Positions 1 through 64,000 of a stretch of DNA of 64,000 nucleotides are shown here, piece after piece. The stretch is taken from IMG/VR virus record IMGVR_UViG_3300050491_000011. One strand, written 5' to 3'. Positions within the stretch are counted from its first letter, which is position 1; the number at the start of each line of letters is the position of its first letter. The position numbers were made by a program, and so were the translations under genes. The notes below the pieces were generated by a model. That model was not told the DNA's origin and ran no database searches. It was given only the letters and a program-made list of their open reading frames with translations. This DNA is from a virus (taxonomy: Duplodnaviria > Caudoviricetes).

Positions 1-51
1 AGAACAGTTACACACTGCGATTCTGGAAGATGGTGAGGCGTAAACTTGCGG

Positions 52-80
52 CATAAAGACGGGGTGGGATTACCCACCCT
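52..80. terminator. Intergenic GC hairpin (GGGTGGG-ATTA-CCCACCC) preceded by GCATAAAG; likely terminator
   Basis: Inverted repeat read directly; lies just past the stop of the minus-strand gene ending at 120. Confidence 0.6.
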
Positions 81-100
81 ATCCTAAACTGCTACAGTTA

Positions 101-108
101 TACATTAC
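101..108 (+). promoter_or_regulatory. TACATTAC putative early (virion-RNAP) promoter motif
   Basis: Exact copy of the motif also found at 11146, 11208, 21243 and 26257; one mismatch from the phiKZ early promoter consensus TATATTAC. Confidence 0.55.
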
Positions 109-119
109 CAACACGTCAA

Positions 120-959
120 TCAGTACTTAGGTCTTGCACCCAAGGACAGCTTAAGGATTTTACGCTTAAGCTCCTGATCAGCAAGCATGCCGACTTTCTT
201 CCAATCGACGTTGAGGTAATCCATGTACATCTGGTCAGCATCAGCGTAACTGTCGACAATCTCCCGGATACGTCCGAGACTTGCGCCAGCACGAATCTGA
301 CCTTCATCCAGATCGATGATCAGGTTGTTGTAGATGTACGCCTTGACGGCACGGAAGACGAGTTCCGCAAACTCCGAGTAGTACATCGGGTCAAGGTTGT
401 TGAAGTTCGCCTCGTGGGACACTCTGACACGTACTGCGCCGTCACCGACCAATTGGTTGATGTCGTTTACCAGAATCGTGTTAATACCTACGAGTTGAAC
501 GTATGCTGTACCCATTACGGTACTGCCGCTAACGGCCCGCATGATGTCACGACCAACCATGAGCATATCGCCAGCACGACGATCGAAACCTGAGTTAGTA
601 CTGCTACTCAGGCCTTGAGTCAAACCGTAGATAAGTTCATGAACAGTTGTGATGTTCCGACCACCCAATGCTTCACGGGGGAATCGGTACACTACGTTGT
701 AAGCATCGATGAAATCAACTTCCGCAAAACACAACGGAAGGAACATTTCAGTACCAGAGTTCAGGTTGACATCGATTGCAACACGAGCCTCAATAACAAG
801 CTCGCGGATACGCTGATCAATTGACAGCCCATTGACGTTATCGAAATAACGCTCTTGGCGAGTTGGGTCGTAACGCTTTGGCATGAATGCTTGCTTCAAG
901 ATATCCGGTGGAATACCGTTCTTGACACGCATGATTGCCACTGTAACCGGATCTGACAT
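120..959 (-). CDS. Conserved Chimalliviridae protein next to phuZ, probably virion structural
   Basis: Long ORF (track starts at 974; ATG at 959 has a GGAGG SD); C-terminal G-x-I-R-x-G-x-x-LGxIREIVDSYADA motif recalled from phiKZ-like virion proteins. Confidence 0.55.
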   Translation of the reverse strand: MSDPVTVAIMRVKNGIPPDILKQAFMPKRYDPTRQERYFDNVNGLSIDQRIRELVIEARVAIDVNLNSGTEMFLPLCFAEVDFIDAYNVVYRFPREALGGRNITTVHELIYGLTQGLSSSTNSGFDRRAGDMLMVGRDIMRAVSGSTVMGTAYVQLVGINTILVNDINQLVGDGAVRVRVSHEANFNNLDPMYYSEFAELVFRAVKAYIYNNLIIDLDEGQIRAGASLGRIREIVDSYADADQMYMDYLNVDWKKVGMLADQELKRKILKLSLGARPKY

Positions 960-1042
960 AACGAATCCCTCCAATAGGACTCAAGTGATTTCGCTTGAAG
1001 CCTCTTACCATTGTTGCACCAACCATCCATTAGGAGCTGTAC

Positions 1043-2050
1043 ATGTCTGAAGTAATCAACACTGGCCTGATCAACGTTCGTCCTCGCACTATCCGTTTCT
1101 ACGCCTGTGGTGGTACTGCAATCAACCAACTGCGCGCTTACCGTGACAACCATCCGGGCGAGCCGCGTCTGCACGGCGACGAGAAATACAGCTACATCGA
1201 TACTTCCTTCGCCAACCTCGACGGCGCTCTGCTGTCCGAAACCTTCACCCTGAAAGGTGTCGATGGTTCCGGTTCCAACCGTAAACAGAACGCGGCGAAG
1301 ATCGTTGCTGCGCTGCCTGAAATCATGTTGGCTCATCAGGCTGCTGATTTCAACGTCGTGATCTTCTCTCTGTCGGGCGGTACTGGCTCTGTTGCCGGTC
1401 CGATCATTCTGAAAGAACTTCTGGCCAAAGGTCACAAAGCTGTCGGCGTTACTTCCGCAGCCTTCACCTCCGGCAAGAAATCCTCCAACGCCATCGATAC
1501 CCTGACTGGCCTGGAGCTGGCTGTTGCGTCCGTCGGCCGTCCGGTTGTTCTGAGCTACACCCCGAACGATCCGAACAAGACCGATTCCGACAACAACATC
1601 AAACCACTGTTCGTTCTGCAAACCCTGGCCAAATTGGCGAGCGGCAAGAACGGCCATCTGGATTCGTCCGACGTGGCGAACCTGTTCGACTTCCACACCG
1701 TAACCAACTACAAGCCATCGCTGGCTCTGCTGGATGTTTACGCCGGTGAAGAACAACTGAAAGCTGACGTCACCAGCGCCATCGGCATTGCCGGTTTGCT
1801 GAAAGACCGCACCAGCGTCATGCCAGCTATCAACGCTGCGTACGACACTGTGGGCTACCTGCCTGAAGACAACCGTGACTTCGCCAACTCCTTCTACTTC
1901 GTCGTTTCCATCGAGAAACTGAACGGCGTCGTGAAAGACATGAACGACCGCAAAGCTCAGGCTGAACTGAAAGAACGCGTCACCAACACTGTCTCCACCC
2001 TTGCTACCGCTGGCGTTGTGGTAGATGAAGCAACCGGCCTGGTCCTCTAA
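1043..2050 (+). CDS. phuZ: Phage tubulin PhuZ
   Basis: Tubulin/FtsZ motifs ACGGTAIN, DTS, GSGSNR and SLSGGTGS; acidic-hydrophobic C-terminal tail (VVVDEATGLVL); AGGAG SD. Confidence 0.95.
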   Translation: MSEVINTGLINVRPRTIRFYACGGTAINQLRAYRDNHPGEPRLHGDEKYSYIDTSFANLDGALLSETFTLKGVDGSGSNRKQNAAKIVAALPEIMLAHQAADFNVVIFSLSGGTGSVAGPIILKELLAKGHKAVGVTSAAFTSGKKSSNAIDTLTGLELAVASVGRPVVLSYTPNDPNKTDSDNNIKPLFVLQTLAKLASGKNGHLDSSDVANLFDFHTVTNYKPSLALLDVYAGEEQLKADVTSAIGIAGLLKDRTSVMPAINAAYDTVGYLPEDNRDFANSFYFVVSIEKLNGVVKDMNDRKAQAELKERVTNTVSTLATAGVVVDEATGLVL

Positions 2051-2068
2051 GACCTGAGCCGTAATTAG

Positions 2069-2098
2069 ACTGCGGGGCCAAGTGCCCCGCGGTTTATG
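2069..2098 (+). terminator. Hairpin GCGGGGC-CAAGT-GCCCCGC followed by TTTATG
   Basis: Inverted repeat directly after the phuZ stop. Confidence 0.65.
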
Positions 2099-2125
2099 CT
2101 CTTAACATGAAACAGGTATACGAAC

Positions 2126-2350
2126 ATGGCTGTAAATCTGAATATGCGTTTTGTCTGTGACCACTGCGGTAACGTAGACGATCTGCATCACACTCATCAA
2201 TCGGGCGGTAACGGTTTTGAATGCCATCGTTGTAAGTTTGGCTACTGGCACAACCACTTCTCCGAAGACAAGTACGATGAAGTCCACCACGTCTGCACCA
2301 ACCGCGTCAACCCATACTTCAATGAAGACGGTTCACCGAAGTTCTGCTAG
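2126..2350 (+). CDS. Small Cys/His-rich putative zinc-ribbon protein
   Basis: CDHC...CHRC pairs plus further C/H residues in 74 aa. Confidence 0.7.
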   Translation: MAVNLNMRFVCDHCGNVDDLHHTHQSGGNGFECHRCKFGYWHNHFSEDKYDEVHHVCTNRVNPYFNEDGSPKFC

Positions 2351-2359
2351 AACCACAAA

Positions 2360-2410
2360 CGCTAGGAGATCCGTAAAACGGTCTCCTAGTGGCGTTCTTT
2401 CTTTTTTGTT
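2360..2410 (+). terminator. Rho-independent terminator
   Basis: Stem CTAGGAGA(T)CCG/CGGTCTCCTAG followed by a long T tract. Confidence 0.8.
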
Positions 2411-2517
2411 ATCACGGTATTCATTTGTAACTGAAACGGCTCCTATGCATCCTGTAGAGCCTTGTAGATGTATTTATCTACAAAACGACCTAATCATGTA
2501 GGCTATAGGGGACACGT

Positions 2518-2910
2518 ATGTTCGAGAATTTAGAGTTACCTGACAGGGTGCTAGATGAAAGACACTTCACAGTTGTCGACATCACCGATCAGGTCGATCT
2601 GCTTAAGAGACACGGTCCATTCCATGAACCAGTAATGGAAGCATGGATGGCGCGGCACTACGCTAAGAATCATGGCGTAGCTTGTGTTAGTGCTAGTTTG
2701 TTCGATAGACCAGCCGAGCACAGCATGTTTGAAAGAATGCAAATGTCGTTAACTGCGACAGAGCTAGGGCTTCGTCCTGTTGACTTCCTTCCAGAGCCAG
2801 AAGATAACTGGCTGGATGAATGCGGCGTCTGGTTCTACGTTCGTGGAAACTATTTAGCAATGGGGAATAGCCGTGCTATTGAAAAATGTTGGCGACGACT
2901 GCGTAATTGA
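2518..2910 (+). CDS. Hypothetical protein, member of the small-gene array (FTVVDITD motif)
   Basis: ORF with GGGGA SD; first gene of a tightly overlapping run. Confidence 0.75.
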   Translation: MFENLELPDRVLDERHFTVVDITDQVDLLKRHGPFHEPVMEAWMARHYAKNHGVACVSASLFDRPAEHSMFERMQMSLTATELGLRPVDFLPEPEDNWLDECGVWFYVRGNYLAMGNSRAIEKCWRRLRN

Positions 2911-3325
2911 TTTCTCAGAGATCAGTGACAATTTCTTCGGTGAAGCTACAAAGTTTACAAAAGAGCCAACATCCAGAGATAGACGAACTGTAGAACGTGT
3001 AGTTGGCGAGATGTTCGATGACTACATGACGAAGAGCATGACTTGGACTAAATCGTTCCATGACTTCAATGAGGGGTACTTCATCAATCGGTTGCCTAAG
3101 TGCTGCCGCGATCATCCGAACATCCGTACGATCATTATCGATGTTTACGATGAGATCTCCGATGTGATGGCTGAGGTGATGTCATTGCCTACATGGTACG
3201 ACGTATCAATGCGTGTATCAGGAACCGCCATCCGTATGGAGGTCGGTGAAGACCAGCGTATAGTTCAGTGGACAGAAGAGCACGGTCATGAGTATTCGAC
3301 TAACTACAACGGTAAAGGATGGTGA
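2873..3325 (+). CDS. Hypothetical protein, array member (CVIDFSE motif)
   Basis: GTG start with GGGGA SD; overlaps the previous gene by 38 nt. Confidence 0.7.
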   Translation: MLLKNVGDDCVIDFSEISDNFFGEATKFTKEPTSRDRRTVERVVGEMFDDYMTKSMTWTKSFHDFNEGYFINRLPKCCRDHPNIRTIIIDVYDEISDVMAEVMSLPTWYDVSMRVSGTAIRMEVGEDQRIVQWTEEHGHEYSTNYNGKGW

Positions 3326-3779
3326 TACTAACGTCCACGCTGTGGACGAGTGGTACTCACGGTTCAAATACACCATGGAGAACAATGGTACAGAGCTCCG
3401 TTGGCTTGACAGGGATGTAAGGAAGTTGATGGTAGACACCGCTCAACTGGTTCTTGATCCTTACTCATCCTCTCTCCAACAGCTCGTTACCAGAAACACC
3501 CGCAATCGGAGGCAGTACCTTGACCTCTTAGATCAGCTGGTGGAGTTCGACAATGAAATTCGGGAGGTTATCAGGGCGTGCTGTGGCAACGGCGGTACAG
3601 TTGCTGACGTCTATATCCCCCACGACAAACTTATACTCGTCTTCCAATTGGAAGAAGTTCGGAGGCCCAATGAAACTGGATTTGAAACTTATATCGAATC
3701 TTGTCGAGGAAGCGGTGAATACATCCACCCAGAACTCGACAAGCACCTCAGGCACTGGAGATCCATCGGCGGCGCCTAG
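3288..3779 (+). CDS. Hypothetical protein, array member (VHAVDEW motif)
   Basis: 163-aa ORF in the co-directional run. Confidence 0.7.
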   Translation: MSIRLTTTVKDGDTNVHAVDEWYSRFKYTMENNGTELRWLDRDVRKLMVDTAQLVLDPYSSSLQQLVTRNTRNRRQYLDLLDQLVEFDNEIREVIRACCGNGGTVADVYIPHDKLILVFQLEEVRRPNETGFETYIESCRGSGEYIHPELDKHLRHWRSIGGA

Positions 3780-4209
3780 CTATTCGTATAAGTACGTTAT
3801 TGTTGATGTCGGTGACTTCAACATGACTGACATATCCGAAAGCACGTTGATCGATCCGGGCGCTCTACTGAAGGCTGTATTGAAGTACGAGTTCTGGGAC
3901 GACGACTTCGACTTCAAACATCTGTCTCAGGACATCCCAGATCCGTCTGAAGGCAACGTATCTCTGGCACTCGACGCTTGGTACGCCGACAACGTAGATC
4001 GCATGCACGACACGTTTGAGTTTCTGCGTGATGTACGGCCGGCTGTTATCAGCGACTGCATCATCGTACACGGTCAATGCCTGATCGAAATCTGTAAGGC
4101 GTTGTCTCCTGAAGCCCAACTTGAATTGGACGATCCAGATCTCCACCTCGAGCCGGCTACGGATCTGGACGAGGATGACGCGGACGTTCAGGACGAAGGT
4201 GATGAATGA
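3670..4209 (+). CDS. Acidic hypothetical protein, array member (YVIVDVGD motif)
   Basis: Track start is 3553; ATG at 3670 has a GGAGG SD (GTG 3715 is an alternative); acidic tail. Confidence 0.65.
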   Translation: MKLDLKLISNLVEEAVNTSTQNSTSTSGTGDPSAAPSYSYKYVIVDVGDFNMTDISESTLIDPGALLKAVLKYEFWDDDFDFKHLSQDIPDPSEGNVSLALDAWYADNVDRMHDTFEFLRDVRPAVISDCIIVHGQCLIEICKALSPEAQLELDDPDLHLEPATDLDEDDADVQDEGDE

Positions 4210-4613
4210 AACTCGGAAGGGGAACACCGCGTTCTCTGATCGTGGATATCGATAACGAATTCCACGAAGCTCTGGTACGTTTGGGCGATCATGTCCCTTC
4301 GTACGAGCGAAACCAGTTCATCCAGTACACCGCTAGCATTCTGTTGATGTCGTTGTTGATGTGCGATAGGGATGGTGCAGTCGATGCATTCGAACGCATT
4401 ACCTCTCTTGCACACATCGATGACCAGAAGAAGCATGCGACTATCTGGGGTGAGTTCTTAGCGTTAGCCAACTACTTCCACAGCCACTACTACCATCATG
4501 ACGAATTGATAAGGGATCTTGAAGACATGATCCCTAAGAACCCGAAGGAATTCGCGGAGCTTATATTCGAGGTAGAGGTTGCTGAGAAGGGTGGTTATCT
4601 GAAGGTGAGTTGA
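4206..4613 (+). CDS. Hypothetical protein, array member (LIVDIDN motif)
   Basis: ATGA start/stop coupling with the previous gene. Confidence 0.75.
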   Translation: MKLGRGTPRSLIVDIDNEFHEALVRLGDHVPSYERNQFIQYTASILLMSLLMCDRDGAVDAFERITSLAHIDDQKKHATIWGEFLALANYFHSHYYHHDELIRDLEDMIPKNPKEFAELIFEVEVAEKGGYLKVS

Positions 4614-5051
4614 ATGACTACAAACCGTGACTCGATTCGGATCATTGCTGAGATCGACGGACACGGCAGCCAGTGCTTATTCAATATCGCTGATGACTTG
4701 CAGAAGATGCCAGACTTTGAAGGTGAAAGCCTCGATTATCTGGCATCTCTGGTTCTCAGTTCGATTGTTGACTATTGGTGTCTAGCGGAGATGGACGAAC
4801 TGTCCTACATCCTAGGCGCCTGCGATGAGTACGATGATGTTGAAATAGGTCGTCGGGCTAAACGCGCACTAATGGATCTGTCGAAAGCCGATCTTATCGA
4901 TTTCCCGGATTTCTATAACACCAAGCTAACTCTGGTTGAGATAGCGCAAGAGCAGGAGAAGAAAGGTTGGAAGAAGTACAGGTTCACTGAGCCTGAAGTT
5001 AACCCCAACCGGAAGTTCTTCGTTGTCTGGATGGAATACCTCGAAGATTAG
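4614..5051 (+). CDS. Hypothetical protein, array member (RIIAEID)
   Basis: Starts immediately after the previous stop; AAGGTG SD. Confidence 0.75.
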   Translation: MTTNRDSIRIIAEIDGHGSQCLFNIADDLQKMPDFEGESLDYLASLVLSSIVDYWCLAEMDELSYILGACDEYDDVEIGRRAKRALMDLSKADLIDFPDFYNTKLTLVEIAQEQEKKGWKKYRFTEPEVNPNRKFFVVWMEYLED

Positions 5052-5060
5052 GGAGGTCAG

Positions 5061-5378
5061 ATGTTGGAAACAGAACAATTTGTTATCGAGATAAATCCTA
5101 ACCACGGCGTATCTGACTCCGCCGTGGGTTTTATGCTGTCTAACTGGGTATTGGACTCCGCTGCCCGTAAGGAATGGCTGAGTACGGAAGTGCTGGTTAC
5201 CCTCACCCATGACTACAACCTCAACCTTAAAACCATTGAGAAGATGTCTGGTGATGTACTGGATGCCTTGGAGGACTGCGGGTTATATGCGCAACTGATG
5301 ACCGACGATCGCAGGCTTAGCTCAGTAACATGTAGGGTTAAGCGCGATGTGGCATTAATTGATCTGGAGTGGACATGA
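5061..5378 (+). CDS. Hypothetical protein, array member (QFVIEIN)
   Basis: GGAGG SD before the ATG. Confidence 0.75.
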   Translation: MLETEQFVIEINPNHGVSDSAVGFMLSNWVLDSAARKEWLSTEVLVTLTHDYNLNLKTIEKMSGDVLDALEDCGLYAQLMTDDRRLSSVTCRVKRDVALIDLEWT

Positions 5379-5746
5379 AAGCAAATACGTTACCAGCTGT
5401 CGCCAACAAAACGATGATCGCTGTTCACAACGACTCACTCAACAGCTTCATTAATACCGAGGATCTATCAGAACACGTCAAGGTTCTATCAGGGATCGCG
5501 TTTGATTTCGTAGCAGCGATGCCAATCTGTCAATATGTTTATAACTGGCCGCCTGCTGAAATCATCCTCGATCGCTGCACCGGGAAGTCAAAGCTTTCCA
5601 CGTTATACAACGCTTTGTTCGATGAACTGTCTGAGAACGGATACCCAGTGTCTGTCCTTATGACCATGCAGGTTGTCCAACATGTCCCGAAACGATATAC
5701 CTTGCTTTCCGTACCACTCGCGTCGCGCCTCGGGAGCCTCCACTGA
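5375..5746 (+). CDS. Hypothetical protein
   Basis: ATGA coupling at 5375 with GGAG SD (track start 5369). Confidence 0.7.
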   Translation: MKANTLPAVANKTMIAVHNDSLNSFINTEDLSEHVKVLSGIAFDFVAAMPICQYVYNWPPAEIILDRCTGKSKLSTLYNALFDELSENGYPVSVLMTMQVVQHVPKRYTLLSVPLASRLGSLH

Positions 5747-6110
5747 TAAGGAGTTCATCGTTGTAGATATTAGCGACCTTGTTCGTGAGTTCTGCAATGA
5801 TGTCGACAGGCAGGTGGAAAGTCTCTCGTACGACATCGAAGGCATCATCAGACAGTATTCGGCTTACCGCCATGTAGGACGGTATGATGAGATCGTAACA
5901 GGTCTGTCAAACAAGTTCCTAGAGCTAGGTTGCGTAAAAGTTGAAGATGATGCGCCAATAATAGCAAGAGCTGCCCTCACGTTGTATCGTGCTATCACCG
6001 ACCATATTCGAGACTTAGAATACTTGGTCGGAGCAATCCACGATGTGAAGTTGAAGCTGAACAGTATCAACCGGCAGATAAGATGTAACGCAATCATGAT
6101 GGTTATCTAA
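5682..6110 (+). CDS. Hypothetical protein, array member (FIVVDISD motif)
   Basis: ATG 5682 with AGGT SD (track start 5673); overlaps the previous gene. Confidence 0.7.
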   Translation: MSRNDIPCFPYHSRRASGASTDKEFIVVDISDLVREFCNDVDRQVESLSYDIEGIIRQYSAYRHVGRYDEIVTGLSNKFLELGCVKVEDDAPIIARAALTLYRAITDHIRDLEYLVGAIHDVKLKLNSINRQIRCNAIMMVI

Positions 6111-6128
6111 CCAGTACGGAGCTGTTTC

Positions 6129-6494
6129 ATGAAAAACCACTGTATCGTAGGCTACAGTCCGGGGTTCTACGATTACCTGCAATCAGTGGGGTATCGTGAA
6201 GTCCCGGAACAAGTGTCAGCGGATGAACCGGACTCCCCTCTGGCCTCCATCGACACACAGTTCGTAAACTGGGAACGCGTTGAGTTCCTTGACTACCTGA
6301 CCAATTGCATGATCGGTATCGAGTCTATTGATCCGGATTATCGGGCTACCGTTGAAAGTCTCTATGAGGCTATTGATGACGATGATTTGAGACAACTGGT
6401 CGAAGAAGGTTCGATCGAAGATTTGATATTTAATGACCGAGGCTATTATCTGGCTCGGCTGGAGAGTGTAAATGCCCCTCAACGAATCTTTTAA
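6129..6494 (+). CDS. Acidic hypothetical protein
   Basis: GGAG SD; 121-aa ORF. Confidence 0.7.
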   Translation: MKNHCIVGYSPGFYDYLQSVGYREVPEQVSADEPDSPLASIDTQFVNWERVEFLDYLTNCMIGIESIDPDYRATVESLYEAIDDDDLRQLVEEGSIEDLIFNDRGYYLARLESVNAPQRIF

Positions 6495-6867
6495 AGGGAA
6501 GGTGCTCAGTTTCGAGCTGAGCTCTGGTATCCGGTATACGAACTACAAGCTGCTGGCCCTGCTCGATGTGGGGACGGTTGTAGCGGTGGGTTTCCAAGCA
6601 GCAGGGGAACATCACCAGAACTTCCCGTACATGCCAGCAGATACTCCAGATGACTTCACGGCGTATTCGTATGCCAAGTTCGTCGATCCGGAGAACAAGA
6701 TCCTGTACGTTGGCGTCCCGTGGATCAAGGAAGGTTCGATTACCGTCCTCGACAACGTCAACTACAACTGCCTGCTCCTGAACCCAACCGCTGCCGAGAT
6801 GGACACCTTCCGTTCAATCCTCGTGGCCTCTGGGTTCGAAGGACGATTCAAGCTCACCGTAGCCTGA
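6472..6867 (+). CDS. Conserved Chimalliviridae protein upstream of the DNA polymerase
   Basis: PDDFTAYSYAKF...GVPWIKEGSI motif recalled from the core gene preceding polB; synteny. Confidence 0.7.
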   Translation: MPLNESFKGKVLSFELSSGIRYTNYKLLALLDVGTVVAVGFQAAGEHHQNFPYMPADTPDDFTAYSYAKFVDPENKILYVGVPWIKEGSITVLDNVNYNCLLLNPTAAEMDTFRSILVASGFEGRFKLTVA

Positions 6868-6869
6868 TC

Positions 6870-6925
6870 ACGCACATCCGCCAGCCGAAAGGTTGGCGGA
6901 TGTGTAGCGTCTTTTTTTTGTTTTG
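6870..6925 (+). terminator. Rho-independent terminator
   Basis: Long stem CACATCCGCCAGCC-GAAA-GGTTGGCGGATGTG plus T tract. Confidence 0.85.
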
Positions 6926-6979
6926 TTGAAAGATACAAACCGTGCCAACAATACGTAGAGTACCTCAGAGGTTTGATTG

Positions 6980-9109
6980 ATGGCTAACGATAACCCGTTC
7001 CTCTTACCAGTAGAGGAATACAAACGTGACATCGATGTCAAGAAAGGCTATATCCAACAGGTAGCCAAGTATCTTTCACTTCAGCTTAAACTCCCTTACG
7101 AGAACACGCTGAAGTACGTCCTTAAGAAAGTAGCTAAGGGCGGCATGTTTGCATTCAAAGATCCTGCAATGCAGCAGTTGATCAAGAAGGCTCGCGGTCA
7201 CCGGGTAGAAGATGAAACCACCTTCCTCGGTTATATCGAAGAGATTCGTGAGTCCGGCCGTATCGTTTCCCCGTCGCTGGTGGTTTACGAACGCCCAGAA
7301 GTAGAACGTTCCGTTACAGCTGAATGGCTGGACGATAACATCGCGGCTCGTAAGAAGTCGAAGAAGGCGATGTTTGAGTTGAAGCAGATCGGTGAACTGA
7401 TGAAGTCTGCTCTTGCGGACTATGATCAGAACGCCCGTAAGATCCGTATCAACTCAGTTTCCGGTATGCGCGGCTTTGAAGGTAACCCAATCTTCTTGGC
7501 AACCGGTCACTCCAGTCTGACATCTATGTGTCGGGCAGCAGCGGGGTACGGTAACGCCACTGTTGAAAGGTTCATGGCGGGGTCGAAGCATTACCATACG
7601 CCAGAGATAGCCAAAGCCAACCTGACAGCCATTACGACTATTGAGCAACTAAGTCGTGTCCAGTTGGTGATCGATGAGTACAACCTCGTCTATCCAAACG
7701 TGGATGACGTGGTAGCAATGGTTAAGCGTTCTGCCGAATTGTACTGGGACATTCCTCACGAGATGGAATTGATCCGCGGTATGGCAGAAGGGATGACTCC
7801 ACTGGAACGTGCCACCGTCTGCTACTCGGGCGACATGTACCACTTGGCTAAGTTCAACCCAGAAGTTGTTCGTAACCTGATGGGTGAGATGATCGCCATT
7901 AATATCGATGACATGGAAGACGTTGATACTGACGCCATCCTCATGACTGTCGATACCACGGCCATCGCTTACATCAACGCCCTGTGTGCAAACATCCTGA
8001 AAGGTAGTACGCACAAGCTGGTTAAAGAGAACAACCCGGCAGGGTGGCAGACCATCGGTCGTACAGCACAACGCTTTAAAGAGGCGTCTGCGAAGTACGC
8101 AACCCTGATCACTAACCTATTTGCGCCTAAGCATCTTCCGCCGACTGTAGCCGCTCTCAAGGGCATTCAGCGCCGTGTATGTCTGGCAGCAGATACCGAC
8201 TCCTCCATCTTCAGTACTGAATACTGGGTTGAGTGGTACACCGGCAGCATGAAGCGTGGGGAAGTAGAGGACCGTATCTGGTATCTCGCCACCTACATGT
8301 CGTGCCAGTGCATTGCGCACAGTCTGGCAATGTTGTCGGCTAACGTTGGTGTGGAACGTTCGCAACTCTTCCGTCTGGCAATGAAGAACGAGTACGCCTT
8401 CCCGGTGTTTGCTCTGACCAACCTTGCTAAGCATTACTTCTCCTTCATGTCCATGCGGGAAGGTAACGTTTACGAAGAGAATGAACTGGAGATCAAAGGT
8501 GTGGAGCTGCGTGGTTCTACTGCGCCTAAGCACATCTTGAAGGCGGCTGAGGAGATGATGGAGAACATCGCTACTCACGTCAACGAAGGTCGGAAGATGA
8601 ATGCGGGTAAACTCCTGCGGTTCGTTGCTGATCACGAGATCGAAACCATCCAGTCCATTAAGCGTGGGGAATACAAATACCTACGTTCTGCTCAGATCAA
8701 GCCGGACAGTAACAAGATGCTTCACCACGAACTGTGGCAAGAAGTGTTTGCTCCTAAGTACGGTGAATCTGTAGCGCCACCGTATCCATGCGTAAAGATC
8801 ACTTCTGAGTTGTCTAACAAGACTAAGACTCAGGAATGGTTGGCGGGTATGGAAGATCAGGAGCTGGCCAAGCGTATGGCAGCGTGGATGATCAAGTGGA
8901 ATCGTAAAGAGATCACTACCTTCTATCTGCCGACCATGGTTATCAAGAATGGTGGTCTTCCAATCGAACTACAGGAAGCTGCAAACGTCCGGAAGTTGGC
9001 CTACCAGATCAACTCAGGCTTCTACCGGATCTTGGAGTCTACTGGCCTTCATTTGGTGGATCGTAACAACTACCGTCTCATCTACGACTTCTTGGGACTG
9101 ACAGCATGA
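6980..9109 (+). CDS. Split family-B DNA polymerase, part carrying motifs B and C (phiKZ gp50-like)
   Basis: Motif B RKIRINSVSG and motif C AADTDSSIF; no exonuclease motifs; ATG 6980 with GAGGT SD. Confidence 0.9.
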   Translation: MANDNPFLLPVEEYKRDIDVKKGYIQQVAKYLSLQLKLPYENTLKYVLKKVAKGGMFAFKDPAMQQLIKKARGHRVEDETTFLGYIEEIRESGRIVSPSLVVYERPEVERSVTAEWLDDNIAARKKSKKAMFELKQIGELMKSALADYDQNARKIRINSVSGMRGFEGNPIFLATGHSSLTSMCRAAAGYGNATVERFMAGSKHYHTPEIAKANLTAITTIEQLSRVQLVIDEYNLVYPNVDDVVAMVKRSAELYWDIPHEMELIRGMAEGMTPLERATVCYSGDMYHLAKFNPEVVRNLMGEMIAINIDDMEDVDTDAILMTVDTTAIAYINALCANILKGSTHKLVKENNPAGWQTIGRTAQRFKEASAKYATLITNLFAPKHLPPTVAALKGIQRRVCLAADTDSSIFSTEYWVEWYTGSMKRGEVEDRIWYLATYMSCQCIAHSLAMLSANVGVERSQLFRLAMKNEYAFPVFALTNLAKHYFSFMSMREGNVYEENELEIKGVELRGSTAPKHILKAAEEMMENIATHVNEGRKMNAGKLLRFVADHEIETIQSIKRGEYKYLRSAQIKPDSNKMLHHELWQEVFAPKYGESVAPPYPCVKITSELSNKTKTQEWLAGMEDQELAKRMAAWMIKWNRKEITTFYLPTMVIKNGGLPIELQEAANVRKLAYQINSGFYRILESTGLHLVDRNNYRLIYDFLGLTA

Positions 9110-9324
9110 GTGATATCGAATCTATTGACATGTTCTCTGCGAATACCCAGTTCCCAGAAGCTGGGGATATTTGTGAACGCTTCATGGTTCAGATCTTTGG
9201 ATCGGTTGCGAAGATCATGGATCATATTCGCGATGAGATCGTGCGTGGCGAGAAGGCGGTGATCGGCATTGTTCTTAACCGTAAGGGTACTTCCATCGAG
9301 GAGTTCTTGGGGGTGAGTGAATGA
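9106..9324 (+). CDS. Hypothetical protein
   Basis: ATGA coupling to the polB stop; 72 aa. Confidence 0.65.
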   Translation: MSDIESIDMFSANTQFPEAGDICERFMVQIFGSVAKIMDHIRDEIVRGEKAVIGIVLNRKGTSIEEFLGVSE

Positions 9325-9725
9325 GGCGGTACAGTGAACTACTGTTAAACAAACCTCTAGGTGATGGACCTAAGCCTCAGATCGATATGACCAAGGGCGG
9401 TCAGGGCTGGGTTCCTTGGCAGGCAGCGATGTACCCAGGTTCTAAGTTGTTCGAGTTGAAGGCTACCCACGGCCTTCCTCTCGATATAGCTGTGGACCGG
9501 GTCATCAATCTGGAGAAGCTTCGTATCGAATGGCCAAGCTTTATTGAAACGGCCAGGAAGAACGGGTGGTGGGATTACATGACGATCGAGGCTATGGAAG
9601 TAGCCCTGACGGATGCTGACGTAAACCGGTTGCTGCGGGATGAGATTATCCTTAGCGCCAAACAGTATATGTTGGCCAATCCAATCGATCTATCCACAGC
9701 TCTGGTCAGCAAGACAGGAGAGTAA
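9321..9725 (+). CDS. Small protein with an alanyl-tRNA-synthetase-like helical motif
   Basis: GSKLFELKATHGLPLDIA resembles AlaRS G-x-x-AFxLYDTYGFPxDLT; ATGA coupling. Confidence 0.6.
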   Translation: MRRYSELLLNKPLGDGPKPQIDMTKGGQGWVPWQAAMYPGSKLFELKATHGLPLDIAVDRVINLEKLRIEWPSFIETARKNGWWDYMTIEAMEVALTDADVNRLLRDEIILSAKQYMLANPIDLSTALVSKTGE

Positions 9726-9727
9726 CC

Positions 9728-9859
9728 ATGTTGATGAACGTCCTCTTGGGGCCTGACGGCTTACCAGCCATGTCACCAGTTCCCGGTGTAACTGAAGTGC
9801 CACCAGAGCCAGAAGTAGCCGAGGAACCTACCGAAGAAGTTGAACCGGTAGACGAGTAA
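9728..9859 (+). CDS. 43-aa Pro/Glu-rich small protein not in the ORF track
   Basis: MLMNVLLGPDGLPAMSPVPGVTEVPPEPEVAEEPTEEVEPVDE; AGGAG SD; fills the gap up to the terminator. Confidence 0.55.
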   Translation: MLMNVLLGPDGLPAMSPVPGVTEVPPEPEVAEEPTEEVEPVDE

Positions 9860-9862
9860 ACA

Positions 9863-9900
9863 GCATACAGAGCGGGGCAGTGCCCCGCTCTGCTTTATGC
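9863..9900. terminator. Bidirectional hairpin GCATA-CAGAGCGGGGC-AGT-GCCCCGCTCTG-...-TATGC between convergent genes
   Basis: Inverted repeat read directly. Confidence 0.8.
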
Positions 9901-10980
9901 CTTGGGCATGCGTTCTACAACCAGTCTCTGAAGCCGCTCATTCAAGAAAGAGGAGGCAGCTCCAGTAAGACCATTATCAAACGTCTTCTCTTCCTTGACT
10001 TGGATGAAGGTTCGTTTGAGGATGGTTGTTTCTGGGAGGATGCGGTCATATCCGCTCTTAGCAGCCAATGCCAACATCACCGCAACGGAATCCATCTTCT
10101 GCGCCATGAGTGCCCACTCTACTTGATAGGTAGGAGTCATGGATGGAAGACAAACGCTGTCGAGGTAGTTGCTGCCAAAGATAGTCGGAATAGAAGCCAT
10201 CATCTGCCCACCAGTCATTGCCTTACCCGATACCTTATTAAAGACATCAAAGATAATAGCCTGACCTTCAGCATTGACGGATGTCTGGCTGGATGGGAGG
10301 TTGGTCCTGACGCTACACTCTTCACGAATGTTTAGATCGACCATCAGCTTATTGAACAGAGCCACGTTCAAGTGACTCTTAACCATGTTCAGTAGAACTA
10401 CCTGAGTCAGGAAAGCTTCAATCAACTTGCCGGGGTTAGCTGCCTGCCACATCTTCCACTGTGCCGCTAATAGAGGAATGTCGATGTTGATGACAGCCAA
10501 GTCTGGCTTATCGATAGTGATGGAGTTCTTGACACCCAGCTCTACCATCGTCAGATCACTGATTGGATGGTTGACCACGGTTACTGCCTGAAGGTCCTTC
10601 CAACCACGCCACAGATCCATGACGGTGTAGGATTCATCCCGCGAATACAGGATGATCTCAGGACAACCCGGATAGAAGACGCCTTCTGTGAATAGGGTCC
10701 CTTTGCTGAAGCTGGAGGCAATCCCCAGACCTGAACACATTCGTCTGGCAGAGATCTCACAGTCAGACATGTACTTGACCAGATCCCCACTGAATTCCAC
10801 GTTGAGGCTGATCAGGATCTTGGACAATAAGTGAGAGCTGTCAACACGACCCGGATAACTGGTGCGCTCGGTTACGTACCGCTGGTAGTTCTCGTTAACC
10901 CGCCCACGCAGATAGTCCATCCGGGGGAAGGCAAACGGAGAATTCTCGAACCGTGTGGTTCTATTAAGTAGCTGATACAT
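9895..10980 (-). CDS. Conserved protein divergent from chimallin, probably virion-associated (phiKZ gp52-like position)
   Basis: 361-aa ORF; synteny with the chmA block. Confidence 0.6.
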   Translation of the reverse strand: MYQLLNRTTRFENSPFAFPRMDYLRGRVNENYQRYVTERTSYPGRVDSSHLLSKILISLNVEFSGDLVKYMSDCEISARRMCSGLGIASSFSKGTLFTEGVFYPGCPEIILYSRDESYTVMDLWRGWKDLQAVTVVNHPISDLTMVELGVKNSITIDKPDLAVINIDIPLLAAQWKMWQAANPGKLIEAFLTQVVLLNMVKSHLNVALFNKLMVDLNIREECSVRTNLPSSQTSVNAEGQAIIFDVFNKVSGKAMTGGQMMASIPTIFGSNYLDSVCLPSMTPTYQVEWALMAQKMDSVAVMLALAAKSGYDRILPETTILKRTFIQVKEEKTFDNGLTGAASSFLNERLQRLVVERMPKA

Positions 10981-11145
10981 TTCAATGCCCCGGATAGATG
11001 GTTGCGTAAAAAGTTACACATGTTCACTATTATATAGTAGATCCCTCGAAGACACTCGTAACCCGAGTGTCTCGACAGCGTCTGCTACCCCTGCACGCTG
11101 TTTAGAGTCATTTTATTTGGATCGCGACCAACTTATTTTGGATGA

Positions 11146-11215
11146 TACATTACCGTCTAGCATATAGAAACACGCTGATGGATTTGAATCTAAAAACATT
11201 ACAGGTATACATTAC
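11146..11215 (+). promoter_or_regulatory. Tandem TACATTAC motifs (11146-11153, 11208-11215; variant AACATTAC at 11195) upstream of chimallin
   Basis: Read directly in the AT-rich intergenic region; resembles the phiKZ early promoter. Confidence 0.6.
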
Positions 11216-11461
11216 CTTGATGAGTTTAACCATTAAAGATAAGGAACGTCGAATTGATCTAGGTAAAAAGTCACACAGCAACAGAATCTTAAGACCCGTA
11301 GCGTAAAGCCGATTAAGGTACATTCGGTTCAAGCCCGTGCTATTCACGACGGTGGGTATTGCCGGGAATCCCTGATAGCGATAAGGGTAAGAGTACCGTA
11401 ACGCCGTATTGGCACCATCGCAATAAATGTGTACACAAAAAATCTTTAGGAGAGCAGTACT

Positions 11462-13474
11462 GTGAGCAAAGAAAACGACGGCTTCGAAATGAAAGACGAA
11501 CCAACCACCCAACGCGCTGAAGCACCAGCTTCTGAGCGTCGCGAAGAACGCCGTGAAGAGCCACGCCGTGAAGAACGTAGCACCCGCCGTGATCGCGATG
11601 ATCGTGAAGAAGGCGAAGAACGTGCGTTCACAATTGCAGACATCGGCCGTACCCTGAACGTTCGTCCTTCGAGCGGTGGCCTGTCCGACGCAGCTCTGTC
11701 TGCTCTGATGACCGCGTTCGAGAAGAACAAGGCATTCGACAAACCGAACCTGCCTGATGCAATCAAGCGCGACCGTTTCAAAGTGATTCCGCTGGACGGC
11801 TCCCTGGCCAAGTCCTCGCTGAACTCGCTGCTGGTAACTCTGCCAATCGTCATCGGCGCTGGCAAGGCTACCCTGGTTTACGTTCTGACCATCGAACCAG
11901 CTGGCGGCCATGGCACTCGCAGCCAGGTCGATCGCGGTACGACCTACGACGCCATCGTCCTCCCTGAGGACCAACTGGCTACCAAGCCGTACAAACGCGC
12001 CATCGAAGATCAGGTCTCCGGCCTGAACAAAGATGCCAAGGTTGTGGTGATCGGTTCGCAAGTTCTGCTGTCGTCGGTTGTGGCGAAGCTGAACAAAGAA
12101 GAAAACAGCGCCGTCGTCGATCGTATCTTCGACAACGCCCTCGATGCACTGTGCGGCTATCGCGAAAACCTGGTCGACAAGGCCGGTGGTTCCCGCAACA
12201 GCGCATTCCGCATCAGCCCGAAAATGATCGGCCGCACCGGTCGTCTGGAAACCACCTGGAACTACAGTGGCCAGCCAGGCGAAGACAGCTCGGGTCAACC
12301 GATCCGTTCTGACTGCACCGGTAACCTGTTCTACAGCGAAGCCAGCAACGAAGACGACAACCAGTACGACCGTACCCCAATGGGCGAAATCCGTGCCGGT
12401 ATCGACCTCTTCCTGGCCGACAACCGTGAACAGCAGAACGGTCCTTCGTTCAGCCGTCGCCGCAAGTCGCAAGAAGATGGTGAACCGTTCATCCAAGCGG
12501 TATTGAACATCACCTCGATCGCGCCTGCTGCGAACTTCCCGTTCTCCCTGGAACTGGCGCTGCTGCTGTTGGCTCAGGCCAACCTGCAATCGAACGACTA
12601 CCGCTGGGCTTCCCAGCTGCGTCCTCGCACTGCAATCAGCAACCCAGACGGCACCGGCGTGATGAAGCCTACCAGCAACATCAACTGCCTGCACCTCTTG
12701 AATCCGAACCGCGACTTCGCCAAGATCTTCGACGACGTGTCTCCGAACATGGACGACAACGATCTGAGCGATTACCTCGCGTTCACCGTGTTCCCGAAAC
12801 TGGCGATCGGCATGATGATCCCATCTTCGGGCGAGAAGTCCTCGGTTCTGTCGATCTTCGAAAGCATCGCGACCACTCGCGATACCGACGTTGCTCGTCG
12901 CCACACCAAGACGCTGTTCGAAGCTGCCGACGTTCTGTCGGGTAACCGCTTCAGCCGCGCCTACAAGGACCTGGCTGGTTCCGTCGACGTAGCTCCAGTT
13001 CGTTCGATGGGTACTCGTCAACTGATCGGTACTTGGGTCGACACTCAGGGCAACCTGCGTGACCTGCGTGAATGGAACGTCCAGTCTCTCCTCACCGAAG
13101 TTGGCGAGAAGAACATCGATCTGGTGCAGGACTTCCAGTACACCTACGAAAACGACCGCAACACCGTGGACTTCTGCCTGGCAGAACGTCTGGGCTACCT
13201 CCAGAAGGTTGTTCCGGGCATCCGCGTTACCACCACTGCACCGCTGCTGGGCTTCGAGCCTGACTTCCTGGAAGCGCTGTCGCGTTCCCTGGACGCAGCT
13301 GACATGTCGAGCTACATGACTGCCGAAGGCGGTCTGAACACTCGTCGTCACGTTGGTGGCAGCGCCTACTCGCAGCTGGCAACTTCCGACATCGGCATCA
13401 GCCGTCGTCGTGGTTCCGACCGTACCACTGCCGATCGTGGCCGTGGCGGTCTGTTCGACTCGATCGACTACTAA
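11462..13474 (+). CDS. chmA: Chimallin, major phage-nucleus shell protein
   Basis: 670 aa with strong codon bias, immediately upstream of the nvRNAP beta' N-terminal gene as in phiKZ gp54 and 201phi2-1 gp105; disordered termini; own terminator. Confidence 0.85.
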   Translation: MSKENDGFEMKDEPTTQRAEAPASERREERREEPRREERSTRRDRDDREEGEERAFTIADIGRTLNVRPSSGGLSDAALSALMTAFEKNKAFDKPNLPDAIKRDRFKVIPLDGSLAKSSLNSLLVTLPIVIGAGKATLVYVLTIEPAGGHGTRSQVDRGTTYDAIVLPEDQLATKPYKRAIEDQVSGLNKDAKVVVIGSQVLLSSVVAKLNKEENSAVVDRIFDNALDALCGYRENLVDKAGGSRNSAFRISPKMIGRTGRLETTWNYSGQPGEDSSGQPIRSDCTGNLFYSEASNEDDNQYDRTPMGEIRAGIDLFLADNREQQNGPSFSRRRKSQEDGEPFIQAVLNITSIAPAANFPFSLELALLLLAQANLQSNDYRWASQLRPRTAISNPDGTGVMKPTSNINCLHLLNPNRDFAKIFDDVSPNMDDNDLSDYLAFTVFPKLAIGMMIPSSGEKSSVLSIFESIATTRDTDVARRHTKTLFEAADVLSGNRFSRAYKDLAGSVDVAPVRSMGTRQLIGTWVDTQGNLRDLREWNVQSLLTEVGEKNIDLVQDFQYTYENDRNTVDFCLAERLGYLQKVVPGIRVTTTAPLLGFEPDFLEALSRSLDAADMSSYMTAEGGLNTRRHVGGSAYSQLATSDIGISRRRGSDRTTADRGRGGLFDSIDY

Positions 13475-13498
13475 GTCGGCAGATGCGGTAAACTGACA

Positions 13499-13540
13499 CG
13501 GGAGGAGGGGTTACCCCTCCTCCTGTTTCTTTTTTCTTTA
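13499..13540 (+). terminator. Rho-independent terminator after chmA
   Basis: GGAGGAGGGG-TTAC-CCCTCCTCC plus T tract. Confidence 0.85.
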
Positions 13541-13555
13541 TCTGCGAGAAGTGCC

Positions 13556-15046
13556 ATGGATTTGATTAATTACGATATCTACGAGCCACGTCAGCGTTAT
13601 CCGGGGCGGAAGGGTATCTATCCGATGATTGAAGACTTCGACAAGATGTTCAAGAACTTGAGCATTAAGCCGATGTTAGCAAACGATCTGGATCTCGAAA
13701 CAGATGAAGGTAAGCAGAAGTTCAACGATCTGGTCTACACTAAGTACGACGGGGATGTATTCTCGAACGTGCCATCGTGCCCATGCCGTAAGACTTCCGG
13801 TGGTAGCCGTATTCATGACAACTGCATTCACTGTGGTTATGAAGTTCTGCCGATCACTGAACAGACGATCGAACCTATCGTCTGGGTAATGGCGCCCCCA
13901 GAAGTTCCTGGGTTCATCAACTTGACAATCTACCGGTTGCTCAAGGCCAGATTCACCAAGTCCTCATTCAGCGTCTTCGACTACATCCTTGATCCAAAGT
14001 ACCGCCCTCCTAAGCTTAACAGCAAAGAAGAGCGTCTTATTGAAGCGATCGTACCTACTCGTGGGTTGGTCTACTTCCATAAGAACTTCGATGAGATCAT
14101 GTCCAAGTTGTGCGCAATCAGGCACTTCGTAACAGCGGCCAAAGCTGCTAGCACGATGCGATTCATCGATCTACACAAACACCTGATCTTCTGTCGTTAC
14201 ATGCCGTTCCCATCCAAGATTGGTTTCATCGTCGAAGATGTGGGCGACCGTACGTATGTCGATCCAAAGATGGCGCCCGCACTGGATGCGCTCATCTGTC
14301 TTGGCAAGGTAGCATCGGCCAAGCGCATCTCGCTGTACGATCTTGAATCCCGGATCGCACGGTCAAGCAATAAGCTCTGCACCTATTACTCTGGTAACGA
14401 GCATCTCAAAATCTTTGACAAGAAAGGAGTATTGCGAAAACTGGTTTACGGTGTATCCCCGCACTTTACCTTCCGGACGGTGATTACCTCGAACCACAAA
14501 CCTCACGATCACGAGTCTCTCGAGATTCCATGGGGTTCCGCTGTTCTGACGTTTAAGCTACACATCGCGAACAAGCTACGGAAGGAGAAGTATACTCCTA
14601 ACGAAATCTTGACGCTGATCTACGATAACGTCCTCCGCACACACCACCGCATTGAGAAGATCTTCGACGAGCTGATCGCCGAGTCTCCGGGTGGACGTGG
14701 GATGATGGCAGGCTTTACGCGGTTTCCATCGCTTAAGCGTGGTTCTACGCAAGGCTTCTATATCGACACGATCAAACGTGACCCTACCCAATTGAGTACA
14801 TCCATCTCTGTGTTGACGCTTGTAGCGCCTAACGCCGACTTCGATGGTGACTACATGTCTGGACAATTGGCACTGGATAACGTGACTACACGGGCTTTCG
14901 AGCGCCTGAAACCAAGTACTGGGTTCATGGATCTCAAGAAGGTCTTCGGAGTGAGCAACCACGCCAACATACCGGCGCCGGTGATCTCAACTATCAACGC
15001 ACGTATTGAGGAAGGAAACGACCTATCAGTACCCATGGGAGATTGA
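13556..15046 (+). CDS. Non-virion RNA polymerase beta' N-terminal subunit (phiKZ gp55-like)
   Basis: Catalytic NADFDGD motif; N-terminal zinc-binding CPC...CIHC; uninterrupted ORF. Confidence 0.92.
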   Translation: MDLINYDIYEPRQRYPGRKGIYPMIEDFDKMFKNLSIKPMLANDLDLETDEGKQKFNDLVYTKYDGDVFSNVPSCPCRKTSGGSRIHDNCIHCGYEVLPITEQTIEPIVWVMAPPEVPGFINLTIYRLLKARFTKSSFSVFDYILDPKYRPPKLNSKEERLIEAIVPTRGLVYFHKNFDEIMSKLCAIRHFVTAAKAASTMRFIDLHKHLIFCRYMPFPSKIGFIVEDVGDRTYVDPKMAPALDALICLGKVASAKRISLYDLESRIARSSNKLCTYYSGNEHLKIFDKKGVLRKLVYGVSPHFTFRTVITSNHKPHDHESLEIPWGSAVLTFKLHIANKLRKEKYTPNEILTLIYDNVLRTHHRIEKIFDELIAESPGGRGMMAGFTRFPSLKRGSTQGFYIDTIKRDPTQLSTSISVLTLVAPNADFDGDYMSGQLALDNVTTRAFERLKPSTGFMDLKKVFGVSNHANIPAPVISTINARIEEGNDLSVPMGD

Positions 15047-15047
15047 C

Positions 15048-15674
15048 ATGGCTTACATCGTAAGTGCTGATGATGACGTAATCCACGCTGCCACTCACGG
15101 CATCATGGACAGGGATGACTTGAGCTTCCTGCGAGATCGCATGGACAGCGCAATGACATCTGCTGGCGGATATGCATCCAGCTTCTTAAAGGCAGCTAGC
15201 GAAAAGCTGGCTAACTTCGATCTCGGCCGTCTACGGGATCGCGTGAGCGGCCTGCGGGATAGGTTCGGGAAACGTTGGGATGAAGATCGCATCGTTCTTC
15301 TGGCAACTCGTGAAGGGTTGCGTAATGCTAAACCGAAGATGCGTCGATTCACAATGGCTGAACCAAGAACCCGACTTCTCTGGCAACAGGGACGCTTGGA
15401 AGGCTATGGCGAATTGTACGAAGACGAAGAACCAGGCATGATCGGACGGGATCACACTCCGTACCGTGAAATCATGAACGGCGCTTACGTCAGCCACGAC
15501 ATTCCGGATGAGGATCACTTCGTGACCTACCTCGGCGTGCAGGATGAACATGGTGATGAACCATGTACGTTCAATGAGAAAGAAATGACCCGTCATGGGA
15601 CATGGGCAGCTCAGCGTGGTTTCATCGATGAAGGCAAGCAAGATCCACTCAGCCCGATTGGTAACACACTGTAA
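15048..15674 (+). CDS. Conserved Chimalliviridae core protein downstream of beta'
   Basis: ATG 15048 with GGAG SD (track start 15006); C-terminal DPLSPxGNTL motif; synteny. Confidence 0.7.
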   Translation: MAYIVSADDDVIHAATHGIMDRDDLSFLRDRMDSAMTSAGGYASSFLKAASEKLANFDLGRLRDRVSGLRDRFGKRWDEDRIVLLATREGLRNAKPKMRRFTMAEPRTRLLWQQGRLEGYGELYEDEEPGMIGRDHTPYREIMNGAYVSHDIPDEDHFVTYLGVQDEHGDEPCTFNEKEMTRHGTWAAQRGFIDEGKQDPLSPIGNTL

Positions 15675-15676
15675 AA

Positions 15677-15706
15677 CGTAGAGCCCGGTGAAAGCCGGGC
15701 TTTATG
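15677..15706 (+). terminator. Hairpin CGTAGAGCCCGG-TGAAAG-CCGGGCTTTATG
   Basis: Inverted repeat after the stop at 15674. Confidence 0.7.
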
Positions 15707-15738
15707 CCACCCACTTTATTTTTGTTAGGAATAGATGT

Positions 15739-16275
15739 ATGTTTTTAGTTAACGCGATGTTCAAACAACCCACCGCAGAAGATCCTGAAGCATTCGTAGA
15801 AATGACCCTCGAAGGGTCAAGCTTCGATACACGCGAAGATATCCTTCCAGAGTTAGGTATTGCTCTGAGTACAACTGACATCAGGTTTAGCTGGGAAGAA
15901 GCCCATGGTTTCGTAGCCGTATTACGTGGATATGGTAAAGACATATCCACGTACATGGTTCCTTTCAAGTTCGATAGTGCTGAATTCGGTGCTGATGAGT
16001 TCAGTCTGTTAGACGGACATCGTGTTGCCGAAAGAATCGGCATGATCGTTGCCGGTCAAGTGGAAGAGTATGATAGACCATCGTGCATCTACTTCATGGA
16101 TGAGTTGGAAGATATCAGCTATAAACCTTACGTCAAAGGAATGTATCGTAACCGTAAGTACGGGGCAGCTTTCTTCGTACATGGAGCAAGGCGGGGAATA
16201 CACGCTAAACCACCATCTAAAGATCCAGGAGCTGAACATGTCGAAACACGTAGGGCAATACACGACCCGTTGTGA
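15739..16275 (+). CDS. Hypothetical protein
   Basis: The track GTG at 15688 lies inside the terminator hairpin; in-frame ATG 15739 follows AGGA. Confidence 0.65.
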   Translation: MFLVNAMFKQPTAEDPEAFVEMTLEGSSFDTREDILPELGIALSTTDIRFSWEEAHGFVAVLRGYGKDISTYMVPFKFDSAEFGADEFSLLDGHRVAERIGMIVAGQVEEYDRPSCIYFMDELEDISYKPYVKGMYRNRKYGAAFFVHGARRGIHAKPPSKDPGAEHVETRRAIHDPL

Positions 16276-16456
16276 AATCGCATTAGCTATCCTAAGCATG
16301 GAGGAGGATAACGCACTTACGCCAGAACAGGGCGATGTATTAGTTGTAGCCACGATGGAAGCTCCAGATGACGCTGTAATGGAAATCTCTCTCGCTGATA
16401 CCGGTTATCTGGTTAAGCTCACCTCAGGCAAGACTACTATCACGGTAGATCCGTAG
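16238..16456 (+). CDS. Small hypothetical protein (72 aa)
   Basis: AGGAG SD before ATG 16238 (track start 16049). Confidence 0.6.
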   Translation: MSKHVGQYTTRCEIALAILSMEEDNALTPEQGDVLVVATMEAPDDAVMEISLADTGYLVKLTSGKTTITVDP

Positions 16457-16459
16457 GCA

Positions 16460-16508
16460 GCATAAACACGGGGAGCTTCGGCTCCCTAGTGCTTACTTCT
16501 TTTTTTTG
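16460..16508 (+). terminator. Terminator with a C(UUCG)G tetraloop
   Basis: GGGAGC-TTCG-GCTCCC plus T tract; the same 17-mer recurs at 17515. Confidence 0.8.
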
Positions 16509-16546
16509 TCCAAATAGGATGTCCGATTCTATTAGGCAGATCCGTT

Positions 16547-16972
16547 ATGGCCACTAAAGTAGCAACACTCGGTAAGGCCGGTTGTGTCGAAGATATTGAT
16601 CTCAAGATCGATTACATGATGTGCTGTTACTTCTTTTCGAAATACAGCCAGACAACCTACTTCAAAGACAACGTACACTCGCTTACAAAGGTCATACAGC
16701 AATACGGCAACGATCCCTTTGCCATTGCTGAGAAGTTGAAACAAGACCTCTACAGCTTCCTCTCAGAAGGTTTCACGAATGTGACCTTGGATGTTACTTT
16801 GGACACCACAACGGTGGGTCCAGGTATTTCTTTACTAATCGAGGGAATAGTAAGCGACGGAGACAGCATCGATGTAGATTCACGAAGCATCGGTTACGCT
16901 CTCACCGCCAAAGATTCCATGCTTAAAACCATCCTAAACACCAACAGCGGTACTCCGCTGTACTCTTCCTAA
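16547..16972 (+). CDS. Conserved small protein, possibly gp25/gpW-like baseplate fold
   Basis: 141 aa; helix followed by alternating beta-strand pattern; the fold call is an inference. Confidence 0.5.
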   Translation: MATKVATLGKAGCVEDIDLKIDYMMCCYFFSKYSQTTYFKDNVHSLTKVIQQYGNDPFAIAEKLKQDLYSFLSEGFTNVTLDVTLDTTTVGPGISLLIEGIVSDGDSIDVDSRSIGYALTAKDSMLKTILNTNSGTPLYSS

Positions 16973-16981
16973 GGAAGCACC

Positions 16982-17500
16982 ATGTCCACCGAAATCAAAG
17001 AAGCAGCAGTTGAAGCAGCAGCCCCTCAAGCAATCATGATGCCAGAAACTCCTGAGCAGCTGAAAGTGTTCGTGGCCGCCGCCGTGACCGATCTGCTGAA
17101 CATCCCGGAAAACGCTACCCACTTCGCCCGCGTCGTTCTGTCCGGCGCCCTGCGCGCTCTGAACAACGAAGCTCAGCACAAAGCCCAACTGGCCATGCGT
17201 CCGGTCCTGACCCGCACTCCGTACCCAGGTTGCCTGCGCGCCGTGATCACCGCCAATGCCGAAGCCAGCGACGAGCCGCTGACCGTGGACATCACCATCC
17301 GCGAAGTTGGCAGCGAAGAGTGGACCGACTCGAAAGCCTCCCCAGTAGTTCTGCAAGAGCTGGCCAAGCTGGTTCTGTCGCAAGCTACCGTGCCTGGCGA
17401 CGTGTGGTACATCACCACCAACCAAGCGGTCGACAAGCAGCTGGACGCAGCCGCTGAAGCCCTGCTGAACCAGGCTCAAGCTGACGCCGAACCGGTTTAA
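16982..17500 (+). CDS. Ala-rich hypothetical protein
   Basis: AAGGAAG SD; strong codon bias. Confidence 0.75.
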   Translation: MSTEIKEAAVEAAAPQAIMMPETPEQLKVFVAAAVTDLLNIPENATHFARVVLSGALRALNNEAQHKAQLAMRPVLTRTPYPGCLRAVITANAEASDEPLTVDITIREVGSEEWTDSKASPVVLQELAKLVLSQATVPGDVWYITTNQAVDKQLDAAAEALLNQAQADAEPV

Positions 17501-17510
17501 TTACCGGCAT

Positions 17511-17535
17511 GACAGGGAGCTTCGGCTCCCTCGTC
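17511..17535 (+). terminator. UUCG hairpin
   Basis: GACAGGGAGC-TTCG-GCTCCCT(C)GTC. Confidence 0.65.
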
Positions 17536-17549
17536 TCAAGGAGTTCTTT

Positions 17550-18251
17550 ATGTCCCGCACTGGTTTACCTCGTGAAAGAAAGCCTGTAATCCGCAACAAG
17601 CCCCGTGAGGATCTTGAGGATAAGGGCTCTGAAGCTTATCGGGCTTATGTCGCGGAAGGTCTGGAACGGATGGCTAAGGCTGCCACAGAGATCAACGACT
17701 CCACGGCTGAGCGTAAGCGTAAAGTCCCTGAGCAATACTTCGTCAACATCCTACTGCCGGTTCTGCGTAAGTGGATTCGTCGGGAAGAAGTTGAAATCGG
17801 CCACTACCTGAACGTAGCCGATGGTCTCAACAATGAGATCGAAGTTGTCGATCAGGAAGGCGTGAAACTGTACGATGTGCCCCCATTGTTTGTAGACGTA
17901 CCCACTCGAGTGGCGCGTCATGAACCGGGTGTCAACATTCCGACCATCCACAAGATGGTTCAGATTCAGGGGATGCATGTTGATAACAACGACATGCGTC
18001 AGGTCTTTACGATCGAGAACGATCTGGTAGACATCCTGGCTCCGCGTGCAGAAGACGCCTCCAAGACGCGATGCTTGGTGATGTTGTGCCACATCTACGA
18101 CCGCTATGAGCTACCTCTTGAGGAACTCGTTGGCGAAACCCTCGCTCCCGTTATTGCAGCGGCCTTACGGGCTGCTAAAAAGCCCGGCTCTAAAGCCATT
18201 GTAGAGAGCGGTAATAATGCAAGATCAGACGACGACTTTATCATCGACTAA
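17550..18251 (+). CDS. Conserved hypothetical protein upstream of sbcD
   Basis: AAGGAG SD; 233 aa; synteny. Confidence 0.75.
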   Translation: MSRTGLPRERKPVIRNKPREDLEDKGSEAYRAYVAEGLERMAKAATEINDSTAERKRKVPEQYFVNILLPVLRKWIRREEVEIGHYLNVADGLNNEIEVVDQEGVKLYDVPPLFVDVPTRVARHEPGVNIPTIHKMVQIQGMHVDNNDMRQVFTIENDLVDILAPRAEDASKTRCLVMLCHIYDRYELPLEELVGETLAPVIAAALRAAKKPGSKAIVESGNNARSDDDFIID

Positions 18252-19404
18252 AGGCACCGTCATTAAGGTGGGGCTTAGCCGCCTCACCTACGCTATCAGA
18301 CAAGCGGGTGACCTGCTTATCGCTGTTATCAGCGACGTACACCTCGGCCATAGCCGAGTCAAGTCTGCAAAGATTATCGATGTACTGGAGAAGACCTTCC
18401 ACGAAGCGCGCATGATTGCTCTGGATGTGATCATTATCTCCGGTGATCTGTTTGACAAGCGTCTGGCTTATGACAGCGATGACGCGTTTGTAATCACCCG
18501 GTGGATGGAACGGTTCCTGAGACTGGCTGCGAAACACAACGTAGCTATACGAATCCTTGAGGGTACGCCTAGCCACGACAACAGACAGTCCCGCTGGATG
18601 ATTCAGTACAACGAAATGATTGAGGCTAACGCCGACATCAAGTACTACGAGAACATCGTCATTGATGAACTCATCCCCGGTGGTCCGACTGTTCTGTATA
18701 TTCAGGATGAAGTGAACCACGACGCTAACAAGACCTGGAAGATGGTTCAGGAATTGATGCGGGAGCAAGGCGTAGATCAGGTAGACTTTGCCGTAATGCA
18801 CGGCATGTTCACTTATCAGGAGCCTGTACGCAGTATCTCGAGCCACCTTGAGGAACGGTACGAAGCAATCGTGCGCCACTTGATCATCATTGGTCACAAC
18901 CACCATCACACGACCAGTGGAAAGATTCGAGTACCATCTTCTACAGAAAGACTTAGGTTTAACGAAGAGGATGACAAAGGACATCTCCAGTTCTGCTATT
19001 CCCCAACGGATGGCGTTTACGATGAGTTCTTTGTGGTCAATGAAGAAGCAACACTCTTCACGACAATAGATGTAGTGGGCAAGACACTCAACCAAGTGAT
19101 CGCAACCCTCAAGAAACTCAATGGCAGCCCAGACGGTAGTTGGTTCCGTTTGAAGCTTAGCCGAAACGATGAGGCTTATACAGCCTTAACCCGAATAACC
19201 GTAGAGTTCCCGCAGTTCAACATCTCCACCAAAGTAGTGGATGGCGTTGGCGACCTCGATGTAGATGACACTGGATTGGTTGTTGAGACCGTGACCCTGA
19301 CTTCGATCAGGCCAGACACGCTCATGCAGCTTATCCTCCCACGTCTCGATGGTACGCCTGATGACATCATGAGGGAGATCGTGAAGGTGCTGGAGAAAGG
19401 CTAA
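18217..19404 (+). CDS. sbcD: SbcD/Mre11-like metallophosphoesterase nuclease
   Basis: Motifs SDVHLGH, SGDLFD, GTPSHD, HG and GHNH. Confidence 0.88.
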   Translation: MQDQTTTLSSTKGTVIKVGLSRLTYAIRQAGDLLIAVISDVHLGHSRVKSAKIIDVLEKTFHEARMIALDVIIISGDLFDKRLAYDSDDAFVITRWMERFLRLAAKHNVAIRILEGTPSHDNRQSRWMIQYNEMIEANADIKYYENIVIDELIPGGPTVLYIQDEVNHDANKTWKMVQELMREQGVDQVDFAVMHGMFTYQEPVRSISSHLEERYEAIVRHLIIIGHNHHHTTSGKIRVPSSTERLRFNEEDDKGHLQFCYSPTDGVYDEFFVVNEEATLFTTIDVVGKTLNQVIATLKKLNGSPDGSWFRLKLSRNDEAYTALTRITVEFPQFNISTKVVDGVGDLDVDDTGLVVETVTLTSIRPDTLMQLILPRLDGTPDDIMREIVKVLEKG

Positions 19405-19417
19405 CAGGAAGAGATAC

Positions 19418-20275
19418 ATGACCGTTGAGAATATTTCACGAGAGAAGCTGTCCGAAAGAGCCATGGGACAGTTTCCAATCTCCATTGCTACAAGTCTGGC
19501 AATTGAGTCTCTGGTCGGTATCCTTCCTGAGGCTCCTACGGACGCGCCTGAGATCTTCAAGCGCGACCTGCTACTGATCAACATCCGTACCCTTATCCGC
19601 AACCTACTGGGCTCTGTGGACAAGGAGGCACGCGCATTACTCGAAGAGTACACGATGGCTGAAGCCGTCAGTAACGAGATGCGTGTAATCGAAGAGATCA
19701 TCTCTGAGACTTCGGATGGTCGCTGTGAAGTGAAGTTCTATCACTGCACTTACGGTGATGTTCCACGCAAGTACAAGCAAGCGTTGTTGAAAGGTCCAAC
19801 CACAACAGCGCAACACATGTACTGGGCTCAGAAGAATCTGGTGATCAAGAATCTCCTGACTCAATTCGAGAGCGGTTCTCCTATTGAACAGTGGACAACT
19901 GACTTCCCGGACTTCAATTACAAGACAGTGCTTCTGACGCATTATCCGGTGGACCTGCTACAAAGGTATCGGTTCACCTCGCTAGCGCTCTTAGAATCGC
20001 ACACAGGGGCTATAAAGACACCTCTTATGTGGAACACGAAGTTAGTCAGTGGGAAGGAACATCCGAACCTTCCTTTTGACAAGATGACCTTGCAGATGTT
20101 TGGTGATGGGATTCTATTCAGCCCGATGCCTATCAAGATCCGCAAACGTGTTCTGGAGCTAGCCGAGACCTACAAATGGACTCCGGCTACCACTAAGGCT
20201 TTGATCATCGACTCAGCTGCGTCTCGGAAAGACCCAGCCTTGGAGATGTTGATCAAGGATCTCTATAGTGCGTAA
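19418..20275 (+). CDS. Conserved core protein, possibly a degenerate PIN/FEN (T4 RNase H-like) fold
   Basis: LLLINIRTL and VLLTHYPVDLL occupy positions resembling FEN strands; the fold call is an inference. Confidence 0.5.
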   Translation: MTVENISREKLSERAMGQFPISIATSLAIESLVGILPEAPTDAPEIFKRDLLLINIRTLIRNLLGSVDKEARALLEEYTMAEAVSNEMRVIEEIISETSDGRCEVKFYHCTYGDVPRKYKQALLKGPTTTAQHMYWAQKNLVIKNLLTQFESGSPIEQWTTDFPDFNYKTVLLTHYPVDLLQRYRFTSLALLESHTGAIKTPLMWNTKLVSGKEHPNLPFDKMTLQMFGDGILFSPMPIKIRKRVLELAETYKWTPATTKALIIDSAASRKDPALEMLIKDLYSA

Positions 20276-20340
20276 ATAGTTATGAATAGGGACAATGGAA
20301 TGTCCAGAAACCACATTCATCCTCCCTCAGGTGATTTTAC

Positions 20341-21153
20341 ATGTCGCAACAACCCGAAAAGAAACGCCGCGAACCAGAAGCCATTGACGACGGTAAACTC
20401 CGTCTGTACGGCGCTCCTCAAAAGGAAGGCGCACGTCAGACAATGATCCGGGTGAAGCTGGATTCGAACAACAACAACCCGATCATCGAGGTCGACTTCG
20501 GCTACAAGACCGAACCGAAAGCGGGCAAGTCTGAAGGCTTCCCTGTCAAGATCGATACGCCGATGGCGCCGATCCCTTTCCGTACCCTGATGAACCTGAT
20601 CGTCCGCGTTGCGAACTACAACGGCGAAGTGTCGTTCGAAGTCGACAACTGGGGCTTCCCATTCATGTGGGATGCGGATCAGCGTAAGAGCGTTCGTGCC
20701 AAAGAGAAGATGATCATCTCTCGCTTCCAAGTGGCCAAACGTGAAGACGGCGTTGTAACCTTCGGCATCACTGCCAAAGGCAAGCCAGACATGGTTCACG
20801 AGTTCAAATCTGACGAATACCACATGATCATGCAAAATGGTCAGCCGGTTGACGTGAAGATCTCCAGCCGTGAAGCAGCGATCGCTACAGCCGAAGCCTG
20901 GCTGGAAGTGTACTACGAGCGTTTCACTAACAAGTGGGAAGAGCCTGAGTACCAGAAGAAGCGCCGCCTGGAAAACATGCAGAAAGCTCAAGGTGGTGGT
21001 GGCGGTTACCAACAGCAGCGTCAGAACAATGGCGGCGGTGGTGGCAACTACAACAACAACCAACAGCAGCGTCCTCCTCAGCAACAGCAACAGCAATCTG
21101 CGCCGAACCTCGGCGACGGTGGCAACGGCTTTGACGACGATATCCCTTTCTAG
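20341..21153 (+). CDS. chmC: ChmC-like nuclear-shell-associated RNA-binding protein
   Basis: 270 aa; folded N-domain plus G/Q/N-rich disordered tail; directly upstream of the sigma-like subunit and picA as in PhiPA3/phiKZ. Confidence 0.7.
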   Translation: MSQQPEKKRREPEAIDDGKLRLYGAPQKEGARQTMIRVKLDSNNNNPIIEVDFGYKTEPKAGKSEGFPVKIDTPMAPIPFRTLMNLIVRVANYNGEVSFEVDNWGFPFMWDADQRKSVRAKEKMIISRFQVAKREDGVVTFGITAKGKPDMVHEFKSDEYHMIMQNGQPVDVKISSREAAIATAEAWLEVYYERFTNKWEEPEYQKKRRLENMQKAQGGGGGYQQQRQNNGGGGGNYNNNQQQRPPQQQQQQSAPNLGDGGNGFDDDIPF

Positions 21154-21162
21154 GGTCTGAGA

Positions 21163-21216
21163 GCATTTAGCGTTTGTGATACAGGGCCTCACAGCCTTGT
21201 ATCACGGGCTTTATGC
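21163..21216 (+). terminator. Hairpin GTGATACAGGGC-CTCACA-GCCTTGTATCAC with GCAT.../TTTATGC flanks
   Basis: Inverted repeat after the chmC stop. Confidence 0.7.
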
Positions 21217-21242
21217 CGCCTTAACGTAAAAATACACAGGCA

Positions 21243-21250
21243 TACATTAC
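21243..21250 (+). promoter_or_regulatory. TACATTAC putative early promoter for the sigma-like/picA operon
   Basis: Exact motif in the intergenic gap, followed by TTATTAG. Confidence 0.6.
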
Positions 21251-21293
21251 TTATTAGAGCAAGCACCATATAGTGACCAAGCGGAGTGTATTG

Positions 21294-22883
21294 ATGGAAT
21301 TCAGCATCACTGGATTTACCAAACGAAGTTTCTCAGCCGTCGCAGTTTCTCATCCCGGTGAAAACGATATCATCATCAATGCCGCAGGTTACGCTAACGC
21401 GAAACCCGGTGCAGTAAAGAATGATGAAGAGTTCGGAATGCGCGTCGAGCTGTTCAGCGAGATCAACGATCTCATCAGCCGTTATAGCAAGGGGGAACAA
21501 CAAAAGCTGTACGATTGCTACGCCCGCCTTGACACGGTGCTGGACTCGTACGGTACAGATGTGAAAGCCAGTGAGTTCATGGAGCTGTTGCAAGATATCG
21601 TTAAAGGTATCTTCGACATCGTGAAGTTCGAAGACCTGCGTGATTACCTGACCAGTAATAAGAACATCAAGTTCCCCGCAGAACTGGCTGACACTTACGT
21701 TACAGCAGATAAGATCACTCCGATCTACATGGAGCGTACTTATCTGAAACGGGAATACATCGATCTGGCAGCAGTGGCATTGGGCCTGCGGTGCATGATT
21801 CCTGTTTGGGGTGCTTTCCTTCCAATCGCTATAAAGGAAGAAGGGCCGAAGAAGAAGGAGTACGTTGCGTACAAGCTTCTGGATACCTGCCTGCTTAAGG
21901 AGTGTCCTGCATTCGATCGTCTGGAAACTTACGTTCGGGCAAACACTACCGAGATGGAACACGAGATGGCTATCATCTTCGAGTTCCTGTCATCTGAGGA
22001 GATCCCTGTCTTCTTGATGGCATTGGCATTGATCCGTAAGGTTTCGATTGCACCGTTGTCCGCTGAGACGGATAAGGATCACTTGATGAAGGTGGTCTTC
22101 AACTACGTCTGCGGTAACAACAACAGACTTCCAGCGGCATTCGGCGGTAACATCCGTTCGAAGATCGATGTGGAAGCAGCAACAGACGACAATAGTTCGG
22201 TCTGGTGCTACTACAAAATGAAGGAGCAGATCAGTACTGGCGACCTCTGCATCTTCCAGCTGTACATCACCGATTATCTTGAAGCGGCTCGCGCCATTGA
22301 TCAAGAGATCACCGACGAACAAACCGAGATGTGCGTAGCACGCGCGCAGAAGCTGGCACGGTTTGATCCGAATGACGCACAGATCGCTCTCTGCATCTGG
22401 GTAATGTCTACAGTGGTAGCAGGTTGTGCGATCGAGATGTTCGACCGTAACACTCTGTTCACGGCCATGGGTATCTCCCAGACCGTACTGTGGAAGTGGG
22501 GTTTCCATCAATTGGCAATCCTGCAAACAGCAGCTCCCGTCCAGATGGCTGACGACGAGATGATGACCCCGGTTCCTAGAACCAAGATCAGCGACGAGAA
22601 CATGAAACAACTGGAATACATCTATCCTTACACAATGCCGGAGAGCAAGAAGGATAGTGGTCAATCACCAAACGTTGGGGTACGTGGGGTAGAAGACGCG
22701 GCAAATGTATTCTTCAAGAACGAATGGGAACCTCAGTGCCCGCGCCAATTGGCAGCGAAGTTCGAAAGGTCAGACGTTACCCGGCGTCTCCAGGTTTCCA
22801 GTGACTTCCGCGATGAGCTGGCTGAGTTGTTTATCAAGCTGGACGGTTACGTACGTCACATCCCTATCCCGGTAATGGACTGA
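21294..22883 (+). CDS. Non-virion RNAP sigma-like promoter-specificity subunit (phiKZ gp68-like)
   Basis: About 530 aa, helical; lies between chmC and picA; ATG 21294 with GGAG SD (track start 21273). Confidence 0.72.
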   Translation: MEFSITGFTKRSFSAVAVSHPGENDIIINAAGYANAKPGAVKNDEEFGMRVELFSEINDLISRYSKGEQQKLYDCYARLDTVLDSYGTDVKASEFMELLQDIVKGIFDIVKFEDLRDYLTSNKNIKFPAELADTYVTADKITPIYMERTYLKREYIDLAAVALGLRCMIPVWGAFLPIAIKEEGPKKKEYVAYKLLDTCLLKECPAFDRLETYVRANTTEMEHEMAIIFEFLSSEEIPVFLMALALIRKVSIAPLSAETDKDHLMKVVFNYVCGNNNRLPAAFGGNIRSKIDVEAATDDNSSVWCYYKMKEQISTGDLCIFQLYITDYLEAARAIDQEITDEQTEMCVARAQKLARFDPNDAQIALCIWVMSTVVAGCAIEMFDRNTLFTAMGISQTVLWKWGFHQLAILQTAAPVQMADDEMMTPVPRTKISDENMKQLEYIYPYTMPESKKDSGQSPNVGVRGVEDAANVFFKNEWEPQCPRQLAAKFERSDVTRRLQVSSDFRDELAELFIKLDGYVRHIPIPVMD

Positions 22884-22923
22884 AAAGTTCAATCCCCTAG
22901 AGTATTAAGCACAGGAGTAATTC

Positions 22924-24513
22924 ATGGAACTTGTTAAACTTATCTTCGTGGAAACTGAAGGCAGCGACACTCCAGTCATTCGCCCTTACGAAACCTCGTT
23001 GAAGAAAGACGACCTCGATCTGTTTGCAAAGGCAACCGATGATGGTGCGAACCTCAGCACTATCCGGCTGGCCAAGGTTGTAGCTCCACTCCTCGGTCCA
23101 TCGAACCGCCGGCAGCACAAGTCCCACATCGCCAACGGCTGGTCCGAATCCCGGATCATGTTCGGCATGGTTGTTAAGGTGATGAACCGTGACAACGCCA
23201 GCACCTACGAGTATATCGTGGGCTATACCGACAACAGCGAACACGCCCGTCGTGGCGACACCGCGAAGTTCGATGCTGGCATGAAAATGTACTTCAATAA
23301 CATTACGAGGGTTCACATGCAGGAATCCCGTCACCGTAATGATAACATCTGGGTGCCGAAGATTCAGGCGCATGACCAGATCCTCCTGCGTTCCAGCCTG
23401 ACCGGTTCTGATCGTGGCACTACCCGTGGCGGCGATCGTCCAGTTACTCTGCGTCCTACCGACTTGTTCAAGCGCGGTGGTGCAGATGCGGCATTCGGGT
23501 CGTTCATGCGTGATAACGATTCGAACGTAAACAATACCGTTGGTTCGTTCAGCTCGGCTATCCGTGCATCGAACGTTGTCAACAACAGCCAGACCGCATA
23601 CGCGGCCCGTAACCTGAATGCGTGGATGCAGGCGAGTAATTCGCCTAACGATGCGTACGTTGGTGACGGTAATGATGAAGACACCATCCAGGCAGCTTCT
23701 GATCGTTTGGCAGAGAACTCTCTGGAACTCGATCCGTATCTGGAGCGTATCAAGCGTGATACCAATATTCTCCGTGAAGGTTGCATTACTTTCGGCGAAC
23801 TGATGGACATGAACGAAGACTTCGATGAAGATCGTCAGTTGATGTTCGTTCCGTTGGACAAGCGTAAGCGCGGTGGTTTCATCAACAACTCCGCATGGGG
23901 TGAAGATACCAACGAGGCAATCGCTGCGACCATCATCGCAAACTCCCTGCCCGGCATTCTGATCAACTCGATGTATTCGTCGGTATCTGGTCTGGTGCTG
24001 AACAGCCGTGCGCGCTTCGGCGAGTACAAAGTGGTCTGCTCTGAGCCAACTCCGTTTGCTCCAGGCATGTCGGTTAAGGCGAACTGGCCATACTTCGAAA
24101 GTCAGATCGAACACGTTCTGATGGAAGAAGTTGGTTGCGGTGGTGCGTTTGAGTTTGAAGCGTACATCGACGCGAACATCGACCAGTACATCAAGATCCG
24201 TATCCGGATGGATGGTGGTGAAGAAGCATCGTTCAACTTCCCAGCTTACGCGTCCAGTCTTCTGGCGCCTACGCAGGATAAAGACTTCAAGTCGCTGGAC
24301 AAAATGTCGAAAGGCGTTATCGATCTGGCTTCCGGTCTGTCGAACATGCGGATGTCTCGCGCAGGCATCGGGTCTCAAGAAGATGGTCTCAACACTGGCA
24401 GCGAAAGCCGCATCAAGTTGGGCGCCAGCAAAGAGCCTCGTTCTCGTGACAATGATTACAGAGCCGCTCCAGCAGCAGCCTCTGGCGATAAGAAAGGTGG
24501 TAAGGGCTGGTAA
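22924..24513 (+). CDS. picA: PicA/Imp1 phage-nucleus protein importer (phiKZ gp69-like)
   Basis: 529 aa; N-terminal ETEG...IRPY motif; synteny after the gp68-like gene. Confidence 0.72.
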   Translation: MELVKLIFVETEGSDTPVIRPYETSLKKDDLDLFAKATDDGANLSTIRLAKVVAPLLGPSNRRQHKSHIANGWSESRIMFGMVVKVMNRDNASTYEYIVGYTDNSEHARRGDTAKFDAGMKMYFNNITRVHMQESRHRNDNIWVPKIQAHDQILLRSSLTGSDRGTTRGGDRPVTLRPTDLFKRGGADAAFGSFMRDNDSNVNNTVGSFSSAIRASNVVNNSQTAYAARNLNAWMQASNSPNDAYVGDGNDEDTIQAASDRLAENSLELDPYLERIKRDTNILREGCITFGELMDMNEDFDEDRQLMFVPLDKRKRGGFINNSAWGEDTNEAIAATIIANSLPGILINSMYSSVSGLVLNSRARFGEYKVVCSEPTPFAPGMSVKANWPYFESQIEHVLMEEVGCGGAFEFEAYIDANIDQYIKIRIRMDGGEEASFNFPAYASSLLAPTQDKDFKSLDKMSKGVIDLASGLSNMRMSRAGIGSQEDGLNTGSESRIKLGASKEPRSRDNDYRAAPAAASGDKKGGKGW

Positions 24514-24553
24514 AGCCCTTTTCACAAAACCCTATTAATGACCACGGGAATCA

Positions 24554-25831
24554 GTGATGAGTGTAAGTAAGCTCGATCGAATGAATGCCTTCAATCGGAA
24601 GATCCTACTCGAAGTAGGCGTTTTCGAAGAAGAAGTTGATGATGGGCATCTGTCCTATCTGAAGGACGGTAAGCCGTCTCCAGTAACCTTGAACAAGACG
24701 CGCCTGTGCATTACTGTACAGCGTATCCTGAAAGAAGGTCTGGGTGAAGAACGTACCGGGTTCCAGCCTCTTGCTGAGCAGATCACCGAAGGTCCAAGTC
24801 CTGTACTGAACGCCTTCAAGAACTACATCGGTGAGCGCATCAAGGCAACGGTTCGCCATATCGGCCTGTCGTTGATGGAACTGGCATCCGACTCCAAGCG
24901 GCATAAAGGCATGTCTGCCAAGGCTTCCAAGTATCTGACCGCTCTGGCAGGTATTGGTGAAGTCGATGAAAAGACTGTCGATACCATGCGCAAGGTGTTC
25001 GATGCGGTAAGTCAGGTTCCTGAGAAGCACCTGATCTCCATTATCCTGAAGGCTAAGACCGACGACGGTAGTCTGCGTCAATCGTTCGTATCCTTTCCGA
25101 TCATGGATGAAGCCGATAGCGAAGAGACCGAAACCTTCTTTGGCGTGAAGATGCCACGGAAGACCAAGGACAAAGCGCTGATTGTATCGGTTCTCGAATA
25201 CATCCTGGGCGACGAGCCAGCTCGCAAGATGTACACCTCCGGCAGTAAGAACGGCAACTCGCCGTACTTCCACAGCCTGTTGTTGTCCTTCCACAAGCTG
25301 GCAACTCGGTTGAACGACATCCTCAACGTGCATTCGGCCAAGTGCCCATCGTTCGAAGAGCTGAAGTTCAATCTGGACTGGACCGACGAACTCGATAACT
25401 TCGACGACTTCGCGAAGGTTTGCAGCCGAGCAGTTCCTGCTCTGCCGGGTAACACCGGTAAGGAAATCGACGAAGAACGTTCTGCGTTCGAAGCAAGTGC
25501 AAGTGATGTTGGTGCCGATGATGATCTGCCGTGGAATGAACCTAAAGCCAAACTCAGCATCGGTAGCGATGACGAGAAGCGTCCGGCCGCTGGTTCGAGT
25601 TTCCGCGACACTGTTAACAGCTCTCGTTCGAGCCGTGATCGTGATGATGATCGCTCGGATAGCCGTTCGAATCATGGAAGCTTCCGTGACCTGATGGGTG
25701 GCAAGAGCCGTGACCGCGATCGTGATGATCGTGACAGCCGTCGTGAAAGCCCGAGCTGGCGCTCAGGCCGTGACCGTGACGACCGTGACCGTGATAGCGG
25801 CCGTGGTGGACGCGGTGGCCGTGGCTGGTAA
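24554..25831 (+). CDS. Conserved nucleus-block protein (phiKZ gp70-like position) with an RD/RS/RGG tail
   Basis: 425 aa; synteny; low-complexity C-terminus read directly. Confidence 0.7.
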   Translation: MMSVSKLDRMNAFNRKILLEVGVFEEEVDDGHLSYLKDGKPSPVTLNKTRLCITVQRILKEGLGEERTGFQPLAEQITEGPSPVLNAFKNYIGERIKATVRHIGLSLMELASDSKRHKGMSAKASKYLTALAGIGEVDEKTVDTMRKVFDAVSQVPEKHLISIILKAKTDDGSLRQSFVSFPIMDEADSEETETFFGVKMPRKTKDKALIVSVLEYILGDEPARKMYTSGSKNGNSPYFHSLLLSFHKLATRLNDILNVHSAKCPSFEELKFNLDWTDELDNFDDFAKVCSRAVPALPGNTGKEIDEERSAFEASASDVGADDDLPWNEPKAKLSIGSDDEKRPAAGSSFRDTVNSSRSSRDRDDDRSDSRSNHGSFRDLMGGKSRDRDRDDRDSRRESPSWRSGRDRDDRDRDSGRGGRGGRGW

Positions 25832-25837
25832 TTAGCA

Positions 25838-25882
25838 GCATAGAGAGGCGGGGACTTCCCCGCCTATTCTACTTTTCTTTTT
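25838..25882. terminator. Bidirectional terminator between convergent genes
   Basis: TAGAGAGGCGGGGA-CT-TCCCCGCCTATTCTA plus T tract. Confidence 0.8.
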
Positions 25883-25887
25883 GTCCC

Positions 25888-26229
25888 CTAACTAGCGTTC
25901 AGGCTAGTACGGTAGATTTGTTTAAACCGCGCAACCAAGGCCATGTCAGGCACGAGGATGTGGTTGATCGTTTCATCAATCTGGTGGATAGAGGTAAACC
26001 CGTTAACTCGCATCACCAGATAATGATCCTCAAGTGGTACGCTGTTCGCTAAAAGGAACTGCGTTAGGTCGAACCTGTAGAGATATCCAGTCTCAGGAGC
26101 TACCGGTACTTGACGGGTGGAATCCGATTCTCTGAAGTACATGATCAGAGAGTCTACGTACGTCCGATATTCTTGAGTGAGTGTGAAGCTTGAGGGAGAC
26201 GCTACGATCCACTTGGAGATGCCAGTCAT
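25888..26229 (-). CDS. Small LysM-like virion protein (T4 gp53 / P2 gpX-like baseplate component)
   Basis: YRFDLTQFL...HYLVMRVNG...ILVPD resembles the LysM-type wedge motif. Confidence 0.5.
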   Translation of the reverse strand: MTGISKWIVASPSSFTLTQEYRTYVDSLIMYFRESDSTRQVPVAPETGYLYRFDLTQFLLANSVPLEDHYLVMRVNGFTSIHQIDETINHILVPDMALVARFKQIYRTSLNAS

Positions 26230-26256
26230 GTGCTTACCTATAAAAGTCTTGAGTTA

Positions 26257-26264
26257 TACATTAC
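26257..26264 (+). promoter_or_regulatory. TACATTAC putative early promoter for the nvRNAP beta/beta' genes
   Basis: Context GAGTTATACATTACCGAAATAGAATCT is nearly repeated at 60733. Confidence 0.62.
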
Positions 26265-26306
26265 CGAAATAGAATCTCAGCCCAAAGTAATAAGGAGACC
26301 GATTGA

Positions 26307-28487
26307 ATGAATCCATTTGATCCAACCGATCATTTACCTCAAGAGCGCTACACCATTCCGCCGGAGATGGTTCCGATCAGTGGTTTGAACTCTCAATTCA
26401 AATGTGTCTCTGGTGCCCGTCAGGCAATGTTCACCGGTAACCTGTCCCAAGTATTGATCGTGGATGGCCGTACCCGTAAACGCCAGCAGACTGGGTTGGA
26501 ACGTGAGATTGCCAAAGCTACATTTAACCATCAGTTTCCTCGTGAAGCTGTGGTACTGGCAATCATCCCCCGCTTTACATCCCGTAACTTCGGCGATAAG
26601 TTCCAGATCAACCCGTTCGATCTGGTGATCTACGAGGATTGGGAAACGAAAGAACTGGACGTGGTTGAACTCAGCAAGTTTCACGTAATGCACCAGCATT
26701 ACGGGTTTGAGTTCGAGTACGATCAGGACGTCTACGACGCCATCACCAAAGGTAAGCGCTTCAAGGCAGGTACTGTAATTGCTCGTTCTCCGGCTGTAAC
26801 GGATGATGGCGACTACATGTACGGTCTGGAAACCAACGTCTGCATGATCTCTGATCCGGCAGGTACTGAAGACGGTGTAAAGATCAGTCAGAGTTATGCC
26901 AAGCGTATTCGCTCGACAGGCTTTGAAAGTCGGATTGCTCGCTTCGGCGGCAGCCATTACCCGATTAACTGGAACGGTAACCTGGAAGAGTACAAACCTA
27001 TTCCAGACATCGGTGATTTCATCCAGTCAAACGGTCTGATCTGCGCTTCACGGCCTTTCGATCCAAAGTACGATCCAGTCTACATGACTCGTACTAAGCT
27101 GCTTAAACCGCAGTATGGGTTGGATACACCGCTGTACGGCGTACCTAACGCTCAGGTCGTAGACATCCGAGTCCTTCATAACGATAGGCTGTCTTCCCCG
27201 AAACTACCTAAGGAAATGACTAAACAGTTCCTGAAGTACTACGAGGCTGACCAAGAGTTCTACACCAAGATCGTTAAGACGTGCCTCTGCCGGAAAGGTA
27301 ACTTCCTGGCTGACGACGTTGCAATGTCTCCACGTCTGCGCATCCTCCTGTACGAAGCAATCGCACGTAGCGGTGAGCGTCTGCTGGAAGAAGGCATCTG
27401 GCCGAAGAGCAAAGCCGACCAACTGCGTGTTCGCACGAAGTATCGCGGTGAGATCTTGGATGAGTTCCGTGTGGAAATCATCTATCAGTACAAGACCTCT
27501 GTGGGCGAAGGCCCTAAGGTTACTGACCAATCTGGTGGTAAAGGCGTTACTTCGGCGGTTGCTCCAGACGAAGACATGCCTACTGACGAGAACGGCGTAC
27601 GCGCCGACGTAGTGATCTTCTCGAACTCTACGGTAAACCGCCTGAACAACGGTCGTCAGCATACTCAGGTTATCGGCGCTGCTGGTCGTGACATCATCAA
27701 ACGTGTACGTAAGTCCTACGGTCTGCCACCTGTTGGCGCGATCGACAAGGCTGAAGTCAAGCGTGTGGTGACGTCTCAGAACAACGTGGCTGTGACCATG
27801 AAGAACTTTGCGTACATCATCGGCTTCTATAAGCTGGTGGCTCCGGCGATGTACGAACGTCTTACTCGCAACGATATCATTCCGCAAGGTATTCACTTGC
27901 AGCATGTAATCGAAGTGATCATGGACGGTGAAGTTGACCACGGTCTGTTCCTGCAACTCGCTTCCAGTGATGAGGTCTACATGGACCAAGTCATCCGGGA
28001 GATCGAGGCTGGTCCGTACATGCCAGACTTGACTCCGGTTAAGTATCGGAATCTGGCTGGTGAGATGGTAACTACCAAGACCAAGATCCTGATCGGTCCT
28101 GACTACTACCTGCCTTTGGAGAAGACGGCTACCGACGGTTCCGGTGTATCGTCCTCCAAGACAAACCACTTCGGCGTTACTGCCCGTCTGACGAATGCTG
28201 ACAAGTATTCCAGCCCTGGCCGTGAAACCGTAACCAAATCTACCGGTGAGTCCGAAGCGCGTAACCACGCTCACGCCTACGGTGCTGAGCCCCTTGCTCA
28301 CATCATGGACTTGAACTACAACCCGGTGGTTCACAAAGAAGCCTGTATGACGATCCTCACTCACGAGACACCGACCAACATCGAATGTCTTGTTGACCGT
28401 GAGAAGTTTAAGCTTGGTGGACATCGTCCGCTGGCTTACGTTCGCCACATGATGGCCGTATCTGGTAAGAATATCTCCAGGGAGTAA
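26307..28487 (+). CDS. Non-virion RNAP beta subunit, C-terminal part (phiKZ gp71-73-like)
   Basis: TEDG, GPKVTDQSGGKG (GDK...HGxKG equivalent), RLNNG and STGESE (GEME equivalent) motifs; uninterrupted. Confidence 0.9.
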   Translation: MNPFDPTDHLPQERYTIPPEMVPISGLNSQFKCVSGARQAMFTGNLSQVLIVDGRTRKRQQTGLEREIAKATFNHQFPREAVVLAIIPRFTSRNFGDKFQINPFDLVIYEDWETKELDVVELSKFHVMHQHYGFEFEYDQDVYDAITKGKRFKAGTVIARSPAVTDDGDYMYGLETNVCMISDPAGTEDGVKISQSYAKRIRSTGFESRIARFGGSHYPINWNGNLEEYKPIPDIGDFIQSNGLICASRPFDPKYDPVYMTRTKLLKPQYGLDTPLYGVPNAQVVDIRVLHNDRLSSPKLPKEMTKQFLKYYEADQEFYTKIVKTCLCRKGNFLADDVAMSPRLRILLYEAIARSGERLLEEGIWPKSKADQLRVRTKYRGEILDEFRVEIIYQYKTSVGEGPKVTDQSGGKGVTSAVAPDEDMPTDENGVRADVVIFSNSTVNRLNNGRQHTQVIGAAGRDIIKRVRKSYGLPPVGAIDKAEVKRVVTSQNNVAVTMKNFAYIIGFYKLVAPAMYERLTRNDIIPQGIHLQHVIEVIMDGEVDHGLFLQLASSDEVYMDQVIREIEAGPYMPDLTPVKYRNLAGEMVTTKTKILIGPDYYLPLEKTATDGSGVSSSKTNHFGVTARLTNADKYSSPGRETVTKSTGESEARNHAHAYGAEPLAHIMDLNYNPVVHKEACMTILTHETPTNIECLVDREKFKLGGHRPLAYVRHMMAVSGKNISRE

Positions 28488-28518
28488 TCCCTGGCGGTAC
28501 AACGTAGGAGCGTGTTAA

Positions 28519-30498
28519 TTGGCAAGTCACCGTCGATTCAGAGCCCGTGATCTGTTCGAACAAATGGTACATCTTTGGCCGTGTAAAGAATACGAGGAGT
28601 TCATCCTCGAGTTTGATGACGGCGATACGATGACCACCACAACAATCAATACCCAGATCTCCCGCAAGCTCTGGTTGCCACACGAGGTGTACAACAAACT
28701 CGGCATCTATAAACGTCACCACATCGGTAACGGTTCGATGTCCAATGAACGCATCCATGAAGTACAGGCTGCGATCACTGAAGACATGTACAACACGTAC
28801 GGTGAGAAAGGCTTTAACCGTGAAGAGTTGTGGCGACACAACTATTACGGCACCAACCGTCTGTACAACGAATCGATCATCGAGTATGCGGCGTATGTTC
28901 GCGGCAGTAACTCGTTCGACTTCAGCCATCTGTACGAGTATCCGCCAATCCACAAGATCCGGACCGAATGTAAGCCTAACAAGCTATCAATCGAGAAGGC
29001 TTACGATGCGGCGAAGTTGGTTCTGGAACGTGACCCTGCATTGGCACGTAACGTAATCATCTCTGACCTGCGGGCTGGTCTGCTCAAGATGGAGCAGTTG
29101 CTTCAGATCCTCATCGTGCGTGGCTACAACACCGACATCGATGGGCACGTATACAGCAAACCAATCATGGGCAACTACTTCGCAGGGATTCATGATCCAG
29201 CTGAAGCCATGATGGAATCCACACTGGCCGCTAAGGCTATCATCTTTACTGGTGCGCCGCTCGAACAAACCGAGTATGCAAACCGGAAGATGCAGTTCAC
29301 TACCCAGCAGGTTGACTTGCTGGTAATGGCTGACTGTGGATCGACTGAGTACGGAGAGATTGAGATCACCAAGTTCAGGTTCAAAGCCATGGACGGTCTC
29401 AACTATCTCGATCCTGATACCAACAAGCTGAAACCCCTGCGGATGGCTGACACTCACCTGATCGGTGAGACACGCAAGTTCCGTCTGGCGTTCAACTGTA
29501 AGTACCGGCATCACAACAACGTCTGCAAGATGTGCTACGGCTTGCTGGCGTATAACGTGCCGTTCGGTGCTAACATCGGCCACATCGCATCTACAATGAC
29601 CCAATCGGAAGTATCTCAGGCAGTGTTGAAGGTTAAGCACTCTGAGGCGTCTGCTTCTTCTGATCCGATCATCATTCAAGATGAAGAAAGACCGTACATC
29701 CTCCCAGCATCTGAAGGTCACCAGATTCGTCTGAACCCAAGGCTGGGCGTTAAGGGTATTCCGCTGATGCTTCGCGGTGGTTACTCTCAGGGTGTTCACA
29801 ACGCATCGAAGCTGCCTGTACTGAAACGTAACGATCTGCGTGCTGGCGTAAACATCGCCAAGTTCAGTCAGTTCCGTGAAGTCAGCTTTGAGCTGCCTAG
29901 CGAGAACAAGCAGTCGAACCGGGTACACGTCACGGTATCCCGTGGCGCTCGCATGTCGAACCTGACTCGTGAGTTCCTGGACTACTTCCTGAAGAAAGGC
30001 TTCCGAATCGATGATGATGGTTATTATCGGATTGATCTGAAGGATTGGAACTTCGACCTGCCAGCCTTTGAAATGCCAAACCGTCACGGTAGCATGAAGG
30101 ATCACGCAGCAGTAGTGGAAGTAATGATCCGCTCTACTCGTGACTCTAACCAGCGTCACCTCGGCCGGTTGAAGCAACTCAAGGACTATGCTAACCCAAC
30201 TGAAGCAATGTTGGATACGCATGAACTGATCGCGCTGAAGGTTCCTGTTCACTTCACCCACGTCGCTATTGTGTTGCTGTCTATGATGGTATCCAGTACG
30301 AAGTCCGGTGATTACAGGATTCCACCTCTGGGCGAACCTACACGGTTTGCTAAATACGATCACGTAATCAGTGGTCGTTCCATGGGTGCGTTCTTCGCCT
30401 ATCAGGGTGGTCGTAACCTGCTAGATACACTTGAGCAGTACATGATGAACGAACGGGAACAACATCTGCTTGATCCACTGCTGATGCCCGGCTGGTAA
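28519..30498 (+). CDS. Non-virion RNAP beta' C-terminal subunit (phiKZ gp74-like)
   Basis: ADCGS, zinc motif CKY...VCKMCYG, trigger-loop-like GHIAST...KVKH; TTG start with AGGAG SD. Confidence 0.88.
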   Translation: MASHRRFRARDLFEQMVHLWPCKEYEEFILEFDDGDTMTTTTINTQISRKLWLPHEVYNKLGIYKRHHIGNGSMSNERIHEVQAAITEDMYNTYGEKGFNREELWRHNYYGTNRLYNESIIEYAAYVRGSNSFDFSHLYEYPPIHKIRTECKPNKLSIEKAYDAAKLVLERDPALARNVIISDLRAGLLKMEQLLQILIVRGYNTDIDGHVYSKPIMGNYFAGIHDPAEAMMESTLAAKAIIFTGAPLEQTEYANRKMQFTTQQVDLLVMADCGSTEYGEIEITKFRFKAMDGLNYLDPDTNKLKPLRMADTHLIGETRKFRLAFNCKYRHHNNVCKMCYGLLAYNVPFGANIGHIASTMTQSEVSQAVLKVKHSEASASSDPIIIQDEERPYILPASEGHQIRLNPRLGVKGIPLMLRGGYSQGVHNASKLPVLKRNDLRAGVNIAKFSQFREVSFELPSENKQSNRVHVTVSRGARMSNLTREFLDYFLKKGFRIDDDGYYRIDLKDWNFDLPAFEMPNRHGSMKDHAAVVEVMIRSTRDSNQRHLGRLKQLKDYANPTEAMLDTHELIALKVPVHFTHVAIVLLSMMVSSTKSGDYRIPPLGEPTRFAKYDHVISGRSMGAFFAYQGGRNLLDTLEQYMMNEREQHLLDPLLMPGW

Positions 30499-30506
30499 TT
30501 GACAAA

Positions 30507-30536
30507 CATATCGGCGGGGTAATCCCCGCCTTTATG
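30507..30536 (+). terminator. Hairpin CATA-TC-GGCGGGG-TAAT-CCCCGCC-TT-TATG
   Basis: Inverted repeat after the beta' stop; core identical to 40380. Confidence 0.7.
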
Positions 30537-30560
30537 CTCCAATTTATAAGAGAGGTTGTA

Positions 30561-30977
30561 ATGGCTAAGCAACAATTTGTATCTGTAAGGTTTGAAGGGG
30601 ATAGCGCCTCGACTCTCTTCAGCGGAGTCGTTTATAAGAAGCTACCCGTTAAAGACGATGCGTTACGTTTCCTACATATCGAACGTAAAGGCAACACTAA
30701 CTTCATCTTCGATGCTACCCGCGCCGTAGACGAGCTTCCAGACTCTCTGGCGATAACTTGGGAACGTGAAGGTGCCGGCGCAACATTCACACTGGCCGAG
30801 CGTAAGTACGCGGTCAGCATCTATACGGTAATTGATGTTGAGCGTGACAGCCCGTTCTACTTCCTTGACGAACTTCCTGACGGCACATGGCGTCTATGCC
30901 ACAGCAAGTTCTTTATCCCATGGCATCATGATTGCGTAGAAACAATCACAATCCAGAAGGTCCAATACACTGACTGA
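30561..30977 (+). CDS. Hypothetical beta-rich protein
   Basis: GAGGT SD before ATG 30561 (track start 30534). Confidence 0.7.
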   Translation: MAKQQFVSVRFEGDSASTLFSGVVYKKLPVKDDALRFLHIERKGNTNFIFDATRAVDELPDSLAITWEREGAGATFTLAERKYAVSIYTVIDVERDSPFYFLDELPDGTWRLCHSKFFIPWHHDCVETITIQKVQYTD

Positions 30978-31003
30978 GTTGTCCAAGGAAGTCCAGTAGT
31001 GTC

Positions 31004-31045
31004 CGAGGCGGAGTGATCTCCGCCTTAACTCTGGGTTTTCTTTTG
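31004..31045 (+). terminator. Rho-independent terminator
   Basis: GAGGCGGAG-TGAT-CTCCGCCTT then a T-rich tract. Confidence 0.65.
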
Positions 31046-31128
31046 TGGTAAGAACTAACTAGAGACGTATATCTATTATAGGCGAAGTGTGCCGTAAACG
31101 CACTAGGTAGATATTTGGGGAGAACGTC

Positions 31129-32649
31129 TTGAAGATCGACGTCTATAGCCATTCGTTCATGGTCAGTGATTTGAACGAGCGACAGAAGAAAGCCGTCGAA
31201 CAGTTCTGCAAAACACTCATCCAGCATGAGATGGTTATTGAAGACGGCCGTAAGGAAATGGTGGCTGCACGGGTGTTCGCATCCTCTACAGCTGCCAGAC
31301 AGTACTACCGTTTCCACATCAACATGAAGGTAGAATTCTTCCAGACCCTGAACTACAACTTCATTAAGTCTGATGAATTCACAATCGTTAAGCACGATAA
31401 CACTCCAACGGATCGCTTCAAGGTTGAACATGAAGTAATCCACTTGTGGCCACCCCGTCATCCTCAACCGGCTATCATTAACCACGTTGTGAATGAGGAG
31501 GGTAGTAACAAGGTCGTAACCCTCCAGACTGGTAAGGGTAAGACGGAGCTGACGAAGCACTGCATGCACCAACTGGGGCTACGCACTGCTATCTTCATGA
31601 AGGGTGGTTATCTAGACCGTTGGGTGCCTGACCTTGAGTCATCATTCAAACTGAAGCGCGGTCAACTCCTTGTTGTCCGAGGAAGTCCAGCGCTGAAGGG
31701 TCTGATGGAAATGGTGCTGGAGAAGCGTGACATCGGTAAGGTCATCCTTATCTCCACAAACACCTACGTCAACTACATCAAGGAATTCGAAGCGGAAGGG
31801 TACGATTCAGGTTTCCCTATCGCTCCTATCGACTTCTTTGAGATGTGCGGTATCGGTTTCGGTGTACTCGATGAGGGTCACCAATATCCACACGCCATCA
31901 TGAAATTCTTCGCGTACATGAACATCCACAAGTTCCTGACCTTGTCTGCAACACTCGACACCAAAGACAAGTTCATGAACAAAATGTACGAGATCATGTA
32001 CCCAAGGCCTGCTCGATATAACGGGGATTATTACGATGCGTTCATTGACGTGTCGGCAATCATCTACCAGTTGAGTAACGCCAAAGCGATTCGATGTAAG
32101 GGGTTCGGTGGAGCGTACAGCCACACGGCTTTCGAAGCGTCACTGATGTTGGCAAAGAACAAGAAGCTTCTTGAGAAGTATCTTGAGATGATTGCGTACT
32201 ACCTCCAGACGGACTTCGTCGATGTAATGGAGAAAGGACAAAAGTCAATCGTATTCTGCGCTACCATCAAACTCTGTACGATACTGACTAAGTTCTTGCA
32301 AAAGAAGTTCCCGAAGCTGCTCGTAGCTCGCTACGTGTCCGGGGACAAGATGTCTGTGTTGGAGCGCTCAGACATCGGCGTTAGTACAGTACTATCGGCA
32401 GGTACTGCGGTAGACATCAAGAACCTCCGCTATAACCTGATGACAACTGCAATCGATTCGCAGCAATCGAACGAACAAACCTTGGGACGTACACGTCTGC
32501 TGAAAGACTGGCCTGACATTACTCCACGGTTCCGTTACTTCGTTTGCAGCAGCATTGAGAAGCACATGCTCTACCATCGCAACAAGCTTGACTACTTTAA
32601 AGGGAAGGTTAAGTCCCACGGTCAAGAGCAATCACCTTTCTACATTTAA
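31129..32649 (+). CDS. Superfamily-2 (UvsW-like) DNA helicase (phiKZ gp75-like)
   Basis: Walker A LQTGKGKT, DEGH, LSAT and QTLGRTR motifs. Confidence 0.9.
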   Translation: MKIDVYSHSFMVSDLNERQKKAVEQFCKTLIQHEMVIEDGRKEMVAARVFASSTAARQYYRFHINMKVEFFQTLNYNFIKSDEFTIVKHDNTPTDRFKVEHEVIHLWPPRHPQPAIINHVVNEEGSNKVVTLQTGKGKTELTKHCMHQLGLRTAIFMKGGYLDRWVPDLESSFKLKRGQLLVVRGSPALKGLMEMVLEKRDIGKVILISTNTYVNYIKEFEAEGYDSGFPIAPIDFFEMCGIGFGVLDEGHQYPHAIMKFFAYMNIHKFLTLSATLDTKDKFMNKMYEIMYPRPARYNGDYYDAFIDVSAIIYQLSNAKAIRCKGFGGAYSHTAFEASLMLAKNKKLLEKYLEMIAYYLQTDFVDVMEKGQKSIVFCATIKLCTILTKFLQKKFPKLLVARYVSGDKMSVLERSDIGVSTVLSAGTAVDIKNLRYNLMTTAIDSQQSNEQTLGRTRLLKDWPDITPRFRYFVCSSIEKHMLYHRNKLDYFKGKVKSHGQEQSPFYI

Positions 32650-32677
32650 GAAGCGGGGAGAAATCCCCGCCTTTATG
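32650..32677 (+). terminator. Hairpin GCGGGGA-GAAA-TCCCCGC followed by TTTATG
   Basis: Inverted repeat after the helicase stop. Confidence 0.7.
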
Positions 32678-32695
32678 TCCCCTTAGGAGGAAAAG

Positions 32696-32899
32696 ATGTC
32701 TCTGAATCAACTCACCATGAAAGCTGAATACGTATTCAGTTCTATCGATCCTAATCGTGTACTGAGCGATGAATCAAAGCTTTACATGATTCACCGTCGA
32801 GCGCTTGTTCGTGGTGACGCTAAGGCTTGGGAGATCGATAACGAGGTTATCGCCAAGCGCACTACTCTGGCCGAACACTATTCGCTGGAGGATTACTGA
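32696..32899 (+). CDS. Small hypothetical protein
   Basis: AGGAGG SD; 67 aa. Confidence 0.65.
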   Translation: MSLNQLTMKAEYVFSSIDPNRVLSDESKLYMIHRRALVRGDAKAWEIDNEVIAKRTTLAEHYSLEDY

Positions 32900-33282
32900 T
32901 GGCAGTGCTACTGACCAATTCTACCGTAGTTGGGTTAGATGACATCCCAGAAGAGCTTTATCCCGGAGGTCCTGAATTCAAGGTCCACGTAGCCTTCTAT
33001 CTGTCGAGTGTAACCATCACACTTGTTAACCCGATGAATGGGATCATGCTCCGAGATAAGTTCACCGAGACGCGTACGAAGCTGTTGCGTGACCATCTCC
33101 ACCCACTGCGTGAGAACGCCTTACTCACTAAGGCTCAGTTCATGTGTGAAGTGGAACGTATGACAGAAGTATTCTTCTGTCGTCTGCGGGAATACAAAGG
33201 GTTCATCGGTATCAACAGAACCGGAATGCATGATACAAACACCTACGACGAAGAATCTGAAACAAACGGGGAACGTGTATGA
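32899..33282 (+). CDS. Hypothetical protein
   Basis: TGATG coupling. Confidence 0.65.
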   Translation: MAVLLTNSTVVGLDDIPEELYPGGPEFKVHVAFYLSSVTITLVNPMNGIMLRDKFTETRTKLLRDHLHPLRENALLTKAQFMCEVERMTEVFFCRLREYKGFIGINRTGMHDTNTYDEESETNGERV

Positions 33283-33539
33283 AGAATGAAATGGTTACAA
33301 TCGAAGTACCTGAACTGAATGAGTATCGTCAGATCGGTGAAATTATCTCAAGGGTGATTGGTGTAGAGATCGACGAGGGGAAGATGCTTGAGCTGATGAC
33401 TACCCTCAACTACCACAAGTACAACATCCTCAAGATGACTCAGACCCCTGAGCAGGTTGCTGAGATGGCTAAGTACTTGCTGGCTAAAGGTGGTGCGCAA
33501 GATCGACCGGTCGATTGGCCGAAGTTTGTAAGAGAATAG
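33279..33539 (+). CDS. Hypothetical protein
   Basis: ATGA coupling. Confidence 0.65.
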   Translation: MKNEMVTIEVPELNEYRQIGEIISRVIGVEIDEGKMLELMTTLNYHKYNILKMTQTPEQVAEMAKYLLAKGGAQDRPVDWPKFVRE

Positions 33540-33545
33540 TAAACA

Positions 33546-33592
33546 GCATAAAGCCCGGCATTGAGCCGGGCTTTATGTCACTCTTTTTTTTT
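33546..33592. terminator. Bidirectional terminator GCATAAAGCCCGGC-ATTGA-GCCGGGCTTTATGT plus T tract
   Basis: Inverted repeat between convergent genes; nearly identical to 62206-62253. Confidence 0.85.
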
Positions 33593-33598
33593 GCCGTA

Positions 33599-35305
33599 TT
33601 ACTGAGCGTCAGCGTAGTACAGGATCACGTTCTGACGTTCTTCTTCGTTCGGCACGTAGCGCAGGATCTGGTCGAGCTTGTAGATCTTGGCTTCACGCTG
33701 ACGGGTGCCTGGAGCGCGGGTGGTGATCAGCAACGATACCAGGTCTTCGAAGGTCAGTGCAGCAGACTTCGAAATACCCAGCTGGTTGTAACCACGGCGT
33801 GCAATTTCCGGCAGGAACAGCAGGGTGTAGTTGGTGTTGATGAAGTCCAGCAGGATGTTCCAGCCTTCTGTGAAGCCGACGCTGTCACGAGCCATCACTT
33901 GACGGATAGCTTTGTACAGCATGACTTGCGCTTTGCCGGCGGTATCGTCGGACAGGTTCTTGCCGTACTTGGACATTACGTCCTTGTATTCGTCAAGCTT
34001 GGATTTCAGCAGGATGTTGTCCATGGATGCTTCCGTTGGAGTTTCAGCGAGGGTTTCGAGAATGCGTTGACCGCTGAACTCGTTGGACAGACCCAGACGA
34101 GCCTTCAGGCTGTCGACCAGATCTTCTTTCGGGAGATCAGTTTCGATCTGACCCAGCAGAGCCGAACGCAGTTCGAGGTGAGTCCACTGGGAAGCGGTCT
34201 TACGCTCGCGCATGCGGTCTTCGATCAGAACGCCATGTTCGGTAACGGCTGGTTGCTCGCCGCTCTGTACGAACGCCTTGACGGCTTCGTGAGTCCAGTT
34301 GTTCGGCAGGCGATAGCGTTTGTAGAGCTCATCGTAGATCAGCTCTTCGTCCATGCCCTTTGGAGTCAGGATCAGACCATCGACCCAGTCGGCCAGTTCG
34401 CCGCCAGTCCAGTTGATCATGGATTGACCACGACGCAAGTCGATAGGCCAGCTACCACGAGCAGTCTTGGTTGGTTGAGCTTTGGTTTCGACGTAGGTCA
34501 GCAGGGTGTCGCGATCCCAGGCAGCCAGAGCATCAGCAGGCAGAACGCCGGTCAGAGTTGCACGCAGGCCTTCCAGAGAGGTAGGTTCGGCAGGAGTCGG
34601 ATCTTCTTCTTCGTCAGGCTGCGCTTCGTCTTCTTCATCGACCTTGGCGTCTTCTTCGTCTTCAGCTTCCGGCGGAGGCTCGACAGGATCGACTTCGTCC
34701 ACCGAAGAATCGGATTCGACCGCGACTTCTTCAGCTGGTTCAACGATTTCGGCTGGTTCTTCAACCACATCACCAGCGGCCAGTTGCGCAGCAGCGGCAG
34801 CAGCTTCTTCGTCGAGAGCAGTGGTGAGGTCTTTGGCAGCGTCTTCGATGCTGACTTTCTCAGCCGCCGGGTCCATCTGTTCGATGTAACCGACCTTGGA
34901 AGCATCGATAGCCGCTTGCTCGTCTTCAACCGATTCTTCGGCAGGCTTGACTTCTTCTTCGTCAGCCATCAGTAGGCGAACCATTTCAACGGTGTTGGCT
35001 TCGCCTGCTTCGTCGAAGAAGTATTCCTTGAACAGACTGGTCACGTCAGCATCGAAGTGGTCAGTACCCAGGGAATCCTGATCAGCAACTGCCGCCAACT
35101 GGTCTTCGACAGCGCGTTTCAGGAACGCAGCGTCGGTGCCATTGGTATCCGCCGGCTCATCGCCCTCAGCTACGTCTACCGGCTCTTCAGAGCCTTCCTG
35201 TGCAACGATCGGAGCTACTTGCTCCGGTTGTGCCTGTTCTTGCTGCTGATCGACTACAGGAGTCTCAGGAGCGTTCTGATCAACAGCGTCGTTGTTCTGT
35301 TCCAT
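33599..35305 (-). CDS. Acidic, partly disordered virion or assembly protein with Trp repeats
   Basis: 568 aa; about 250-aa E/D/A/P-rich N-half; repeated W-T/D-x-x-E/T-L motifs; strong codon bias. Confidence 0.7.
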   Translation of the reverse strand: MEQNNDAVDQNAPETPVVDQQQEQAQPEQVAPIVAQEGSEEPVDVAEGDEPADTNGTDAAFLKRAVEDQLAAVADQDSLGTDHFDADVTSLFKEYFFDEAGEANTVEMVRLLMADEEEVKPAEESVEDEQAAIDASKVGYIEQMDPAAEKVSIEDAAKDLTTALDEEAAAAAAQLAAGDVVEEPAEIVEPAEEVAVESDSSVDEVDPVEPPPEAEDEEDAKVDEEDEAQPDEEEDPTPAEPTSLEGLRATLTGVLPADALAAWDRDTLLTYVETKAQPTKTARGSWPIDLRRGQSMINWTGGELADWVDGLILTPKGMDEELIYDELYKRYRLPNNWTHEAVKAFVQSGEQPAVTEHGVLIEDRMRERKTASQWTHLELRSALLGQIETDLPKEDLVDSLKARLGLSNEFSGQRILETLAETPTEASMDNILLKSKLDEYKDVMSKYGKNLSDDTAGKAQVMLYKAIRQVMARDSVGFTEGWNILLDFINTNYTLLFLPEIARRGYNQLGISKSAALTFEDLVSLLITTRAPGTRQREAKIYKLDQILRYVPNEEERQNVILYYADAQ

Positions 35306-35310
35306 GGGGA

Positions 35311-36597
35311 TTAGTTCCTAAGGAATGTCTCTAAGAAGAGAGGAGTTGTTTTGAGTTCTTTAGCGTGAGCAGAACCCATCATTACGGCCATCATCGTGGA
35401 AGGGATCTCACCTACCATCGAACCGATGGAATCAGGATAAGCGGAGAGCTTATCACCGAAGCACACCTCACAGCAGTCTGTGCGTGGAGTGATGCAGAAC
35501 GCCGGACTGAACATAGGGTAGACTTTACCCAAGTACTGACCGATGTTTTCGGCAGACAGCTTAACCGATTCCTTGCCGTCAACAATGGTGCGGCCAATGA
35601 GGTCTTCACTGACCTTAATGTCAAGCTGATCGGTAGTACCGCAGAAGCCCTTAACTACACGGGCGTTCTGGAAGATACGACCCATCAAGTCCACGTCCTC
35701 ACCGGCGAGTGCAGTCATCGCACCCCGGAAGTAAGAACCAGCACGCAACGAGTTCACCATGTGAGGGAACTTGGTTACGTCCAGACCTTCTTGAAGAGAA
35801 GTAGTAACGAGCGTTGCACGCCCACCTTCTTCGAAGCCGGCTTCAGGACCGTGAATCTGGAACATTCGTTTCAAAGCAGTGTTCAAGGATTTACGTTTGT
35901 ACAGGAAGCCCTCAGACGGATCACCTTTAAGGTTGTCCGAATAGTCCTTAACCAACGCATCCTGAATACGTGCCTGAATAACTGGGTCGTCCAGCTGATC
36001 CTTATACAGCTCCAGCATTTCCTTCAGGATCTTATCCCGATTAGGAGACGGCTGAAGAGCATGCTCAGTAACGGATGGAACAAACATCTCGTAACCGGCC
36101 AAGTCAGATACAGCCTTACCGAAGCGCAGATAATGGCGGACGTAGATCACACCCGGCTTCTCTGGGACTTCGTTGTCAATCATCGCACCGATGATGAACC
36201 GCTCCAGACCACCGAGGTTGATTGGACCTTCGGCGTATTCAAACAGATCACCACCAGCGTAAACCAGAACACGGCTATTGAATAGCAGGTCACCCCAAGT
36301 ACCGTCGGGAAGATCCTTGGTCAGGTTCTCCACATCGCCAGCCTTGATAGGCCCGCAGGAGTCGTGATAGATGTAAGGGATCTCGTAAGGCTTAGCACCC
36401 TCCAGAACCGTCCAGCCCCACTTACCGTCACCATCAGGTACGTATACCTGAACGTTCTCCTTGGTGTGCTTCAAGCCCCACTGGAGGTCACCGTTCTTAA
36501 CGTCGTCGATAACGACGGAGAAGGCACGTAAGATCCACGCACGATTGTAGTGGACCTTTGCCTTCATCGATTGGATGAAGAAATCATACTTCCGCAT
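35311..36597 (-). CDS. Virion RNAP beta' C-terminal subunit (phiKZ gp80-like)
   Basis: Bridge-helix-like RAGSYFRGAMTALAG...FCGT, zinc motif FC...CCEVCFG, trigger-loop-like GEIPSTMM...GSAH. Confidence 0.85.
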   Translation of the reverse strand: MRKYDFFIQSMKAKVHYNRAWILRAFSVVIDDVKNGDLQWGLKHTKENVQVYVPDGDGKWGWTVLEGAKPYEIPYIYHDSCGPIKAGDVENLTKDLPDGTWGDLLFNSRVLVYAGGDLFEYAEGPINLGGLERFIIGAMIDNEVPEKPGVIYVRHYLRFGKAVSDLAGYEMFVPSVTEHALQPSPNRDKILKEMLELYKDQLDDPVIQARIQDALVKDYSDNLKGDPSEGFLYKRKSLNTALKRMFQIHGPEAGFEEGGRATLVTTSLQEGLDVTKFPHMVNSLRAGSYFRGAMTALAGEDVDLMGRIFQNARVVKGFCGTTDQLDIKVSEDLIGRTIVDGKESVKLSAENIGQYLGKVYPMFSPAFCITPRTDCCEVCFGDKLSAYPDSIGSMVGEIPSTMMAVMMGSAHAKELKTTPLFLETFLRN

Positions 36598-37507
36598 GTC
36601 CAGCTCCGAAGATGGGTTGGTATACGTCGAACAGTTTAAGCTTCACCTGTTCAGCACGGCGGCGATCGTCCATCTCGTAGAACAGATCGTCGAGACAGTT
36701 ACCGATAGAGACCTTGGCATCCTCGAAGCTCTCGTTAGAGATCACTGCGAGCGAGAAGATGTCGTTGATAGCCTCTTCCATTGGCTTCTCGATCAAACGC
36801 CCCACAGCCAAGCCGTAGAGTGCTTCCATCGATACACCCAGACCCTCATCGTTGCTGCCCATCTCTGCGCCGATCGAGTCTTTGTTAGTTTTCACCAAAC
36901 GGGACAATCGTTTGAGTAACTCACCATCGCGAGTCATTGTAATCTCATTGACGTTGTCAGCTACAACCGCGGCTTTACAAACACGACGCACGTTCTTAGT
37001 GAAGTTGTCGTGGATCTCGAGGATCTGCTCTTGCAGCAGGTCTTCGGAGTAAGTACCCAATTGTGCCACAAGCTTGACGAACGCTTCATCGACGTCTTCA
37101 GCGGAATCAAGAAGGTCGACAAGGATCGTGGGCGTATCCGTTGGGTCGAAGTTTACGATGATCTCGTAGATCTCCGCCAACATGGCGATAGGGATGTCAG
37201 GTGACAGTTCCACACCGCAAATATTCAGGGATGTTTCAGCTGCAATACGCAGCACTTCATCGAGACTGGAGACGATCTCCGTCGGATCGATGTTCTGATC
37301 ATTCAACTTAGAGAACAGAAGATCCATCTCATCGAGATGGCTGGTCGTGTTGGATTTGATCAGCGACTTGTTCAGGTTAACGTAGATCTCTTCAAGCTCT
37401 GGAGAGCAGCGATCCCGAGCGAGTGTCCGCACTGATAGTTCTGTGACGAAATCATCGTCGGCCTGCATTGGCTTGTCCATCAAAGCCCTCCCGGTTAAAC
37501 CGTACAT
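36584..37507 (-). CDS. Acidic helical hypothetical protein
   Basis: 307-aa ORF overlapping the start of the vRNAP gene. Confidence 0.7.
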   Translation of the reverse strand: MYGLTGRALMDKPMQADDDFVTELSVRTLARDRCSPELEEIYVNLNKSLIKSNTTSHLDEMDLLFSKLNDQNIDPTEIVSSLDEVLRIAAETSLNICGVELSPDIPIAMLAEIYEIIVNFDPTDTPTILVDLLDSAEDVDEAFVKLVAQLGTYSEDLLQEQILEIHDNFTKNVRRVCKAAVVADNVNEITMTRDGELLKRLSRLVKTNKDSIGAEMGSNDEGLGVSMEALYGLAVGRLIEKPMEEAINDIFSLAVISNESFEDAKVSIGNCLDDLFYEMDDRRRAEQVKLKLFDVYQPIFGAGHAEV

Positions 37508-37568
37508 TAATAGATATAGCTACCCTATATATGGGTTCGCTTAAAGCTTCATACTAGAGAGGTTCAGT

Positions 37569-38048
37569 ATGCGTAATAATAATTCCGAGCGATTCGTTGC
37601 TCACGGAAACTCGATCGAAGCTACTAATGCTGAAGTTGAGAAAGAAGTTCAGGGTTATCAGGATACTTTGGCCGTCAGTCTGAATGCTGCGATTCAGCCA
37701 GTAAAAGACCTCGCCGAGTCCATCAACGTATTGCATGCCGAAGGTCGTCAAGAGGACGTGCCTAAATTGACCGGCCTGGTGAAGATGCTCGCTCGTGACG
37801 CTGACGTCTTGATTGCCGAGAAGAAAGTGGTTGATGAGGAACTGGCCAAGCTTCAGGCTAATCCACCAACCAAGAAGCGCCATCTGTCGAACCACCACGC
37901 CGGCCTGATGGCTGCTGGTGCTAAGTACCTCGGTCTGTCCCAGCGTGCGACGAACACCGTAGGTAACATCCTCGGCGATTACATGGATTTGATCGATCCG
38001 CTCAAATCTAAACCTGAAACCGCAGAACAAAGTGAGGCTGTATCGTGA
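37569..38048 (+). CDS. Coiled-coil hypothetical protein
   Basis: GAGAGGT SD; first gene of a three-ORF operon. Confidence 0.75.
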   Translation: MRNNNSERFVAHGNSIEATNAEVEKEVQGYQDTLAVSLNAAIQPVKDLAESINVLHAEGRQEDVPKLTGLVKMLARDADVLIAEKKVVDEELAKLQANPPTKKRHLSNHHAGLMAAGAKYLGLSQRATNTVGNILGDYMDLIDPLKSKPETAEQSEAVS

Positions 38049-39889
38049 GTGACGAACAGATCGTAGATCAACCTGAAGAAGAACGCCCGGTCGTATTGGA
38101 AGAGCAGATCTCCAAACCGGCTGAGTTCACTCCGACTCCTGCTGAAGAGCCTGTAGATCTCAGCGAGCCTCAGTGGCAAGCGATCGATGAACTACCATCG
38201 GGCTTCGCTCACGAGCCAGCACATGAGCATCCAGCGCAAGAAGCTGAAGCTCTGGGTGACCTGATGGCCGCGCTTCCTGTCAGTGAGCAGATCGTCGATC
38301 TGTCCGTACCGACTCCGGAAGCTGACCCTACGCCAACTCGCGAAATGATCGGCGACTACACGCCGAACATGAACGTCAATGACGATCAGGGTATCTTGAC
38401 CGTATTGACCGACGAACAACTGGCGAAGTTCTCTCGCGACAATCCGTCCGTTCTGCTGTCCAACTTCTCGGCTTCCGAACTGGACGTCATGTACGACCAG
38501 ATCGAGCGTCAAGTAGCAGCCGCTCAAGCATCTCGTGAAGAACTCGTGAAGAACGGCGGTGGTGCCGGTCTCTACGCTGGCCGTACTGACGATGGCGAAG
38601 TGATCTACATCACCGTCAACGAAGGTAAGGCGATGGGTGCGATTGACGACTATCGCAAAACCACCGCCCCATACCGCGACAACGATGATCTCTTCGGCGA
38701 CGACAGCGAATGGACCAACCTGCCTAAGGTCGGTGATACTCCGATTGCTCCTGGCCGTCTGGACCACGAGAAGTCGAAAGACCCGGTCATGCGTATCCGT
38801 GGTCGTCTGGGTATGGCTGTTGAATACACCAACCCGTTCTGGGCGTCAGGCCTACACATGGTTATCGAAGGCGCTGGTGCGCTGGAAGAACTCTCTCTGG
38901 ATCAGAAGATCCTGACTGAGAAAGCCGAGATGGGTCGTGACAGCAGCGGTTATGTCTACAGTGCTTCGGCTCTGTACCTGAACCGTCCTGTGGTTGACTT
39001 CGCTCTGAGTCAAGTGCGTAGCACCACCATCGGTACTACTGATCCGCAAGTGCTGAAGAGCCTCCTGCTGATTACTGATATCGATCCGCTGGCGCTGGCC
39101 ATGGCTTCTGCCAACATGCCTAACGGCTTCCTGCTGGAACGTCCTTGCCTGGAACAGATCGGCGGTTGCGGTTACGTTACCAAGCGTCAGGTGAACCTGC
39201 GCCGTATGCTGATGGTTCGTCGTTCGAAGTTGTCGGATGACCAAGCTCAGTTCATGAGCAAGCGTGCTGGTACTGTTGACATCAAGACTGTTCTCGGCTA
39301 CCAAGCCAAGATGCGTCCTGAGATCAGCCGTATCGTCCAACTGAAAGGCGGCATGATCCTGCGCTTCAAGGTTCCTACCATCGCTGAATACGAGCGTATC
39401 GCTTCGGCATGGCTGGACTACATGGATCAGCAGTCCCGTAAGGTTGCTGCCAGCAATGCTAACCAGCAAGAGCGTGAAGCGTTCCTGTTGAAGGCATCTC
39501 GTGTCTCCGTTCTGATGGCCTACGGTCACTGGATCGAAGCTATCCTCGAAACCAACCCTGACGATCTGGCTGCTGAGCCTAAAGTAATGATCGAACGCGT
39601 TGGCGAAGAAGGTAGTCCTGAGCAGTACCAGTCTGACGTTCAAATGCAGCGTCTGTTGGTATCTCTGGCTGTCGATCAGGATCTGAGCGATCAGATCATC
39701 GAAGAGCTCAGCGAGTTCATCAACCAGATGACCATGTCTACACCGGTTATCCCGAAGATGAAGTGCCCGAACTGCGGTAAACAGATGCACGGCGACGATG
39801 CTTCGAAGCATCCACACCTTGTAAACCTGAACGCCGTAGAAGTTTTTTTTACCCTACTCCGCCTCAGAATGCAAAAGCTGTCAAGCTAA
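38045..39889 (+). CDS. Putative tail/baseplate assembly chaperone (T4 gp26/gp51-like, G part)
   Basis: Two Cys motifs (PC...GGCG and CPNCG); acidic Pro-rich N-terminus; ends just after a T8 slippery run. Confidence 0.55.
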   Translation: MSDEQIVDQPEEERPVVLEEQISKPAEFTPTPAEEPVDLSEPQWQAIDELPSGFAHEPAHEHPAQEAEALGDLMAALPVSEQIVDLSVPTPEADPTPTREMIGDYTPNMNVNDDQGILTVLTDEQLAKFSRDNPSVLLSNFSASELDVMYDQIERQVAAAQASREELVKNGGGAGLYAGRTDDGEVIYITVNEGKAMGAIDDYRKTTAPYRDNDDLFGDDSEWTNLPKVGDTPIAPGRLDHEKSKDPVMRIRGRLGMAVEYTNPFWASGLHMVIEGAGALEELSLDQKILTEKAEMGRDSSGYVYSASALYLNRPVVDFALSQVRSTTIGTTDPQVLKSLLLITDIDPLALAMASANMPNGFLLERPCLEQIGGCGYVTKRQVNLRRMLMVRRSKLSDDQAQFMSKRAGTVDIKTVLGYQAKMRPEISRIVQLKGGMILRFKVPTIAEYERIASAWLDYMDQQSRKVAASNANQQEREAFLLKASRVSVLMAYGHWIEAILETNPDDLAAEPKVMIERVGEEGSPEQYQSDVQMQRLLVSLAVDQDLSDQIIEELSEFINQMTMSTPVIPKMKCPNCGKQMHGDDASKHPHLVNLNAVEVFFTLLRLRMQKLSS

Positions 39890-40368
39890 CTCCCAACGGC
39901 GAAGTGTATCACCACATCGGCCTCCACGATTTCGGCAGAGAGATCACTCCGTTCACGGAAGGTACTCCTCTGTACAACTTAATCATGGGTAAGACCGTGA
40001 AGGACGACTTCACTTCGCAGTTGATGTTCCTTGAAGCTTACGACGAAACCTTCGGTATCTTCGACCACGCCACATTCGACCACAACGACCCAATGTCTAT
40101 CATCGCGATGCATCCATCCGAAGATATGATCACTGGGTCACGGTTGGTGTCGTACTCGAGGGAACTGATGGCCTGTCGTATTCCTGAGCTGACCAATAAG
40201 CCTATCGATGAACTGATGAGATTACCCAAGTGGTATTTGGATGATCTTCTGAAGGATGGGCGTAAGGCACGGACTCGGGAAGATGCTGAAGTGGAGAAGA
40301 TGCAGAACGATCTCAAGGCTAGTGCCGAAGCTGCGGCTGAACGTTCGCAGAACGGTGAGAAACCGTAG
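39850..40368 (+). CDS. -1 frame extension (T-like part) of the chaperone; track ORF 39904-40368
   Basis: Frame open from 39781; GTG 39904 lacks an SD; IDELMRLPKWYLDDLL resembles GT/gp51 C-terminal motifs. Confidence 0.6.
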   Translation, partial: YPTPPQNAKAVKLTPNGEVYHHIGLHDFGREITPFTEGTPLYNLIMGKTVKDDFTSQLMFLEAYDETFGIFDHATFDHNDPMSIIAMHPSEDMITGSRLVSYSRELMACRIPELTNKPIDELMRLPKWYLDDLLKDGRKARTREDAEVEKMQNDLKASAEAAAERSQNGEKP

Positions 40369-40371
40369 ACA

Positions 40372-40405
40372 GCATAAAGGGCGGGGTAATCCCCGCCCTT
40401 TATGC
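40372..40405. terminator. Perfect 15-bp palindromic terminator GCATAAAGGGCGGGG-TAAT-CCCCGCCCTTTATGC
   Basis: Read directly between convergent stops. Confidence 0.85.
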
Positions 40406-40409
40406 CCTA

Positions 40410-41744
40410 TCAGTCTTTCAGTACCGATGCAACGTCTTTGCGGTGAACCGAGATCGCAGTGTTCTCGATCAGGGTCAGCTTCGACTTGTTATCGATAGCA
40501 AAGCCATCGATCTTCTTCACGACCACGAGGGTAGCCTTACAGAGATCGTACGAAACCTTGTTACGGGTATCGGTCAAGAAGCCCATGCACTGACTGATCG
40601 ACGTGAAGCCGGTCAATACAGAGGACAGCGACTTGAGGAACGGTACGAGCTTGTTGGCGTAGACTTGTTCCAACCCAGGCTTGAGACCTTTGTTGTTGAA
40701 GCCCTTAACCTTAGCCAACACTGGATCGGTACGCCCACGAGCCCAGCTGATCGTGCCGCTGATCTCTTCCGCCCACTTGGTAGGCTTGTAGTCGATGATG
40801 AGCTTCTTGAAGTCATCTTCTTTGATCTGCGTGCGTTCGTTCATCTGGCTGCGGTAAGCGCCCTTAACGTAACTGGCGATCGACTCGAACGAAGTCAACT
40901 TACCGTTGACGTTCATCTGCTTGACGTTATAGCCGTAGCTAAGCGCCAGCTTGAACATGGCCGCGTTGGTCATGTCGAACAGTTCCATCTTGGCGATGGC
41001 CACGTCAACGTCAGCTTCGGTCTCAGCCTTAGCCAGACCGATCAGGAAGTCTTCAACAGCTTCGGCGAATGGAGGAAGCTTGGTCTTGATGACACCACAG
41101 AGGAGTACCATCTCTTCAAGCTGCTTCTCAGGAGCCAGCAGTTGGCGATCCTTGAAGCTGTTCCACTTACCGTTGATGTTGCGCATCTCGCTGGCGATAG
41201 TACCGTCACGAACACGACGAGCCATCTGAGAGACGGCTGAGTTGTTCGACAGGATCTTGTCGACTTCGATGATGTACTTCTGGAGGGAACCGAGCTTCTG
41301 CTCAAGATCGTCCACCGCCGCAGTCGCTTGACCAGCCTGACTCAACCAGTTCCAAAGCTTATTGCAAGCTTCGATGATGTAAGCCAGCACGCTGCCCAGC
41401 GCATTCACTACCGCCTCGTAGGCGGTCTTAACGAAGCTCTCAGTGGATACTTCGTAGTTGGTGCGACTAGGCTCCTGCGTGAAGCTGTTGATCGGGTAAC
41501 GATCGATCAACTTGCCAAGCACTGGGTAAGTACCAGTCAGTGCTTTGATGTTCTCCATGTCGCTACGGCAAACGTATTTACGCTTGACGATTGTTTCGTA
41601 CGTTTCGAAGACCAGCATCATGTCGTCGAATTCTTTCGCGTGGACGGGGTTAGGCGTCTCATCGATGATCGCAACAGGGGTGTCGTCGTTCTCAATCTCG
41701 GCGGATTCAACCGAGAGGTCGGCTAATGTGATACTGGCATTCAT
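40410..41744 (-). CDS. Internal head (ejection-type) protein with protease maturation sites
   Basis: N-terminal SVE/SAE and VSTE-SF motifs match the phiKZ prohead protease S/A/G-x-E consensus. Confidence 0.65.
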   Translation of the reverse strand: MNASITLADLSVESAEIENDDTPVAIIDETPNPVHAKEFDDMMLVFETYETIVKRKYVCRSDMENIKALTGTYPVLGKLIDRYPINSFTQEPSRTNYEVSTESFVKTAYEAVVNALGSVLAYIIEACNKLWNWLSQAGQATAAVDDLEQKLGSLQKYIIEVDKILSNNSAVSQMARRVRDGTIASEMRNINGKWNSFKDRQLLAPEKQLEEMVLLCGVIKTKLPPFAEAVEDFLIGLAKAETEADVDVAIAKMELFDMTNAAMFKLALSYGYNVKQMNVNGKLTSFESIASYVKGAYRSQMNERTQIKEDDFKKLIIDYKPTKWAEEISGTISWARGRTDPVLAKVKGFNNKGLKPGLEQVYANKLVPFLKSLSSVLTGFTSISQCMGFLTDTRNKVSYDLCKATLVVVKKIDGFAIDNKSKLTLIENTAISVHRKDVASVLKD

Positions 41745-41781
41745 GTTCTCGTCCCTCAGGTCATGCAGATGAAAGGTGTAA

Positions 41782-42216
41782 TCAGGCAGCAGCTTCAGCG
41801 TCTGCTTTCAAGATGTTCACCGCTTGGGTGATCTTGTACTTGTTAACGCCGCTGGAGGCGTACTCAGGCATTACCTTAATCAGGGTAGCCGCGAATGGAG
41901 CTTCACCGACCAGCTCATCGATGCAGCAGCCGTATACCAGCTGGTAACGACGCGACCACAGCTGGAAGCCGTACTCGACAGCGCGATCAACGTCGAACGG
42001 AGCGACTTCGTTGATCTGGTACATGGTGCTACGAACTTCGCCGACGTTCTGGGTGTAGTAGTCACGAACAGCACTGTCTTGCAGTGGAGCGCCTGGCAGG
42101 GTAACCAGAGTTGCAGCCGCGCAGCCCAGAACCGAAGCCAGCAGGTAACGACGGTTTTCGATCTCGGTGCCTTCAGTGAGAGTGGCAACGAGGGCATTAA
42201 CTTTAAGTGGGTTCAT
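41782..42216 (-). CDS. Small virion (minor head-like) protein
   Basis: 144 aa inside a virion operon; ATGA coupling. Confidence 0.6.
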   Translation of the reverse strand: MNPLKVNALVATLTEGTEIENRRYLLASVLGCAAATLVTLPGAPLQDSAVRDYYTQNVGEVRSTMYQINEVAPFDVDRAVEYGFQLWSRRYQLVYGCCIDELVGEAPFAATLIKVMPEYASSGVNKYKITQAVNILKADAEAAA

Positions 42217-43529
42217 TGGTTCAATCCTTTCAGGGAAGCGGACAGTTCGTACAAACGATTGTTAGCGAGGTCTTCCTTCAGATCGTTGGAAGCATGATCT
42301 TGACGAATACCGCGAATCATCTCATAGGTAAAAGCGCCGATCTTCCGAATCACATCGCCGAAGCCATGGATCTTAGAAATCTCATCGTCGATTACCGCGA
42401 GGTCTTCAAGAGCCGCATTACGCGTCTTCTTATCAAGCTTTGGATCTTTGAGCAGGGTTACCAGCTCACGGCGAATCATAGCGATCCGTTGCTCCGGTTG
42501 TGGATACGAAGCACCGTCCAACATCCCGAGACCAGACGTGAAGATCACGTTGATGGAGAAGGTCTTGGCAACGCTCCAGATGGACGCAAGTGCAAAGGCC
42601 GCACGTCCGGCTTCCGACAGCGCCTTAAATGGCAGGCCGACGATCTGAAGGCCGTTAGACAGAAGACCTACCCACTTGGCGTCAAAGCCTGAGCGAGCAA
42701 AGACACCTTTGGCACGTTCACGCTTGGCAATGGCACGTACCAGCGCAGCACCCAGCATCCAGCGAGCAGAGAATTGATCCGCTACTGTTTCGGCAAGACG
42801 CTTATCGTACCAGCGAGTACCAGCCTTCTCTTGCATACGAACAACCTGACCTTGCAATACAAGAGCAGTGATCTCAGCAGGAGAGGCATCATCAGGCAGA
42901 ACCTTGGGGTCCATTGCCGACAGCTTCATGGCAGCCTTACCGATGAGGATACGCTTCTCAAGAGGTACGTCTGGATTGATGGCGCCAACAACCTCAGCAA
43001 GGATGATGTTGGTACGCAGCGTTTCACACATGAACTCGTAGTTAGTCCAAGCGTGGCCGACCTCATGGAAGTAGAGAGCTGTCAGTTCGTCAGGTTCAAA
43101 CAAACCCTCGAACATAGACTTACTCATCTCCATGTCGTTACGCAGCTTCGTGAAGAAACCTGTAACACGACCTTTCTTGAGATCGATCGTACCCGTTACC
43201 AACTGAGCGCCGGTCAGGTTGTTGAAGTCGTACTTCTCGATACGCTTGAGCGCATCAAGGTTGATCGGGTTGATAGCGTTCAGGTTTGGGAGGTGACACT
43301 CGACACGATACGATTCGAGGAAGTTCAACTCTTCAACGTAGACCGCTTCCATCCAGACGCCAGTAGCGTCTTTGGTCAACATGGTGATCTCAGCCAAGTA
43401 CTGACGCACCGCATGGGGGTCGTCGAGATTATCCTGAACTTGAGCAAACAGCTTGGTGATTTGTTTCGGCAACTCGGAGTTCGTTTGGAATGCAATAGCC
43501 TCCAACGACTCGTCAATCTTACTGGACAT
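42213..43529 (-). CDS. Virion head protein with an HExxH zincin-like motif
   Basis: N-terminal ESLE-AI maturation site; FHEVGH plus a downstream ETVADQF. Confidence 0.65.
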   Translation of the reverse strand: MSSKIDESLEAIAFQTNSELPKQITKLFAQVQDNLDDPHAVRQYLAEITMLTKDATGVWMEAVYVEELNFLESYRVECHLPNLNAINPINLDALKRIEKYDFNNLTGAQLVTGTIDLKKGRVTGFFTKLRNDMEMSKSMFEGLFEPDELTALYFHEVGHAWTNYEFMCETLRTNIILAEVVGAINPDVPLEKRILIGKAAMKLSAMDPKVLPDDASPAEITALVLQGQVVRMQEKAGTRWYDKRLAETVADQFSARWMLGAALVRAIAKRERAKGVFARSGFDAKWVGLLSNGLQIVGLPFKALSEAGRAAFALASIWSVAKTFSINVIFTSGLGMLDGASYPQPEQRIAMIRRELVTLLKDPKLDKKTRNAALEDLAVIDDEISKIHGFGDVIRKIGAFTYEMIRGIRQDHASNDLKEDLANNRLYELSASLKGLNQ

Positions 43530-43637
43530 AAATCGACTCCTGCCCCAGTGGGTATCATAGCAATTAGAGGAACTGTTAATCGTACAAATTTAATCGCGTG
43601 ACCAATGCTTTACAGGAACGTAGATTCGAGGTTAGCA

Positions 43638-45458
43638 ATGAAGAAGTTTCTCACACCAGCAGAGATCGATGTACATCTCGCACACATTCCAAAAGATCAA
43701 ATTGTATCCCGTGAGTGCAAGCATGCCACTTACGTTCGTCACCGTGGTGGCGATCAGCAAGACTGTCTGGTGATCAAAGAGTGGGTCACCCTTAAAGACG
43801 GTTCACGGTTCCCACGCGTCAGGATGGTTGAGAACTACAAGCGTCCGTACTGGGTAACGAAAGAACCATTCCGTACTCACCCTGACAAGATTCAGTTCGA
43901 AGAGCTGAAGCGTCTGGACATGTTCCGTGTACCGCAGTGCAAACTGCGTCAAGACATCTGCTTCCGCATTCGTGGGCTGCAACCAAACAACCCAATGAAG
44001 GTGTTGGCTCGCAGTCCTTACTTGTACGGGCTCGACACTGGCCCTGAAGTCTTCATGAAGCAGAGCTACGCCGACAAGTGGCCCAATGCCTTCCAGCCGA
44101 ACAGAGTGTCCGTAATCGACGCCGAGACCGACGTGAACGGTCTGCTGCACTCTAAGCTACAGTTGCCGATTCTTTGGTCATTGGTTAGCGATGATGAGAT
44201 CGTCCTCTACGTGAACGATACGTGGGCGTTTGACATCGACAACTACGAAGAGCAGATCCACAAAGAATACCAATCGGTAATCGGACAGTGGGCTGCGGCC
44301 ATCCGTAAGAAGATGACCAACAAGAAGACTGGCGAGTGTCCTGATTGGGTGGACATGATCGAGAAGATCCCAGTCCGCGTCGAGCGTCTGAAGAATGACT
44401 TCGACATCACTAAGGGGATGGTCGATCGTCTGCATGAAACACAACCGGATCTGGTAACAGGCTGGAACGTATTCTTCGATGCTAAATGTATCGAGAACTC
44501 CGTAACCAACGCTGGCTACGATTTGGCTGACGTCATGTCTGATCCTCGTGTTCCTTACGAGTGGCGCGGTGCGTTGCTGACTGAAGGTCAGGCTGTTAAA
44601 CGTACGTCGTCTGGACGTGAGATGCGTCTTGATCCGCAAGAACGTTGGAACAAGGTACTCAACACAGCCTCATGGCGCATGCAGGACATGATGCAGCTGT
44701 ATTGGCAGTTGCGTAAGGCCAAGGGTAAGGAATCTGGTGGTTACGGCTTAGACGCTGTTCTAGACCGTCAGTTGTCTGTGGGTAAGCTCAAGTACGATAC
44801 CGAAGATACTTCGGTGCCGCCTGGGACACTTCACTGGCACATGGACATGCAGCGGAACTACAAGGTTCGCTACGGCGTGTACAACATCATCGACTCCTTG
44901 GCAGTTTGGGCGCTCGATAAGAAGAACCAAGACTTGAGTTCTCAGATCTCATCTCTTGCAGGTCCACTGGATTACTCCAACTTCAACTCGCAGCCGAAGA
45001 TCAACGTCACTGACATGCTCTTCAGCACGATCAAGAAGCTGGGCAAAGTAATCTGCTCCACATCTGATCAAATGGCCGATGAGAACGATGCGCTGCTCTC
45101 CGGTAAGGATGGGTGGATCGTAACCTTCCCAAGCCACATTGTTGCGGATACGGGACTGTTCTTATTTGAGGACATGCCTGAGATCCGATCAATGATCCAC
45201 ATGTTCAACGCGGATGCTGACGTGGAAACTACGTATCCGATTTCTGAGATCATTCAGAACCTCTCCAGTGAGACGACAATTGCAGAACCTTGTCGTGTGA
45301 TGGGTGTAGGGCGTGAAGCACTGCGTCTTGCAAGTATCAACCTTACTGGTGGTCGTGTGAACTCGGTCGAGATTGTGGAATCCATCTGTAAGATGCCGAT
45401 GTTCGATGAATGGCTGGAACAAGCTACCATTGACATCGAAGAGATCAAAGCAGCATAA
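43638..45458 (+). CDS. Split family-B DNA polymerase, 3'-5' exonuclease plus motif A part (phiKZ gp82-like)
   Basis: ExoI DAETD, ExoII GWNVFFD, ExoIII YNIID, motif A-like DADVETTYP; ATG 43638 with GAGGT SD (track start 43605). Confidence 0.88.
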   Translation: MKKFLTPAEIDVHLAHIPKDQIVSRECKHATYVRHRGGDQQDCLVIKEWVTLKDGSRFPRVRMVENYKRPYWVTKEPFRTHPDKIQFEELKRLDMFRVPQCKLRQDICFRIRGLQPNNPMKVLARSPYLYGLDTGPEVFMKQSYADKWPNAFQPNRVSVIDAETDVNGLLHSKLQLPILWSLVSDDEIVLYVNDTWAFDIDNYEEQIHKEYQSVIGQWAAAIRKKMTNKKTGECPDWVDMIEKIPVRVERLKNDFDITKGMVDRLHETQPDLVTGWNVFFDAKCIENSVTNAGYDLADVMSDPRVPYEWRGALLTEGQAVKRTSSGREMRLDPQERWNKVLNTASWRMQDMMQLYWQLRKAKGKESGGYGLDAVLDRQLSVGKLKYDTEDTSVPPGTLHWHMDMQRNYKVRYGVYNIIDSLAVWALDKKNQDLSSQISSLAGPLDYSNFNSQPKINVTDMLFSTIKKLGKVICSTSDQMADENDALLSGKDGWIVTFPSHIVADTGLFLFEDMPEIRSMIHMFNADADVETTYPISEIIQNLSSETTIAEPCRVMGVGREALRLASINLTGGRVNSVEIVESICKMPMFDEWLEQATIDIEEIKAA

Positions 45459-45505
45459 GGAACCAGCACACTACAGAGTGATCTGTAGTGTGCTGGGGTT
45501 TATGC
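45453..45505. terminator. Long bidirectional hairpin with GCATA...TATGC ends
   Basis: CCAGCACACTACAGA-GTGA-TCTGTAGTGTGCTGG. Confidence 0.85.
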
Positions 45506-48442
45506 CTGCATTGGCTGGTGAAGCTTGAAGTTCACTTCGATAGCGTCAACAACCGAGTACGTGCCATCGGCCTGAGATTCCAGAGCCTTAGCAATACACA
45601 GACGAGACGAAGCATCCATCAAGGTGATCACGTCGTAGTCTTTATCAGCACCACCCAACCCAGTGAGACTAGCGCCGATAACGTCGTTAGCACCAAGGTT
45701 GTTGTAGATGTCGGTTTCGATCACGTTACGAGATACACGCTGGTTATCAAGACCTGCCACCACACGAGCAATCGTAGTGACTTCCATCGCGTCCCGAAGG
45801 TCAGTATTACCGTACACCTCTTTGCTGACCCAGAGGGTCACTGTCAGAGACTGAGACGTGTGCAGGGTTACCAGCTCACTGTCTTGTACAGTTGCTTCCA
45901 CGAACTTCAGAGTGTTGCGAGGCTGGAAGAACAAGTCGGTACGTTCGAACAGTTCTTGACGAACCGGAGCAAGCACTTCGTTGATCCACTCATTGAGGAT
46001 CTGAGGTACTTCCTTCACGTAAGTCAGATCACCACCTTTGGTAGCGTAGCGATACACGCCATCGAACAAGCAGACATCCCACCAGTGGATAACGTTACGT
46101 TCCGATTCGTAGATCGGGTTACCGTTCTCGTCGAGGACTGCGTCGTTGATGTAGTGCAGGACTGTCTTGTTGCCGTCGGCATTAAGAACGAAGTCGCCTT
46201 TCCTGTGCTTGATCTTGAGTTGCTTGATACCATCAACCACTTCAAAGACCGGCTGCTTGTCAGCATCGAACTCGTAGTAGTTCTTATCCCACGTCTGATA
46301 CACAACTGCATCGTAGGTCTGAACTTTACGCAGGCCTGCCAAGTCACGGCAAAGCGCCCACAGACCAGTCAGCTCATCGCCCAGCTTGATCGTCAGCTCT
46401 TCGTGGTAAATACCAGTCGAACCATCAGGTAAGAGGAAGTCACCCAACACCTGATCCACTTCAGTAGTCTTCGCATCTTCAACAGCGTAATCGGACACCG
46501 ACCAGATCAGCGAGAACTGGTTGGTCAGGTAAGTAGACAGATTACGTGCTTCAGGTTCGTACATGCTGAAGTTAGACAACGTCAGCTCATGGTCACCGTT
46601 GATGTCCCAGTTACTGTCGAGACGGAACGTGTAGATACGCTCACCGTTCTTAGCGATCTGCACACCGTTAACGTAAGCGTAGTCACTCTCACCAACAGGT
46701 TTGAATGCAAGCTGTACGTGAACCTGATCATCTCTCAGCGCTTGCCACGCATCGTTAGACGAGCTGCGAACTGTCAGCAGATAACCAGCATCATCGCGAA
46801 CGACAGACATGGTGTTGCTGGAGCTTACAGTCAAGCCCAAGGTATCGTTACTGGCGAGGAACGACTTGACGTCGATCTCTGGAGCGTTCAAGTAGTACGG
46901 CCGTACTTCGAAGTTGAAGTTGGCAGTGTCGAGAACGTAGTGCAGTGGAGTCCAGAGGTAAGTGCCATCGGAGACCTTGTTGATCAGTGGATCACCTTTC
47001 AACAGATCGATCGCTTTACGATCAGCATCCTTAACGATAGTCAACACGCCATCGATGTACCGATACAGAGTCTTCGGAGTCACCGTGAAACGCTGACCAT
47101 TGTCGACGACCGTTTCGTATTGCAGCAGATCAGCGATAGCGAACTTGGCCGTGATAACAGCGGAGTCGATACCTGTGGTCGCTACACCTGCTTCGTTCAC
47201 CGGCATGGCGCGAGTGGCGAGGAAGGTACGTTCGGTAACCACGTCTGTAGGCTTCATCGAGTCGAAACCCAATTCGTCCAGAGTGGTCTTCATCTGCAAG
47301 TCACTGACCGGGATAACCGCATCACCAACTGCGTTGTTGAGAACACGACTACGACGCTGTTCAAACGTCGGAGCATCAGCACCACCACTGATCAGATCGG
47401 TGGAAACAATGCTGATTGTGTTCATCGTAGACAACGGAGCCTTATAGACACCAGCATCATCGTTATCAAGGTCGCTGTAAGTCGCTACGAACGCTTCCGG
47501 CGGCAGACCTGACAAAGACATCGTCATCTGGCCTTTCGTCGTGTATACGTCAACACGGATGTCTTTCGTGGTGAGGTTGGTTGCGAAGTAAACGTACGGC
47601 AGCTCAATCGTCAGCTCGTTGTTCACCAACTTGTACAGCAGAGTCGGGTCAGTCGGGTCGAACGATTGGATGCTGTTGGTCGTCTTGATCTCATCCCACC
47701 CTTTGGTGGCAGTGTTACGAGAGAACGCCCGAACGTAGTAGAACTTATCAGTCAGGGTCAGAACCTTCTTCAGGGACTTGGCGCCAGACAGACTGTAGGT
47801 GTACGACGTCAGCAACATCTGCTTGATCGGCACATCCACACGAAGCATCTCAACGACACCGCCGTTGTTTGGATCAACGAGAGTCCTGACAGGTTGTGTC
47901 TTGACCTTGTTACCCGAAAGCTTCTGAAGAGGCGATGGGCGACTGCCATCGTAAACCACATCGATACCACCGTTACGCTTCACGATGAAGTTGATAGCGT
48001 ATTGGAAAGTGAACGCGACGTTGTTCACGACAATCCGAGTGTGCTTCGGAATGGTCAGGCGCTTAGTGCCGGTATTGCCGACAGGTACAGCGCTAGCGAT
48101 GATCTCATCGACCGAGAAGAACCAACTGAAGGTTCCGTCAGCAGGAGTATCGAACATCCCCTCGAAGTCTTTGTCGGACAGGTGATAGAACAGAGTCTCA
48201 TCGTCCACAGCCTGAATCGGATACTGGCGTGTGTTGAGAACCTGGTCTTCCTGAATGCCAGCCAACCCTAGGACGACAGACATTTCCATCAAGTGAGGAA
48301 ACGGCGCGGATGGGTTGGTTACAATCGTTGCACCGTCGAACGCTTCCTCGGTCATTCCCATCAGTAGAGGAATGATTCGAGTTGGTTCGTACTGCATCTC
48401 CGCCATCTCATCGAGAATGGTGGTGTGATCAATTGTAGTCAT
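45500..48442 (-). CDS. Large baseplate wedge protein (T4 gp6 / P2 gpJ-like)
   Basis: 980 aa; SGGADAPTFEQRRSR matches the baseplate-J GGxDxE...R motif. Confidence 0.65.
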   Translation of the reverse strand: MTTIDHTTILDEMAEMQYEPTRIIPLLMGMTEEAFDGATIVTNPSAPFPHLMEMSVVLGLAGIQEDQVLNTRQYPIQAVDDETLFYHLSDKDFEGMFDTPADGTFSWFFSVDEIIASAVPVGNTGTKRLTIPKHTRIVVNNVAFTFQYAINFIVKRNGGIDVVYDGSRPSPLQKLSGNKVKTQPVRTLVDPNNGGVVEMLRVDVPIKQMLLTSYTYSLSGAKSLKKVLTLTDKFYYVRAFSRNTATKGWDEIKTTNSIQSFDPTDPTLLYKLVNNELTIELPYVYFATNLTTKDIRVDVYTTKGQMTMSLSGLPPEAFVATYSDLDNDDAGVYKAPLSTMNTISIVSTDLISGGADAPTFEQRRSRVLNNAVGDAVIPVSDLQMKTTLDELGFDSMKPTDVVTERTFLATRAMPVNEAGVATTGIDSAVITAKFAIADLLQYETVVDNGQRFTVTPKTLYRYIDGVLTIVKDADRKAIDLLKGDPLINKVSDGTYLWTPLHYVLDTANFNFEVRPYYLNAPEIDVKSFLASNDTLGLTVSSSNTMSVVRDDAGYLLTVRSSSNDAWQALRDDQVHVQLAFKPVGESDYAYVNGVQIAKNGERIYTFRLDSNWDINGDHELTLSNFSMYEPEARNLSTYLTNQFSLIWSVSDYAVEDAKTTEVDQVLGDFLLPDGSTGIYHEELTIKLGDELTGLWALCRDLAGLRKVQTYDAVVYQTWDKNYYEFDADKQPVFEVVDGIKQLKIKHRKGDFVLNADGNKTVLHYINDAVLDENGNPIYESERNVIHWWDVCLFDGVYRYATKGGDLTYVKEVPQILNEWINEVLAPVRQELFERTDLFFQPRNTLKFVEATVQDSELVTLHTSQSLTVTLWVSKEVYGNTDLRDAMEVTTIARVVAGLDNQRVSRNVIETDIYNNLGANDVIGASLTGLGGADKDYDVITLMDASSRLCIAKALESQADGTYSVVDAIEVNFKLHQPMQA

Positions 48443-48444
48443 GA

Positions 48445-49515
48445 TTAGAGACCCTTCGTCAGAGCTTTGTACTGTTCGTTTTCAATCCACCACTGGAGTT
48501 CGTTCGTTTCCAGATCGATCCATGGATAGCCGTTGTAGTTTGTCGCAGCGTAGAAGGCATAAGGCACTTTGGTGTATTTCTGAGTGCGGGTGGAATCTTG
48601 CATGCCTTTGTTAGTGCGAGCAATCCGGTAGTTGAATTCAAGCAACTGGATCGGATCGTTGTACACAGCGCCAACCGAGGTGAAGGTTACGGAGAGTTGC
48701 TTGTTCTCAAACTCAGCCGCTTCCTCACGGTTAAAGCCGAAGCCTGCACCGATGGAAAGGTTGGTCGGTACGGAAGCACCGGTGTGGAACCACTGAACGA
48801 TCTTCTGCCCATTCGTATCCAACTTGAAGCGTTCAATACGAGTGAAGTAATCCATCTCGTTCTGAACACGTTGAGCTGGATGGGGGATGATCGGACCAAT
48901 CCGAAGATAGGTCATGTACAACAACCAAGTGTGGAACAATGCGAGAACCGCGTTGCCCTTAAAGTTGTTGAACGTACAGGTCAAGTCAAACCGACCATTA
49001 TACTCAGCGATCGAGTCGTTCATAATCCAGGTCTCTTTAGCGATACCTTCAGGACTACTATAGATGTTGACGCCGATGTCAGGCGGTGAGCTCATGGTCA
49101 TGATGCTGTTTGTCAGCAACGTGATGTAAGGATTCAGGTTATCCACGAGGGCCGATTGTTTGGCCGTCTTGTATGTTGTGGGGTCCAACATCATCCTTAC
49201 AGCGTATTGATATGACAGAGGGTCTTGCGTCATAAGCGCAGCGAGTTGTCGGACGGGCGATATGTTATCGTACGACAGGTTGAGGTTTGGGCGTGTAAAC
49301 AACACCAAGCCTTGCAACTCTCTATGAAGCGGTAAAGGCGCTAAGTTGGGCAGTCGGTTGAGTCCGAAGAACATGTCGCTATAGCGGCTGAACTCGGCAC
49401 CGGCACCCATAGTCCTGGAGATGCTATCAAGTAATGCGTAAGAGTTGTCGAGTCCGCCAGCGTCAGCAACGGACTTCATAATCGTGTTATAGAGAAAATC
49501 ATCTGCTGTGGACAT
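48445..49515 (-). CDS. Tail-tube-like virion protein (tube initiator, T4 gp48/54-like)
   Basis: FTRPNLNL and DLTCTF...LFHTW patterns; co-transcribed with the wedge gene; the fold call is an inference. Confidence 0.5.
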   Translation of the reverse strand: MSTADDFLYNTIMKSVADAGGLDNSYALLDSISRTMGAGAEFSRYSDMFFGLNRLPNLAPLPLHRELQGLVLFTRPNLNLSYDNISPVRQLAALMTQDPLSYQYAVRMMLDPTTYKTAKQSALVDNLNPYITLLTNSIMTMSSPPDIGVNIYSSPEGIAKETWIMNDSIAEYNGRFDLTCTFNNFKGNAVLALFHTWLLYMTYLRIGPIIPHPAQRVQNEMDYFTRIERFKLDTNGQKIVQWFHTGASVPTNLSIGAGFGFNREEAAEFENKQLSVTFTSVGAVYNDPIQLLEFNYRIARTNKGMQDSTRTQKYTKVPYAFYAATNYNGYPWIDLETNELQWWIENEQYKALTKGL

Positions 49516-49650
49516 GGGAAACCTCAGTCTTTCGTTTATTCCTAGAAATACAAAGAGAAGGGATGCGCCCCTTCACTGAAAACCATCACCATCCCCATCT
49601 ATGCAGGCGGTTTATCCATCGGCGATAATTGCCTTAGGAGTAAAATAAAG

Positions 49651-50859
49651 ATGATTGCTGAAATCCTCAAAGCTGCGGGTGCTGTTGCCGGAGGTGCGAT
49701 CCTTCATGCAACTGCAAAGGCTATTGGCGAGAACGTAGCCACCAAAGTCGTTGACACCTCGCTCAATAAAATGGTCGATGTCTTGACTGGCCAATGGGCC
49801 GGCGGCGCTGGTCAGAACTACATCTCCAAAACCCAATCCGTGCGTATCGAACCGTTCACTCTGATCGATTCGCGTGCAGTGCGTTTGCCGTACATGAAGG
49901 ACGTGATGAACGTCGCTCAGCGGCTGTTCACTTCGTACTATCTGTTGTCGGTTGCTTCTGACAACAAGGTTGGCGGCGTGCGCGTTGCGAAGTACCTCGA
50001 CAAATTTGCACCTGATCGTGACTTGCACGAAGCGACGAAAGAGTTTCTTTCGATGGAGTCATATCAATTCGGCCTGCCTTTCGTTGGCGAAGCCGCTGGC
50101 CTGAACCGCTATTCGGACTACACCACCGAAGCGTTCGATCCAACCAAAGGCCCAGGCGCGCCAGCCCAAGGTAATGGCGCTACCTACGCTGCTGGCACCG
50201 CTAGCACCCTGAAAGACGTCGGTAACCTGGCTGTTGGTCAGATCGTTGACGTGAAGATTCAGGACGGTCAGAACTCCGCCACCATCCCAGTCTCCATTCG
50301 CATGCGCACCATCGGCATGGAACCGGTTACTCTGGTTGAACTGCTATCTCTGGTCGGCGCTGATCAAAGCACCTCCACCCGGTGGCGTAAGTTCAAGGTC
50401 GGCGAACTGACCTTGTGGAAAGACCTGGTTATGGCTCAAGACCGTATCGACGATTATCGCCGTGCAGTTGTGAACGACAAGTCGGGCTACTTCCGCAAAG
50501 CTCACAAGCGCCAGAACCGCGGCATCGTCGCCAACCTGCTGACTTCCCGCCCATCGATCGGCGACGCCACTTCGGTCTGCATCATCACCAAAGATACACA
50601 GCGTGAAGTTGAAGGCAAGATGAACGGTCGCTTCTCTGACTTCGCTACACGTCAGCAGATGTTCGAAGGCGGTCTGATGATGCTCCTGTTCGTTATCGAC
50701 CCGGACATGGAAACTCTGACCATCTACACCCGCGACATCGAAGACTACGGTGTTTACACTATGTCCGATATCAAGTCGGCTGGTCCTTCGAGCGGCAACA
50801 CCGATCTGTCCGAGATCATGCGTTCCTATCTGGAAGGCAAAGTCCCAGGCCGTCTGTAA
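49651..50859 (+). CDS. Internal head protein (phiKZ gp89-like)
   Basis: LSME-SY maturation site; AGGAG SD; synteny with the inner-head block. Confidence 0.65.
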   Translation: MIAEILKAAGAVAGGAILHATAKAIGENVATKVVDTSLNKMVDVLTGQWAGGAGQNYISKTQSVRIEPFTLIDSRAVRLPYMKDVMNVAQRLFTSYYLLSVASDNKVGGVRVAKYLDKFAPDRDLHEATKEFLSMESYQFGLPFVGEAAGLNRYSDYTTEAFDPTKGPGAPAQGNGATYAAGTASTLKDVGNLAVGQIVDVKIQDGQNSATIPVSIRMRTIGMEPVTLVELLSLVGADQSTSTRWRKFKVGELTLWKDLVMAQDRIDDYRRAVVNDKSGYFRKAHKRQNRGIVANLLTSRPSIGDATSVCIITKDTQREVEGKMNGRFSDFATRQQMFEGGLMMLLFVIDPDMETLTIYTRDIEDYGVYTMSDIKSAGPSSGNTDLSEIMRSYLEGKVPGRL

Positions 50860-50885
50860 TCATCACGAAATAAGAGAAGAGTCCA

Positions 50886-51788
50886 ATGGATATCTTAAGC
50901 TGGGTTAGTTCCATCCTCCCGACCTTCGGGAAGAAAGACGTGCGTGAGAAGTTGCGCACCATCTCGAAGAAACTGACGGACATCGTCAAGCCTTCGGTTG
51001 AGCTGTTTCGTGAAGAGATCAAGGAACGCCAACTGAAGTCTGCTTACGGTAAGTCCTTCTTCAAGGACATCGTGGGCGTTCTTCCGTCGCGTCTCCAAGG
51101 CGGCGATAGCCCGTTCAGCTTCGTGCTGACCATGGCGATCGACAACGCGGTCAAGCTGCTCGACCAGCTCGAGCAGTACGTTACCAAGAACATGGGTGAG
51201 ACCATCCATATCGAAGGTATCACGTACCAGAAGGCGTCGGTGATTCGTCTCATCGAGATGATCGACTTCTTCGCGGATTACTCCAACCGGAACCTGTCCT
51301 ACCTTGTTGCGTCTGAGACCAACATCGAAGCGTTCGACAAGCCCGACGGTAATCCGTTTACGCCTTTCGCCTTGAAGTATCTTCAGAACAACAAGCTGCC
51401 CTACATTCAAATGTTGGGCCTATTGCTGAATGACCCGAAGAAGATCATGGGCGACATCAACGGCATCCCGGAAGTCGTAATGACTGACGCCGGTGTCGGT
51501 GAAGTGCCTGCTCTGGCAGGCGGTGCTGCTGACCCTCTTCGTCTGGGCGCGTTCCCGATCGTTACCAGTGTGTTCCACTGGGTTGGCCTGCGTAACGTCG
51601 ATTACGATATCGAGCGCTACGAGTTGGCCAAGAAAGAACGCCGTGACATCGAGATGCGTCTCGAGACTCTGCGTCAGCGTCGCTCGGGCAACCAAGACGC
51701 TCAGGCCGAAGTCATCATCGGCAACTACGAGCGTGAGCTGACTCTGGCCCGTGCCAAGGTCACCACGATGGAGGAGAAGCTGCGATGA
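50886..51788 (+). CDS. Internal head protein (phiKZ gp90-like)
   Basis: 300 aa; C-terminal coiled coil; synteny. Confidence 0.62.
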   Translation: MDILSWVSSILPTFGKKDVREKLRTISKKLTDIVKPSVELFREEIKERQLKSAYGKSFFKDIVGVLPSRLQGGDSPFSFVLTMAIDNAVKLLDQLEQYVTKNMGETIHIEGITYQKASVIRLIEMIDFFADYSNRNLSYLVASETNIEAFDKPDGNPFTPFALKYLQNNKLPYIQMLGLLLNDPKKIMGDINGIPEVVMTDAGVGEVPALAGGAADPLRLGAFPIVTSVFHWVGLRNVDYDIERYELAKKERRDIEMRLETLRQRRSGNQDAQAEVIIGNYERELTLARAKVTTMEEKLR

Positions 51789-52300
51789 GCAACCTCGTAT
51801 ATACACACCGTGGCTTCCCATGCGTGATGGATATCGAGATTTCCCAAGGGGCTGTTTACGAAGCCCCTGAGGTCAGCACGATCTATCGTGAACGCATGCA
51901 GCAAACTCGCCCTGGGTTTGAAGTCGAACTCGATCAGGTTGAAATGCTATTAGGTGAGTGGACTCGTACTGGTGGCTTCTTCACCCCGAGTCTGCACCCG
52001 TCGGTACGTCTGAGCGGCTCTGTGCAGTCGTTCATTGCCGAGACAGCGCTCTTCCTGACCAAGCGTATCACTCGCCGTCGCGTCAGCTTCCAAGACCGCG
52101 GTATGCTGATGAAGCAAGACATCGCTGTGGCCACACGTCTCCCAACCTTCACTGATGACGAGCGTGCGGCATTGACTGAACTCTCTGGTATGAAACCAGA
52201 AGTTCTGATCCAGTTCTGGATCACCCGGCTGGGCCTGGACGATCTGTCTTGCTCCATGCAGTTGTATGTAGGTGACCGTTCCAATTCGGACATGATGTAA
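51785..52300 (+). CDS. Small virion protein
   Basis: ATGA coupling inside the head operon. Confidence 0.6.
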   Translation: MSNLVYTHRGFPCVMDIEISQGAVYEAPEVSTIYRERMQQTRPGFEVELDQVEMLLGEWTRTGGFFTPSLHPSVRLSGSVQSFIAETALFLTKRITRRRVSFQDRGMLMKQDIAVATRLPTFTDDERAALTELSGMKPEVLIQFWITRLGLDDLSCSMQLYVGDRSNSDMM

Positions 52301-52358
52301 TAATGTGCGTATACGCCGTCGGTTGCGCACCGACGATTAATATCCCTAGGAGTTTCAC

Positions 52359-53696
52359 ATGAGCAAATCTCTGCACGCAGCCCTTCTTCAATACGGCGTC
52401 GAATCCGGCGAGATCGAGCCAGAAGAAGTGATCTACCCGGCCGGTGAAGAAGAAATCACCGTCATCACCGACGAAACCATGTCGGACCTGGAAGAAGCCG
52501 TTGCCGAACTGGCCGACGACGTCGAAAAGGTTGAAGACCACGAAAACGGCGCCGAAAAGGTGATCGAGGCTGTTGAATCCCTGGAAGCCTACGTTGTTCA
52601 GTTCGAACGTCTGGGCGAAGCCGGCATCAGCATCAACACCACCGCGGCCAACTTCGCGCTGCAAGGCATCGTCGCTTCCCTGGAAGGCCGCAACATTCCT
52701 GCCGCCGTCTACAGCACCGAAGCCTTCGCGCTGCAAGAGTCGTTCGAAGCTGACGACAAAGAAGCCGACAAAGGTCCTGGCCTGCTGGGCAAGGGTAAAG
52801 CCCTGCTGACCAAGCTGTGGAACATGTTGAAAGCCGCTGCTGGCGCTGTGAAGCAAGCCATCATCGACTTCTTCGCCACCATGGGCAAATCCGCTGCCGC
52901 CATCAAGGCCGGCGGTGAGAAGCTGAAGCGTGTTGGCGCATCGATCAAAGACAGCAAAACTGTCTCCCTGAAAGGTGGCTCGTATAGCGCTCTGACCGTT
53001 GGCGGTTCGGTTGATCCGATCAAGGCAATGGGTGACGTTAATAGCGGCTACAAGACCGCTGTTGTTGACAACATCACCAAGCTGCGCATCGTGGTTAACC
53101 CACTGGTGAAAGCTCTGCGCAACCCAACTCCAGGCGGCGTCAAGTCGGCTGCTGAAGGTATCGACGTCAAGTCGCTGGCTTCCGCAAGCGCTTCCCTGCC
53201 AGGCGGCTTCGTTGCTCACTTCACCGTTGGTTCGGGTGAAGGCGTTGCAGCTCTGACCGGCACTACCTTCAAGATCGAGAAGACCAAAGGCGGCGAAGCT
53301 GCTAAGGACTTCAACGCTCTGTCCGGTGGTGACATCGTCAAGCTGGGTACTGCTGTTGTTGCCACTGCTGACCTGATGGTCAAAGCCAAGTCCGACGCTG
53401 ACGCCATCATCAAGTCGAACGACGAGCTGCTGTCGGCCGCTACCACCGCGATCAACGCTGCCAAGGACGACGAAGCTCAGGGCGCTGCTCGCGAGCTGCT
53501 GAAGACCGCTACCAAGCTGATGTCCGTTACCAAGGGCTTCGTACCTACCTACGTTCGCTACATGGCTACCACTGCCAAGGTTGCGTACAAAGCTGGTATG
53601 GCCTCGGCTTCGGCTCACGGCAAGAAAGACAAAGCTGAAGACGGCGCGGCTGATAAGCCAGCTGACCCAAAGCTGCTGAAAAACGAGGACAAGTAA
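52359..53696 (+). CDS. phiKZ-type internal head protein (gp93/95/97-like family)
   Basis: Acidic propeptide with GVE, SLE, STE and SFE sites; Ala/Lys-rich mature part; very strong codon bias. Confidence 0.8.
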   Translation: MSKSLHAALLQYGVESGEIEPEEVIYPAGEEEITVITDETMSDLEEAVAELADDVEKVEDHENGAEKVIEAVESLEAYVVQFERLGEAGISINTTAANFALQGIVASLEGRNIPAAVYSTEAFALQESFEADDKEADKGPGLLGKGKALLTKLWNMLKAAAGAVKQAIIDFFATMGKSAAAIKAGGEKLKRVGASIKDSKTVSLKGGSYSALTVGGSVDPIKAMGDVNSGYKTAVVDNITKLRIVVNPLVKALRNPTPGGVKSAAEGIDVKSLASASASLPGGFVAHFTVGSGEGVAALTGTTFKIEKTKGGEAAKDFNALSGGDIVKLGTAVVATADLMVKAKSDADAIIKSNDELLSAATTAINAAKDDEAQGAARELLKTATKLMSVTKGFVPTYVRYMATTAKVAYKAGMASASAHGKKDKAEDGAADKPADPKLLKNEDK

Positions 53697-54034
53697 AATC
53701 CGCCGAGGACGCTCCGGCGTCCGTCACCTCGAACGTTGAAAAGTTCGTTAAAGAAGGTGACTTGGACCACATTCGTACAGCTCTACGTTTGGAGCTGAAC
53801 AATGCGAAGTTGTCCTCGAAGGATTTCGTTGAGATGGTTAAGTGGGTGAAGGCCAACGTCAAAGGGTTGTTCGTACCTTACGATGAAGGTTCCTTCGCCA
53901 GGGAGATGAAAGAGAGTAAGTCGGATTGGGACGAGGACTACTTCCATATGCAAGTAGTCTACCTGAAAACCAACTTCTCTGAAAAGCGTCTCCAACACCT
54001 CATCCGTGTTAACGAGCACTTGTCGAAGAAGTGA
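53666..54034 (+). CDS. -1 frame C-terminal extension of the upstream head protein (track ORF 53762-54034)
   Basis: Frame opens at the C CCA AAG heptamer; no ATG/GTG/TTG before 53762; protein-like sequence continues upstream of that TTG. Confidence 0.6.
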   Translation, partial: PKAAEKRGQVKSAEDAPASVTSNVEKFVKEGDLDHIRTALRLELNNAKLSSKDFVEMVKWVKANVKGLFVPYDEGSFAREMKESKSDWDEDYFHMQVVYLKTNFSEKRLQHLIRVNEHLSKK

Positions 54035-54048
54035 TCTAATCGCTTCTA

Positions 54049-54082
54049 GTATAGCGGGGGTGGAAACACCCCCGTTCTATGC
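54049..54082 (+). terminator. Hairpin GTATAG-CGGGGGTG-GAAA-CACCCCCG-TTCTATGC
   Basis: Placed after 54034, not after 53696, so the extension lies inside the transcript. Confidence 0.75.
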
Positions 54083-54142
54083 CGCGTTTATGATATAGCT
54101 TCCGCTATCAACACCATCCTACTTGTGCAACGGGTGATAACA

Positions 54143-55450
54143 ATGACACGGTTCTCCGACGAATTCAAACAGTCGATGCTTGGCGACGGTTCTTTCGAAT
54201 CCGCCATCGTCGATGAAAGCGCTTACCAAGAAACAGGCATCACTCCTGAGCTGGTTATCCAGACTCAAGAAGAACGTGCAGAGCTCGCTGATGCTCTGGA
54301 TCAGGTTGATGAAATCGGTGATGACCGTAAAGACATCGACGCTGCCGCTGCTGTAACTGACGCTGTTGTATCGGCAGTAAGCGCTGCTGAAACCATGCCC
54401 GCTGCTGCATCGGAAACCTTCGCTGAGATTGCGAACGTAACCATCGCTTCGGCTGCTCAAGTGCTGGACATGGAAATGCCTCGTCTCGAGACTGATCCAC
54501 ACACCGGCGCTATCACCGAAGCATCCATGGAAAGCTTCAGCAGCTGGTTCTCCGGCGCTGCCAAGTCCTTCATGGAAGCCAGTGCGAACTTCTTTGCTCG
54601 TATCGGTCTGGGTATCTCCCGTCTGAACGACAGCTCCCAAGGTCTGACTAAGCGCTGCATGCGCGTTCGTACCGTGATGGGTGATCGTAAAGGCAACGGC
54701 GGTAAGCCAATCAAGCTGAGCTCCGGCGTGCAGCGCCATCTGGTGCTGGGTGATGGTTATGCCTCCAGTCCTATCGAAGCTCTCACCGAGTTCTCGGTTA
54801 CCAACATCAGCGTTACTCGTGTAATCAACGAGTACCACAAGCGTCTGGGTGATCTGATCAAGGATCGTATCTTCGCAGCTGTTGCGTCTGGTCAGAAGAA
54901 CGACATCTTCGTTGACCTGAAGAGTTCCGACCTGCTGGAAGATCTCGAGAAGATCCTCGGCCGTCAGCCGAAGAACCTGATGGGTAACCAGATCTACGGG
55001 TTCAACGATCGCCCTGTCAACAAGGTGCTGACCGTAACCCTGCAATCGGGCATGCCTAACGCCATCGACCTGATCCGTCACCTCGATGCTCCGAACTCTC
55101 TGAGCAACGAACAGATCAGCGCGATGCTGGGTTCTCTGGAAGGTTTGATCGCTGAGCAACTGATTGCTCTCGAGAAGATCACCAGTCAGTCCAAGGCTTC
55201 GTTCAAGTCCCTGCAAGACGTGATCAAGAAGTTCAACGGCATGGCTGAAGAAGCTGAGATCGCTCAGCTCAAAGCCGGCGGCGCTGAAGCACCTGTTGCC
55301 ATCAACTCGATGGAACTGCTGCGCGTCGAGAACCAACTGGTTTCCGAACTCGGCCGCGTCTGCGACCGTCTGGTTGATTACCAGCGTGACATGATCGACC
55401 GTATCGACTCGTTGTTGACTTTGGTCGAAGAGTCGGTCTTCCAAGACTGA
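54143..55450 (+). CDS. phiKZ-type internal head protein paralogue
   Basis: SFE and ASME-SFSSWF maturation motifs; ATG 54143 (track start 54125). Confidence 0.75.
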   Translation: MTRFSDEFKQSMLGDGSFESAIVDESAYQETGITPELVIQTQEERAELADALDQVDEIGDDRKDIDAAAAVTDAVVSAVSAAETMPAAASETFAEIANVTIASAAQVLDMEMPRLETDPHTGAITEASMESFSSWFSGAAKSFMEASANFFARIGLGISRLNDSSQGLTKRCMRVRTVMGDRKGNGGKPIKLSSGVQRHLVLGDGYASSPIEALTEFSVTNISVTRVINEYHKRLGDLIKDRIFAAVASGQKNDIFVDLKSSDLLEDLEKILGRQPKNLMGNQIYGFNDRPVNKVLTVTLQSGMPNAIDLIRHLDAPNSLSNEQISAMLGSLEGLIAEQLIALEKITSQSKASFKSLQDVIKKFNGMAEEAEIAQLKAGGAEAPVAINSMELLRVENQLVSELGRVCDRLVDYQRDMIDRIDSLLTLVEESVFQD

Positions 55451-55462
55451 TCTCACTGACCT

Positions 55463-55496
55463 GCGTGGGGAGGGGTCAGCCCCTCCCTTCGTATGC
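55463..55496 (+). terminator. Hairpin GGGAGGGG-TCAGC-CCCTCCC followed by GTATGC
   Basis: Inverted repeat in the gap. Confidence 0.6.
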
Positions 55497-55518
55497 CGCT
55501 TATTCAAGGTGCTAGACC

Positions 55519-57282
55519 ATGCCTAAAATCACAGTGGAGCTGGCTTCTAACTACGAGAACATCACACGCCCTGTTGCGATGTCGATCGCTCGTGACGTGA
55601 TGAAGCTTTGCAACATCGATCCTAATACTCCTCTGTACATGCCGGGTGAGTTCGACCAGATTAATCAGGCTGGTACTACTCTAGACGGTGAAGCCCCGAT
55701 GTCTTTTGGTGGTAACCAGAAGATCAAGGTGGTCGTCGAAGAAACCCTTCGTAATGAATCGGTCATGCAGCAGGTCATTAAGCAAAATGAAATGCCTGCA
55801 ATGTTTGAAGACAGGAGGTTGGGTATCAGTATCCGTCCTGTCTACATGCAGTCTGACCTGACTCTTACTTTCCAGTACACTTGCGCTAGCCGTCAGCAAG
55901 CCAAGAAGTGGCAGGATGGGTTTGCAGCTCGACGTGCAGAGAACCGTACTTCGACCTCTCATCAGATCGAATACGAGATCCCAATTCAAGAAGGTGTGTT
56001 AGCGTTGCTTGCGCACTTGCATTCGTTGAGGGAGAAGATTGCCGGATATGGCGAGACAGTAGCTGAGTGGTTCAAGTCGTGTCAAAGACGACCGTTCCAA
56101 TTACTCGCTACTCAAGACAAGGACATGAAGAAGTCCATGGTGTCTGTTCCTGAGACTCAGGTTCAGATTACGGGGTGGTGGGATTTCACTGACATTCCGA
56201 AGGAGCAGAAGAACGGTGACACCAGTACGTGGAACATTGAGTTCTCGTATCGCGTCATGTATCACCGCTGCACTCATCTGTACCTTGTCTATCCACTGGT
56301 AGTTCACCAGTCGCACATCTCTCGGAACTACTTCGATTCTAAGCCTCGGTTCAGTCTTGAAGATCTCCCCAAGGAAAGTGCTATCGGTATCCGTGCGCTG
56401 GACTACATGGATCATTACGTCGATTCGTTCCCACAACCGGCGGATGGTCTGCGTTACCCGACGTACGATGAATGGATTCCGGGAAAGGCTCAGCAGCCTC
56501 CGAAGAGTATTCCCGCTGCAAGTTGGATGCTCTCGCTTGATCCGAAAGATCCTCAGAAGATCGGCAACCTTACTCAACTACCCGATATCCGTTTCACTAA
56601 AGAGATGGATACGTACATGCGTGCAAACTACGCAGGTCTGGGTAAGCGGGGACAGGCAACGGTTCTGTTCACGATCTATCAAGACGACACGCCAATGGGT
56701 GAGTCGTGGATCGAGATCGATAAGGATCTGAACATCAGAGCGACCGACGTTCTGGATCTGCGTAAGCAGTACCACTTGCGGATGTCTTTCCCGACGTACT
56801 ATCCGAAGTTCACCAAAGACGCTGTAAGGCAGATGCAGCTCAACAGCATGGCCACACTGCAAGTCTTCCAGTCAATCCTCCCACGATTGAACGTGGAGTA
56901 CGCCAAGGCCATCTTCCTTGATGACCAGTATCTCCCGATCGATTACATCGTCTGGTTCTACAAGTACCTGCAAGATCACGGCCTCGGTTACAACAACGAC
57001 GGTGGTGGCAATCAGGATAACGGTGGGGCTTCTGGTGGCGGACACGTCAATACCGGCACTGGTGTTCCGGGTTACGTGGGTGGTCCTGGTGGTAATCACA
57101 ACGGTGATGGATCTAACGGTTCTGGCAGTAACGGTCACACCGGCGGTAACATCGGCAATGGTGGTGATCGTGATCCGGGGGTTCCTTATCCTGACGATTG
57201 GACCAACGGTGGCGTCTGGACTAAACGCAGCATGAGTGGTGCGCGTTACGTGCAGTTCCTGTACATCGTCCATAAGAAGTAA
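55519..57282 (+). CDS. Virion structural protein (neck or head-completion-like) with a Gly/Asn-rich insertion
   Basis: 587 aa in the virion block; G/N tract near the C-terminus. Confidence 0.65.
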   Translation: MPKITVELASNYENITRPVAMSIARDVMKLCNIDPNTPLYMPGEFDQINQAGTTLDGEAPMSFGGNQKIKVVVEETLRNESVMQQVIKQNEMPAMFEDRRLGISIRPVYMQSDLTLTFQYTCASRQQAKKWQDGFAARRAENRTSTSHQIEYEIPIQEGVLALLAHLHSLREKIAGYGETVAEWFKSCQRRPFQLLATQDKDMKKSMVSVPETQVQITGWWDFTDIPKEQKNGDTSTWNIEFSYRVMYHRCTHLYLVYPLVVHQSHISRNYFDSKPRFSLEDLPKESAIGIRALDYMDHYVDSFPQPADGLRYPTYDEWIPGKAQQPPKSIPAASWMLSLDPKDPQKIGNLTQLPDIRFTKEMDTYMRANYAGLGKRGQATVLFTIYQDDTPMGESWIEIDKDLNIRATDVLDLRKQYHLRMSFPTYYPKFTKDAVRQMQLNSMATLQVFQSILPRLNVEYAKAIFLDDQYLPIDYIVWFYKYLQDHGLGYNNDGGGNQDNGGASGGGHVNTGTGVPGYVGGPGGNHNGDGSNGSGSNGHTGGNIGNGGDRDPGVPYPDDWTNGGVWTKRSMSGARYVQFLYIVHKK

Positions 57283-57290
57283 TCGGTTAT

Positions 57291-57324
57291 GGAGAGTGGG
57301 GTAATCCCACTCTCTTTTATTTTG
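57291..57324 (+). terminator. Rho-independent terminator
   Basis: GAGAGTGGG-GTAAT-CCCACTCTC plus T tract. Confidence 0.8.
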
Positions 57325-57337
57325 TTGGAGGACCATC

Positions 57338-58696
57338 ATGTCGTTTATTGAAATCCCGGACGAAGTTCCGGTAGTGAAACCGAATCTTAAGATCGCTGAT
57401 TCTACTTATCACGGTCAAGTCGTAGAAACCCGTAAACAGGACTTCTTCTCGCTGGCCACTTTTGGCTCTGGCATGAAGATGGCTTGCGACTATTACTCGC
57501 AGGTTGCAGGTAAGGATAACGCAGCGGCATCTTACCAAGATGACCTACCGCCAGTCTTTGGCCAATACCACCTCGTCCGCGGCTTTGAGCTGATCATCAC
57601 CACGCCTCTGTCTCACCAACAGAACAACGATGGCGCAGGGGAATGGGTATCGACTGGCTCCGGTACTGTCTACAGCTGTATCACGCCACAGAACGGCGAG
57701 ATGTTCATTGCCGACATCGGTAACGGACAGGAAGCATTCTTCCAAGTCAACAACCCGCGTCGTCAGGGCATCTATCCTGAATCCCCAACCGAGATCGATT
57801 TCAAGATCACGTTCCCTGCAACCAAGGAGCTGATCGAGCGTCTCAATAAGTACCGCGTAGTTGAGACCTTCTACTTCCATCGTGAGAACTATCGCAATGG
57901 CGTGAAGTGTCTGCTGCGTCGTGAAGAGGTAGATATCAACCGCCGTCTGGTTGATGCGTTCCGTCGGATGGTTCCTCTGTACTTCCGTGACTTCTTCGCC
58001 GATCGCTTCAACACCTTCTTGGTGCCGGGTCAGCTCACCAGCACTTACGATCCGAACGTCGTCAAGTTCCTGAAGTCGATCCTCGGGACTGAGCATCATC
58101 ACCTGATGAACACGCTCACAGAACTCGGCGTAGCACATGACGTATATTCTAACCAGATTACGTTATTTGATGTAATTGCTAAGCGTGACTACAACCTCCT
58201 GTACAGCGCCTCACGCCATCTTCAGGTCGCACACGTTGAACGCATGCGCCAACACGCTCTCATGCGCTCTATCGTCTTCAGCGGCGTTAAACAGATGCTT
58301 ATCGCGGTTGATGTCGCTAATAGCAACAACAATCCGATCTGCCCACCGGGCGCGTGGGGTCAATTGCAGGACGGTGGTGTACGTCAGCCAAACATGCGCT
58401 CGATTCTTCCTAACTTGGATCTGACTGATCCTGCCCCAGCTGGTCCGCCAGTAACTGAATTGGTCAAGCCTATCTTGGTTGACGACTTCTACGTTCTGAG
58501 CCAGCAGTTCTACGACGATGTTCCTGGGCAGAGCAAGTTGGAAGTTCTGGTTGGACAGACCCTGCGTGGTCAGGCAATCGATCTGGAAGTGTTGGCCGAC
58601 GTGGCTGATGCATCCATCAAGTTCGATAACCTCGAGCGGTTCTATTACACGCCGATCATTCTGGCTCTCATCAAGATGGCCTCAGGTGTACTCTAA
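57338..58696 (+). CDS. Virion structural protein (head-tail connector-like)
   Basis: 452 aa; GGAGG SD; the function is an inference from synteny. Confidence 0.6.
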   Translation: MSFIEIPDEVPVVKPNLKIADSTYHGQVVETRKQDFFSLATFGSGMKMACDYYSQVAGKDNAAASYQDDLPPVFGQYHLVRGFELIITTPLSHQQNNDGAGEWVSTGSGTVYSCITPQNGEMFIADIGNGQEAFFQVNNPRRQGIYPESPTEIDFKITFPATKELIERLNKYRVVETFYFHRENYRNGVKCLLRREEVDINRRLVDAFRRMVPLYFRDFFADRFNTFLVPGQLTSTYDPNVVKFLKSILGTEHHHLMNTLTELGVAHDVYSNQITLFDVIAKRDYNLLYSASRHLQVAHVERMRQHALMRSIVFSGVKQMLIAVDVANSNNNPICPPGAWGQLQDGGVRQPNMRSILPNLDLTDPAPAGPPVTELVKPILVDDFYVLSQQFYDDVPGQSKLEVLVGQTLRGQAIDLEVLADVADASIKFDNLERFYYTPIILALIKMASGVL

Positions 58697-59319
58697 TGAG
58701 ATCACAACCGATTTCCAAGTCTGCGAACTTCAGGTTCTCAGCGGATACCGTGCATGATACCGACGATACGTCGTTCCTGATCTTCAACAAGCAGGCGCTT
58801 CATCTGTACGAGATCGACTACAGTCACTTCAAGGCCATGAACGGAATCCTGAACCAACCTATCGTTGGCCGGTATACCGAACGTGAGATGGATAACCTGA
58901 CGAAGGAGATGGTTCCTACGGCGAGTTGTATCTGGGATATGGTTAAGCAGTTTCTGGACGGAGCCCACATTCGGATTCCCTGCCCAAAGACAGCTGCGCT
59001 TATCTACAAGACGATTGCTCGTCACGTTGAGGCTCACCTACTGGCTATGCGAACTATCAAGATGTACGAGGCTCCAGATCCTGAGGACTTCCGTGCATTG
59101 ACAGAGTTCGCTGTCGGCATTCGCACCAACGCCATGCGTAGCGATCTTGACATCGACGGCAAGCAGGCTCAAGGCATCAACCGTACTCAGCTCCCAGTCC
59201 GTGCGTCGTTCAGTCGTCAAACGGTTACTGAGGACCTTGAGAAGAAGCCTGACATTCCAAGAGTGATGCAGAAGATGGACTGCATCGATCGGTATCTGGA
59301 GTCGATAGGTGGCCGTTGA
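58696..59319 (+). CDS. Conserved hypothetical protein
   Basis: TAATG coupling. Confidence 0.7.
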   Translation: MRSQPISKSANFRFSADTVHDTDDTSFLIFNKQALHLYEIDYSHFKAMNGILNQPIVGRYTEREMDNLTKEMVPTASCIWDMVKQFLDGAHIRIPCPKTAALIYKTIARHVEAHLLAMRTIKMYEAPDPEDFRALTEFAVGIRTNAMRSDLDIDGKQAQGINRTQLPVRASFSRQTVTEDLEKKPDIPRVMQKMDCIDRYLESIGGR

Positions 59320-60724
59320 ATTAGATTCCTCGCCGATTGCCCAAGAGCTCGCCCTCATCGTTAAGGAAGGTGGTAGTCCTTACTTCTTGTTCGCAGTGAC
59401 CATCCACTGTGGCGGTAAAGACATTGCCCCTCACCAAGTGTTGAGGTTCGACGTTGGGCGCAACTACCGTGGCGCTTACACGGATGACCTATCTATCGTG
59501 CTGGCGCTTGGCGCCGGTACATTGATGAACGACATTGGTCCGTATCAAGACGACATCAAGATCACCATCAACATCTCCAATGCTGATACAACCGGTACGC
59601 AGAAGACCGATCAAGCGGTGATGTCCAGAACGTACGTCGCGTATCTGGGTGATGAGATCCCACGTCCATCCGATACAGCGTATAACCCATCGTTGCAGGA
59701 TACCGAGACAGCTAACCGCAGCTCTATCAAGAACACGACGTTTGTGTTGGAGATGGCAGCCGTTAGTCAGTTGAGGAAGCAAAGCCTCGGAACGATCGGT
59801 AAAGCATGCCCTCCTTACGAGCTCATGCGTACGCTGATGACGAAAGCGTGTCAAGCGTTGAAGTTGGGTAAGGATGAAGTCATCGACAAGTTCGATATGA
59901 CCGAGGCCAACAACCAGACTCCTCGTGACCACGTCATCGTTCCGGATAACACGCCTGTCTTGGAGATCCCTGATTACATCCAGAACAAGTCTGGTGGGAT
60001 TTACTCGACAGGTCTTGGGTTCTATATCCAAGGACAATGTCTGTTCACTTGGCCGATGTACGATACCACCCGTCAAGACTCCGCTAAGCGAGTGTTGCAG
60101 GTTGTGATGGCTCCTAGTCGTCACTCTGCTGTTCTCGATAAAACGTGGCGTGACGGTGGGCGGATGATCAGCATTTACTCGGCTGGTGTTTCTAAGATCC
60201 TCGACGATTCATTGGGTCAGCTGAACATCGGGGGTAACGCCGTTCGTTACACCAACGCTAACCAGTTGGTAGACGGTGGTCCTGTAGTTGCCGGTAACAA
60301 GATGACAGCCAGTCGTACAACCAACAACCAAGAGTTCTCGACAACGGTTGTGGGTAACGGTCAGAACCTCGCTAAAGCCGCTGGATCGAAAGTAACCGAT
60401 AACGTGTACTTGGAGGCCAGCAAGCTGGCGAAACGTTCAGGTGCGATGATGGTGATCCCTTGGAAGCGAAGTAATCCAGAGCTCATCACTCCGGGTATGG
60501 CTACCGAGATCAATTACGATCATGATGGCATTATCCGGACGATCGAAGGTACTGTGGTTTCATGCTACAGCTCTTACGAGTTGGAAGGTCAAGGCATGAA
60601 CGCTGGTCGGTGGTACGCTGCATCTGTAGTAACGGTCTTCATCGATCGGAATGATCCTGACTATATCGCTTACCTACAAGGTGGCGGTACGATCAGTGCT
60701 GTTCCAGAGATGGGTGAGATCTAA
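59309..60724 (+). CDS. Baseplate hub-like protein (T4 gp27 / P2 gpD-like)
   Basis: 471 aa; C-terminal NPELITPGM resembles the gpD G-x-P-x-L-x-PG motif; inference. Confidence 0.5.
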   Translation: MAVELDSSPIAQELALIVKEGGSPYFLFAVTIHCGGKDIAPHQVLRFDVGRNYRGAYTDDLSIVLALGAGTLMNDIGPYQDDIKITINISNADTTGTQKTDQAVMSRTYVAYLGDEIPRPSDTAYNPSLQDTETANRSSIKNTTFVLEMAAVSQLRKQSLGTIGKACPPYELMRTLMTKACQALKLGKDEVIDKFDMTEANNQTPRDHVIVPDNTPVLEIPDYIQNKSGGIYSTGLGFYIQGQCLFTWPMYDTTRQDSAKRVLQVVMAPSRHSAVLDKTWRDGGRMISIYSAGVSKILDDSLGQLNIGGNAVRYTNANQLVDGGPVVAGNKMTASRTTNNQEFSTTVVGNGQNLAKAAGSKVTDNVYLEASKLAKRSGAMMVIPWKRSNPELITPGMATEINYDHDGIIRTIEGTVVSCYSSYELEGQGMNAGRWYAASVVTVFIDRNDPDYIAYLQGGGTISAVPEMGEI

Positions 60725-60738
60725 CAATCGCTGAGTCA

Positions 60739-60746
60739 CACATTAC
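60739..60746 (+). promoter_or_regulatory. CACATTAC variant early promoter
   Basis: GAGTCACACATTACCGACGTAGAATCT matches the 26251 context at 23 of 27 positions. Confidence 0.55.
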
Positions 60747-60764
60747 CGACGTAGAATCTAATCA

Positions 60765-60792
60765 CCGGGGGAGTAATTCCCCGGCCTTTTTC
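60765..60792 (+). terminator. Hairpin CCGGGGGAG-TAA-TTCCCCGG plus T tract
   Basis: Inverted repeat read directly. Confidence 0.65.
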
Positions 60793-60847
60793 TGCATCGG
60801 TAAGAAGGAACCATTTTGAATGCATTCTAATTTCAAGGAACTTAACC

Positions 60848-61603
60848 ATGAACACTACTCTGTCCCCAGACAGACCTGTAGTTGAGAGGAATACAATACT
60901 CAACTTAATTGTCAGAACCGACAACGGCAAACAAGAGTACGGACTCTTCCTCGTCCTCGAAAGCTTTGATTATAACGACGCAATGGCAGAAGTTCGTATC
61001 GACGGCGCTGTGAAGTCCGAAGATGTATTCTCCAAGCTCACACGGCAGCTTGTGGAACGCAAAACGATCATGCCTGTTGAATCGTACACTTTGGATTTAG
61101 GAGAGCGTGGGCGAGCTTGTGGAGCCTTGAAGGATAGCTACCATCATCAGCTCAACGACTGGTCTAGCATGGCCAAGGTGTTGATGACTGAAGTTGAGAA
61201 ACATCACTTCGACTTCATGGGTCCTGAAGGACTCCTCCATCTACTCAAGGTCAATAACGGCCCGACGCTTGGACAGGTCTTCATCGAAATCAAAACGGGG
61301 AACTACGAATACACAACGCTGGACATCATCGGACCTGAAGGGGCTGACTACCCTGAAGACTTCAAAGGCATGATTCAGCGGGAGATCACACGTTTCCTCA
61401 GAGACAAGTACAGCGACGTTCCATTCGAGCTCATGGTTAGTATCCGCCAGTCGGATCTGTCCAAAGCTATCGAGGTGTTACATGTCGTCAAGTCAAGCTC
61501 TAATCACAGACATTTTCAAATCGGAGTTACTAAACGATTTAGACGGCCCGATGCTGGTGTCGTTGGCAATACAAGCGTGGCTCACCAATCACTTACTGGA
61601 TGA
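60848..61603 (+). CDS. Hypothetical protein
   Basis: AAGGA SD; 251 aa. Confidence 0.7.
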   Translation: MNTTLSPDRPVVERNTILNLIVRTDNGKQEYGLFLVLESFDYNDAMAEVRIDGAVKSEDVFSKLTRQLVERKTIMPVESYTLDLGERGRACGALKDSYHHQLNDWSSMAKVLMTEVEKHHFDFMGPEGLLHLLKVNNGPTLGQVFIEIKTGNYEYTTLDIIGPEGADYPEDFKGMIQREITRFLRDKYSDVPFELMVSIRQSDLSKAIEVLHVVKSSSNHRHFQIGVTKRFRRPDAGVVGNTSVAHQSLTG

Positions 61604-61760
61604 CTTGCTTTACTCGTTTCAACTGAACAACATCACCTTCATTCAAACAGACCAATTCCTTCACTTATACGTTCGAGGACAAAGATTGAAAGTCCCACTC
61701 ATCAACTTCATTACAGGAGAACGCTATGGCCAAGCGGAGAACACCGGACGAGATCAGTAA
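61482..61760 (+). CDS. Small hypothetical protein
   Basis: GAGGTG SD; overlaps both neighbours. Confidence 0.55.
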   Translation: MSSSQALITDIFKSELLNDLDGPMLVSLAIQAWLTNHLLDDLLYSFQLNNITFIQTDQFLHLYVRGQRLKVPLINFITGERYGQAENTGRDQ

Positions 61761-62202
61761 AGCCAAGGATGACATCATCACTACGCTTTCCATCGCGGCT
61801 CTCTCAGGGGCTGATAACGCCAAGATCCAACAGATCGCTTACTCGCTAATCGACAGAGCGCCAGGCGCTATGAAGAAAAGCTTCCTCCTTCCGTTGGCTC
61901 AGAGTGAAGAAGCTCTGGACATCGTGTTGGAAGAGATGTGCTTCCCTCAGACAGAGAAGTGGATCGGCACTGCCCGCATTAACGATTACGAATATGACAT
62001 CACCTTGAAGTGGACTGACACTTTGACGTATGTCCAATCCGAAGTCGTCGAACTCATCGCATCACAATTCCTTCAACGTGGTTTCACATCGGGTCGCCTT
62101 TACCTTCGCTTCACCCATCCTCAATACCGCTTCGAAGATAGCACCAGCGTCGACATGCAAACCTTCTGTGACCAAACACAGATGGGCTTGAAAGTTGCCT
62201 GA
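61726..62202 (+). CDS. Hypothetical protein
   Basis: AGGAG SD; 158 aa. Confidence 0.7.
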   Translation: MAKRRTPDEISKAKDDIITTLSIAALSGADNAKIQQIAYSLIDRAPGAMKKSFLLPLAQSEEALDIVLEEMCFPQTEKWIGTARINDYEYDITLKWTDTLTYVQSEVVELIASQFLQRGFTSGRLYLRFTHPQYRFEDSTSVDMQTFCDQTQMGLKVA

Positions 62203-62205
62203 CAC

Positions 62206-62253
62206 GACATAAAGCCCGGCATTGCGCCGGGCTTTATGCTCACTCTTTTTTTT
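62206..62253. repeat. Terminator palindrome nearly identical to 33546-33592
   Basis: CATAAAGCCCGGCATTG(C/A)GCCGGGCTTTATG...CACTCTTTTTTTT. Confidence 0.85.
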
Positions 62254-62255
62254 GC

Positions 62256-63446
62256 TTACTCTGGGTCTTTGTCGCTGTACTGACGAAGACTTGCGTTGGC
62301 GTGCAGATACGCCGACTGAGCAATGCCACCCAGAACCGGGAGGATGGTGCGAGGACCAGTACCGATACGCCCCATGATCTTCGATACGATTGCCGGACCT
62401 TGCTTAACCCGGTTCTTGTCGATGCCGCCGCTCATGGACTTCAGGTCGCTGATAGCGATACGCAGATCACGCTTGATGTCGCCCATCAGCTTACCAACGT
62501 TACCGAGACCACGGCAGATGTCACGGATCTCGCCGAAACCGCAGACGAAGGTGCCTTCATTGATCTTGGTGGACGAGCGGGTAACTTTGATAGCGGCGTT
62601 CAGCACGTTGATATCGTTGTCACCAGCGGATACGGCCACGTCATTCAGACCTGGGTACTCGTAGAACTCGTTGGTGCCGTTCGGAGTGCCTTGCGGCAGA
62701 TCGGCTTCAGCGACTTCCTGACCACCCTTCAACTTGTCAGTGACAGTCTTGGAGAGCTTGGAGTACATCTTGATCCAGTCTTCAGTCAGGGTCTTACTGA
62801 AGTTGCAGGCGGTGTCCAAAGACTGAGCTGGTGTCAGGGTCTTCGAACTGGTCTGCAAGTAAGCAGCCCACTTAGGCGCGCCGTCGAACTTGTCTTTCTT
62901 CAGAGTGCCAGCGGCCTGGTTCTGACGAGAGATCAAGTTGTCGCGCATCTTGTAGACAGCGCTTTCGGTCTTGCCGTAGTTGTTCATCAGACCGGTCAGC
63001 ATCTCGGCCAGCTTAGCGCAAGCGGCTTTGAAAGCTTCCCACATGCGAGCGATCAGGCCTTTCGATTTGCCTTCAGTTTCCTGACGGTTCTCGAAGCTGG
63101 TCTGATGTACGCCGATGGATTCGAACGACGCAGAGAACACCGCATCAGGAACTGGCAGGTCAGCGGCACGCAGGATGTTACCCACACCCAGTTGGTATTG
63201 ACGTGCAGTCTTCGAGTTCCAGTTATCAGCCGGTACGCGTTCCATGAAGCTCGAAACGAACGACTCCAGGGATACGGTTACTTCAGCGATGCTTTCAACG
63301 TTGCGGCTACCTTCAGCGATTTCAACGTCGCTAGCAACAGCGTCGGATACGCAATCAGCCATCTCGTTGATGACCACGTCAGTTGGGTTCTCTTCCAACA
63401 TCATGGCGTCAGCGGCTTGCTGTAGTGGATCATCGTGTACAATCAT
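62256..63446 (-). CDS. phiKZ-type internal head protein paralogue
   Basis: VSLE-SF and ASFE-SI maturation sites; ATG 63446 with GAGGT SD (track start 63485). Confidence 0.72.
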   Translation of the reverse strand: MIVHDDPLQQAADAMMLEENPTDVVINEMADCVSDAVASDVEIAEGSRNVESIAEVTVSLESFVSSFMERVPADNWNSKTARQYQLGVGNILRAADLPVPDAVFSASFESIGVHQTSFENRQETEGKSKGLIARMWEAFKAACAKLAEMLTGLMNNYGKTESAVYKMRDNLISRQNQAAGTLKKDKFDGAPKWAAYLQTSSKTLTPAQSLDTACNFSKTLTEDWIKMYSKLSKTVTDKLKGGQEVAEADLPQGTPNGTNEFYEYPGLNDVAVSAGDNDINVLNAAIKVTRSSTKINEGTFVCGFGEIRDICRGLGNVGKLMGDIKRDLRIAISDLKSMSGGIDKNRVKQGPAIVSKIMGRIGTGPRTILPVLGGIAQSAYLHANASLRQYSDKDPE

Positions 63447-63456
63447 GGAAAAGACC

Positions 63457-64000
63457 TCAGTTGTAAGCGTTGGCACATTCGTCAATGTAACGAATGCTTG
63501 CCTTGATGGTTTTGAGGAAGTACGGGGTGGAGTTAATCCAGCCCTGTGCTGCCAAGCTACATGCTTTGTTCAGGGTGCCGAGTGCAGTCCGGAGTACTGC
63601 CACATCAGTCTTCTCGTTGTGCTCTGTAACGCTCTTCGAGAGTTTGCCGACCTTATCGGTAATGGCTGTGAAAGCACTCATCTCACGCTTGAGCTGATGG
63701 AGGACATTGAGCCCATCATTGCAAACGGAGACACCTGTCTTCAGTTCAGCTACAGAAAGCAGATCAGCTTTCGTGTTGTTGACCATGGCAGCTTGATGGA
63801 TCTTGATCTTAGTCCCCATGATCGGGTTATCGCCAGCACCCGGAGTAAGCTCCAGATAGTGGTTCGGCGTAACGTCGAGCTTGATCGCCTTAACGGAGAC
63901 AGACTTCTTCGCAAACTCGGTAATACTCTTACCGATCTGATCAGCCTTTACTCCAGCGATATTGGTTGGCAGCGGGAACTCAACCAAACTCTTCCAGCCA
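63457..64000 (-). CDS. Partial CDS (5' end outside the window), probably another internal head paralogue
   Basis: Frame open to the window edge; C-terminal helices resemble the neighbouring paralogues. Confidence 0.6.
   Translation of the reverse strand, partial: GWKSLVEFPLPTNIAGVKADQIGKSITEFAKKSVSVKAIKLDVTPNHYLELTPGAGDNPIMGTKIKIHQAAMVNNTKADLLSVAELKTGVSVCNDGLNVLHQLKREMSAFTAITDKVGKLSKSVTEHNEKTDVAVLRTALGTLNKACSLAAQGWINSTPYFLKTIKASIRYIDECANAYN

Follow-up and report, generated by a model that had tools for sequence, protein, structure and literature searches.

A conserved T-run in the phiKZ gp77 gene family is a highly probable programmed −1 recoding site in Chimalliviridae phages

The window analysed here, a 64,000-nucleotide stretch of tailed-phage DNA (IMG/VR record IMGVR_UViG_3300050491_000011), carries a 614-aa open reading frame (38045..39889, + strand) that belongs to the phiKZ gp77, 201phi2-1 gp136, PhiPA3 gp074 and Goslar gp081 family (phrog_4585, E 9e-71). 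Its GTG start overlaps the TGA stop of a 159-aa gene (37569..38048, +) in the sequence GTGA; this upstream gene has no PHROG or Pfam match and sits at the position of phiKZ gp78, where every annotated relative inspected also has a small gene. Near its 3′ end the 614-aa frame runs through eight consecutive T residues (39843..39850, +), read as GTT TTT TTT ACC, which lie at an invariant Phe-Phe pair (F601-F602) and form an in-phase X_XXY_YYZ heptamer, T_TTT_TTT (39844–39850), 12 codons upstream of the stop. In the −1 frame no stop codon occurs from about 39800 until 40366–40368, and this frame reads FFYPTPPQNAKAVKLTPNGEVYHHIGLHDFG...; from the run onwards it provides an extension of 172 codons plus stop (39850..40368, +) of the PhiPA3 gp073, 201phi2-1 gp135 and Goslar gp082 family (phrog_12109). 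Positions 39851..39889 (+) are dual-coding, specifying a conserved C-terminal helix in the zero frame (TLLRLRMQKLSS) and a Pro-rich linker in the −1 frame (YPTPPQ...). A −1 shift at the run would join zero-frame residues 1–602 to the 172 residues of the −1 frame in a predicted 774-aa protein with the junction peptide HPHLVNLNAVEVFFYPTPPQNAK. The only possible independent start upstream of the conserved H-x5-F-G motif of the extension in the window is a GTG at 39904..39906 (+), with no GGAG, GAGG or AGGA motif upstream. Directly after the extension stop, between convergent genes, lies a 15-bp G+C-rich hairpin (40372..40405; −32.7 kcal/mol, z −7.7), probably a bidirectional terminator closing the transcription unit; a simple terminator scan does not list it because its T tail is short. 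An earlier note on this DNA had proposed a −1 frameshift here, and the elements that it described, namely the T8 run and its distance from the stop, the open −1 frame, products of 614 and 774 aa, the GTG lacking a Shine–Dalgarno (SD) motif, and a CPNCG motif (residues 573–577 of the 614-aa frame) with a distal IDELMRLPKWYLDDLL, are all found in the sequence and its predicted translations.

To compare the site across the family we assembled 78 loci, 67 of them unique, from annotated phages and IMG/VR contigs, covering Goslar, phiKZ-type phages, PhiPA3, 201phi2-1, SPN3US-like and EL-like phages, RSL2, and Erwinia and Vibrio phages; megablast of the locus itself against GenBank phages returned no match. 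A run of T6 to T9 occurs at the aligned FF motif in 78/78 loci, 10–25 codons upstream of the stop, and the −1 frame then stays open for a further 151–186 codons in every case, as compared with a +1 frame that mostly closes within 20 codons. The alignment of homologues from phiKZ-type phages, 201phi2-1, PhiPA3, SPN3US-like phages and Goslar accordingly retains both the FF-encoding run and the open frame behind it. Codon usage predicts a run of at least six T residues in 11.3 of the 67 unique loci, and it is observed in all 67. The window illustrates this bias: the 12 other Phe codons of the gene are all TTC (12/12, with 0/12 TTT), so the run is more than chance. A canonical in-phase heptamer is present in 56/67 unique loci (84%), as T_TTT_TTT in 35, T_TTT_TTC in 18 and T_TTT_TTG in 3; TTTTTTG, the variant of the pEa_SNUABM_54 clade, is also the slippery site of the phage P2 E/E+E′ gene pair. 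The remaining 11 loci have A/G_TTT_TTT, at which slippage would require a mismatch at the first codon position in the P site, or slipping of one tRNA only. Conservation of the extension starts at the run and continues through the motifs FFYP..P, H-V-x3-F-G, HP.ED and LPR. Judged by these sequence comparisons, the site is conserved beyond the needs of protein sequence and codon usage, and family-wide conservation strongly supports the idea that a programmed −1 shift joins the two frames.

We conclude that this core Chimalliviridae gene very probably undergoes programmed −1 recoding at the T8 site, and that the slippage is probably ribosomal. Most ribosomes would read GTT TTT TTT ACC in frame and terminate 12 codons later, releasing a 614-aa short form that ends in the conserved amphipathic helix. 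A minority would move back one base on T_TTT_TTT, with the Phe tRNAs re-pairing with UUU UUU and UAC becoming the next codon, and would thereby exchange the terminal helix for the Pro-rich linker and a conserved 172-residue helical domain to give the 774-aa form. Both forms would come from one mRNA ending at the hairpin after 40368, and the extension would supply an extra binding module on a fixed fraction of molecules. The 60 nt past the run, zero-frame stop included, are no more stably folded than the body of the gene (mean MFE z +0.32 over 62 unique loci), giving no sign of a stimulatory RNA structure, and an upstream SD-like stimulator is seen in 1/67 loci where 5.4 are expected. Because no stimulator was found, the efficiency of slippage may be low and is not predictable.

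The same 774-aa protein would arise if the host or the phage non-virion RNA polymerase slipped on the run and added one U, an explanation that we consider unlikely. It would suit a conserved element that is a bare homopolymer free of RNA structure and SD-like stimulator, that occurs in all three phases relative to the frame and that lacks the canonical heptamer in 11/67 unique loci. The base before the run is also T in 35 of the 46 loci in which FF is encoded by TTT TTT, which indicates that longer runs are favoured; this would help slippage of either kind. Several features nevertheless speak against the polymerase: the run is only T6 in 19/67 unique loci, and six residues are short for polymerase slippage; T_TTT_TTC is kept in 18 loci even though the run could be extended by a silent C-to-T substitution; and the heptamer is in phase in 84% of unique loci. 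RNA-sequencing data for a phiKZ-type phage also bear on this point. A single contig of even depth spans gene 77 together with the entire extension ORF and then ends, and its consensus retains the T7 of the DNA. Contig consensus from three studies shows this T7 unedited, so edited mRNA is not the majority; contigs of this kind drop minority variants, and one run of raw RNA reads had none at the phiKZ-type locus.

If instead the run were merely two Phe codons, the downstream ORF would be a separate gene started at GTG 39904 or by termination–reinitiation after 39889. That GTG lies 15 nt past the zero-frame stop and would yield a 154-aa protein that still contains the conserved motif; 16/16 inspected relatives' records (15 analysed here) annotate two genes, and PHROGs keeps two families. 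Across relatives, however, such a start is generally missing: among 39 diverse loci, 31 have no ATG, GTG or TTG upstream of the H-V-x3-F-G motif, one lacks any ATG in the whole ORF, and an SD-like motif for the downstream ORF is present in only one. Gene callers place the start anywhere from profile position 1 to 63, the annotated starts remove up to half of the conserved domain, and those of pEa_SNUABM_54 and KTN4 fall 85–87 codons past the run. Two independent genes would also leave unexplained a downstream ORF in the −1 frame in 78/78 loci, a use of TTT that runs against codon bias, and conservation that begins at the run itself. We therefore regard separate initiation as very unlikely. An error in homopolymer length or a recent inactivating indel, which would make the locus one continuous ORF or a decaying remnant, has a negligible probability even though homopolymers are error-prone in some sequencing chemistries: the same frame relation is seen at 78 loci drawn from separate isolates and metagenomes sequenced over about 20 years, the T8 recurs in an independent IMG/VR contig with a 92–96% identical protein (loci L005/L006), the extension is conserved as a protein with a confidently predicted fold, and no in-frame fusion occurs among the best 150 of the 1629 representatives of the extension family clustered at 50% identity, all 150 of which are 102–191 aa long.

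Protein data from a relative show that both parts of the gene are expressed. In a Goslar virion preparation, gp081 is represented by 24 peptides and gp082 by 1, with label-free quantification values per mass of 2.35 and 0.34, respectively; the peptides were mapped to the two proteins separately, and the searched database contained no junction peptide (bioRxiv 10.64898/2026.04.21.720040, Table S4). The same preparation contains non-virion proteins at higher levels, including PhuZ at ~170 and chimallin at ~126 'copies' (bioRxiv 10.64898/2026.04.21.720040), so that detection of gp081 and gp082 peptides is evidence that both parts are expressed but does not establish fusion or a place in the virion. 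The Goslar cryo-EM model contains neither protein.

The body of the upstream protein bears a resemblance to the T4 baseplate-hub assembly proteins gp26 and gp51, as the earlier note had suggested, in predicted fold and, below significance, in sequence. Residues 1–101 of the 614-aa protein are predicted to be disordered. Foldseek against BFVD matches the protein to several T4-like models annotated as 'baseplate hub assembly protein' or 'baseplate hub subunit', with E values of 9e-5 to 1e-3, probability 1.0 and TM scores of 0.5–0.58 by target, with predicted models on both sides of the comparison. The T4_baseplate family PF12322 aligns weakly over residues 506–580, in the C-terminal region with the CxxC motif, at 11 bits (E 0.33), below the Pfam cut-off of 24.5, and a weak match is seen in only 2/38 members; as controls, T4 gp26 and gp51 score 216 and 178 bits. 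PF12322 finds no match in the 188-kb record from which the window is taken, but the control genomes are likewise without one, which makes this negative uninformative; an Atlas cluster carrying PF12322 scores 0.91. Aligned with hhalign to the single T4 gp26 and gp51 sequences, the body profile reaches probabilities of 31% and 6%, which are not significant, and neither a PDB sequence search with this profile nor Foldseek against PDB gives a match. On the strength of the structural models, the core of the body appears gp26/gp51-like in fold, the protein appears to be a remote, enlarged relative of these T4 proteins, and we infer that the short and long forms would act in tail or baseplate-hub assembly. 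T4 gp51 has a CxxC motif as well, CPKC, and T4 gene 26 is likewise the source of two proteins, gp26 and an internal 26′ (NC_000866). The second T4 product is made by internal initiation in the same frame, whereas the gp77 family would use a frameshift, and the gp77-family protein is 2.5 to 3 times longer than T4 gp26 or gp51 and has the disordered N-terminal 100 residues.

The 172-residue extension is predicted by AF2 to adopt a confident fold (pLDDT 87.6). No relative of it was found by PDB sequence search or by Foldseek against PDB, and no hit above TM 0.32 came from a shape search of the ESM Atlas. P2 GpE was considered as a relative on the basis of an Atlas feature score of 0.81, which is at chance level, and was rejected, with PF06528 matching 0/39 members.

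The earlier note had also labelled the two products a G/GT-type pair of tail assembly chaperones, and here position, size and family all disagree. Its own remarks that the pair is unlinked from the tape-measure gene and unusually large are correct: no tube or tape-measure gene adjoins the locus, which instead lies beside genes for a gp78-like protein, a gp79-like protein and an RNA polymerase beta-type (virion RNA polymerase) subunit, in a synteny shared by Goslar, KTN4, RAY, SPFM17 and sm033, and the products of 614 and 774 aa compare with about 140 and 280. No tail-assembly-chaperone family is matched in Pfam or PHROG (PF06528, 0/39 members). The gp77 pair is not of the lambda G/GT type by position, size or family, and shares with it only the same trick.

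That trick has well-known precedents. The tail assembly chaperones E/E+E′ of phage P2 and G/GT of lambda are reportedly produced through a conserved −1 frameshift of tail genes (Xu, Hendrix and Duda 2004; Christie et al. 2002). As in these systems, the gp77-family shift would be to −1 at a slippery run that lies a few codons short of the upstream stop, producing a minor, C-terminally extended form that shares its N-terminal body with the major form, from a downstream ORF without a start of its own. The likeness to P2 extends to the T-run site, TTTTTTG being found in the pEa_SNUABM_54 clade as well, and to the failure to find a conserved stimulatory structure. Unlike the P2 and lambda genes, the gp77-family gene is not placed between tube and tape-measure genes, is four to five times larger (lambda G is about 100–150 aa), and encodes a body that is gp26/gp51-like in predicted fold and matches no tail-assembly-chaperone family. 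Lambda G and GT are also absent from virions, whereas peptides of both gp77-family parts occur in the Goslar virion preparation, which itself includes non-virion proteins. Outside tail assembly, T7 gene 10 (10A/10B) and E. coli dnaX (tau/gamma) similarly yield two products in a set ratio by a −1 slip in or near the 3′ part of the gene. In dnaX the shift takes place at A_AAA_AAG, between an SD-like element on the 5′ side and a hairpin on the 3′ side, and yields a shorter product; by contrast, the gp77-family gene has no detectable stimulators, and its shift would lengthen the product by a folded domain.

As the earlier note had supposed, the frameshift is apparently undescribed in this phage family: we found no description of one in a jumbo-phage gp77 gene in the searchable literature and genome records within reach, and neither the Goslar structure preprint, the PCH45 Tn-seq preprint, PRFect nor a 2016 recoding review mentions it. 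The names gp77 and gp136 do appear in the literature for unrelated proteins, namely the Goslar capsid decorator, the PCH45 small terminase and a PhiPA3 capsid protein.

The gene is part of the conserved set of nucleus-forming jumbo phages, and in 16/16 inspected public records it is split into two unrelated hypothetical genes, the second often truncated; recognition of the frameshift would correct the annotation for the whole phage family. Programmed recoding here would also add a recoding case to the gp26/gp51-like gene family, in which we know of no earlier one, and would open a way to study how phiKZ-like phages assemble the tail and baseplate hub. A more speculative and rather doubtful extension of this reading is that the short and long forms are the contractile-tail hub counterpart of lambda G/GT, with the body chaperoning hub or tape-measure assembly and the added domain linking a fixed minority of the molecules to another component of the tail. 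If true, a ratio set by slippage would control the initiation of a giant tail, and T4 gp26/26′ would follow the same logic through internal initiation. The bare U-run without stimulators would in addition provide a clean test of ribosomal versus polymerase slippage in phages equipped with RNA polymerases of their own.

The 188-kb IMG/VR virus record from which the window comes is estimated to be ~75% complete. An upstream ORF with a GTG start (38045..39889) encodes a 614-aa protein and contains the stretch GTA GAA GTT TTT TTT ACC (39836–39853), with eight T's at 39843–39850. This ORF decodes the run as V-F-F-T, with its stop 12 codons further on; the heptamer T_TTT_TTT (39844–39850) is therefore in phase with it. 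The −1 frame has no stop between about 39800 and 40366–40368, where it ends, and its translation reads FFYPTPPQNAK...HHIGLHDFG..., and a shift after F602 is predicted to give a long product of 602 + 172 = 774 aa. Among PHROGs, the product of the upstream ORF hits phrog_4585 (E 9e-71) and that of the downstream ORF hits phrog_12109 (E 1e-18), two families annotated as unknown function, and a Pfam search of the two ORFs returned nothing significant. By tblastn, the upstream protein is present in 225 GenBank phage records, all of jumbo phages, with hosts including Pseudomonas, Erwinia, Salmonella, Serratia, Klebsiella, Ralstonia, Vibrio and others. The pair corresponds to gp081/gp082 in Goslar and to gp074/gp073 in PhiPA3, whose record notes similarity to 201phi2-1 gp136/gp135 and phiKZ gp77.

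Conservation of the site was analysed in four distant annotated phages, 62 IMG/VR loci retrieved by searching with an upstream-protein profile, and ten more named phages (Goslar, KTN4 of species phiKZ, the Seoulvirus SPFM17, an EL-like phage, three Vibrio phages, RSL2, Miami and RAY). A run of 6–9 T's lies on the aligned Phe-Phe of x-F-F-T-L in 78/78 loci (67 unique), 10–25 codons before the zero-frame stop. Past the run, the −1 frame stays open for 151–186 codons in all 78 loci, and the +1 frame is usually closed within 20 codons. The −1 frameshift joining two ORFs that the earlier note had proposed is thus strongly supported, its signal being present in every homologue compared, PhiPA3, Goslar and KTN4 among them, and the note's description of the site (the T8, 614- and 774-aa products, open −1 frame and a downstream GTG lacking a Shine–Dalgarno (SD) motif) is correct in all checkable details. 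When synonymous codons were resampled from each gene's own usage, a run of at least six T's was expected in 11.3 of 67 loci and was observed in 67, demonstrating that the conservation is not a by-product of protein sequence. The other 12 Phe codons of the window's 614-aa gene are TTC in 12/12.

The slippery sites of the 67 unique loci comprise T_TTT_TTT (35), T_TTT_TTC (18), A/G_TTT_TTT (11) and T_TTT_TTG (3), the last of which is the phage P2 E/E+E′ site. No conserved structure was found downstream of the T-run (mean z +0.32 over 62 unique loci; +1.2 in the window, where the 60 nt past the run, zero-frame stop included, are no more stably folded than the gene body), and no upstream SD-like element emerged as a feature (1/67 loci versus 5.4 expected). 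The recoding signal is thus a bare U-run, as likewise in several phage tail-chaperone sites. Transcriptional slippage adding one U may occur as a minority event and would yield an identical protein; in a phiKZ-type phage the RNA contig consensus carries the unedited T7 found in DNA, although contigs drop rare variants. Judged from sequence, ribosomal slippage is favoured because the in-phase heptamer is kept in 84% of loci, 19 loci have T6 only, and 18 loci keep a C where a synonymous change could lengthen the run.

The downstream ORF is unlikely to be an independent gene. In 39 diverse −1 translations, conservation begins at the T-run and comprises F-F-Y-P-x-x-P, H-V-x3-F-G, Y-x3-G-I, H-P-x-E-D and L-P-R. 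In 31/39 loci the stretch from the run to the invariant F-G motif contains no ATG, GTG or TTG, an SD-like motif occurs in only 1/39 downstream ORFs, and one of the 39 wholly lacks ATG. In the window, the sole possible start upstream of the conserved part is the GTG at 39904, which has no SD-like motif. Public annotations disagree on the start by up to ~90 codons: in pEa_SNUABM_54 (L002 2756–2983) and KTN4 (KTN4_102, L069 3821–4063) it lies 85–87 codons past the T-run, which leaves under half of the conserved domain, and in Erwinia phage RAY (gp266, L077 3236–3784) it is extended far upstream into the gp77 homologue. A joined CDS appears in 0/16 annotated records of relatives (T4 left out). Searching the extension profile against 1.84 billion cluster representatives identified 1629 members; the best 150 of these are 102–191 aa long, have starts that range from profile position 1 to 63, and include no in-frame fusion with the body. 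This separation of the frames speaks for a need for both products, the short and the long. An assembly error as the origin of the T8 is ruled out by the same T8 in an independent contig, with protein 92–96% identical, and by the family-wide pattern.

In a phiKZ-type phage (L079), two independent RNA-seq studies yielded contigs that span gene 77 together with the entire extension ORF, with uniform depth, and end approximately at the extension stop; a two-ORF contig is not proof of a single transcript. Directly past the extension's stop in the window, a 15-bp perfect G+C-rich hairpin (40372–40405; −32.7 kcal/mol, z −7.7) separates the convergent extension ORF and minus-strand gene 40410..41744 and is probably a bidirectional terminator, which a simple terminator scan did not list owing to the short T tail. 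At the other end, the GTG start of the frameshift gene and the TGA stop of the 159-aa gene before it overlap (GTGA, 38045–38048), suggesting translational coupling in a conserved gene pair at the phiKZ gp78 and gp77 positions; neither PHROGs nor Pfam gave a match for the 159-aa protein.

An AF2 model of the body from a 38-sequence alignment is confident (pLDDT 79.5, pTM 0.77), with residues 1–101 disordered, and has no match among solved structures. Against BFVD it retrieves jumbo-phage homologues first, followed by ~250-aa T4-like 'baseplate hub assembly protein' or 'baseplate hub subunit' models (E 9e-5 to 1e-3, probability 1.0, TM 0.5–0.58 by target). T4 gp26 and gp51 both belong to PF12322, and an Atlas cluster that includes PF12322 members has a score of 0.91. 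The fold matches indicate that the body is probably a remote structural relative of gp26/gp51, as which the earlier note's lead holds, yet not a PF12322 member, because it reaches only 11 bits against that family (residues 506–580, CPNC motif included) and hhalign to the single gp26 or gp51 sequences is not significant. Four cysteines, C368 (39146–39148), C375 (39167–39169), C574 (39764–39766) and C577 (39773–39775), are co-conserved in 33/38 sequences (C-x6-C ... C-x2-C) and may bind zinc, which would link the C-terminal region to the protein's central part. CPKC also occurs in T4 gp51. The shift point falls inside the last helix of the body model (597–613): the short form keeps a conserved, amphipathic helix as its C-terminus, and the long form instead continues into a Pro-rich linker and the extension. 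The extension model (pLDDT 87.6) combines a beta-hairpin with a small helical bundle and a terminal helix of 40 residues, and no fold relative was found for it. T4 gene 26, a distant fold relative, also makes two forms by a route other than frameshifting, its record (gene 26 and 26′, L080 3803–4429) listing, besides the full-length protein, an in-frame C-terminal product of 95 aa.

LC–MS/MS of purified Goslar virions detected 24 peptides of gp081, estimated at 15–35 copies, and one of gp082, estimated at 2–5 copies (bioRxiv 10.64898/2026.04.21.720040, Table S4). The gp082:gp081 ratio of ~1:7 is as expected for a long form made in the minority, a weak indication with one gp082 peptide. PhuZ and chimallin reached >100 apparent copies in the same preparation, above gp081 and gp082 (bioRxiv 10.64898/2026.04.21.720040, Table S4), so low-copy virion assignments, these two included, need independent support. 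The 28-protein Goslar cryo-EM model contains neither gp081 nor gp082.

The G/GT label given in the earlier note does not fit, as position, size and family all differ; synteny around the gp77-family gene is conserved and includes gp78/gp79 homologues along with a virion RNA polymerase subunit. What G/GT and the gp77 pair have in common is the logic of their expression, in which a fixed minority of the assembly protein carries a C-terminal extension. No description of the gp77-family frameshift appears in the literature searched, including the Goslar structure preprint, the PCH45 Tn-seq preprint, PRFect and a 2016 recoding review. The gp77-family frameshift is a known type of recoding, here in a gene family new to it, and is conserved throughout the phage family.

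Follow-up and report, generated by a model that had tools for sequence, protein, structure and literature searches.

The internal head protein (IP) gene of an uncultured, phiKZ-like giant phage, seen only in metagenomes (IMG/VR record IMGVR_UViG_3300050491_000011), very probably ends in a programmed -1 ribosomal frameshift that appends a five-helix domain to some copies of the protein. This reading had been advanced in a preliminary description of the 64,000-nt stretch of DNA analysed here (the window), and comparison with relatives upheld it: eight lineages encode the domain in the -1 frame and all but one of them have a perfect slippery heptamer, other phages carry the two parts as in-frame fusions, and no indel was found at the junction. 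For a case built by computation only, the comparative pattern is unusually clean, with varied heptamers and a plain in-frame fusion all leading to one domain.

The IP gene (52359-53696, plus strand; 445 aa in its short, zero-frame product) has a Shine-Dalgarno sequence, TAGGAG (52347-52352, plus strand), read from the sequence 6 nt 5' of its ATG, in contrast to the downstream frame, which is without a usable start signal. Its product matches the phiKZ_IP family (PF12699) with a score of 65.7 bits, where the cut-off is 27, and an E of 5.6e-18, the match extending over profile positions 3-381 of 387. It also matches phrog_2497, "internal head protein", in agreement with the identity first given to it. 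The 188-kb virus record holds six PF12699 matches, this IP among them. Like phiKZ gp93, gp95 and gp97, the IP matches the family above the curated cut-off and is encoded in a head-gene block together with paralogues. Its homology to these phiKZ proteins is, however, only distant, and neither a frameshift nor an added host-like domain has been described in them. Neither megablast nor tblastn matched the IP region to any of 50,697 phage records.

The 3' end of the IP open reading frame reads GAC CCA AAG CTG CTG AAA AAC GAG GAC AAG TAA. Within the overlap of the two frames, C CCA AAG (53666-53672, plus strand) forms an X XXY YYZ heptamer in zero-frame register, and we propose it as the site of the -1 shift, at which nucleotide 53672 would be read twice. 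A -1 frame TGA (53663-53665, plus strand) abuts the heptamer on its 5' side and marks how far upstream a shift could occur; the TAA of the short form (53694-53696, plus strand) lies 21 nt 3' of it. From 53666 the -1 frame stays open for 122 codons (P0001), up to a TGA read at 54032-54034 (plus strand), where the predicted trans-frame product of 438 + 120 = 558 aa would end. The heptamer, the -1 frame opening right there and its extent to 54034 had all been noted before and were confirmed on the sequence, and recomputation of the predicted products returned the earlier lengths of 558 and 445 aa. A count over the 19,333 codons of 55 long ORFs in the window gave 14 heptamers of the form X XXY YYZ in frame, and four of the X XXA AAN type. 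Among the heptamers measured, long -1 frames follow only C CCA AAG (122 codons) and a T7 run at 39844 (174 codons); after the two other A-AAG heptamers in the window the -1 frame lasts 19 and 15 codons. The arrangement of heptamer and open -1 frame exceeds chance.

Between the IP stop and the domain, a scan for promoters and terminators gave no promoter and, on the plus strand, no terminator, and an Rfam search of 53400-54200 returned zero matches. After the -1 frame, a G+C-rich hairpin with an 8-bp stem and a GAAA loop (54055-54074, plus strand; read from the sequence) probably closes the IP-domain unit as a terminator. The terminator that had been placed after 54034 therefore stands in part: the hairpin is present, but it has a weak T tail and was passed over by the consensus terminator scan. 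In L003, one of the related lineages, a comparable hairpin and a T run lie 3' of the domain.

Past the proposed shift, the -1 frame encodes a linker (AAEKRGQVKSAEDAPASVTS; 53672-53728, plus strand), which is unstructured and of low confidence in the model (pLDDT 59-81 across P0001 residues 1-20) and differs in sequence and length from lineage to lineage. It is followed by the five-helix cargo domain (P0001 residues 22-122; 53729-54031, plus strand), which was delimited by AlphaFold2 and by its homologues. The domain was modeled with a mean pLDDT of 91.2 and helices at residues 22-30, 33-44, 51-64, 90-102 and 106-121 (P0001 numbering), which bears out the linker and compact domain previously read from the translation. 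It has 232 homologues at E<=1e-3, and in an alignment of 72 of them R37, W88, Y92, Q96, N103, F104, R108 and H111 are invariant or near-invariant; W88, Y92, N103, F104 and R108 belong to the motif W-x3-Y...NFS-x2-R that the preliminary description had singled out. The domain matched no model in Pfam, PHROGs or PADLOC. A PDB profile search gave nothing under E 0.1, Foldseek against the PDB gave no match at E<=0.001, and a wide VIA-align search gave a best Z of 6.4 over 57 residues and then generic helical or TPR-like rows, so that no fold was assigned; AFDB cluster Q1QCA1 matches the domain with a TM of 0.80. A DUF1993 candidate in the Kc263 homologue scored 21.6 bits against a cut-off of 23.4 and was dropped. 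The linker was also inspected for an S/A/G-x-E prohead-protease site; S-A-E occurs in the window and S-P-E in L012, and nothing comparable in L003, L011, L015 or L018. Since the motif is not conserved across lineages, we make no claim of a protease site.

Comparison with relatives gives strong support. Wherever the domain and the upstream IP gene are in different frames, which is the case in eight uncultured and diverged lineages (IP identity as low as 33%), the domain lies in the -1 frame. Seven of the eight, the window included, have a perfect heptamer of the NNA-AAG/AAC type in the short overlap, at differing positions: C CCA AAG in the window, G GGA AAC with TGA immediately after it in L003/L005 and in L011, G GGA AAG GAA TAA in L012/L013/L014, G GGA AAG in L016/L017, C CCA AAG CCG TAA in L018, and A AAA AAG TAA in L022. 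The eighth, L015, is without a perfect heptamer and has only GCA AAG TAA. These sites represent at least four distinct positions and types, and L003, L011 and L012 may have one ancestral site in common. The overlaps total about 108 codons, for which about 0.08 heptamers are expected at the window background rate and seven were found, the lineages sharing descent and the counts thus being partly dependent. L012, L013 and L014 come from separate runs and have the same arrangement, as do L016 and L017. Conservation in related phages, to which the preliminary description had looked for a check, was therefore found for the -1 relation and, with one exception, for the heptamer.

In other phages the domain is simply fused in frame: at least 17 proteins of 333-585 aa carry it at their extreme C-terminus. 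PF12699 was matched by 9 of the 11 longer in-frame fusion proteins scanned against Pfam (e.g., P0025, E 7.5e-51, and P0076, E 6.3e-46), and of two shorter ones (Kc263 and pEt-SU) only pEt-SU passed the cut-off of this family. The same domain is possibly also reached through TGA read-through, for which L019-L021 are the candidates.

The domain could instead be a separate small gene, started at a TTG (53762-53764, plus strand) or at a non-canonical codon, possibly by termination-reinitiation, with the heptamer being incidental. In relatives, gene callers do predict short ORFs of this kind (P0038, P0062, P0068, P0080 and P0087), the string GAAGGTG (53753-53759) stands before the TTG, and a CTG overlaps the TGA stop in L003, L011 and L016. 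However, this TTG is the only ATG, GTG or TTG ahead of the domain body in the -1 frame and corresponds to P0001 residue 33, so a start there deletes helix 1, and the SD-like string consists of conserved Glu-Gly codons just 2 nt from it, the poor spacing that had already been pointed out. No two lineages have their first usable start codon at one alignment position, and in most of them a start there loses the conserved helix 1; termination-reinitiation was rejected, as no start codon near the stops is common to the lineages. Homology to bacterial and phage relatives begins at P0001 residues 19-23 and helix 1 of the model spans residues 22-30, both ahead of that first start at residue 33. When L003 and L011 are compared from the nucleotide that follows the IP stop, the domain frame has a dN/dS of 0.12, versus 1.2 and 2.8 for the other two frames. 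Purifying selection, homology and a predicted helix are thus all present 5' of any start codon, and they support the frameshift reading. A separate gene would account neither for a domain that is always in the -1 frame when out of frame nor for overlap heptamers far above their background frequency, and we consider it unlikely.

A dead or mis-assembled in-frame fusion, that is, the loss of one nucleotide, whether genuine or through faulty assembly, with the downstream frame now decaying, would fit the in-frame fusions of the same architecture in other phages and the origin of the source record, which is a metagenome assembly. A single-nucleotide error had been foreseen in the preliminary description as a possible source of the arrangement, and this was not borne out: a contig from a digester metagenome of an unrelated study spans 53590-53788 with three substitutions and zero gaps. 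Contigs of soil runs X2-X4 were filtered or absent at the site, and X5 alone is informative. Against a decaying frame, moreover, eight lineages, drawn from many samples, repeat the -1 relation, the domain frame is free of stops and under the purifying selection just described, and random deletion neither creates nor keeps slippery heptamers at varied positions. We regard this explanation as very improbable. The change might also occur at the RNA level, by slippage of RNA polymerase on a run of A's instead of slippage of the ribosome, and L022 does have six A's in a row at its site. In the window and most relatives, though, there are just three, which is too short a run for productive transcriptional slippage, and ribosomal slippage fits both the tandem register (X XXY YYZ) and the hairpins that relatives have 5-7 nt downstream; polymerase slippage is to our minds scarcely credible.

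The ribosomal shift may be assisted by RNA structure in some of the lineages. In L011, L018 and L003, stable hairpins start 5-7 nt after the heptamer (z -4.0, -3.7 and -2.5, respectively), and in L012 a hairpin lies 18 nt after it (z -3.7). The L003 and L011 hairpins are one compensatory pair apart (C-G versus A-U), and their 3' arm is encoded in a lineage-specific five-residue insertion. For the window, the minimum-free-energy fold gives a candidate structure (53684-53731, plus strand) with an outer helix CGAGG/CCTCG around the hairpin GGACGC-TCCG-GCGTCC. This hairpin, reported earlier, is indeed present at 53707-53722 and starts 34 nt past the heptamer. Because of this distance, and because the downstream fold is no better than that of shuffles (z -0.44), we claim no convincing stimulator for the window; an upstream SD-like enhancer was looked for in the window and none was seen.

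The nearest relatives of the domain are bacterial. Tail-anchored proteins of Pseudomonas and Paraburkholderia contain two copies in tandem, and it is the second that comes closest, with 40-46% identity to the phage domain (E to 1e-31); the phage domain clusters with this domain 2 in the tree with support of 99/97. Judging from these sequences, the phage domain is either acquired from bacterial tandem domain 2 or of recent shared ancestry with it. Among the bacterial domains, IP-borne copies must be placed at two or more separate points of the tree, a pattern that would agree with repeated capture and an arms race. The five-helix domains of the bacterial protein and the phage product are homologous and have the invariant R, W, Y, Q, NF, R and H residues in common. 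They differ in that the bacterial protein has two copies and a C-terminal transmembrane helix (residues 272-296), whereas the phage form has one copy, borne on an IP, and no anchor: its C-terminus is ...HLSKK, without a hydrophobic tail. Every member of the bacterial tandem-domain family is named "hypothetical".

In the host, the tandem-domain gene belongs to an operon that also encodes a WYL regulator, two dynamin-like GTPases (Dynamin_N), a HerA-like (DUF87) ATPase, an LHH nuclease and a SUKH immunity protein. The operon is located in integrase-bearing islands, and the tandem-domain gene lies between the dynamin-like GTPases and the HerA-like ATPase. In the Pseudomonas sequence L025, the stretch from WYL to SUKH occupies 4606-14168. 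A resemblance to bacterial proteins encoded near dynamin-like GTPases had been suggested in the preliminary description and proved correct. With PADLOC 2023, the HerA/mad8 models match the ATPase only, and no model (Eleos/LeoABC or other systems) matched the 751-aa dynamin-like protein or the tandem-domain protein.

We propose the following mechanism. A ribosome translating the IP gene would come to C CCA AAG with seven codons left to the stop. On some passages, the P-site tRNA-Pro would then re-pair from CCA to CCC and the A-site tRNA-Lys from AAG to AAA, one base back. After the slip, the -1 frame would be translated via a linker of about 20 residues into the 100-residue five-helix domain. 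Two products would result, the 445-aa IP and a 558-aa fusion with the junction ...KPADPK-AAEKRG..., and with the long form the domain would enter the capsid and probably the cell, in a proportion given by the slip frequency. Both the occurrence of the slip and its efficiency, like the molecular target of the domain, are matters that we infer. Packaging and injection of the long form are probable by analogy with the distantly related phiKZ paralogues: these PF12699 proteins are packaged and several are injected, C-terminal fluorescent fusions to them included (bioRxiv 10.1101/2024.03.24.586471), and cleavage by the prohead protease is known for gp93, gp95 and gp97, and we therefore expect the long form in the capsid and probably in the cell. 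As to function, the genomic context of the host homologue suggests an anti-defence role. Lacking the anchor, the phage domain would most likely bind the partner of the host domain and act as a decoy or a recruiter during DNA entry, an injected decoy being our leading guess. A more specific scenario, which we put forward only tentatively, is that the island-borne dynamin/HerA/LHH system of Pseudomonas acts at the membrane upon DNA entry and that the domain is a soluble mimic of its membrane-anchoring subunit, preloaded in the capsid on the IP in a dose set by frameshifting and injected to disarm or hijack the system before phage genes are expressed.

Textbook cases of programmed frameshifting in phages concern tail chaperones and some few capsid proteins, and in tailed phages -1 frameshifting reportedly adds C-terminal extensions to structural or assembly proteins. 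Examples of such extensions are the lambda G/GT tail chaperone (G GGA AAG), the T7 capsid 10A/10B and Ig-like domains on virion proteins. As in these cases, the window has an X XXY YYZ heptamer near the end of the upstream ORF and a downstream frame without a start signal, and would yield two products with a common N-terminus in a ratio fixed by slip efficiency; the lambda heptamer is identical to that of L012 and L016. The carrier differs, being in those cases a tail chaperone or shell protein and here a phiKZ-type internal head protein, probably an ejected cargo, and so does the extension, which here is common to a bacterial membrane protein. In Escherichia coli dnaX, which makes gamma and tau by frameshifting at A AAA AAG with a downstream hairpin, the tRNA-Lys slip from AAG to AAA proposed here takes place, the L022 heptamer is identical, and the hairpins of the relatives 5-7 nt downstream are comparable. 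The shifted dnaX frame, however, ends almost at once and gives a shorter product, whereas here the protein would gain 113 residues. T4 IPI* and P1 DarA/DarB are injected anti-defence head proteins, and share with the proposed fusion the concept of a capsid-preloaded protein that enters with the DNA and acts before phage gene expression, although neither resembles the domain in sequence or fold. A search of the literature available gave no paper tying frameshifting to inner-body or PF12699 proteins.

Short "hypothetical" ORFs after IP genes in these phages would accordingly be re-annotated as frameshift extensions. The operon of WYL regulator, two dynamins, anchor protein, HerA, LHH and SUKH appears as a source from which giant phages have copied repeatedly, and this puts it forward as a candidate anti-phage system at the membrane or a candidate host factor in the formation of the early infection vesicle. 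For the phage itself, frameshifting at the end of the IP gene would set the copy number of a host-derived module that enters the cell alongside the genome.

The open reading frame at 52359-53696 of the window has a canonical TAGGAG-N6-ATG start, and its 445-aa product matches PF12699, the family of phiKZ-like internal head proteins (IPs), with 65.7 bits (cut-off, 27 bits) and also phrog_2497, "internal head protein". The 188-kb IMG/VR contig (estimated 75% complete) holds six PF12699 matches, and its remaining head genes share 25-33% identity with their counterparts in phiKZ-like phages that infect Pseudomonas, E. coli (Goslar), Erwinia, and others. The IP gene ends ...GAC CCA AAG CTG CTG AAA AAC GAG GAC AAG TAA, in which C CCA AAG (53666-53672, plus strand) forms a slippery heptamer in the X XXY YYZ register, 21 nt before the TAA. 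On the same strand, a TGA at 53663-53665 closes the -1 frame 5' of the heptamer, and the open -1 frame, of 122 codons, ends at 54034. The sequence statements of the preliminary description, including the ORF end and the predicted 558-aa product, are all correct. Two neighboring features were also observed. A 465-aa antisense ORF (52221-53618, minus strand) spans the entire IP gene and exceeds it in length; it matches no family, and codon bias most likely explains it. The next gene (54125-55450, 441 aa) reaches PF12699 only below threshold (15.4 bits) and had no Pfam match when searched alone; since its syntenic counterparts in two of the fetched loci (L012 and L015) are listed as phiKZ_IP, this gene probably encodes an IP paralogue that has diverged.

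Backed by comparative data, we infer that a tandem slip of tRNA-Pro and tRNA-Lys on C CCA AAG would give a long form of 438 + 120 = 558 residues, the slip rate setting its amount. Programmed -1 frameshifting is itself a classical mechanism; our full-text literature searches found no paper joining it with inner-body, PF12699, or Chimalliviridae proteins. The 55 long ORFs of the window contain 14 in-frame X XXY YYZ heptamers in 19,333 codons, only four of them of the X XXA AAN type. Two more A-AAG heptamers, at 56481 and 58983, open -1 frames of just 19 and 15 codons; of the -1 frames that were measured, the only long ones follow the IP site and a T7 run at 39844. This run (TTTTTTT; region 39844-40368), 12 codons 5' of the stop of a 614-aa ORF (38045-39889) and followed by a -1 frame of 174 codons, is a second candidate frameshift.

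In all eight lineages, the window included, where the domain encoded by this frame is out of register with the upstream IP gene, it lies in the -1 frame. Among the fetched loci, G GGA AAC abuts a TGA in L003 (as in L004 and L005) and in L011; L012 (as L013 and L014) reads G GGA AAG GAA TAA; L016 (as L017) has G GGA AAG 15 nt 5' of a TGA; and L018 and L022 read C CCA AAG CCG TAA and A AAA AAG TAA. L015, without a perfect heptamer, ends GCA AAG TAA, and the A-AAG tetramer beside its stop codon is a plausible slip site. The frame overlaps sum to about 108 codons and hold seven heptamers, versus ∼0.08 expected from the background rate of the window and ∼0.4 under a uniform random model. Divergence between the lineages is deep: the IP of the window shares 33% identity with that of L003, the IP tails of L016 and L018 are different and contain Cys, and the L022 IP has 558 aa. 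Some sites may nevertheless have a common ancestor, given the similar ends of L003, L011, and L012; our count is therefore a minimum of four independent sites instead of seven. In a lineage of A+T-rich, more distant phages, the domain is in frame 0 with a preceding IP-like gene of 370 aa, from which one TGA separates it (GAA TGA AAG; L019, 2385-2500). L020 and L021 share this junction, the three assemblies retaining the TGA at 92% identity, and the neighboring genes all stop with TAA or TAG; the TGA is either a programmed read-through site or a sense codon in that genome.

A stable, putatively stimulatory hairpin begins 5-7 nt 3' of the heptamer in L011 (1004-1058; z -4.0, unmatched by any of 200 shuffles), L018 (z -3.7), and L003 (4067-4121; z -2.5); in L012, it starts 18 nt past the heptamer (z -3.7). 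The inner stem shows a compensatory C-G to A-U change between L003 and L011, and its 3' arm falls in the codons of a five-residue insertion, YKSGK, located between helices 1 and 2 and unique to these two among the homologues. Together, these features suggest that the RNA shape itself was selected, RNA structure apparently having molded the protein sequence. The hairpin initially noted in the window is indeed present, but it lies 34 nt past the heptamer, and the downstream fold is no better than shuffles (z -0.44). The stimulator in the window is therefore only putative, and the slip rate in this phage may be low.

The part of the -1 frame 5' of any start codon is coding. Matches of P0001, the 122-codon ORF product, to bacterial and phage homologues start at residues 19-23, and the motif S-x-N-L-x-K-F-V-x-E-G-D-L aligns in all lineages. 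In the AlphaFold2 model (72-row alignment; mean pLDDT 91.2), helix 1 comprises residues 22-30; initiation at TTG 53762, which is residue 33, would remove it. The alignment column that holds the first available start codon differs from lineage to lineage. Between L003 and L011, dN/dS of the domain frame, counted from the first base past the IP stop, is 0.12, versus 1.2 and 2.8 in the two remaining frames. In an unrelated metagenome, from an anaerobic digester, one contig spans 53590-53788 without a gap and differs by three substitutions (one being synonymous in the IP frame and altering the linker), and separate runs gave the same layout for L012/L013/L014 and likewise for L016/L017. We therefore reject an assembly artefact.

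Searching 1.84 billion representative proteins, we found 232 homologues of P0001 (E ≤ 1e-3) in three architectures. In bacterial proteins of about 290-300 aa, the domain occurs twice in tandem, and a transmembrane helix lies at the C-terminus. A single copy sits at the extreme C-terminus of at least 17 proteins (333-585 aa); PF12699 is above cut-off in 9 of the 11 longer ones scanned against Pfam, such as P0025 (574 aa, E 7.5e-51) and P0076 (549 aa). This layout is shared by annotated proteins of Kosakonia phage Kc263 and Edwardsiella phage pEt-SU; of the two, only the pEt-SU protein passes the PF12699 cut-off. The third class, short ORFs of 67-109 aa, consists entirely of gene-caller truncations: in the surrounding DNA, every such frame extends 5' into the last part of an IP gene. 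In P0104 (536 aa) and P0125 (580 aa), the domain directly follows the first ∼150 PF12699 profile positions and precedes more unannotated sequence, which suggests that the N-terminal part of IPs is a portable packaging address for varied cargo.

The predicted five-helix domain has no model in Pfam, PHROG, or PADLOC and no PDB relative by sequence search or Foldseek. Exhaustive structural alignment gave generic helical matches only (best Z 6.4), and AlphaFold DB clusters and BFVD gave only uncharacterised bacterial membrane proteins and jumbo-phage fusions. Its relatives in bacteria, from Pseudomonas (syringae, gingeri, poae, viridiflava, and others) and Paraburkholderia, are annotated as "hypothetical proteins". 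The likeness to small proteins near dynamin-like GTPases, suggested in the preliminary description, proved right: In four Pseudomonas genomes (L025, 4606-14168; L026-L028), a fixed operon encodes, in this order, a WYL regulator, two Dynamin_N proteins (336 and 751 aa), the tail-anchored tandem-domain protein (296 aa), a DUF87/HerA ATPase (1097 aa) whose gene overlaps the preceding one by 20 nt, an LHH nuclease (195 aa), and a SUKH immunity protein, and metagenome loci L006 and L008 keep the dynamin-domain-HerA order. The operon, which adjoins integrases and other mobile-element genes, encodes a single transmembrane segment, namely the tail of the 296-aa protein. PADLOC (2023) recognized no system there except the HerA part; we regard the operon as a candidate for a new system of defence or toxin delivery.

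In a tree, phage domains cluster with the second bacterial copy (support 99/97), 14 of 18 phage rows falling in one weakly supported group that mixes frameshifted and in-frame forms (e.g., in-frame P0060 is sister to P0087, in -1). The IP-borne P0114 is nested within bacterial sequences (100/98), a position that argues for one or more additional independent captures; by this tree, phages have taken up the domain more than once. Unlike its bacterial counterpart, the phage copy lacks a membrane anchor. Our leading guess, a speculation we consider rather unlikely to be right, is that it would compete for the partner of the host domain, either blunting an island-encoded membrane-associated system or recruiting membrane-remodelling proteins. 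Phage phiKZ packages its PF12699 paralogues gp93, gp95, and gp97 and injects them with the genome, as it does C-terminal fluorescent-protein fusions to them, and injected cargo co-localises with host membrane lipid in the early infection vesicle (bioRxiv 10.1101/2024.03.24.586471). By analogy with these paralogues and fusions, a natural C-terminal domain on an IP would be well placed for delivery at the very start of infection.
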